Assembly: GCA_035528395.1 (NCBI GenBank)
Contig: DATKYR010000156.1
Span: 1-32,000, forward strand
Length of the DNA: 32,000 nucleotides
DNA from: Sedimentisphaerales bacterium
Lineage (GTDB): Bacteria > Planctomycetota > Phycisphaerae > Sedimentisphaerales > Anaerobacaceae
Direction: 5' to 3'
Part shown: in pieces, positions 1 through 32,000 of the stretch
Layout of the letters: each line of letters starts with the position of its first letter
How positions within the stretch are numbered: position 1 is the first letter of the stretch
The notes under the pieces: model-generated
Databases searched by the model: none
What the model was told of the DNA's origin: nothing
Seen by the model: the letters and a program-made list of their open reading frames with translations, nothing else
Position numbers and translations under genes: made by a program

Positions 1-147
1 AAAGCCCGATGCCTGCGTTGTCGGTGAAAAAACGTTCTCAACGTGGAGAAAACCACGCCTCCGAGCATTTTTGGCCTGCCGCCTTGGCCTCGAACTTTTC
101 GCTCGGCCTCATAACGACCCGGTTATTCGGATAAGCTCTTACTATTA
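1..147 (-). repeat. Copy A (cut by the window edge) of a ~185-bp structured repeat also present in the glnA leader
   Basis: 1-147 aligns by eye with 9577-9721, with about nine in ten positions identical. Differences cluster at 14, 23-32, 60-62, 124 and 141-147. Shared internal hairpins: cgtgg/ccacg at 42-46/53-57 and cgaacttttcgctcg at 91-105. The ORF at 38-265 lies inside it and is probably spurious. Confidence 0.8.
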
Positions 148-188
148 TGCACTTATGCAGATGAGGCATCACGTTATATAACATATTT

Positions 189-1319
189 TCAAACGTATAT
201 CTCACTTTCTTCAGACACAGGTAATCTATCATCAGGTTGCACATCAAGCCAATGCAGCATACCAAGATTGCGGATAGTAGAGGCGACCGTTGTTTTATCT
301 AATCTCGGTTTCCTTCGCTGCTTCCATTGCATCACTGCTTCAAGGACATCCATTTCCGAGACCGGGGATTTGCTCTTTTGCTTAAGTTCAGTTACGGTAA
401 ATATTACCGTGGCAATTGTTTCCGCTTGTATTGTATCAACTCGCATAAACAAGTCTGTGGTTTTTTCAATTATATAAGCGTATTTTTCCAGCAAAGACTC
501 ATAGCGTCTCCGATATACATCGAAACTTGGACCCACCTTGACTTCAAACATTCTGCCCAAACGCTTTTCCTGCAAAAGGTTATTATTAATCAACTTTGAT
601 TCGGCTATCTTAAGTTCTTTGGAAAATGGCCCGTAACTTGATTTTTGATACATAAATCCTGTAGGCAAACCCTGCTGCGTAGTTACATAGGCGATCTTCT
701 GAAAAATCGTCCTTCCGACAGGACGATGATACGGTTGCTCTTCAATACGGTGTAAAATTTCGACAAGACCTACCCAAGCAGGATTGAACGCAAGCCGGTC
801 TTTTCGTGAGCCATTATGACTCGATTCGACCGTTTTCTCTGTTTTTTTAAGAAATGACTCTGTCAGTTCAGTAGGATTTGTGCCATATGGGGCATACATC
901 TCCACAGGTATATCCATTTTTTTAGCATGATCGTAGATCAACGGACCAACGACTTTCCACTCCAATTGACCGTTCCCGCACCCAAGAGGAGGTATAGCCA
1001 GAGAAGTGATACCCCAACGCTTATAATGCGTTAAAAGGAAATCCAAGCCTTTCTCAATGTCGCTCACTTTTGAAACGGATTTCCAGTGCTCTTTGGTTGG
1101 GAAATTCAAAATTTGCTGGCCGAATAAACTCTTGTAAATGTAGGGCTGGCCGATTCGTACTCCTTGGCGTTCGCATCGCTGCACATAATCCTTGAACATT
1201 TCAGGGAATCGATTCTTAAACTCCAGAGCTATCCCCTTACCCATTATTCCAACACAGTTTACAGTGTTAACAAGGGTTTGCGCTTTTGATTTCAGTATAT
1301 CGCCCACAAGAATCTTCAT
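189..1319 (-). CDS. darG: DarG-like antitoxin: N-terminal macrodomain (ADP-ribosyl-DNA hydrolase type) plus a C-terminal domain
   Basis: 376-aa ORF. The N-terminus ILVGDILKSKAQTLVNTVNCVGIMGKGIALEFKNRFPEMF...LAIPPLGCGNGQL is a typical macrodomain signature. It starts 9 nt after the stop of the DUF4433-like gene, and a GAGG lies in that gap. Confidence 0.85.
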   Translation of the reverse strand: MKILVGDILKSKAQTLVNTVNCVGIMGKGIALEFKNRFPEMFKDYVQRCERQGVRIGQPYIYKSLFGQQILNFPTKEHWKSVSKVSDIEKGLDFLLTHYKRWGITSLAIPPLGCGNGQLEWKVVGPLIYDHAKKMDIPVEMYAPYGTNPTELTESFLKKTEKTVESSHNGSRKDRLAFNPAWVGLVEILHRIEEQPYHRPVGRTIFQKIAYVTTQQGLPTGFMYQKSSYGPFSKELKIAESKLINNNLLQEKRLGRMFEVKVGPSFDVYRRRYESLLEKYAYIIEKTTDLFMRVDTIQAETIATVIFTVTELKQKSKSPVSEMDVLEAVMQWKQRRKPRLDKTTVASTIRNLGMLHWLDVQPDDRLPVSEESEIYV

Positions 1320-1328
1320 GCCAGCCTC

Positions 1329-1925
1329 TTAGAAAAATATATCATTTTTGATACTTACGGTCAATCCTATTCCGAGTTTCTTAAAAGCAACCAAAGCTGC
1401 CTGATTTGCGACAAATGCGCCCAAAATATATTTCGTCTCAACCTTGTCCGGTACAAGAACTTCCGCACACTTGACGGATTTATGTGCCCATTGCTCATAT
1501 TGATTGTCTTGATGTGTCCAGTATTTAGCAAAAAGCTTATCTTTATCAATTGCCGCCAGCCCATCGCTCATGCTGTAAGGTCTTGCCCAATCGCTTGCTG
1601 CATTCCTGTCCGTTATAATAACATTCGGTATATCAAGTACTGATGTATCAATCCTCAAAACGCATATTTTGTCATTAAAATTTTGCCTTTTACACAACAT
1701 AGGATTATGGGCATCAAAATAGAGATTTGCATAATCATGCAGTTTCTTGTTCGTTCCAGGAATTTTTTTGATCTTACGCTTCTCCTGCATTTTTGGCATT
1801 GCGATAGAATCATCATGGGGAATTTTAACAGACTTATTGTGGGATAATATCCCGTACTCAATAATAGACCGGACATTGGAAATAAGAGTAATAAAGTACA
1901 ATTCTTTAACATCAGAACGGTCCAT
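1329..1925 (-). CDS. darT: DarT-like (DUF4433) ssDNA ADP-ribosyltransferase toxin
   Basis: 198-aa ORF. Segments recalled from the DUF4433/DarT family: N-terminal LYFITLISNVRSIIEYGILS, central ANLYFDAHNPM, and C-terminal KCAEVLVPDKV with a candidate catalytic Glu. It lies immediately upstream of the macrodomain gene, the canonical darT-darG order. RBS AAGGAAA precedes the ATG. Confidence 0.8.
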   Translation of the reverse strand: MDRSDVKELYFITLISNVRSIIEYGILSHNKSVKIPHDDSIAMPKMQEKRKIKKIPGTNKKLHDYANLYFDAHNPMLCKRQNFNDKICVLRIDTSVLDIPNVIITDRNAASDWARPYSMSDGLAAIDKDKLFAKYWTHQDNQYEQWAHKSVKCAEVLVPDKVETKYILGAFVANQAALVAFKKLGIGLTVSIKNDIFF

Positions 1926-2087
1926 TACCGTATTTCCTTATACTGCTTCATGCATTCCCCATTCTTTCTCCTTTAAACTTTGGGGTCTTTTTCTGGTGAC
2001 TTTAACATTGTAATAGGAGAAATCTTTGTTAGAGGATAACGTCTTTTCTTGTCGTGGGAAAGGTAAATCCCGATTTGGGTCGAATTT

Positions 2088-2840
2088 CTAACGGGGCCAG
2101 TCTGTGCCTTTGATGCCTCGAACTGTCAGGTTTGCGTTGGGAAGCCCATCCCGAGCGGGTCGAATCTGTTTGGCTTTAAGGAAAAGAACCTGGCCGTCAA
2201 CGAAAAGATAATTCCTGCTGCCTTCCCAACACCACCACCCTTGGTCATCATTGATGGGTAAGTGACTGCTGAGCCATTCGCCGATAAGAATCTTGCCGGA
2301 GGGTTTGGCTACGTCCGTGTTTTTCTGTGGGATGGAGGGTTGAGGATTGGCGTAGGTGTCGGCAGGACTGTTCATATCGTCAATCTGCTCGGGGCTGTGG
2401 TAAAAGGCCATCGAGTAGGAGTAACTGGTGGACTCGTATTTGTCTTTTGCGATATGGTCCTGCGGACAGAACAGAACCGAAGGGTTATTAGCATCGATAT
2501 TGCCGCCTATATAAGGCTCGACAAGGAAGCGCCAGCCGCGACCCATCCACAGCCAGTAAGGCGGCTCCGTTGAGACAGGATCCTGGGCACAGGGATAAGT
2601 GTTGTCGTTTTCATTGAGATAGAAGCTCACGGCCAAGTCGATTTGCCTGAGGTTATGGGCGCACCTGAGGCGCATCGCCATAGACCTGGCTTTTCGAAGC
2701 GACGGCATAAGTATAGAGAGCAAAAGAGCGATGATTGCTATTACAACGAGCAGCTCTATAAGGGTAAATCCCGGTCGAAGTTTTTTAACAATCGAGCCGG
2801 AACAAGGGCGGTCTGTATTGGATGTTTTGGATCTTATCAT
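2088..2840 (-). CDS. Prepilin-type N-terminal cleavage/methylation-domain protein (DUF1559-like pseudopilin-like protein)
   Basis: Contains [25 protein letters not shown], a class III signal with a hydrophobic helix. The C-terminal NYLFVDGQV resembles the DUF1559 terminal motif. I start it at the ATG at 2840 (MIRSK...) because the longer ORF to 2951 would overlap the glmS 3' end. It begins 13 nt downstream of the glmS stop. Confidence 0.8.
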
Positions 2841-2853
2841 CAAGCGAGACAGT

Positions 2854-4722
2854 TTACTCGACTGTAACACTTTTTGCAAGGTTTCGGGGTTTGTCGACAT
2901 CGTGCCCACGGAGGACAGCGGCGTGATATGCCAAAAGCTGCAGGGGCACAACAGTCAGCATCGGCTGCAAAAGCTCCGGAGCATTGGGTATGGTAATTAA
3001 ATGGTCGGAGTATTGTTTGATATTCTCGTCGCCCTCGGTTGCGACAACGATGGTTTCGCCGCCGCGTGCCCTGACTTCGGCGATATTGCCTATAATCTTG
3101 TCATATTGCGGCCCGGCTGTGGCGATGAAAACCGCGGGCATACCATCGGCAATCAGAGCAATTGGGCCGTGCTTCATCTCCGCAGCGGGCAGGCCTTCGG
3201 CGTGGATATAGCTTATCTCTTTGAGCTTGAGGGCACCTTCGAGGGCGACAGGATAATTGACGCCTCTGCCCAGGAAAAGCCAGTTGTCCTGGTCGATATT
3301 TGCCGCGGCGATTTGTTTAATGTGGTCGGATTGGTTTAGTATTTGGCTTATCTTATCAGGTATTTTGGAAAGTTTCTCGATGTATTTGCTTGCCCGGTCG
3401 CTGCTGATGTGTCTTCTTCTGCCTAATTCGATTGCGAGCATTGTCAGGACTGCCACCTGTGCGGTAAAGGCCTTTGTGCTGGCAACGCCGATTTCGGGAC
3501 CCGCGTGCAAATATATCCCTGCGTCTGTAGCTCTGGCGATGGAAGAACCGACGACATTGACAATACCAAGAACCGTTGCTCCCCGCTCTTTGGCTTCCTC
3601 TACCGCGGCGAGGGTGTCGATGGTCTCTCCGGACTGGCTTATTGAAATGACGACGGTGGCGTCTTCGATGATTGGGTTGCGGTATCGAAATTCGCTGGCG
3701 TATTCGGTTTCCGCCGGGATACGCGCCAACTGCTCAAACAAAAATTCACCGACGAGGCCGGCGTGGAACGCCGTTCCGCAGGCGGTCAGGATGAGCCGCT
3801 TGGTGCGCGTCAGGTCGCGCAGGTATGAATCTATACCGCCAAGTCTAATCCTGTTGTTTTGGCGGTCAATTCGACCACCCATGCAGGTGCTCAGGGCCTT
3901 GGGCTGCTCGAATATCTCTTTGAGCATGTGGTGGGGGAAGTCACCTAACTCGATTTGTTCCAATGAGAATTCAATTTGCTGTAGTTCTTTGCTGACGGTG
4001 ATGTTATCAATTGTTTTGGTATGGAATCCCTCCGGCGTGATGGTAACCATTTCGTTATCGGCAAGATATATTGCCTGGGTCGTGTGCTCGATGATTGCGG
4101 CGGCGTCCGAGGCCAGGATATATTCGTTATCGCCGACGCCTAAAATCAAGGGACTGCCCTTTTTGGCGCCGATGATGGTATCGGGGAAGTCTGAGCAGAC
4201 AATCGCCAGGCCGAAGGTGCCATGTACTTCCTGCAGGGCCCGCTGGACCGCCCATTCGAATTTGTTCTGACCATCGGGTTTCTTTTGCTCGTCCCCGTTG
4301 TCCGGGTTGGCATAAAAATAGCCGATTAAGTTTGCTATCACCTCGGTATCTGTTTCGCTGGCAAACTCAAATCCCTCGTTTTGGAGCCAGGTCTTCAGCG
4401 TTCCGTAGTTTTCAATGATGCCGTTGTGGACGACGGCGATTTTACCGGTGTAGTCCAGATGGGGATGGGCATTAACAGAGTTCGGCTTTCCGTGAGTGGC
4501 CCAGCGTGTATGGCCGATACCGAAGGTCTCGGCGGTATTTGGTTCGTCTAAAATCTCTTCCAGAGCGCTGATTCTGCCGCTGGTTTTTTGGATTCTTATA
4601 GCACCGCTGCCTAACAGCGCCACTCCGGCAGAATCGTAGCCGCGATATTCCAGCCGCTTTAAGCCCTCTATGAGGATTGGCTGTGCTGCTTTTTTGCCGA
4701 GATAAGCTACTATGCCGCACAT
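2854..4722 (-). CDS. glmS: Glutamine--fructose-6-phosphate aminotransferase (isomerizing)
   Basis: 622 aa. N-terminal MCGIVAY nucleophile Cys, two SIS-domain regions, and the canonical C-terminal ...[11 protein letters not shown]. Confidence 0.97.
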
Positions 4723-4953
4723 TTGTTATCCCAAATATTCGTTAATCAAGCGGAGTCTTGTTGAAAGTTAAATCGGCAAAAAGCACCTTCGCCATAACGC
4801 AATGCCGGAAAGAAAAACACATTCTCACAATTTTAGTTAAGTTCTGATTATTATTATGGGGCGATTCTGTTTGTTCGGCAAATCAGTTCTACTAATAGCT
4901 CTATCAGATATTACTATTTGACGAAGGAGCTTTTATGTCGTTAAATTTGAATT

Positions 4954-5571
4954 ATGATAGTGGTTATTGATTACAATGTCGGTAATGTTAAAAGCGTGTG
5001 TAACGCGTTTCGGTTTATCGGCTGCGAGGCAAAGCTTAGCTGTGAACCTAAGACCATTGAAAATGCCACCGGCATTGTTTTGCCCGGAGTCGCCGCCTTC
5101 GGTTATGCTGTCAGCGCATTAGGCTCCCTTGCTGAGCTGATAAAAGAGGTTGCTCTGGGCGGCAAGCCGCTTTTGGGTATTTGTGTTGGCTATCAGATGC
5201 TTTTCGAGCAGAGCAGCGAATACGGCCGACACGACGGCCTGGGGTTGGTGTCCGGAAATGTTGTTCCTATTCCGGCCGGGCGGGTGGTTCCGCATATGGG
5301 CTGGAATTTAGTGAAGCTGCCGGAAGATATGGAATTGTTCGCCGGGCTGGGGAGTGAAAAACATTTTTATTTTGCGCACTCTTTTTATGCTGAGGTTGCG
5401 GACAGCGGGGCCAGGGTCGCATTTACCGATTACGGTTTTGATTTGCCCGCTTCGGTCCAGAAGGCGAATATATACGGGACGCAGTTTCATCCGGAAAAGA
5501 GCGGCGGGGCCGGCCTGAAGGTCCTGGAGAATTTTTATGAGATTTGTAAACGGGAAGCGCTGAAATGCTGA
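4954..5571 (+). CDS. hisH: Imidazole glycerol phosphate synthase, glutamine amidotransferase subunit
   Basis: 205 aa. [15 protein letters not shown] start, GICVGYQML catalytic Cys motif, and QFHPEKSG. Overlaps hisF by 7 nt. Confidence 0.95.
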
Positions 5572-6329
5572 CCAAAAGAATTATTCCCTGTCTCGATGTT
5601 AAAGATAACCGGGTGGTTAAGGGCATCAATTTTCTGAATCTTCGCGATGCGGGTGACCCTGTGGAATTAGGTGCGCGATACAGTGACACCGGTGCCGATG
5701 AGCTGGTATTTCTCGATATTACCGCGACCATTCACTTTCGTAAAACGATTGTCGAGCTTGTCGAGAAGGTTGCCGAAAACGTCTTCATTCCGTTTACGGT
5801 GGGCGGCGGCATACAGACGGTCGAGCAAATCGACGAGCTTCTGCGAAGCGGGGCGGAAAAAGTGTCGGTAAACACCGCAGCAGTTCAGAATCCGGAGCTG
5901 CTTGCTGAAGCGGCCCGTCGTTTTGGAAACCAGTGTGTTGTTCTTGCCATTGATGCCCGCCGGTCGAAAGAGCGTCCCGGCAAATGGCAGGTCTGTGTCA
6001 AGGCCGGCTCGGAACCGACCGATATTGACGTGGTTGAATGGGCTGTTAAAGGCGAAAAGTTGGGCGCGGGCGAAATTTTGCTGACAAGTATGGACGCCGA
6101 CGGCACGAAGGCAGGTTATGATAATGAGCTCAATAAGGCGGTTACCGATGCGGTCAATATTCCTGTGATCGCCTCCGGCGGGGCGGGGACGCTGGAGCAC
6201 CTTTACGATGCCATTGTTGACGGCGGCGCAGACGCAGTCCTTATGGCTTCAATAACACACTTTGGAAATTACACCATAAGACAAATGAAAGAATACCTGG
6301 CAGAGCGCGGCATCCCTGTAAATCTATAA
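5565..6329 (+). CDS. hisF: Imidazole glycerol phosphate synthase, cyclase subunit
   Basis: 254 aa. [23 protein letters not shown] and IASGGAG motifs typical of HisF. Confidence 0.97.
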
Positions 6330-6334
6330 CGTAA

Positions 6335-7008
6335 AGATATAAATAGTCTCATGGGTGGCACGCTCAAAATCTTTTTGGGCGTGCTCTTATGTAGCAGGGA
6401 AACTGTCAAAATCTATTGGCATCTGTCCACAGCCCGTGCCCTGCCAGTCTCTGATGCTGGAATAATACCATTGCTCAGCAGAAGCGACCAGTTCTCGCCG
6501 AACCGGATTGTTATGAATATACCTTACAGCATTTATGATTGTCTGGGGCGATGTGATGTTTCTGTCATATCCACCGCCAGACTGCCAAAAATGATAAGGC
6601 CTATTTTTCTGTCCGGTAGCAAGTGACTTCAACCCATTCGGATTATGTTTTTTAAGGTATATAATAGCCTTGCGCGAAACAGATTGTTTTATGGAAAGTA
6701 ATATCTGCGATATCGAATAGTCTGGCTTTCGCGGGCATATAAGAAGATGCGCATGTTCGGGCATAAATACATAAGCCCATAAATCAAAATCATACTTTTC
6801 TCTGGCCTGAACAATGGAATCAGTCAAATATTGACAGATTCTGTCACTTGACAAAAACGCACGATTACGATAACAACTAAACGTTAATTCGTGCGCGTGA
6901 CCGGGGAAATTATAGCGACGACATCTTTTTCGATGTACCCCTTCGGTATCCATGCCCGTATCATATCAGCTCAACCACCTCCAAACAAGTTTGAAGGTGC
7001 CACCCGTT
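6335..7008 (-). mobile_element. IS200/RAYT-type Y1-transposase unit with subterminal hairpins and a 9-bp terminal inverted motif
   Basis: Begins 6 nt after the hisF stop. GGGTGGCAC at 6353-6361 is inverted relative to GTGCCACCC at 6997-7005. Left hairpin: gcacgc/gcgtgc within 6358-6384. Right hairpin: cacctccaaac/gtttgaaggtg within 6975-6999. Both ends recur in the mini-copy at 7069-7217. Confidence 0.7.
6387..6953 (-). CDS. Y1 (HUH) tyrosine transposase, REP-associated (RAYT)/IS200-like
   Basis: 188 aa. HUH motif in FMPEHAHLLI and the catalytic Tyr context RYIHNNPVRRELV, the typical Y1_Tnp layout. Confidence 0.85.
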   Translation of the reverse strand: MDTEGVHRKRCRRYNFPGHAHELTFSCYRNRAFLSSDRICQYLTDSIVQAREKYDFDLWAYVFMPEHAHLLICPRKPDYSISQILLSIKQSVSRKAIIYLKKHNPNGLKSLATGQKNRPYHFWQSGGGYDRNITSPQTIINAVRYIHNNPVRRELVASAEQWYYSSIRDWQGTGCGQMPIDFDSFPAT

Positions 7009-7068
7009 ATTTTATCAGTCCTTTGGGGTGAGAAATCGGCGAGGCATCCCTATGAGTTTCTAATTTAG

Positions 7069-7217
7069 AGATATAAATAGTATTATGGGTGGCGCGCTCA
7101 AAATTTTTTTGGGCGTGCTCCTACGTAGCGGGTGAAATGTTAAAATCTATTAGTGTCAATCCAGTGCCTGTATCATATCGGTTCCCCCACCTCCAAACAA
7201 GTTTGAAGGTGCCACCC
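7069..7217 (-). mobile_element. Internally deleted (MITE/PATE-like) derivative of the adjacent Y1-transposase unit
   Basis: 7069-7150 matches 6335-6418 (left end) and 7163-7217 matches 6956-7005 (right end). The transposase body is missing. It keeps GGGTGGCGC (7087-7095) and GTGCCACCC (7209-7217) and both hairpins. Confidence 0.75.
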
Positions 7218-7251
7218 TGTTGATATTTCCAGCCTTAAAATGCAATAACAG

Positions 7252-7288
7252 AATAGGGAACGCGGCTTCCTATTTTATTTCTTCTTTT
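7252..7288 (+). terminator. Intrinsic terminator-like hairpin plus T-tract on the plus strand
   Basis: aatagggaa (7252-7260) pairs with ttcctatt (7267-7274) with one bulged G. The loop is cgcggc, followed by ttatttcttctttt. The only upstream plus-strand genes are hisHF. Confidence 0.4.
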
Positions 7289-7491
7289 GATTTTCAATTC
7301 ACACTTTTTTAGAAAAGTCAGCCGAAAAAAAGTCAATCACCCGGTTTGGTCTCGAAGTCTCGGTGTTACAGCCACGGTAATTCGTCGATGTTGTTTTGTA
7401 TGATGTAGAGCTTGCCCCAGATTTTCTTGGTCTTATGCGGGGCAAGGCCCCCGATTTGCGGGTTGGCGTGGGTATCTAATGCGTATGTTAT

Positions 7492-7941
7492 TCACTTGAG
7501 CCATTCGTAAAGCTCGTAATGGTGTTTGTTCATGCCCAGCTTTTCATACACTTCCTGTGCCAGCTTGTTTCGCTTGTCCACGTAAAGACGTATCCCTGCC
7601 AGCTCCGGCGACTGCTCCACCTGCTTTTCCAAATTCAAGTACAGCTTTTTGAACACCCCTTGTCCTCGCGCTTCGGGAATGACATAAAGCGAATGTATCC
7701 ACAGCACGGTTGCATTCCGCCAGTCACTCCATTCCGGTATTGCCAGAAGCACACCCAGGACCTTGCCTTTTTCCTCCGCCACCCAATAGGTCCCTCGTGC
7801 CGGTTCCTGGAAAACGCCGCGCACCCCCCTGCTCACCACCGTCTTATCCAGCCCAAGCCCCTCCGTCTCCCGTGCCATCTGCAGCTGCAGCTCAACGATA
7901 TGTTCCGAGTCACCCAACTTTCCTTTGCGAATCTCAATCAT
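7492..7941 (-). CDS. GNAT-family N-acetyltransferase
   Basis: 149 aa. LYVIPEARGQGVFKKL is an acetyl-CoA-binding Q/RxxGxG/A-type motif, and the domain length is typical of GNATs. Confidence 0.85.
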   Translation of the reverse strand: MIEIRKGKLGDSEHIVELQLQMARETEGLGLDKTVVSRGVRGVFQEPARGTYWVAEEKGKVLGVLLAIPEWSDWRNATVLWIHSLYVIPEARGQGVFKKLYLNLEKQVEQSPELAGIRLYVDKRNKLAQEVYEKLGMNKHHYELYEWLK

Positions 7942-7993
7942 CCCAGCAAGCCTATGCTTTTACAATAATTAGTCGTTCGGTCATATTGCCCTG

Positions 7994-8153
7994 GTAGTCT
8001 GTCAAGCTTGAATCTGTAAGTTATCATTCTCATGATTGAGTGGCAGCCTCAAAGCCGAAGGCTTTGGGGATGGTGAATACAGGGGACGCCATCCCCAAGC
8101 TGCGCTTGAGGCTGCCACCCTTCGAAACTATCAAATCAAATTTGACAGACTAC
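7994..8153. repeat. Nested palindromic (REP/MITE-like) element between glnA and the GNAT gene
   Basis: Three concentric inverted repeats. Outer: gtagtctgtcaa 7994-8005 with ttgacagactac 8142-8153. Middle: gtggcagcctcaa 8040-8052 with ttgaggctgccac 8106-8118, a perfect 13 bp. Inner: ttggggatgg 8064-8073 with ccatccccaa 8089-8098. Confidence 0.75.
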
Positions 8154-8165
8154 TGGCCGAAAAGC

Positions 8166-9494
8166 TTAGAAGGTGTCTAAATACGTATCTATTTCCCAGT
8201 TTGTAACCTGTTTTTTAAACTCGTCCCACTCTTTTGTCTTTACGTCAATGTATCTTTCAAACAAGTGCTCTCCGAGAACCTCCTGCAAGACTTTGTCCTT
8301 TTTCAGGGCGTCCAGGGCCTCGGTCAATGATGTCGGCAGAATATCGATGTTTTTCTGGACCAGACTTTCAACATCGAGACTGTATATATCTTCTTCGACC
8401 GGCTCAGGCGGTGTCAGGTCATTTTTAATTCCGTCCAGCCCCGCTCTTAGCATAACAGCAAATGCCAGATATGGATTGCAGGCGGGGTCGGGACATCGCA
8501 GCTCGATGCGAGCGGCTTCGCTTTTGGCCTTGAACCATTTCGGCACTCTCAAAAGTGCCGAGCGGTTCATAGCAGCCCAGGTAATATAAACAGGTGCTTC
8601 GAATCCGGATACCAGTCTCTTATAGGAGTTGACAGTAGGGCAGAGAATAGCGCACATTGCGTTTATGTGTTTTATCTGGCCGGCAATAAAATTAAAAGCG
8701 ATTTTCGACAAATTGTACTTATGGCCCTTGTCGTAAAAGGCATTTGTTTTCGATTTGGTGTCAAACAGGCTTTGATGGACGTGCATTCCAGAGCCGGCCC
8801 TGCCCATCATCGGTTTCGGCATAAAGGTCGCGTGCAAATTTTGCATTTGGGCGATTCTCTTGGCCGTGTATTTTAATGTGAGCACCTTGTCGGCCACATC
8901 CAGACATTGTCCGTAATTGAAATCTATTTCATATTGGCCGAAGCCGACCTCGTGATGAGACGTTTCGACCTTAATCCCAAAACTTTCCAGTGCGGCTATT
9001 ATCTTTTTTACGGCCCTGTATCCTTCATGAGAGGTGAGGTCGAAATATCGGCCGTGATCTATGGGCGTGGTTCTGTTTTGGCCGTCGGTTCTGAACAAAT
9101 AGAATTCCGGCTCAGGCCCGACGTTGTATTCAAAACCTTCTTTTGCGGCTTCGGCGGCTGCCTGTTTGAGAATATACCTTGGGTCTCCCTCGAAGGGTTT
9201 GCCGTCCGGGCGGTAGATATCGCATATCAGCCTTGCTGTTCTGCCGTCTTCGGTCAGCCAGGGCACAACGGCGTAAGTTGCCATATCCGGCTTCAAAAAC
9301 AGGTCGCTTTCCTGTATTCGGGCAAAGCCTTCGACCGAAGAGCCGTCAAACCAGACGCCGTCGCGTGATGCATCCTCTAATTCTTCAACCGGTAAGATGA
9401 GCTCCTTTATGACGCCTAACAGGTCGGTAAATTGCAGGGTGATAAATTTTATATCGTCTTTTTTCGTCTGCTCCAAAACCTTCTGAATTTCCAT
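8166..9494 (-). CDS. glnA: Glutamine synthetase, type I
   Basis: Motifs FITLQFTDLLG, GPEPEFYLF, MPKPMMGRAGSGMHVHQSL and NSYKRLVSGFEAP. The start is set at MEIQKV (ATG at 9494), which is preceded by AAGAGGAAA. The longer ORF to 9578 runs into the upstream structured repeat. Confidence 0.95.
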   Translation of the reverse strand: MEIQKVLEQTKKDDIKFITLQFTDLLGVIKELILPVEELEDASRDGVWFDGSSVEGFARIQESDLFLKPDMATYAVVPWLTEDGRTARLICDIYRPDGKPFEGDPRYILKQAAAEAAKEGFEYNVGPEPEFYLFRTDGQNRTTPIDHGRYFDLTSHEGYRAVKKIIAALESFGIKVETSHHEVGFGQYEIDFNYGQCLDVADKVLTLKYTAKRIAQMQNLHATFMPKPMMGRAGSGMHVHQSLFDTKSKTNAFYDKGHKYNLSKIAFNFIAGQIKHINAMCAILCPTVNSYKRLVSGFEAPVYITWAAMNRSALLRVPKWFKAKSEAARIELRCPDPACNPYLAFAVMLRAGLDGIKNDLTPPEPVEEDIYSLDVESLVQKNIDILPTSLTEALDALKKDKVLQEVLGEHLFERYIDVKTKEWDEFKKQVTNWEIDTYLDTF

Positions 9495-9537
9495 AAAGTT
9501 TCCTCTTTTATATGTTGAATTGTATGTATCGTATTTA

Positions 9538-9721
9538 GAGCCTATCCAAATAACCCGCTCTATTGCGGCCGGCTGCAAAGCCCGATGCCAGCGTTGTCAG
9601 CCACAAATGTTCTCAACGTGGAGAAAACCACGCCTGGCGAGCATTTTTGGCCTGCCGCCTTGGCCTCGAACTTTTCGCTCGGCCTCATAACGACCCGGTC
9701 ATTCGGATAAGCTCTTAGTAT
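9538..9721 (-). repeat. Copy B of the structured repeat, in the glnA 5' leader (candidate cis-regulatory RNA or MITE)
   Basis: 9577-9721 matches 1-147. The arms 9697-9714 and 9538-9555 form an 18-bp helix only when read as minus-strand RNA, with three G-U pairs. The element ends 43 nt upstream of the glnA ATG. Confidence 0.75.
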
Positions 9722-9790
9722 GGGATTATTCTGGTCTTTGTGGGGAAAACTGCAAGATAAATTTCAAAAATTCAATTCTTTCCGTAATAA

Positions 9791-10225
9791 TTACAATACA
9801 AAATCAGAGGCAAAGTCGAGATACAATCTGCAGCCGGGTTTCAAACTGGAATGCCGGTGGACGGACTGTAAAACGGTTCGCAGCCCTTCCTGCCATATAT
9901 CATCCGAGATATCGGCACGGAGCTCGCGGATGTCCTCCAGGCTCTCATTCAAAGGTTGAGCGCGGGTATTCTCCGGTTCGGTATCAAGAATGGCTGCTCT
10001 CAAGGCATCGGCAACAATGCGGTCGTCGATACTCCGGTCGCTGCGATATCCCGAGACGAGGGCGAATTCGATGTTTTGGAGCACATCAAGGTGGTCTCTG
10101 GTCATGTGTTTCATCGACTTTCGGGGTTTCAGTGTTGCACCTAACTTTTTTTCCGAATCCATCTGCCGGATATTGGTCTTTTTTTGCATTGCTCGTTTTC
10201 GCTTCAATCTTTTTACCTTTGACAT
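9791..10225 (-). CDS. Hypothetical protein (basic N-terminus, acidic C-terminal half)
   Basis: 144-aa ORF starting 27 nt downstream of the sulfatase gene on the same strand. I recognise no family motif. Coding status rests on ORF length and operon position. Confidence 0.5.
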   Translation of the reverse strand: MSKVKRLKRKRAMQKKTNIRQMDSEKKLGATLKPRKSMKHMTRDHLDVLQNIEFALVSGYRSDRSIDDRIVADALRAAILDTEPENTRAQPLNESLEDIRELRADISDDIWQEGLRTVLQSVHRHSSLKPGCRLYLDFASDFVL

Positions 10226-10252
10226 ACGAAGACTCCTTTCAAACAGCTCTTA

Positions 10253-11836
10253 TCAGAACATATGGTGACTATCTTTCCCATAAGTTATTTTTTGCTCTTT
10301 TGATTTTTTGGCTTTTTGGGGGTTGTAGTTTGGGTTCGGGGTCAGCATCTGGGCGTTTACGTTGTTTCGCCAGTTTGCCAGCAGTTCTTTCAGCTCTCTG
10401 GTTTTTTCCGGCATTTTTTTAGCTAAATTATACTGCTCGCCGATGTCCTGCTTTAAATTGTAAAGCTCGAATTCGTTGCCAGCCCCGCAGATAGTTTCGT
10501 CGAACCATTCGAGCAGCTTATAATCGCCTTTACGAACGGCCCCGCAGGGGCCGATACTGCTGGAATGATAATGCGGATAGTGCCAGTAAATGGCTTGGCG
10601 GTTAAGAGTGCCGCTTTGCGTCAGAAGCGGCAGCAGGCTTACACCATCGATTGACTTTCCGGCCTTGTTCTTTAGGCCGAGGATTTCCAGAAAGGTCGGG
10701 AAAAAGTCCACACTGATTACAGGCTCGCTGCAGGTGCTGCCTGGTTGCACTACTGGGGGCCAGCGAACGATTAAAGGCTCTCTTATGCCGCCTTCATATA
10801 AATTCGCTTTGCCGCTGCGCAGTGGAGTCTGTTTGTTCGAGCTTTCCAACCCGCCGTTGTCACCGAAAAAGACGACGATGGTTTTGTCGGCAATCTTTAA
10901 TTCATCGAGTTTTTGCAGCAGTCTGCCCACACTGTTATCCAGATCTTCGATCATCGCTGCGACTATCGGATTGTTCCGGGGCAGGCCTGCGCCGGGTTTG
11001 TTTTTGTATTTTTCAATCAGCTTTTTCTTTCCCAAAATCGGCGAGTGTATTGTGTTGTGGGGGACATACAGGAAGAACGGATTGTCTTTGTTCTTTTGAA
11101 GAAATTCCAGTGATTTTTCAGTAATTATTTCCACATTGTGAGCATCACTTTCGGGGTCGTGATTGGAGGCCGGTTTGTATGTAATAATTGATTCATCGAA
11201 GCCCTGCTTGTCGGGATTGTATGGCAGGGACTCCGGTGGTTTTTTGGCGATGCTAAGATGCCACTTTCCGAAACTGGCGGTAGTGTAGCCTGCTGTCTTG
11301 AGGACCTCTGCGATGGTTGTTTCTTCCAGTGGCAGGTATTTTTGCCATTGGGGCTGTTTGTATTTCTCATAAGGGAAGGAGCCGCCGGCGATAAAATCGG
11401 TCAGGTGCAGGCGGGCGGGATATTTTCCGGTCATAATGCCGGCACGGGTAGGTGAGCAGACCGGACAGGCGGCATAGGCATCGGTAAATCTCATGCCCTC
11501 CGCTGCCAGCCGGTCGATGTTGGGGGTTTCATAGAAGCTGCTGCCATAGCAGCCCAATTGGGACCAGCCAAAATCATCGGCGAGGATAAAAAGAAAATTC
11601 GGTTTTTTTCTGTCATTGCGAGGCTCGCCTTGCGAACGTCGGAGATTGCTTCGCTGCGCTCGCAATGACGATGGCTCGAATGATTGAGATTGCTTTGCAG
11701 AGCCAAATCCAGGCAGCGAAAATGCCGCCGCTCCGAAACCCACGGATTTAATAAATACCCTGCGATTCACCCCGTTAGAAATATTTGGTTCGTGCCTCAT
11801 ATTCTTGCTACGATTGGAATTTCTAACGGGGTTCAT
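10253..11836 (-). CDS. Tat-exported Cys-type sulfatase (arylsulfatase A / GALNS-like family)
   Basis: Twin-arginine signal NRRVFIKSVGFGAAAFSL. Catalytic core FLFILADDFGW...CPVCSPTRAGIMTGKYP contains the C-x-P-x-R formylglycine motif. Confidence 0.92.
   Translation of the reverse strand: MNPVRNSNRSKNMRHEPNISNGVNRRVFIKSVGFGAAAFSLPGFGSAKQSQSFEPSSLRAQRSNLRRSQGEPRNDRKKPNFLFILADDFGWSQLGCYGSSFYETPNIDRLAAEGMRFTDAYAACPVCSPTRAGIMTGKYPARLHLTDFIAGGSFPYEKYKQPQWQKYLPLEETTIAEVLKTAGYTTASFGKWHLSIAKKPPESLPYNPDKQGFDESIITYKPASNHDPESDAHNVEIITEKSLEFLQKNKDNPFFLYVPHNTIHSPILGKKKLIEKYKNKPGAGLPRNNPIVAAMIEDLDNSVGRLLQKLDELKIADKTIVVFFGDNGGLESSNKQTPLRSGKANLYEGGIREPLIVRWPPVVQPGSTCSEPVISVDFFPTFLEILGLKNKAGKSIDGVSLLPLLTQSGTLNRQAIYWHYPHYHSSSIGPCGAVRKGDYKLLEWFDETICGAGNEFELYNLKQDIGEQYNLAKKMPEKTRELKELLANWRNNVNAQMLTPNPNYNPQKAKKSKEQKITYGKDSHHMF
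11612..11669. repeat. Palindromic GTCATTGCGAG-type repeat unit embedded in frame in the sulfatase gene
   Basis: gtcattgcgag (11612-11622) is a perfect inverted repeat of ctcgcaatgac (11659-11669). Each half resembles gtcattgcgag..gc..gcaa. It is translated as ...SSLRAQRSNLRRSQGEPRND... between the Tat signal and the catalytic domain. Confidence 0.7.
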
Positions 11837-11963
11837 TTTAAAGTGTCCTTAACTACAGTATAAACTTTGACTTTCCATCTTTTGCGGTATAAGAGTTTAT
11901 CGTATAATTATGACGGCAACAAGGACAGAAATTGAATGACCTGCAAATAAGGAGGCAGCCATA

Positions 11964-13628
11964 ATGACAAAGCACAACAAATACTATGTTCGGTTAAGTA
12001 TAGTTTCGGTGGTAACGATGATTATAGCGGCTCAGCAGGTTTTCGCTTCGGGGGCGGGCCCCGAATTGCTGAAACTTCAGGTTGGTGGTGTGACTTTTGA
12101 ATTAGTGCAGATTCCGGCCGGTCAGTTCCGGATGGGGTCGGAAGCGGGAGATAGTGACGAAAGGCCGGTACATAGGGTTCGCATCAATGAGAGTTTCTAT
12201 ATTGGCAAGACCGAGGTGACTGTACGTCAATTCCGGGCCTTCACTAAGTCCACCGGATATAAGACTGAAGCCGAGAAAGGGCGATGGGCGTGGAACTACG
12301 CCTGGGGATTTCCCATTGTGCCGAGTCTTAACCTTAGCTGGCGTCAGCCGGGGTTCACACAATCGGAAGATAATCCGGCGGTATGTATAAGCTGGAATGA
12401 TGCGGTGGTTTTCTGCAGGTGGCTTTCCAAGGAAACGGGCGAGCACTACCGGCTGCCCAGTGAAGCTGAATGGGAGTACGCCTGCCGTGCCGGAAGGAAG
12501 GGTAATTATGAGGGAAATCTAAATGAGATTGGCTGGTATCGCGATAACTCCGGAGGCGCAACTCATCCGGCAGCACAGAAAAAGCCGAATGCCAGGGGAC
12601 TGTACGATATGCACGGTAACGCGTGGGAATGGTGCCTGGATGTATGGCACTGTAATTATAAGGGTGCCCCGGATGACGGCGGTCCATGGTTAAGAGAAGA
12701 TTATTTGCCTGGCGTTGCAATTCGGCGTGTGCTGCGGGGGGGTGCCTGGTGCAGATTTGACTTCGAGCTGAGTTCTACCTATCGCTACCGCGGCACTGCG
12801 GATTTTCGGAGCGACGGCAGCGGCTTTCGCATCGTGCGTTCCGAGGCCCCCGTGAATGAAGAACCTGAAATCAAGATAGGGGCCCACGAATACTCCAACA
12901 GACAGAGTGTCACCGGCTCCAAATCGGAGGTTAGAGTCGATGGGGAGGCCTTTGAATTTGTGAGAATTCCAGCCGGGGAGTTCCTGATGGGCTCGGAGGA
13001 GGACGACCCGGAAAAACCGGTGCATCGAGTGCGAATCGGGTATGGCTTTGATATAGGCAAAACAGAGGTAACTCTACGGCAGTTCCGTGCCTTCATTGAA
13101 GCTACGGACTACCAAACGGATGCTGAGAAGGAGCGGTGGGCCTGGACTCGCACAGGCCGGCGGGACTGGGATCCCGCGCCGCTTATTTGTTGGTGGAACC
13201 TTCCCTTTGAACAATCCGATGACGACCCGGTGACATGCGTGAGCTGGTATGATGCGATGGAGTTCTGCAAATGGCTTTCCGACGAAACGGGCATGCAAAT
13301 CTGTTTGCCGAGCGAGGCGGAATGGGAATATGCCTGCCGGGCTGGTACCACAGGCCAGTTCGCAGGGGATGTGGACGAGATGGCATGGTACCGCGCCAAC
13401 TCCGGACTCCGTACTCACCCTGTAGGGCAGAAAAAGCCCAATGCTCGGGGCCTATACGATGTGCACGGCAATGTATGGGAATGGTGCCTGGATATGTGGC
13501 ACAAGAGCTACGAGGGGGCGCCAAGCGATGGTAGTGCCTGGACGGAGGCGAAGACTTATGAGCCGGTGATATGCGCGGCGGTTCTTTTGTTAATCCTCCG
13601 TGGTGGCTGCGGTCCGCAAACCACATGA
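11964..13628 (+). CDS. Secreted protein with two tandem SUMF1/FGE-family (formylglycine-generating-enzyme-like) domains; 3' end frameshifted
   Basis: Signal peptide, then two copies of the pattern F.LV.IPAG.F.MGS....E.PVHRV.I...F.IGKTEVT.RQFRAF...WN/YDA..FC.WLS.ETG....LPSEAEWEYACRAG...NARGLYD.HGN.WEWC. The second copy loses the conserved RGGS... tail to a frame change near 13562-13574. Confidence 0.85.
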   Translation: MTKHNKYYVRLSIVSVVTMIIAAQQVFASGAGPELLKLQVGGVTFELVQIPAGQFRMGSEAGDSDERPVHRVRINESFYIGKTEVTVRQFRAFTKSTGYKTEAEKGRWAWNYAWGFPIVPSLNLSWRQPGFTQSEDNPAVCISWNDAVVFCRWLSKETGEHYRLPSEAEWEYACRAGRKGNYEGNLNEIGWYRDNSGGATHPAAQKKPNARGLYDMHGNAWEWCLDVWHCNYKGAPDDGGPWLREDYLPGVAIRRVLRGGAWCRFDFELSSTYRYRGTADFRSDGSGFRIVRSEAPVNEEPEIKIGAHEYSNRQSVTGSKSEVRVDGEAFEFVRIPAGEFLMGSEEDDPEKPVHRVRIGYGFDIGKTEVTLRQFRAFIEATDYQTDAEKERWAWTRTGRRDWDPAPLICWWNLPFEQSDDDPVTCVSWYDAMEFCKWLSDETGMQICLPSEAEWEYACRAGTTGQFAGDVDEMAWYRANSGLRTHPVGQKKPNARGLYDVHGNVWEWCLDMWHKSYEGAPSDGSAWTEAKTYEPVICAAVLLLILRGGCGPQTT

Positions 13629-13705
13629 GGAACAACCCGGGCAACAGGTTCAGCTACAACCAGGGCATTCGAATAGTGCGAGTCGTTGAGCCGGCTTCTC
13701 CTTAG
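13562..13705 (+). other. Out-of-frame continuation encoding the conserved C-terminus of the second SUMF1-like domain
   Basis: From 13574, the frame one base back (-1) from that of 11964-13628 reads RGGSFVNPPWWLRSANHMRNNPGNRFSYNQGIRIVRVVEPASP*, with the stop at 13703-13705. This parallels RGGAW...GSGFRIVRS at the end of domain 1. Confidence 0.7.
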
Positions 13706-13834
13706 GATGTGCTATTGCCCTCTGACCTATTTTCCGCTGCTTTGTAGATGTTGGGTTAGGCTTAAATCAATTTCGGCTACAAATCATTAGGTACGACTTG
13801 ACAACTACTGTCCATGGGTGTACTGTAGTGGTGC

Positions 13835-13863
13835 TTGAAATATGAGCCAAAAACAATTATAAT
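13835..13863 (+). promoter_or_regulatory. Sigma70-like promoter TTGAAA-N17-TATAAT directly in front of the HEPN gene
   Basis: ttgaaa 13835-13840, a 17-nt spacer, and tataat 13858-13863. The ATG at 13872 lies only 8 nt after the -10 box, which implies a leaderless or near-leaderless mRNA. Confidence 0.4.
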
Positions 13864-13871
13864 GGAAAGCG

Positions 13872-14267
13872 ATGCTTGATAGATCCGAGTTAAAAAAGAT
13901 TGCCCAAGCGAGAATCGAAGATGGTAAAGTTTTGCTCAGTTCGAACTGCTACGATGGAGCTGTTTATCTGTGTGGTTATGCAGTCGAGATAGCTCTGAAA
14001 GAAAGGATATGTAGGACTTTAGGTTGGCCTGGATACCCCTCAACGAGGCGGGAATTTGCCAACTACCAGAGTTTCAGAACTCATAATTTGGGCGTGTTGC
14101 TTAGTCTTTCGGGAAGCGAACAGAAGATTAAGACGAACTTCCTCGCTGAGTGGTCGGTGGTGGCCGAATGGGATCCTGAAATGCGTTATAAACCAATCGG
14201 AAGTGCAAATAAACAAGAGGCTGAATTGATGATTGATTCATCAAGAAAACTGTTGAGTGTATTATGA
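13872..14267 (+). CDS. HEPN-domain protein (classical HEPN, putative toxin/RNase-like component)
   Basis: 131 aa. AQARIEDGKVLLSSNCYDGAVYLCGYAVEIALKERI is the helix pair with the A.E.aLK pattern. FRTHNLGVLLSL matches the tHdL..Ll pattern and EMRYKP the aRYp pattern. Confidence 0.65.
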   Translation: MLDRSELKKIAQARIEDGKVLLSSNCYDGAVYLCGYAVEIALKERICRTLGWPGYPSTRREFANYQSFRTHNLGVLLSLSGSEQKIKTNFLAEWSVVAEWDPEMRYKPIGSANKQEAELMIDSSRKLLSVL

Positions 14268-14662
14268 AAAAAGAAACACGGGAAAAATTAGCTTTGCTTG
14301 AGCGAGAAGTATCCGGCGAAAAAGGTGAGTTTTCTCTATTCGGGCTGTTTCTCCGGGAAGATGCTCAAGACGAGGATAAGTGGGATATTCTTGTATCGGC
14401 ACTCTGGCTGGACGCTGATAAGAAGGAAGGTTTAGCGTATTTGGCAAAGGAGATTCAGGAACGGCTCGAGCCTGACGAGCTTCTGTCTATTTCAAGGATT
14501 GTGGTGTTGGAGAGAGGCGATCCGATATTAGAATCCATCCACAAAGCTGTAAACGTGAAACACGGTAAGGTCGAGGTGAAGGATAGTAACTTCTCTGGAG
14601 TTCAAATAACTCAGGCTTGCATAAGTACGTCCTCTGCTGTGAATCCAACAGTGAAACATTAA
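14264..14662 (+). CDS. HEPN-partner protein, possibly a degenerate minimal-nucleotidyltransferase (MNT)-like fold
   Basis: 132 aa with an ATGA overlap onto the HEPN gene. FSLFGLFLREDAQDEDKWDILVSA mirrors the MNT pattern hLFGS.aRGe....SDiDLlV. However, the GS is replaced by GL and DxD by WDI. Confidence 0.5.
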   Translation: MKKETREKLALLEREVSGEKGEFSLFGLFLREDAQDEDKWDILVSALWLDADKKEGLAYLAKEIQERLEPDELLSISRIVVLERGDPILESIHKAVNVKHGKVEVKDSNFSGVQITQACISTSSAVNPTVKH

Positions 14663-14673
14663 CACATTATTAC

Positions 14674-17259
14674 TTATGCTATTTTCTCGAAAGTGAATTT
14701 ATGGGCGTCTGCGTTGATTTTTATATTGTCGCCGTCGGCGAATTTTCCGGCTAAGAGCTCGGCGGCCAGGGGGTTTTCCAGCCGCTGCTGAATCGTCCGT
14801 TTCAAGGGCCTTGCGCCAAAGACGGGGTCGTAGCCCTCATCCATAATCAAATCGCGGGCACTGTCTGTGAATTCGAGTTTTATGTTACGGCTGTTGAGGC
14901 GCTTTGCCAGGTAATCCAGTTGGATATCGACAATCTGCCGCAGGTGCTCTTTATTGAGTATGTGGAAGACGATTATCTCATCGACGCGGTTCAAAAACTC
15001 CGGCTTAAAGAGCTGCTTGAGCGCATCCTTAACGTGGGCCTCGATTTCCCAGTCGGCGCCGGATTCCTCGGTCAACTGCTGAATCTGATGGCTGGCGATG
15101 TTGCTGGTCATAATTATAACGGTGTTCTTGAAATCGACGGTTCGTCCTTTTCCATCGGTCAATCGGCCATCATCGAAAACCTGCAGCAGCACATTGAAAA
15201 CGTCCGGATGGGCCTTTTCAATCTCATCCAACAAAATCACCGAGTAGGGCTTACGGCGAACGGCTTCTGTCAATCGTCCGCCCTCTTCGTAGCCGACATA
15301 GCCGGGCGGCGAGCCGATAAGCCGGGCGACGGAGTGCTGCTCCATAAACTCGCTCATATCGACCCGTACCATAGAGTGCGGGTCATTGAAGAGAAAGTCC
15401 GCAAGGGCTTTGGAAAGCTCTGTCTTGCCGACTCCGGTGGGGCCGAGGAATAAAAATGTACCTATGGGCCGGTTCGGGTCTCCCAAGCCCGACCGGCTCC
15501 TTCGAACCGCATTGCAAAGTGCTGTGACAGCTTCATCCTGCCCCACTACAAGCCGGCGAATGGATTCTTCCATTTTGAGCAGGCGCTCGCGCTCGCCGCT
15601 CAGCAATCGCGCCACCGGTATCCCCGTCCATTTGGATACAACTCCGGCGATGTGCTCTTCGGTCACTTCGTTACGAATCATTTTGCTTCTATCGGATTTG
15701 GCAAATTGAGCTTCTTTTTCTGTAAGCTCTTTTTTCAGATTCGCAATAGTTTCATATTTTAGCCGTGCGGCGGTTTCCAATTGGCCCTTGCGCTGGGCAT
15801 CTTCAAATTGATTTTTCGCCTCTTCAATTTTTTCTTTCAGTTGTTTTATCTGGTCAATTTCACCTTTTTCACTTTCCCATTGTGTTGTAAGCTCTTTGTC
15901 CTTCTTTTGCAATTCCGCCAGTTGCTTTTCAGTATTTTTTAATCGTTCTTTACTGGCATTGTCGCTTTCCTTTTTCAGGGCTTCACGTTCAATCTGGAGC
16001 TGAATAATTTTTCTGCGAATACCGTCAAGCTCGGCCGGCAGTGAGTCGTTTTCAATTCGCAGTTTCGAGGCCGACTCGTCGATCAAATCTATCGCCTTGT
16101 CCGGCAGCCAGCGGTCGGTAATATAGCGGTTTGACAAAGTCGCAGCCGCGACGAGGGCAGCATCGGTTATCCGCACACCGTGATGGGTGTCGTACCGGCC
16201 TTTTAGGCCTCGAAGGATGGCTATGGTTTCTTCGACGCTCGGCGGGTCAATAAGAATCGGCTGAAAACGCCTCTCAAGCGCAGCGTCTTTTTCGACATAC
16301 TTTCGATAATCGTCGATAGTAGTCGCTCCAATACAACGCAGATCGCCCCGTGCAAGAGATGGCTTTAGCAAATTACCGGCATCGACCGCACCTTCAGCTT
16401 TGCCCGCGCCTACTACCGTATGTAATTCGTCGATGAAGAGTATTATCTGCCCTTCAGCAGTGATGACCTCTTTGAGGACGGCTTTGAGCCGGTTCTCAAA
16501 TTCACCCCTGAATTTTGTGCCTGCAATCAGCGCTCCCATATCCAGGGCAATGATTCTTTTGTTCTTCAAACATGTGGGGACATCGCCCGCAATTATCCGT
16601 TGAGCGAGGCCTTCGACGATTGCGGTTTTGCCGACGCCCGGCTCGCCTATTAGTACAGGATTATTTTTCGTTCGGCGGTTGAGGACCTGCATACATCGCC
16701 GAATCTCTTCATCTCTGCCGATGACCGGGTCGAGCTTTCCCTTGCGAGCCATCTCCAAAAGGTCAATCCCATAGCGCTCCAGAGCTTTGTATTTATCCTC
16801 CGGATTCTGGTCGGTTATCTTTTCCGGCCCGCGAATTTCTTTAATGGCGTTTTCAACTTGTTCGGGTGTTATTGAGTTGAGCCGGAGAATCTCTTTCGCA
16901 TCACTTTGTACCGAAGTTAGTGCTATTAGCAGATGCTCCACGCTCAAGTATTCGTCGCCCATTGCATCAGCCCTGTTTTGGGCATCCAGAACAACCTGGC
17001 TGAAAGCCGGGTCGGGCATAAGCTGATTACCACTGCTGCCCTGCGGCAGCCGCCCAAGCTCGCTCTCGGTCATCTCCCTAATTCGCGGGACATTGGCGCC
17101 TATCTTTTTCAAAATCTCAACCGCAATGCCGCTGTCCTCGCCGCAAACCGTGCCTAATAGATGCAATGGTGACGTAACAGTATGCGACTTGGCCATCGCG
17201 AGCTGCTGAGCAGTTGCCAATGCCTCCTGGGCTTTTAGTGTGAATTTGTCGAATTTCAT
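14674..17259 (-). CDS. clpB: ATP-dependent chaperone/disaggregase ClpB
   Basis: 861 aa. Clp N-domain, two AAA+ modules (GEPGVGKTA and GPTGVGKTE Walker A motifs), and a long coiled-coil M-domain between them. Confidence 0.97.
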
Positions 17260-17353
17260 TTCTAAACCTTTTTATCGCAAACTGAGTTCCAATTATATAC
17301 ATACTCCAACCATAAATAAACTGAGCAAATAGCGTGCCCGAACAAACCAAAAT

Positions 17354-17382
17354 TGTAATTGCCGTTATAATAAGCAATTACA
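17354..17382. promoter_or_regulatory. Perfect 9-bp inverted repeat upstream of clpB (possible operator or leader hairpin)
   Basis: tgtaattgc (17354-17362) and gcaattaca (17374-17382) are separated by 11 nt, about 95-120 nt upstream of the clpB ATG. It does not match CIRCE. Confidence 0.3.
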
Positions 17383-17672
17383 GCTTTCTTGTTCTTTTGT
17401 CTGAGTGCCAATTTGGCAGGTCTAATCGTTTGTTCCGGCGCACCTGCAGCACACCTGGATAACACAGCGGATTTCTACAACCTCCCCAGATGGGTTTTCG
17501 AAAATCCCGGCTATTTCAGCATATAGCAGGGGGCAAATATTTCATATAGTGAAGTGCCAGTACTTGCGATTTGGGATTTCTTATCACGGATGGTCCGCAA
17601 AGCCGGACGGGAATGTTACCAGACGGCGTTTGGCGAAAGTGCTCGGCTCAATTGCGACAGTGCTGCGAGGGC

Positions 17673-18089
17673 TTACTCAATACCGACCCAACCTGTTCTC
17701 ACGTTATAAATGAAGTTACCTCTCAGACGAGTACTGATGTACACACTATCACCATTGATGGCAAAAACAGCTTGCAGCGTTTTGTCTATCTTGATTTGTG
17801 CTGCTCCTGACCGGGATAGTGCGTCGTGAAGGTCTGTTCCATATTGCAGAATCTGATTATCGGAAAAGCCCGCTCGTCGCATTACTCGTACAATGTCATC
17901 GGAGCTTAAAGTGAGTACCTCCTGGTGGTTCAATGGTATGACCTCAAAACCTCTTTGAGCACAACTAACCACACCCAAAGCCAGAAGCGCCAGCAACAAT
18001 GACACAATAATCACACCACTGCCATTAATTCTTTTTTTGCGACTAATCGGCTTCACAGCTCTTTTATCTCCTTTTAATATGTTTTTCAT
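17673..18089 (-). CDS. Lipoprotein translationally coupled to the secretin (pilotin candidate)
   Basis: 138 aa. Basic N-region, a hydrophobic helix and the lipobox LGVVSC. Its ATG (18089) overlaps the secretin stop at 18086-18088 (ATGA). Confidence 0.6.
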   Translation of the reverse strand: MKNILKGDKRAVKPISRKKRINGSGVIIVSLLLALLALGVVSCAQRGFEVIPLNHQEVLTLSSDDIVRVMRRAGFSDNQILQYGTDLHDALSRSGAAQIKIDKTLQAVFAINGDSVYISTRLRGNFIYNVRTGWVGIE

Positions 18090-21000
18090 CTCATCGGGCG
18101 CGATAAACTTTCCCGAAGACTCGTCTTAAAATCTCCACCCATCGATCTTATCGGAGGCTGAATTGCAGGCGTCTGAGGTTGGGCGAAATCGAGGGGTCGG
18201 CTTGACTCCGGAATTATGTTTGCCGTGACGAAGACAGCGATTTCCCTGCTGGACTCAACGTTGTTTTTATTTTTAAACAGTCCTCCCACGAGCGGAAGAT
18301 TACTGAGGCCAGGGGTGCGTCTCTTCTCCAAACGCGTTCGGTTCTCCATCAGGCCGGCCAGTGCAACTGTTCCGCCGTTATGAATGCGTACCGTGTTAGA
18401 GGATGTACGCCGCGTAACAACCGGAAGGTCACTTCCTCTACCGCGAGGTATGCTGTCACTGACCTCGATGGCCATCTCAAGTGTAATATCATTATTGTCC
18501 CCGATGTGGGGTGTGATACTTAACCTGGTGCCGGACTCAATTTTCTCCAGTTCAGAACGGGTGTAGTAGAAGCTGGCTTCCCCCGAGGTCATCATATAGT
18601 ACTCTTCGGTCATGACATTGATTTCTGCCACCTTGCCGTCTTGAGCCAACACCTGAGGTTTAGCCAGTATGGTAGCCTCATCATTCTGAGCGAGCAGGTT
18701 CAGCGCTAATGACAGTGAATTGGTAAATGTTGCGTCGGGCGTATAGCCAATTTGGAGACCCGACGCCGTTTTGCCGCCGAAGTCAACCATCCCCGAGGTC
18801 CCGCGTCCAAAGAGCTGATTTGTGAAAAGTCCGGCGTTAATCGTGGGCCAACTCCACTCGACACCCATGTTCAGTAGGTCACCGCGTTCCATTACCACAA
18901 CCCGCGCATCCAGGAGTACCTGGGAGCGGTGTCGGTCGATTTTCTTCATGTCTGAGACGATACGCTCCATCAAAACCGGCGGAGCTGTAACAACCACTGT
19001 GTAGGTGTCGGTCCCGGGCCGGCCAATTTCGGCCTGAACGTAAGCCTGGAAAGGAGTGGATAAAAGTCCCACTGCTGCCTGAGACGTGATGTAGTTCAGT
19101 TTTATCCGGCGTGTTTCACTCACAACCGGGAACAACGCACTTGTTGGGTCCCCTGAACAAACCAAATAATAATACGGTGTCTTCTTGACAACATAAGGAG
19201 TGCCGGCCAGGACAATCTCGAGGGCCCTGTCAAGCGGCACATTTTCAAGAGTGCAGGTTACCGCCCCTATGACGGTCTCATCGGGGATAATAGTAACGCC
19301 CGCCATTGATGCAATGTCCTGAAGCGCCCCAGCGACATCCGCATCAACCCAGACATTGCTGATAAGCGGTTCTTGAGGAGCAAGCAGGTTTGGCTCTTCC
19401 GGAGCTTCCCGCGTGATCAGAAGGTTTTCCAATTGTGCTCGAATCTTGGCAATATCCCTCTCTAAAGGTGTTTTCGGCTCCTCCTCAACCGCAGGAGCTG
19501 GCGTAGGCGTAATGGTGGCCTCCGTCCCAGGAGGCATTTTCCACTCAGGGGCTTCCGGCACAATGGCCGTGGGCCCAAGAGGTGTCGTTGCAGTAGGTGT
19601 CGGCGCAGGAATAGGGGGTATCGGCTCGGATATGCGCGGCGCAGGACGCCTTGCCGATTCCGGCAAATCATCCCTATAGTTCTCCGTAATGTTAGTGTAT
19701 GACTTACTCGGGAACTCGAAACCTTCTTTTGAAAGTGTAATCTCACCGCTCCAATCATATGGCACTTCAATAATGAATCTGCCCCTGGAGTCGGTGATAC
19801 CGGTGCCTCCGCCATTATTTGCTGCGACCTTTACACCTTCGATAGGTGTTCCGCCGACCATAACCGCACTGGAGATGGTGAACGTCCGCAGTATCGCAGA
19901 ATATTCCTGATTTGTCTGGTCCTTGGTAACAACAGGGTACGGTTTATTAGTCGGCCTGAATGTATAACCTACCTTTGTCGGTGTTATTTTGCCGCGCCAG
20001 CCGTAATCCACCGTCAATTCGTACTCGCCGTTAGCATTGGTTGTCGTGGAACCTCCGCCAGCGTCTGCTAATAAAAATACCTCTTCGACCGTTTCGCCCT
20101 TGTCAGAGCGTATCATACCAGAGATGGTTTGCTTCAACAATGTTGCGATGTAGTTCTGGTCATACTCAGGGCCGAAAAGTGCAGGATATTGTGTCTCAGA
20201 CGGGTCAAAGTTATAACCTGGCTTTGTCGGCCTGACCGTGCCGTCCCAGCCGTACTTAACGACGGCGCTGTAAGTGCCGTCCTCATTACTAATAACGGCT
20301 TTACCCGGAAGACCTTTTATTACCGCAGAGTCTGTTCCAACAGAACCGCTAATCGTAAAGGTAATCTCTTTAGAAGTGTAGTTCTGGCTCTTCTGGTCTT
20401 CGCTAATGAGACTGTATACGTTACTGGGCGGGGTGAACTCGTAACCTTCTTTTATGGGCGTAACCATACCGCTCCAGCCATAGTCAACAGTGGCACTGTA
20501 CGAGCCGCCTGCACCGGTATTCGGATCATCAGGCAGGCCATCCATTGTTACGCCGTCCGTACCAACGGTACCGGAGATGGTTAATGTAATCATTGTCGGA
20601 CTGAAATCCTGATTGGTCCGTTCGCTGGTAAGTTTAGTGTAGTTAATCGTAGCCGGTTTAAAAGTCCAACCTGCCTTTACCGGCTTGACCGTCCCGTCCC
20701 AGCCGTATTCAATGCTGGCACTGTAATATCCGCTGACATCGGTAAAAACAGCAGCGCCCGGCAGACCCTGCATTTCCACACCGTCCATACCAGCCGTGCC
20801 GGATATAGTAAAGGTCATCACATTCGCAGTGTAATCCTGATTGGCTTGAACACCGATAAGGTCACTGTATGGCATTTCTGCCGGCTCAAAGGTATAACCA
20901 TCCTTTGTCGGGCTGACCGTGCCGCTCCAGCCGTATTCAACCGCGGCGCTGTAAGTGCCGTTCACACCGGAAGTCGGATTACCCGGCAGACCGTTCATTA

Positions 21001-21613
21001 CTACACCCTCCACCACTCCGGCGGAACCGGAAATTGTAAAGGTAATCAGTGTACCTCTATAGTCCTGATTCATCTGGTTCCTGGTAACAGCAGAGTATGG
21101 CTTACTGGTTGGCGTGAAGATGTAACCAACCTTCGTTGGCGTAACCGTACCGCTCCAGTCGTAGTCCACGATGGCCCTGTAAGTGCCGTCGCTGCCGGTA
21201 ATCGGACTACCCGGCAGACCCTCCATTACTACACCTTCCATACGGGTTGTACCCGAAATAACAAAGGTCTCCAGCGTTGCCGTATAATCCTGATTACTTT
21301 GGTCGCTGGTAACTTTGGGGTAGGGTCTGTTAGCTGGTTCGAAGGTGTAACCCGCCTTTACGGGTGTAACTGTACCGCTCCAGCCGTATTTAACGGCGTC
21401 ACTATAATTGCCGTTCTCGTCGGTAACAGGATTGTTCGGCAGACCTTGCATAGTCACGCCGCTAAGCCCTGGTACTGAACCGGAGATGGTGTAAGTTATC
21501 GCTTTGCCTTCGATCGCTGCCTGGACGCTGATATTCAACGCGCAGAGCAAAATTAGCACGCAGAGGACAATTACGCCGTCCGATAAAACTCTACCAATGT
21601 TTTTCCTTGCCAT
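18086..21613 (-). CDS. Giant secretin-family outer-membrane channel with eight N-terminal beta-sandwich-type repeats and a Pro-rich linker
   Basis: The C-terminal ~300 aa carry the secretin signature: QVLAQDGKVAEINV..., LPVVTRRTSSNTVRIHNGGTVALAGL, and TPGLSNLPLVGGLFKNKNNVESSREIAVFVTANII. A Secretin_N-like segment is present (VWVDADVAGALQDIASMAGVTIIPDETVIGAVTCTLENVPLDRALEIVL). There is a signal/anchor at the N-terminus. Confidence 0.9.
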   Translation of the reverse strand: MARKNIGRVLSDGVIVLCVLILLCALNISVQAAIEGKAITYTISGSVPGLSGVTMQGLPNNPVTDENGNYSDAVKYGWSGTVTPVKAGYTFEPANRPYPKVTSDQSNQDYTATLETFVISGTTRMEGVVMEGLPGSPITGSDGTYRAIVDYDWSGTVTPTKVGYIFTPTSKPYSAVTRNQMNQDYRGTLITFTISGSAGVVEGVVMNGLPGNPTSGVNGTYSAAVEYGWSGTVSPTKDGYTFEPAEMPYSDLIGVQANQDYTANVMTFTISGTAGMDGVEMQGLPGAAVFTDVSGYYSASIEYGWDGTVKPVKAGWTFKPATINYTKLTSERTNQDFSPTMITLTISGTVGTDGVTMDGLPDDPNTGAGGSYSATVDYGWSGMVTPIKEGYEFTPPSNVYSLISEDQKSQNYTSKEITFTISGSVGTDSAVIKGLPGKAVISNEDGTYSAVVKYGWDGTVRPTKPGYNFDPSETQYPALFGPEYDQNYIATLLKQTISGMIRSDKGETVEEVFLLADAGGGSTTTNANGEYELTVDYGWRGKITPTKVGYTFRPTNKPYPVVTKDQTNQEYSAILRTFTISSAVMVGGTPIEGVKVAANNGGGTGITDSRGRFIIEVPYDWSGEITLSKEGFEFPSKSYTNITENYRDDLPESARRPAPRISEPIPPIPAPTPTATTPLGPTAIVPEAPEWKMPPGTEATITPTPAPAVEEEPKTPLERDIAKIRAQLENLLITREAPEEPNLLAPQEPLISNVWVDADVAGALQDIASMAGVTIIPDETVIGAVTCTLENVPLDRALEIVLAGTPYVVKKTPYYYLVCSGDPTSALFPVVSETRRIKLNYITSQAAVGLLSTPFQAYVQAEIGRPGTDTYTVVVTAPPVLMERIVSDMKKIDRHRSQVLLDARVVVMERGDLLNMGVEWSWPTINAGLFTNQLFGRGTSGMVDFGGKTASGLQIGYTPDATFTNSLSLALNLLAQNDEATILAKPQVLAQDGKVAEINVMTEEYYMMTSGEASFYYTRSELEKIESGTRLSITPHIGDNNDITLEMAIEVSDSIPRGRGSDLPVVTRRTSSNTVRIHNGGTVALAGLMENRTRLEKRRTPGLSNLPLVGGLFKNKNNVESSREIAVFVTANIIPESSRPLDFAQPQTPAIQPPIRSMGGDFKTSLRESLSRPMR
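19650..21496 (-). repeat. Eight tandem ~75-83-aa coding repeats within the secretin gene
   Basis: Unit pattern: TFTISG..G..GV.M.GLPG.P....G.Y.A.V.YGWSGTV.P.K.GY.F.P....Y......Q.NQDY. The 14-mer ccgctccagccgta and its variants begin at 21375, 21150, 20922, 20694, 20469, 20241, 19992 and 19746, a spacing of 225-249 nt. Confidence 0.9.
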
Positions 21614-21720
21614 AAGTCAATGTACCTTTCTGTAGCCATTAACCGGCAATACTACAGCTCCTTTGCCTTGTATCGGCAATTCAGCTTCTTTCTTTAGTAA
21701 AAAATCTCTTTGCCAGCACG

Positions 21721-23397
21721 CTACCATTGAACTGTTATTTTTTCTCCAAGCTCCTCTTCTAACTTCACAACTTCAACAATCTTCAGTTGCCCCTGGGGCA
21801 GAACCCGTATACCTATTTGTTTGGTTGCTACCTCCCCGGGAGCATATTCTAAAACCGCCGCAAGACGGTATGTACCCTCAGAAACATTTGAAAAATCGAT
21901 AATTCCAGAGAAATCCCTGACCTCAAGCGGCAGCATTAGATCTGATTTGCTGCTGCTGAGCGTTGTCAATGCTCTGGGCCTACCCGTTGGGTCTGCTGCG
22001 TCTACAACTGCAGCTCTGCACCTGATAGGGGTAAAGTGGATGCGTCCGAAATTACCGAACCGGGCGACAATATAATACTGTGAGCCCCCCTTGAGGGCGG
22101 GGCTTAGCTTCATTGCATGGACGAAAGGTTCGGCACTGACGCTATCGTCTGTAACACAAACATTTGCGGTTGTTACGCCGCCCTTCTGGCCGTCCGGATA
22201 AGTGCTGAACATACCAAGAAGCGCGTAATAACAGGGATACGCCACTGCAGATTTCGGCATCGTTGCAGTGACGCGTATGCTCTGCTGACTCATGCTGCGT
22301 AGTGTGAAACTCTCCGGCTCTATCTTCACCCACTCGGTGCAGTCCAAATCATCCCCCTTCAAGTCGCCGAAAGCTGTCCCCTGAAGATTACCCGGTAACG
22401 CCAAACCCGTTTGAATGTTGACCGTCTCATCCGAAGCGTTACGGATTCTTATCGCTGTCGTGCGTGTAGCCCCCGGCCGGCAATTTATGAGAACATTACT
22501 CGGCAGCACATCAAGCGGCGCATCGGTCGCGACCTTCTTGATGCTCGAGTCACCGGCAAAATTTAGCTCCTTTTCAATCCTTTTTGCACGCCGGCCGTCC
22601 ACATAAAGCACGCCGGATATCCTGTACTTCCCGGATGGCAGAGACCGCTCGATGTCATGTTTTAATTTGAATTCGGCCCCCGGGATGATACTGACACCTC
22701 TGAATTCCGCATCGGTAACTTCTCGCCAGTGCCCATCCAAGAAACCTCTTACTTTTGCGAAGGCCTTTAAGCGGGAATAGGTCCCGCCATTATTTGAAAT
22801 ATCCATTGAGACCATTGTTGTTGCAGGTTTGCCTCCAACGCTCTCAACAAGCTCCAGCCCGATTTTCTCAAGCTCTATATTGTGGCGCATTGGCCGACCC
22901 TGTACCTCAGCGAGAATGGGAACCAAAAATCGCAGGATCACAGTAATATCTGTTGCGTCGGGCCTGGCCCTAAGGGTGGCTAAAATCCCCGCAGTGTAAA
23001 ATCCACGGATACCAGGCGGCACCCTTAAAAACACTTCTACAGATTTTGCATCCATTGGGCCAAGATCAACACTCCCAGGTCTAAATCTTATCCATTCCTT
23101 GCACGAAGAAAGAGCTGATGTGTCAAAATCATCGTTGTTAGGATCCTCAAGAATTCGCCACTCACCATCCTCCCACTGGGTCAGCTCGACTACCGACAAA
23201 TCTATTGAGTGGGCTTCGTTAGGGTCGAGGCTTTGAAGGTCGAGGGTCGTCTTGAATATCCTACCGGGTCGGACCGCAAGATCCATCTTCATAGGCTGGA
23301 CTAAAAACTGGCCAAATGCAGGCCCAGCAGACGCAAGTACCGCTATTGCGATAACCAGGACTATATTATGGTTATGAACACCATTTTGCTTTCCCAC
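21721..23397 (-). CDS. Secreted protein with two tandem DUF916/DUF3324-like (CscA-type, Ig-like) modules
   Basis: Signal peptide ...IVLVIAIAVLASAGPAFG|QF. I prefer the GTG start at 23397, which sits 7 nt after GGGAGG. The ORF track starts at a TTG at 23412. By eye, the two halves repeat the same pattern of beta-strand-rich segments (see finding). Confidence 0.7.
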   Translation of the reverse strand: MGKQNGVHNHNIVLVIAIAVLASAGPAFGQFLVQPMKMDLAVRPGRIFKTTLDLQSLDPNEAHSIDLSVVELTQWEDGEWRILEDPNNDDFDTSALSSCKEWIRFRPGSVDLGPMDAKSVEVFLRVPPGIRGFYTAGILATLRARPDATDITVILRFLVPILAEVQGRPMRHNIELEKIGLELVESVGGKPATTMVSMDISNNGGTYSRLKAFAKVRGFLDGHWREVTDAEFRGVSIIPGAEFKLKHDIERSLPSGKYRISGVLYVDGRRAKRIEKELNFAGDSSIKKVATDAPLDVLPSNVLINCRPGATRTTAIRIRNASDETVNIQTGLALPGNLQGTAFGDLKGDDLDCTEWVKIEPESFTLRSMSQQSIRVTATMPKSAVAYPCYYALLGMFSTYPDGQKGGVTTANVCVTDDSVSAEPFVHAMKLSPALKGGSQYYIVARFGNFGRIHFTPIRCRAAVVDAADPTGRPRALTTLSSSKSDLMLPLEVRDFSGIIDFSNVSEGTYRLAAVLEYAPGEVATKQIGIRVLPQGQLKIVEVVKLEEELGEKITVQW

Positions 23398-23731
23398 TTT
23401 TTTTCCTCCCAAAAGCTGATTTCCACGAACCTATAACTCTTTGTTATGAAGTCGAATAATATTGAAAAGACAATTTTAAAGCTCCTCGTTCGTTCACCAT
23501 TCTGAGTTTATTATTGCATTTTTGTGGTAAATTTCCGCGATTATGCACCAATATTGAGTCTTTTACCTTTTCGGCAAATTAACATCTTTACTTTTTATAA
23601 ATCCTTGTAAAATCCCCACAAGCACTGCCAATCCCCAATTTTATGCAATTACAAGCCACTTAATACACCCTCGCTTGATAACGACATTTACACTTACTTT
23701 CCCTTCCTATGCCTGCGTTCAATTATTACCA

Positions 23732-23760
23732 AGTTTAACACTTTCCAGTCTGGATGTCAA
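23732..23760 (-). promoter_or_regulatory. Sigma70-like promoter TTGACA-N17-TAAACT upstream of the 560-aa/secretin/lipoprotein genes
   Basis: On the plus strand, tgtcaa at 23755-23760 and agttta at 23732-23737 are separated by 17 nt. This would give a ~330-nt leader. Confidence 0.35.
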
Positions 23761-23802
23761 GTATAATTTGCCCAAAACGCCCAAATTAACAAAAATGTTT
23801 GT

Positions 23803-23844
23803 AAAAATTTAGGGAGGGGCAGATTTTACATCCGTCCCTCCCTA
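23803..23844 (-). terminator. Intrinsic terminator after the 202-aa secreted-protein gene
   Basis: Perfect 9-bp G/C-rich stem: tagggaggg 23810-23818 with ccctcccta 23836-23844. On the minus strand it is followed by AATTTTTAC. It lies ~50 nt downstream of the stop at 23895. Confidence 0.6.
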
Positions 23845-23894
23845 TATCAACATCTACATACTTTCCTAACAATCACACCTGTAGGGGATTAAGT

Positions 23895-24503
23895 CTATTG
23901 AGGAGCTGTCGGACCACCTCCCTGCCAGGTACCTTCCCACGACGCATAGGATTGGTCGGGTTTAACAGTTATCCAAAGATCTGCAACGTGAATCTCGTCA
24001 CCCTGCGCACCGGCATCCCAGATCTGGATATCCCAGGCCTTGATACAAACCTTACGCGTGTGCCATTGGCCGTTACCGGGGACTACACTGGGGTTAAGAC
24101 CCTCAGCAGCTTCGTAATAGACCTTCTCCTTGTCGGCTCCCCACCAGGAGACCTTATTCTCAACCTTGCCGCCCAATTTTGCATCAAAGTTGGCCCTTAC
24201 CTTAATCTCCTCGCAATCACGGTAGCACGGGAAGTCTTCTGTGGCGCTCTTGGGGTATGGATCTAATCCATCGTTACAGGGTACCTGTTTTAGCTTGATC
24301 TTATAGTCCGCGCACTTCTCCAATTGTACATAGTAACCCACATCCATAAGTATAGGTATAGAACATACGGGCACATATATGTACTCATAGGGCCACATAC
24401 CGTCAAACTTCTGCATGTTTTTTCCAGGGTCCACCGCTTGGACCGAGGCTGTCAGGAAAGCTACAACTGCAATCGTAAATAAAATTTTCTTTACCATTTT
24501 CAT
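23895..24503 (-). CDS. Small secreted Cys-rich protein with a WxL-like C-terminal strand (putative surface or fibre subunit)
   Basis: 202 aa. Signal peptide MKMVKKILFTIAVVAFLTASVQA|V and six Cys. The C-terminal part is ...GDEIHVADLWITVKPDQ.... RBS GAGAGGGAA is present. An alternative ATG lies at 24497. Confidence 0.7.
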   Translation of the reverse strand: MKMVKKILFTIAVVAFLTASVQAVDPGKNMQKFDGMWPYEYIYVPVCSIPILMDVGYYVQLEKCADYKIKLKQVPCNDGLDPYPKSATEDFPCYRDCEEIKVRANFDAKLGGKVENKVSWWGADKEKVYYEAAEGLNPSVVPGNGQWHTRKVCIKAWDIQIWDAGAQGDEIHVADLWITVKPDQSYASWEGTWQGGGPTAPQ

Positions 24504-24943
24504 TTCCCTCTCAATTCTTATTGCTCCTTAAATGCCTTTATTGGCCTGTGGAGCTAATTCAGTTCCTTCGCCCAGGCCCAACGAATGCCTGAGCCACACA
24601 ATCAGCGGGCTGAATTTTTTTGCCGACTCCTGCAAATTTGCCCGCTTTACTGCCTGAGTCGTGGCCCCTAATAATACGATTCAAATCTGCGATTTTTAGT
24701 CCCAGTTATCAATCGTTTTACCGCCTCAAGACCGGGCCTGGTTCTTCAGGCGGCTCGCAAGCATCCTTTCGCTCGCGAGTTGTCACTTTTCACTACCTCA
24801 CACCTCCTTTCTCCCCTACCCTTTTCAAGGAAGGGGCTTTCGTTCGTTTTTTGGATAATGTCTATCCACAAACCCTGGGCATATTTAATCAACTAATTAT
24901 TACGCAGTTAAGTCCTCCTCTTTTTCATCACTATCTTCTCCAA

Positions 24944-25471
24944 TTAATGCGGTGGCGGCATTACCGTAAATGTAAGAGCTCCTGTGTATCTTCCCGCATA
25001 GTCGAAGTGAGTGGCCTGCAGCTTGAAATTCAACTCAATGTTATGTGAGCCGGTTTCCGGCTCCGATATAACCACCGGTTTTGCCATTCTGGTATATTCT
25101 TCTTTCATTATCGGCGCATTTATCAAAATGCGCTCAGGCTGTATGGTGAAGCCTTTGGAATGCTTAAGCGCCGTCACTGAGGCTACAATCGGGCCGTGCA
25201 GACAGTTAGATTCCACATGCACCGTTAACGACGCTGCCGCCGAGCGATAGATGCTTGGAAACATAGCATGTCCAGGTCCTAAAATGGGGTCTGCAAATGT
25301 AGGCCTGTCAAAATCAAGTACGTTCGATGTGGTGGATATGCTGACGAATGGGCCAGTATCCGGCTGGATAGTAAATGTGCCGGAGAGCGGGCCAGAATCC
25401 GCCTGGGCAATACCAGCCAGCCCGAGCATAACCATAATAGTTGTCCAAGTTATTACTACTAACTTTTTCAT
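24944..25471 (-). CDS. Small secreted beta-rich protein with a fimbrial-subunit/WxL-like C-terminus
   Basis: Start set at MKKLVV (ATG at 25471), preceded by GGGGGGAGAA. Signal peptide ...MLGLAGIAQA|D. The protein ends ...HNIELNFKLQATHFDYAGRYTGALTFTVMPPPH. Confidence 0.7.
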   Translation of the reverse strand: MKKLVVITWTTIMVMLGLAGIAQADSGPLSGTFTIQPDTGPFVSISTTSNVLDFDRPTFADPILGPGHAMFPSIYRSAAASLTVHVESNCLHGPIVASVTALKHSKGFTIQPERILINAPIMKEEYTRMAKPVVISEPETGSHNIELNFKLQATHFDYAGRYTGALTFTVMPPPH

Positions 25472-25832
25472 AGCGTTCTCCCCCCAAAAACTACTTTCAA
25501 AAAATAATTTTTCTGCCGCCAAAGGGCAGCAGCAAGCCCAACTTTTTTACCGGATTTAAGACGCTTCGTTTTGCTTTTGTTGTCTCGGCACCTACTACAT
25601 TAGTGCCGTCCTTTATATTAGCTACGCAGCGTCTCCTCATCACTTGGCTAAGTTTTGCAAGACGGGCCGAAAGCGGGGATATAAAGAAAGGACGTATGTG
25701 ATGTCATTTCATCTCTCCTCATCATCACTCTCCTCACTCCCGGCTTGGCACCAAAGACAGATTAGCGCCGGACAAGCAAAGCCTCAAGTACAAATAAAAC
25801 GAACATCATAAGTAAGCCTTGCTAACTTGCCG

Positions 25833-25861
25833 AATTTAACATTTTTCTTTCTGTATGTCAA
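25833..25861 (-). promoter_or_regulatory. Sigma70-like promoter TTGACA-N17-TAAATT upstream of the 175-aa gene
   Basis: On the plus strand, tgtcaa at 25856-25861 and aattta at 25833-25838 are separated by 17 nt. It has the same architecture as the site at 23732-23760 and would give a ~350-nt leader. Confidence 0.35.
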
Positions 25862-26517
25862 TAGCTAAATTCTAAAAATTAGCTTTTTTTTACTGTTTTT
25901 GCTCATTAACTCATTTTCATTATTCTACCCAATCTCACCTATAATGTCAACGGTTATTTTACCTATTTTTCCGCATTTAGCTATTTCCTCTATTTTTTAG
26001 GACCCTAATCCTCTCCGGCCAACCTGTACCAGACGAGTCAGCCAATCCTCAAGTTTATGTAAGGTTTTGTAAAATAAGGAGATACAACACAAAATATATA
26101 GTCATAATTGCATTTCGGTTGCTGGCAGGACTTGTGAAGTCTTCCAATATGCACAATCGGTCACAAAAAAAATTTTTGCATCGTTTACCTTTATTTTGAA
26201 CAGATTGAGCAATATCTTTTGATGAATTTACTATTCCCTGCCGCAGAGTCAAATCCCTGTGAATAAAGGTTTTTTTTGAGTTGGTTTCACTCGAACAGTC
26301 TTTTAAATAGATGTGCATCTCTGCGATTAAGCTTGGCCCCCGGTTCAGACGCAGCTAAATTTAAGCCTGTGTTTGAGTGTCTATGATTCTTATCAATTGT
26401 TATTTGTGTTCGCAGGCAAAAATGGGTTTATCGTTCTGAGCAATACGGTTTACGCAATTTGCTCTTATAGTCAGTTTTACAGGTCTAATTCACACCAAAA
26501 GCTCGCCTTTAATCTTC

Positions 26518-26546
26518 TTGCAATATTGACCGGTTGAATGTAAAGT
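26518..26546 (+). promoter_or_regulatory. Sigma70-like promoter TTGCAA-N17-TAAAGT upstream of tRNA-Arg/guaA
   Basis: ttgcaa 26518-26523, a 17-nt spacer, and taaagt 26541-26546, about 70 nt upstream of the tRNA 5' end. Confidence 0.3.
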
Positions 26547-26614
26547 GGACGAAAATTTGTCTGAAATGCGTTTTTCTTTCAGGACATTATGAGGTCCTAC
26601 AAAAACAGGGATTT

Positions 26615-26688
26615 GCGCTCGTAGCTCAGTTGGACAGAGCAACGGATTTCTAATCCGTAGGTCGCAGGTTCGAGTCCTGCCGGGCGTG
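26615..26688 (+). tRNA. tRNA-Arg (anticodon UCU)
   Basis: Manual cloverleaf. Acceptor gcgctcg/cgggcgt with two G-U pairs. D arm gctc-agttggaca-gagc. Anticodon arm acgga-tttCTaa... with loop TTTCTAA, giving anticodon TCT. Variable loop aggtc. T arm gcagg-ttcgagt-cctgc. No encoded CCA. Confidence 0.93.
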
Positions 26689-26692
26689 TTAT

Positions 26693-28246
26693 ATGAGCCG
26701 AGAAATAATCGCCATCCTGGACTTTGGCAGCCAGTACGGTCAACTGATAGCACGCAGGGTTCGCGAACAGAATGTATATTCCCAAATTTGCCGGGCGGAT
26801 ATAACGGCGGAAGAATTATCACGAATGGGTGTTAGGGGATTGATATTGTCCGGCGGGCCTGCAAGTGTCTATGATAAAAATGCACCAAAATGTGATGAGA
26901 AAATCTTTGAATTGGGTGTGCCGATTTTGGGTATCTGCTATGGAATGCAGTTAGGCTGTCAGATTTTAGGTGCAAAAGTTATTGCTGCCCAAAGACGTGA
27001 GTACGGGCGAACAACTTTGTCCATTCTTGATAAAAGCGATTTGTTTGCAAATCTGCCGGATTCAATCACGGCCTGGGCCAGCCACGGCGACCAGCTCGCC
27101 CCCGCAAGTATCAAGCGGGGGGATGATTTCGTCAAATTGGCGACCACTGATACCTGCCCCTTTGCAGCAGTAAGGCACAAGAGGAGGAAATTTTTCGGCG
27201 TTCAGTTCCACCCCGAGGTCTCACATACGCCCAAAGGAACGCTGATTTTGAAAAACTTCCTGTACGATATCTGCGGCTGCAGCGGCGACTGGAAAATGAG
27301 TGACTTTGTCAGTGAAACCGTAGAAGCAGTTCGCAGTCAGGCAGGCGAGGCCAAAGTGATATGCGGGCTGAGCGGCGGCGTTGATTCGTCCGTTGTGGCT
27401 TCGTTGGTTCATAAGGCGATAGGCGACCAGCTTGTTTGTATTTTCGTTGATAACGGGCTGCTGCGAAAGAATGAACGCGAAAATGTCGTATCCACCTTCC
27501 GGAACCATTTTCATATGGATTTGCGGGTAGTTGATTGGTCTCAGCAGTTTTTATCGGGATTGACTGGCGTGACCGACCCCCAGCAAAAACGAAAGATTAT
27601 CGGCTCTGAGTTTATCAAGGCCTTTGAGTCGCAGGCTCTGAAAATTCCGAATGCCAGGTTCCTGGCCCAGGGAACGCTGTATCCTGATGTTATCGAGTCA
27701 GGCTCAAAGGACGGTAATCCCGCCGCGAATATCAAATTGCATCACAATGTAGGGGGGCTGCCGGCCGAGATGGGCTTTGAGCTGATTGAGCCGTTGCGGG
27801 ATTTGTTTAAGGACGAGGTGCGGGTCGTCGGCGAATATCTGGGACTGCCGGAGGATATCGTCTGGCGCCATCCTTTCCCCGGACCAGGCCTGGCCGTCAG
27901 GGTAGTTGGAGAGGTGACACCCCAACGGCTGGAAATCCTCCGGGCCGCTGATGAAATCTTAATAGATGAAATAAAATCGGCAAGGCTGTACAGAAAGATA
28001 TCACAGGCCCTGGTGGTGTTGATACCTGTCTTAACGGTCGGGGTGATGGGCGATGAGCGGAGCTATGAAAACGTCATTGCTATTCGTGCCGTTGAGACCA
28101 TTGATTTTATGACCGCTGATTTTTCGCAAATTCCCTACGAGGTGCTTGGCATCATATCCAGCAGGATTATAAATGAGGTCAGGGGCGTCAATCGGGTCGT
28201 TTATGATATATCCAGCAAGCCGCCAGCGACAATCGAATGGGAGTAG
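26693..28246 (+). CDS. guaA: GMP synthase (glutamine-hydrolysing)
   Basis: 517 aa. [34 protein letters not shown] (the ATP-PPase P-loop) and the C-terminal ...KPPATIEWE. Confidence 0.97.
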
Positions 28247-28342
28247 CATTTTTAAGTTCTTGTGAGCTTGCGCTGCAACTAAATTCTTCACAGCTGACAC
28301 AAACGGCAAAATATATTTTGAAAAGGTCAGTCGAATATTTCA

Positions 28343-30223
28343 ATGTTGGGCGTTAGAATCCTACACCTTATAAAAACAGCTCTGGAACACCGGTATTTTC
28401 CGGCGGTCTTAGCTGGTGTCACTGTTATAATTATGCTTCCTGCTCTTAAGGCGGGTTTCATACAGGACGACCTGGTCCACCGGGCAAAACTTCTTGAACC
28501 TTCCGAGCTGCCGGAGCGGTTCTATGATATTCGTCTGAGTCCGCCGGACTCCGGCACACTGTCGGGGGCACTTCGTGACATGTACGCTATTGTTTCCACA
28601 AAGCGTGACCATGAGGCGTTCAAGGATTTTGGTTTGTTACCCTGGTGGACGGCTGAGGATTTTCGAGGTTCGAATTGGCGGCCGCTGACCGCCTTTACCC
28701 ACTGGCTCGATTACCAACTGTATCCGAACTCGCCGGTGCTGATGCACGCACATAGTATTATCTGGTTTGCAGCGGTTATATTTATGGTGGCTGTTTTGTA
28801 CCGGAAGCTGCTGGGGCCCGTGTGGATAGCGGGCCTGGCGGCGTTGCTTTATATGATTGATGACAGCAACTATTTCCCGGTAATGTGGATAGCGAACAGA
28901 AATTTGCTGCTGTCGTTGTTTTTCTCGATTCTTACTCTGCTGATGTATCATCGCTGGCGGCAGCAAAAATCCGTATATGCCGGCGTTGCGGTTCCTTTTC
29001 TGTTATTATTGTCTTTATTGTCCACCGAAGCAGGTATCGCCACTTTTGCCTACCTTTTCGCTTACGCCCTTATCATCGACAGGGGAAGTTTGCGGCGGCG
29101 GGCCTTGAGTTTAGCTCCGAGTTTTATCGTGATAGTCATCTGGCGGCTTATCTACAATGCACTGGATTATGGCGCCCGGGGCAGCGGTTTTATTATCGAT
29201 CCCGGGAGCGAGCCTTTGCGTTATGCCTGGGCGGTGGTCAAGCGGGCGCCGGTTCTTCTTTCCGGCCAGTGGGGCTGGCAGCCTGCGGAGATGTTCAGCC
29301 TATTCTCCGACTATGCCAGGAGATGGAATTTACTCACGGCCTGCGTATTCCTGCTTTTGCTCCTGATTGTATTTTTACCACTGCTGCGTAAGAACCGTGT
29401 TGCGTTATTCTGGTTCACCGGGATGATGCTTTGCATTCTTCCAATTTGCGCGACCAGCCCGATGAATCGCAATCTTCTCTTCGCCGCCATCGGAGCTTTC
29501 GGGTTAACCGCACAGTTCATCGGCGGATTGTTCCTCAAAGAGAGCTGGATCCCAAAAACCAGATATTGGCTCGTTCCCGCCTGGATAGTTTGTGTGACTT
29601 TACTATTCATACATATAGTTATTACCGCGGGGACAAGGGTTATTGTGCCAAAAAGGATTTCCTCCATTTTCAATATTTTTTATTCGACTGTTGATGTGGG
29701 CTCGCAGCCTGATATTGAGAATAAAACCGTGGTAGTGGTCAACGCACCCCATCCGTTTCTGTTTTTAGCCATGCCGGTTATGAGGGCCGATGAGGACAAA
29801 CCTTTACCTGAAAGGACCCGCGTTTTGGCTCCCGGGTTTGTGCCGCTGGAAATTACCCGCACCGGAGAAAAAACGCTGTTGCTTAAGGCCCAAACCGGCA
29901 ATATTCTGTTACCTGATACTTCCCGGAAAGATTTTAAGCTGCACTTTGTTTATTTCTATAAAGAATTTAACAGTCTTTTTCGGCCCGAAGACCTGCCGTT
30001 TCGGGCGGGTGAGCGGGTCGAGCTGACCGGGATGTCGGTTGAAGTCATCGGTGTGGATGAAGCCGGTCAGCCGACGCAGGTTCAATTCCACTTTGCCGTT
30101 TCTTTAGACAACCCCTCTCTGAGCTGGTTGCAGTGGGACTGGAAAAAGGGCCGTTTCGGTTCATATTCTACCTTCGAGTTGCCGGCAGTCGGCGAAAAAG
30201 CCTATATACAAGGACCGTTTTAG
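28343..30223 (+). CDS. Large polytopic membrane protein (possibly a GT-C-type glycosyltransferase; function uncertain)
   Basis: 626 aa with about 10 or more hydrophobic segments in the first ~450 aa. An acidic DD motif (GFIQDDLVH) follows the first helix. The C-terminal ~170 aa look like a soluble domain. Confidence 0.7.
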   Translation: MLGVRILHLIKTALEHRYFPAVLAGVTVIIMLPALKAGFIQDDLVHRAKLLEPSELPERFYDIRLSPPDSGTLSGALRDMYAIVSTKRDHEAFKDFGLLPWWTAEDFRGSNWRPLTAFTHWLDYQLYPNSPVLMHAHSIIWFAAVIFMVAVLYRKLLGPVWIAGLAALLYMIDDSNYFPVMWIANRNLLLSLFFSILTLLMYHRWRQQKSVYAGVAVPFLLLLSLLSTEAGIATFAYLFAYALIIDRGSLRRRALSLAPSFIVIVIWRLIYNALDYGARGSGFIIDPGSEPLRYAWAVVKRAPVLLSGQWGWQPAEMFSLFSDYARRWNLLTACVFLLLLLIVFLPLLRKNRVALFWFTGMMLCILPICATSPMNRNLLFAAIGAFGLTAQFIGGLFLKESWIPKTRYWLVPAWIVCVTLLFIHIVITAGTRVIVPKRISSIFNIFYSTVDVGSQPDIENKTVVVVNAPHPFLFLAMPVMRADEDKPLPERTRVLAPGFVPLEITRTGEKTLLLKAQTGNILLPDTSRKDFKLHFVYFYKEFNSLFRPEDLPFRAGERVELTGMSVEVIGVDEAGQPTQVQFHFAVSLDNPSLSWLQWDWKKGRFGSYSTFELPAVGEKAYIQGPF

Positions 30224-30267
30224 AGGACTTTCATCTATTTTATGGAGTGCGTGATGAATACTCTATT

Positions 30268-31332
30268 TCAACGTTGAATAGTCTGATCGCTTTGTTCAAA
30301 AAGCTCGGGCTGGTTGGTAGCGTGCTTCTTTTTGTGGTGTTTTAGGCCGAGGTGTTGGCAGGATTGTTTTGTGAGTTCTCTGCCGCGTTTGGTTCGGCGC
30401 AGGAATCCGATTTGCAAAAGATACGGCTCTACCACATCCTCCAGCGTGTCCCTTTCTTCGCCGAGTGTAGCAGCAATCGCTTCGATACCGGCCGGCCCGC
30501 CGTCATAGACATTAGCCAACGCACGCAAGAACGCCCTGTCTAATTCATCCAGGCCCAACGTGTCAATCTGCTCCATCTTCAGGGCATTTTCGACGATGCC
30601 GGTACTAAGAACTCCTGAGCCTTTTACCTGAGCGTAATCACGGACGCGTTTAAGCAATCGATTCGCCACTCGCGGCGTCCCACGGGAGCGGTTAGCAATC
30701 AATTCCAGCGTTCCATCATCGCACTGCAATTCAAGCAGCTCCGCCGATCTATCTAAAATCTCTGTCAGCTCCCCTGTGCTGTAGAAATCCAGATGATACA
30801 GCATCCCGAATCGGCTGCGAAGCGGAGCACTGAGCAGCCCCGCACGTGTCGTCGCACCAATCAACGTGAAACGCTTCAGCGGGAAATTTATCGTCTTTGC
30901 GTGCAGACCGCTATCGACGGTAAAATCAACCTTGAAATCTTCCATCGCCGGATAAATAAACTCTTCGACCGGCGTACTGAGCCGGTGAACCTCATCGATA
31001 AAAAGCACATCGCCGGTGTTGATATTGCTCAAAAGGCCCATAACGTCACCGGCCTTCGCCAGAGCCGGCCCCGATGAGCAGCGTATCCTTGCCCCCATCT
31101 CGTTCGCCACGACATGGGCAAGCGTCGTTTTGCCGAGTCCCGGCGGGCCGTAAAACAAAATGTGCTCCAACGGCTCAGACCTTTGCTTGGCCGCTGCTAT
31201 CGCTATTGCAACTTTTTCTTTGACGTTGCATTGGCCTACACACTCGCCTAAGAACTTTGGCCGAAGTGAGACGTTGAAATTCTCTTCCTGCTCGTTCAAA
31301 GACTGCCGGCTTATAATTCTGCCTATTGCCAT
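30268..31332 (-). CDS. ruvB: Holliday junction branch-migration helicase RuvB
   Basis: 354 aa. LRPK.L.E.VGQ, the GPPGLGKTTLA Walker A, DEVHRL and TRAGLLS.PLR.RFG. Confidence 0.97.
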   Translation of the reverse strand: MAIGRIISRQSLNEQEENFNVSLRPKFLGECVGQCNVKEKVAIAIAAAKQRSEPLEHILFYGPPGLGKTTLAHVVANEMGARIRCSSGPALAKAGDVMGLLSNINTGDVLFIDEVHRLSTPVEEFIYPAMEDFKVDFTVDSGLHAKTINFPLKRFTLIGATTRAGLLSAPLRSRFGMLYHLDFYSTGELTEILDRSAELLELQCDDGTLELIANRSRGTPRVANRLLKRVRDYAQVKGSGVLSTGIVENALKMEQIDTLGLDELDRAFLRALANVYDGGPAGIEAIAATLGEERDTLEDVVEPYLLQIGFLRRTKRGRELTKQSCQHLGLKHHKKKHATNQPELFEQSDQTIQR

Positions 31333-31422
31333 AATATCACTTAAAACTGTAGATGAGTAGATGTGTAAATGGGTGGATAGCTAACTCATCTACTCTTATA
31401 CGCATTTACGCATTCACTATTT

Positions 31423-32000
31423 TCAGACTTCTACTCCCTGTTGTAACCTATATACCAAAGGCACAAGTGCCTCAGCCGAATTTATATCAGGGTGTTTGCG
31501 AGAAGCCAATTCAATCAGCTCCATTGCTTCGTTTCTTTTTTCACCCCAGGCGATAAGAACCTCCAGTGCCTCGATCTGGAACGGTTTGAATTCAGCTTCC
31601 ATCGGCCTGGCCGATTCGGCCCCAATTGCGAAAGATTGCAGCTTGCCCTTTAGCTCAGCGATAATTTGCTGAGCCATCCTCCTGCCTATCGAAGGCAGTG
31701 ACATCAGTGTCTTATCGTCGGCGTTCTCTATCGCCGCTGCGATGGTAGCTATCGGGATGCTCAGCGACCGCAGTCCCTTTTTTATGCCCATTCCTTTGAC
31801 ACTGATATATTTGGTGAAAAAATCCCTTTCGCCCGCATTTAAGAAACCAACTATTCTTGGTATCAGGTTTCCTCCGCCCAGTGTGCCCTCATAGTATTCC
31901 ATAGTGCAGAGAGATATATCCGAGCCGATCTCGCCGGACAGCGCATTTACACAATAGCTCGGCAGCATTACTTCATAGCCGACCGCCCCAACCTGCACCA
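31423..32000 (-). CDS. ruvA: Holliday junction DNA-binding protein RuvA (N-terminus beyond the window edge)
   Basis: VGAVGYEVMLP... is the OB-fold start. The helix-hairpin-helix region is L.S.PSIGRRMAQQIIAELKGK, followed by C-terminal domain III. The apparent start at 31998 is an internal GTG, so about 15-20 residues are missing. Confidence 0.9.
   Translation of the reverse strand, partial: VQVGAVGYEVMLPSYCVNALSGEIGSDISLCTMEYYEGTLGGGNLIPRIVGFLNAGERDFFTKYISVKGMGIKKGLRSLSIPIATIAAAIENADDKTLMSLPSIGRRMAQQIIAELKGKLQSFAIGAESARPMEAEFKPFQIEALEVLIAWGEKRNEAMELIELASRKHPDINSAEALVPLVYRLQQGVEV

Follow-up and report, generated by a model that had tools for sequence, protein, structure and literature searches.

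A conserved module of a secretin, a WxLIP/PapD-like protein and small secreted proteins in Sedimentisphaerales: a possible self-contained envelope system

Five minus-strand genes of a Sedimentisphaerales bacterium, which encode two small secreted proteins (p175 and p202), an Ig-like protein (p558), a 1175-aa secretin and a 138-aa lipoprotein, form a conserved module that matches no described secretin system. Its gene content and order, the folds and families of its products, their co-conservation and the lack of T2SS/T4P genes nearby are established. The reading that we favor, with a probability somewhat below one half (about 0.45), is that of a self-contained chaperone-like/secretin envelope module, which would export or assemble small β-sandwich proteins at the cell surface. 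Secretins are known only as ports of the ATP-driven T2SS, T4P/Tad/Com and T3SS machines and of filamentous phages, and the conservation of a motor-less secretin with an Ig chaperone-like protein in several lineages, of phylum level according to the record labels, suggests a further mode of secretin use; if true, this would be a new principle of export or assembly at the outer membrane.

Results

Gene content of the locus

The window, i.e., the whole stretch of 32,000 nucleotides that was analyzed, carries the five open reading frames at the coordinates that an earlier note, made from the letters of the window, had assigned to them. The p175 gene (24944..25471, minus strand) encodes 175 aa when read from the ATG at 25471; a longer reading frame opens at the TTG at 25522. 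In public gene calls the start is placed such that the protein has 163 aa. The p202 gene (23895..24503, minus strand) encodes a Sec-signal protein of 202 aa with exactly the six Cys counted before. The p558 gene (21721..23397, minus strand) encodes a Sec-signal periplasmic protein and starts at a GTG (23397) with GGAGG upstream; its length of 558 aa, also found in public gene calls, becomes 563 aa with the alternative TTG start at 23412 (~560 aa had been given originally). The gene of the secretin (18086..21613, minus strand; 1175 aa, Pfam Secretin) ends within the start of the lipoprotein gene (17673..18089, minus strand; 138 aa, with a lipobox-like VVSC|A), and the overlap of ATG and stop codon is seen as ATGA. 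The flanks are, as had been proposed, clpB (14674-17259) on one side, and tRNA-Arg (26614-26689) and guaA (26693-28246) on the other. The window also holds an IS200-like gene, toxin-antitoxin pairs and, at a distance from the module, a pilin-like gene (2088-2951) that bears an N_methyl motif. The same contig arrangement was observed in independent ENA, JGI and Logan assemblies.

Conservation of the module and lack of linked motor genes

The order p175, p202, p558, secretin and lipoprotein was kept in the genomes of all related species (19/19), and close synteny held down to 39% p558 identity, with the flanks changing. Co-conservation of the five genes, on which the earlier note had staked its proposal, was hence observed in the gene neighborhoods of the relatives, and because the five genes are co-conserved the arrangement is not a rearrangement artefact. 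When grouped at 50% identity, the p558 family yields 875 clusters (227 of them at E<=1e-30), and a core of four genes (p175-like, p558-like, secretin and lipoprotein) is found again where the p558 relative is much more distant. In all 12 distant loci whose sequence extends far enough, the secretin gene adjoins a p558-like gene; most of these loci also encode a member of the lipoprotein family, and most carry one to seven genes for small signal-peptide proteins upstream. The distant hosts are MAGs that the record labels assign to Planctomycetota, Armatimonadota and Acidobacteriota, and cultured Rhodosalinus isolates (Alphaproteobacteria); its presence in the latter makes the module directly testable.

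No gene for a GspE/PilB ATPase, a GspF/PilC platform, PilMNOP, a prepilin peptidase, a T3SS or a phage was found in the window or in ~52 kb of the source contig, which upholds, and extends beyond 32 kb, the absence reported from the first inspection. T2SS, T4P or Tad genes for ATPase, platform, alignment or peptidase functions were also missing from ~31 related loci, inspected up to 10 kb on each side where the contig allows, and in no relative examined did the secretin gene lie beside canonical T2SS/T4P genes, an arrangement that had been named as one that would undermine the proposal. No usher gene was detected in any locus examined. In one locus (L042) an N_methyl pilin-like gene adjoins the module.

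These data bear on the explanation that the genes came together by chance or through an assembly error, or are what is left of a degraded filamentous phage or mobile element. Filamentous phages do encode secretins, and the window contains toxin-antitoxin pairs and an IS200-like gene; however, the arrangement is repeated in the three independent assembly sources, its order is kept in 19 species and in several phylum-level lineages (by record labels), phage genes are lacking, the match of the secretin to phage pIV is much weaker than that to GspD, and the regulatory DNA is conserved. The synteny data effectively refute this explanation.

p558 has a WxLIP/PapD-like fold

The earlier note had likened p558 by eye to CscA-type proteins, and structure and profile searches supported this likeness. 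p558 consists of a Sec signal and four Ig-like domains. The confident part of its AF2 model is the N-terminal pair D1-D2, which adopts a WxLIP/PapD-like fold, whereas domain 3, the source of the Pfam DUF916 signal, is poorly modelled (pLDDT below 50). The top PDB matches of the model in Foldseek were the Enterococcus faecium WxLIP structures 9i1y and 9i25 (E 4e-12 to 1e-11, target TM 0.62-0.67, ~250 aligned columns), which cover WxLIP alone and in its WxL-protein-bound form, and the next best were the chaperones CsuC, CfaA, Caf1M, FimC and PapD (E 1e-8 to 1e-6, target TM ~0.5). The p558 of the window scores 15.1 bits with DUF916/WxLIP_PGBD (PF06030), below the Pfam cut-off of 27.3, but the family is matched by 12 of 20 close and 12 of 46 distant members of the p558 family, with a best E of 2e-9. 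One relative carries the NCBI name "DUF916 domain-containing protein", and JGI calls one homologue "P pilus assembly chaperone PapD". Domain 2 matches Big_14. DUF3324 (PF11797) is absent among the Pfam families listed for p558 (all matches) and for its relatives (13 families for each alignment), and neither p558 nor its close relatives gave a Pfam match to PapD_N or PapD_C. No C-terminal TM helix is present: the end of the protein, ...KLEEELGEKITVQW, has no hydrophobic segment, and the AF2 model shows β strands up to the C-terminus. WxLIP is predicted to complete the sandwich of WxL by inserting a strand (PMC10599100). Our literature search returned no paper that ties DUF916 to secretins or to diderms; the module would be the first diderm context for DUF916/WxLIP, and would support a chaperone-like function of these proteins.

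The secretin and its lipoprotein

The secretin domain is firmly assigned: residues 974-1134 score 121.5 bits with Pfam Secretin (PF00263; cut-off 27.5, E=3.5e-35). From the N-terminus, the protein is composed of a signal peptide, eight repeats, a Pro-rich linker, putative STN/N0-like and N domains, and the secretin domain. The repeats form an N-terminal extension (19679..21502, minus strand; aa ~38-645) of eight CarboxypepD_reg-like units of ~75 aa, which is missing from the 451-594-aa secretins of the distant loci. With STN the secretin of the window reached 17.7 bits, below the cut-off of 28.4, and it had no Secretin_N match, whereas the orthologous secretins of loci L029 and L036 pass both. 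All NCBIfam subfamily scores were below cut-off (GspD 141.9 vs 351, PilQ 132.6 vs 284, MshL 99 vs 250 and SctC 93.5 vs 238), and among PDB entries GspD and PilQ match the secretin at 1e-28 to 1e-20.

The Cys of the lipoprotein is invariant in its family, and its gene adjoins the secretin gene in 24 loci, Rhodosalinus included. The protein had no relative in Pfam, NCBIfam or the PDB and belongs to no known pilotin family. Its position, its translational coupling to the secretin and their co-conservation make it a candidate pilotin, of a new family.

The main rival explanation takes the secretin and the lipoprotein as the outer-membrane end of a T2SS/T4P-like machine that is encoded elsewhere, with p558 and the small proteins as cargo or as periplasmic accessory factors, and with the ATPase, platform and pseudopilin genes at other sites of the genome. 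Planctomycetes scatter T2SS/T4P-type genes, every described secretin works with such machinery, the best scores of the secretin domain are those of GspD and PilQ, and N_methyl pilin-like genes occur both in the window and beside the module of L042. Against this, the secretin falls far under the cut-offs of GspD, PilQ, MshL and SctC, GspC-M or PilMNOP genes stand beside it in none of the ~31 loci, its constant neighbors are the p558-like gene and, usually, the lipoprotein gene, and the genes around the module have unrelated housekeeping functions and vary from lineage to lineage. We consider a machine encoded elsewhere unlikely, though it should be kept in mind.

Promoter-like sites, leaders and terminator

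Both TTGACA-N17 promoter-like sites that had been read from the window are present where they were placed, and their -35 hexamers are conserved across species. The first (TTGACA-N17-TAAATT, TG-extended; 25833..25861, minus strand) is preceded by an imperfect palindrome, AGCTAAT-N-ATTTAGCT (25863-25884); its -35 hexamer and the ATTTAGCT arm are kept in 14 species, and the conservation of its -10 is only moderate among the aligned species. The second (TTGACA-N17-TAAACT, TG-extended; 23732..23760, minus strand), assigned to the p558-secretin-lipoprotein unit, is kept in 9 of 9 aligned species, with the -35 in all of them and the -10 nearly invariant. A further site lies upstream (TTGACA-N17-TAGAAT, 11/12 matches; 25922..25950, minus strand), and both of its hexamers are kept in 14/14 aligned species. 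Promoter-like sites as such are not enriched in the region (13 vs 12.0 +/- 3.5 expected from shuffled sequence). A CTTGACAT motif was found upstream of p558 in nearly all loci, including the distant L021 and L023.

From the promoter position, the ~360 nt at 25472..25832 (minus strand) would be a 5′ leader of p175, and they contain blocks conserved in the 14-species alignment. The 5′ leader of p558 (~330 nt; 23398..23731, minus strand) likewise contains conserved blocks, e.g. AAAGTAAAGATGTTAA and CCGAAAAGGTAAAAG. The strong intrinsic terminator proposed 3′ of p202 (23803..23844, minus strand) folds into a hairpin of -23.7 kcal/mol, with a T-run after it; a simple terminator scan did not list it, and it is conserved across species. 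A strong terminator after the small-protein genes was seen in Sedimentisphaerales-type loci only.

A structured RNA between p175 and p202

The 440-nt spacer between p175 and p202 (24504..24943, minus strand), which is also the leader of p202, exists as described, but it is not inert sequence: it corresponds to a conserved structured RNA, better conserved than the genes on either side. Its predicted structure has 77 pairs, with 95.7% of the cells paired, and compensatory changes were observed in 13 pairs, vs 7.7 +/- 1.6 in shuffles (0/500 shuffles). Rfam gave no match for this RNA. Its 3′ half was found again before each additional copy of p202. The covarying leader RNA represents a separate, uncharacterized element of putative regulatory function.

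The small secreted proteins

p175 combines a Sec signal with an Ig-like β-sandwich, whose AF2 core has a pLDDT above 90. The Foldseek matches of this model were weak (E ~1e-3, TM 0.3-0.46 for pilins and TasA), and the nearest were subunits of donor-strand fibres, with the TasA fibre at the top (E 8.7e-4, TM ~0.3), and the PapG pilin domain, CfaB, FimG and CsuA/B among the others. Homologues of p175 are encoded in distant loci (L021, L023, L024, L027, L030, L044 and L046), and we regard p175 as part of the core of the module, and as a candidate exported or fibre subunit. p202 is a lineage-specific small secreted partner, which is duplicated in 6 species and had no sequence match in Pfam, NCBIfam or the PDB; no relationship between p175 and p202 was detected. 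The label "two WxL-like proteins", given to this pair initially, did not hold up: neither protein had a Pfam match to WxL, SCPU or DUF4402, the WxL match was also absent in 31 relatives of p175, and no WxL chain was among the 50 Foldseek matches listed for the p175 model.

The small proteins are relevant to a further explanation, in which the module does not export the small proteins: p558, with its domain of the DUF916 "peptidoglycan-binding" type, and its small partners would form the periplasmic scaffold of a peptidoglycan-anchored, envelope-spanning complex, and the secretin would be a pore for the uptake or passage of other material, such as polymers or DNA. In Firmicutes, DUF916 has been proposed as a peptidoglycan binder, and WxL proteins are peptidoglycan-associated (PMC10599100). 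Furthermore, the eight extra periplasmic repeats of the secretin in the source clade look as if they spanned a wide periplasm, and HofQ, a DNA-uptake porin, is found among the STN-type secretins. However, up to seven tandem, diversifying small-protein paralogues (locus L032) better fit surface-exposed subunits, small-protein genes with their own promoters upstream of a machinery unit are a layout typical of structural subunits, and no genes related to uptake accompany the module. We judge a scaffold of this kind to be improbable.

Discussion

A putative chaperone-secretin pathway

In the self-contained module that we favor, the small β-sandwich proteins would reach the periplasm via Sec, with p175 as the conserved one and p202 and other paralogue families as variable ones. 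p558 would capture them as a chaperone does its substrates, completing or capping an exposed β-sheet edge like WxLIP with WxL or PapD with a pilin, and would pass them to the dedicated secretin, whose insertion or stabilization in the outer membrane may be aided by the co-translated lipoprotein as candidate pilotin. Folding or strand exchange, and not a cytoplasmic ATPase, would power passage through the secretin and perhaps polymerization at the surface. The subunit genes would be expressed from promoters of their own; their leaders are long and structured and a strong terminator follows them, and the machinery genes would be a second transcription unit. To our knowledge, every secretin described so far has a gate that an ATP-driven pilus, needle or phage opens, and an ATPase-free route is without precedent, which counts against the self-contained module.

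A joint reading of all the parts, which we put forward tentatively, is that of an ATPase-independent "chaperone-secretin" pathway for surface fibres or adhesins that would be widespread in diderms: a WxLIP/PapD-like protein would feed donor-strand-type subunits through a dedicated secretin, as a diderm counterpart of the WxL/Csc surface clusters known from Gram-positive bacteria, to which it may also be related by evolution, and in the source clade a new ~440-nt structured leader RNA would control subunit expression.

Comparison with known systems

With the secretin-pilotin pairs of T2SS and T4P (GspD-GspS/AspS, PilQ-PilF/Tgl) the module shares a true secretin domain, preceded by putative STN/N0-like and N domains, and a small lipoprotein gene that adjoins the secretin gene. 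It differs from them in that its secretin stays under every NCBIfam subfamily cut-off and carries, in the source clade, eight CarboxypepD_reg-like repeats, its lipoprotein is unrelated to known pilotins, and GspC-M, PilMNOP, ATPase, platform and prepilin peptidase genes are linked to it in no locus examined.

The fibres of Bacillus come into the comparison through TasA, the top Foldseek match of p175, and TapA is presented as a strand-complementing chaperone of these fibres (PMC10151520). The match is weak, however, and TasA/TapA is a monoderm system, works without a secretin and has no sequence relationship to p175.

The chaperone-usher systems are similar in several respects: the PapD/FimC/CsuC/CfaA/Caf1M chaperones resemble the two-domain Ig-like fold in p558, the p175 model weakly resembles pilin subunits, no ATPase is needed (for the module, this would follow from the mechanism proposed above), and the subunit genes come first, with a terminator between them and the machinery genes. 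In contrast to these systems, the module has a secretin in place of the usher, its chaperone-like p558 is twice as long and without PapD_N/PapD_C Pfam match, the relationship to the subunits is weak, and donor-strand exchange is putative.

[quoted passage not shown] WxLIP is the best structural match of p558, a DUF916 Pfam signal is found across the p558 family, though under the cut-off in the p558 of the window, p558 is encoded beside several small Sec-dependent β-rich proteins as WxLIP is beside WxL, and the proposed logic, in which an Ig-like protein completes the sandwich of its partner, would be the same. Unlike WxLIP, p558 belongs to a diderm host, has four Ig domains instead of two, and lacks a DUF3324 match and a TM anchor; its partners have no WxL domain by Pfam, nor is WxL among the Foldseek matches listed for p175. 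Finally, the module always comes with a secretin and usually with a lipoprotein, a combination that is impossible in the monoderm clusters.

Conservation and genomic context of the five-gene module

The five minus-strand ORFs described in the earlier note were all found where it had placed them, together with the flanking genes clpB and tRNA-Arg/guaA. They encode p175 (25471-24944), which carries a Sec-type signal peptide, p202 (24503-23895), with a signal peptide and six Cys, p558, the secretin of 1175 aa (21613-18086) and a 138-aa lipoprotein with a lipobox-like VVSC, whose ATG overlaps the stop of the secretin gene. The start of p558 is most plausibly the GTG at 23397, as judged from the GGAGG just ahead of it, and this start gives the 558 aa that also appear in the public gene calls. 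A 563-aa version from a TTG start was discarded, because an exact look-up of it was empty and the public call is the 558-aa GTG form.

The window lies within a 64-kb metagenomic contig (ERZ27256828 k141_1882671, ENA) that is present identically in the JGI and Logan assemblies, and close homologues are labeled Sedimentisphaerales, Phycisphaerae or Planctomycetota. Co-conservation of the five genes had been named beforehand as a check, and the order p175, p202 (1-2 copies), p558, secretin and lipoprotein was kept in 19 of 19 species-level genomes, down to a p558 identity of 39%; in the three most divergent genomes the flanking genes differ. An origin of the arrangement as an assembly artefact or as the remains of a phage can be all but ruled out.

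Among 1.84 billion representative proteins, a profile search for the p558 family retrieved 875 clusters at E≤1e-3, of which 227 passed E≤1e-30. Most of the listed entries were full-length, and 46 aligned members extend down to 25% identity. Named members come from Planctomycetota, from an Armatimonadota MAG and an Acidobacteriota-labeled MAG, and from three cultured Rhodosalinus isolates (Alphaproteobacteria), whose assignments are secure. A Rhodosalinus homologue gave no match against plasmids in a tblastn search, and one Lachnospiraceae hit (L026) was rejected as a false positive, being a phage integrase. Taxonomic labels clash among the near-syntenic related loci L007-L025 ("uncultured Pirellulales", "Candidatus Aegiribacteria" and Sedimentisphaerales), and the Acidobacteriota-labeled locus L042 has a planctomycete-typical N_methyl/SBP_bac_10 neighbor. 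The labels of some MAGs are likely to be mistaken, and the phylum breadth of the module therefore has to be taken with caution.

In all of the 12 distant loci with sufficient flank (L028, L029, L031, L032, L033, L035, L036, L038, L041, L042, L044 and L046), the p558-like gene adjoins a secretin gene. The lipoprotein family follows the secretin in L029, L033, L036, L038, L041 and L046, and between one and seven small signal-peptide proteins of unannotated families are encoded upstream in L029, L032, L035, L036, L041, L042, L044 and L046. Proteins of the p175 family were found in L021, L023, L024, L027, L030, L044 and L046. The content of these loci indicates a core of p175-like, p558-like, secretin and lipoprotein genes, plus variable small secreted paralogues, of which p202 is the Sedimentisphaerales-specific form.

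The loci are flanked by unrelated housekeeping genes. Genes for a T2SS/T4P ATPase, a platform, PilMNOP or GspC-M were absent from the fetched flanks (≤10 kb on each side) of every locus and from ~52 kb of the source contig, in line with what the earlier note says of the window, and no relative placed this secretin beside canonical T2SS/T4P genes. The main rival explanation is that the secretin is driven by a T2SS/T4P-type engine encoded elsewhere in the genome; with no component gene of such an engine in these regions, we regard it as unlikely.

The secretin and the lipoprotein

The secretin domain was unambiguous (Pfam, E=3.5e-35), and the scores against GspD, PilQ, MshL, SctC and HofQ were far under the curated cut-offs. 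Solved GspD and PilQ structures align to just the C-terminal ~270 aa. The N-terminus (19679-21502, minus strand) carries eight tandem CarboxypepD_reg-like repeats of ~75 aa each, followed by a Pro-rich linker and then an STN-like domain. The secretins of the distant loci are shorter (451-594 aa), with STN/N0, Secretin_N and Secretin domains, and lack the repeats, which may be an adaptation to a wide planctomycete periplasm. For the lipoprotein, sequence and profile searches of Pfam, NCBIfam and the PDB gave no relative.

p558 resembles WxLIP in its predicted fold, and the p175 model is Ig-like

The best PDB matches of the AF2 model of p558 (mean pLDDT 63.6; domains 1, 2 and 4 confident, domain 3 poor) were Enterococcus faecium WxLIP structures 9i1y and 9i25 (E 4e-12 to 1e-11, target TM 0.62-0.67), which show WxLIP by itself and in complex with a long WxL protein, and the chaperone-usher chaperones CsuC, CfaA, Caf1M, FimC and PapD ranked next. 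PDB sequence and profile searches with p558 gave nothing useful. In Pfam, p558 had below-threshold matches to Big_14 (aa 192-261) and to WxLIP_PGBD (DUF916, aa 306-384). Of 20 close relatives 12 also gave the DUF916 match, as did 12 of the 46 distant ones (best E 2e-9), and one relative is titled "DUF916 domain-containing protein" at NCBI. The proposal of a CscA-like protein is supported by the fold and by DUF916 in relatives. The rest of the architecture differs: WxLIP carries DUF3324 and a C-terminal TM helix (PMC10599100), and p558 gave no DUF3324 hit, has no such helix and is made up of four Ig-like domains. An internal duplication (domains 1-2 versus 3-4) was considered and is not established (hhalign probability ≤31%).

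The model of p175 is an Ig-like sandwich with a core pLDDT >90. Its structural matches are weak (E ~1e-3 to 1e-2, TM 0.3-0.46), and they include the donor-strand fibre subunits TasA, PapG pilin domain, CfaB, FimG, CsuA/B and Caf1, interspersed at similar scores with glycoside hydrolases and integrins. Searches of Pfam and NCBIfam were without a match for the lipoprotein, for both p175 and p202, and for 30 small neighbors from other lineages; PDB sequence and profile searches with p175, p202 and a broad small-protein alignment gave nothing useful, and p175 and p202 had no detectable relationship to each other. The suggestion of two WxL-like proteins was not borne out, since both are blank in Pfam and NCBIfam and no WxL chain occurs among the 50 matches listed for the p175 model. 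With signal peptides included, profile comparisons between small-protein families reached 90-96%. The same comparisons without signal peptides gave 2-65%, and the higher values were rejected as signal-peptide artefacts rather than evidence of common origin. In one distant locus (L032:2910-6444) seven paralogues of ~146 aa each stand in tandem upstream of the p558-like gene.

Edge-strand complementation is established for PapD-type chaperones, and it has been predicted between WxLIP and WxL proteins (PMC10599100). The best-supported reading, to which we assign a probability of roughly 0.45, is that the module is a self-contained export or assembly system. The small beta-sandwich proteins would be exported by Sec and bound by p558 through edge-strand complementation, p558 would pass them on to the dedicated secretin, which they would cross independently of ATP, and the coupled lipoprotein would act as the pilotin. 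That the module is a periplasmic or peptidoglycan-anchored scaffold, or an uptake system, seems to us distinctly improbable.

Promoter-like sites and conserved leader RNAs

Both promoter-like sites named in the earlier note (25861 and 23760) are present, and a third, TTGACA-N17-TAGAAT (25950-25922), lies upstream of the 25861 site and is also conserved. Sites of this type are no more frequent overall than in shuffled sequence (13 observed versus 12.0 ± 3.5); they are credible because they are conserved across species, with the TTGACA -35 hexamers retained in every one of the 9-14 aligned species and a -10 that is almost invariant at 23760 and moderately conserved at 25861. The strong terminator reported after p202 was recovered: its hairpin folds at -23.7 kcal/mol, a T-run follows, and the element is conserved across species. 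The layout fits a split of subunits versus machinery, in which the subunit genes are served by promoters of their own and end at a strong terminator, with a second unit for the machinery genes. An imperfect palindrome, AGCTAA(T/A)T-N6-ATTTAGCT (25863-25884, minus strand), directly adjoins the -35 hexamer at 25861. In 14 species the right arm of the palindrome is conserved, and the element could be an operator.

The 440-nt non-coding spacer between p175 and p202 (24504-24943, minus strand) exists, and it proved to be a structured, covarying RNA that is more conserved than the surrounding genes. RNAalifold predicted 77 pairs, with pairing in 95.7% of cells and compensatory change in 13 pairs versus 7.7 ± 1.6 in shuffles (0/500), and slid controls lost the signal. 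Rfam had no match for it and gave only a tRNA across the region. In the divergent loci L021, L023 and L024, nhmmer located the RNA between a p175-like gene and a p202-like one. Because its 3′ half (~190 nt) also precedes every second p202 copy, it is a p202 leader; in a wider, more divergent alignment of this half, no more than 15 pairs were recovered (RNAalifold). The second p202 copy occurs in six species (L014, L017, L018, L019, L022 and L025), with its own leader half in all six and its own CTTGACAT promoter motif in at least four. An invariant AGCUCC could pair either with an upstream GGAGGUG or with a GGAGC near the ribosome-binding site, which makes a switch possible; that it controls translation in this way is speculative. 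The 5′ leaders of p175 (25472-25832, minus strand, ~360 nt) and p558 (23398-23731, minus strand, ~330 nt) are also unusually long, with blocks conserved between species, so that long conserved untranslated RNA would follow each of the three predicted starts of transcription.

Other genes in the window

A DarT (ssDNA thymidine ADP-ribosyltransferase) gene adjoins a Macro-domain gene (189-1925, minus strand), and the two are a DarTG-type toxin-antitoxin pair. Overlapping genes of 131 and 132 aa (~13872-14662, plus strand), between an FGE-sulfatase gene and clpB, may be a HEPN-type toxin-antitoxin pair, one of them having a faint HEPN match. A Y1/IS200-like transposase gene (6387-6953, minus strand) lies amid the housekeeping genes hisH/hisF, glmS and glnA. 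A 626-aa ORF between guaA and ruvB (28343-30223, plus strand) is in public gene calls and has no Pfam domain.

Comparison with known systems

The literature found on DUF916 concerned Gram-positive bacteria or mentioned it in passing, with no link to secretins or diderms, and searches covering secretin plus WxL, WxLIP, planctomycete secretins and chaperone-usher/secretin hybrids turned up no description of the module. Conservatively, the module is a new combination of known parts; the stronger reading, that it is a new type of secretin pathway, is tentative and somewhat doubtful. For each family considered, the module fails one or more defining tests. In contrast to T2SS/T4P it has no linked components and its secretin scores under the subfamily cut-offs; in contrast to chaperone-usher systems it has no usher; and in contrast to WxL clusters it shows no WxL domain or DUF3324 match and has no TM anchor, and its host is diderm. 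In its mode of action, the nearest analogue would be a chaperone-usher system, or a WxLIP-WxL one, with a secretin as the outer-membrane port.
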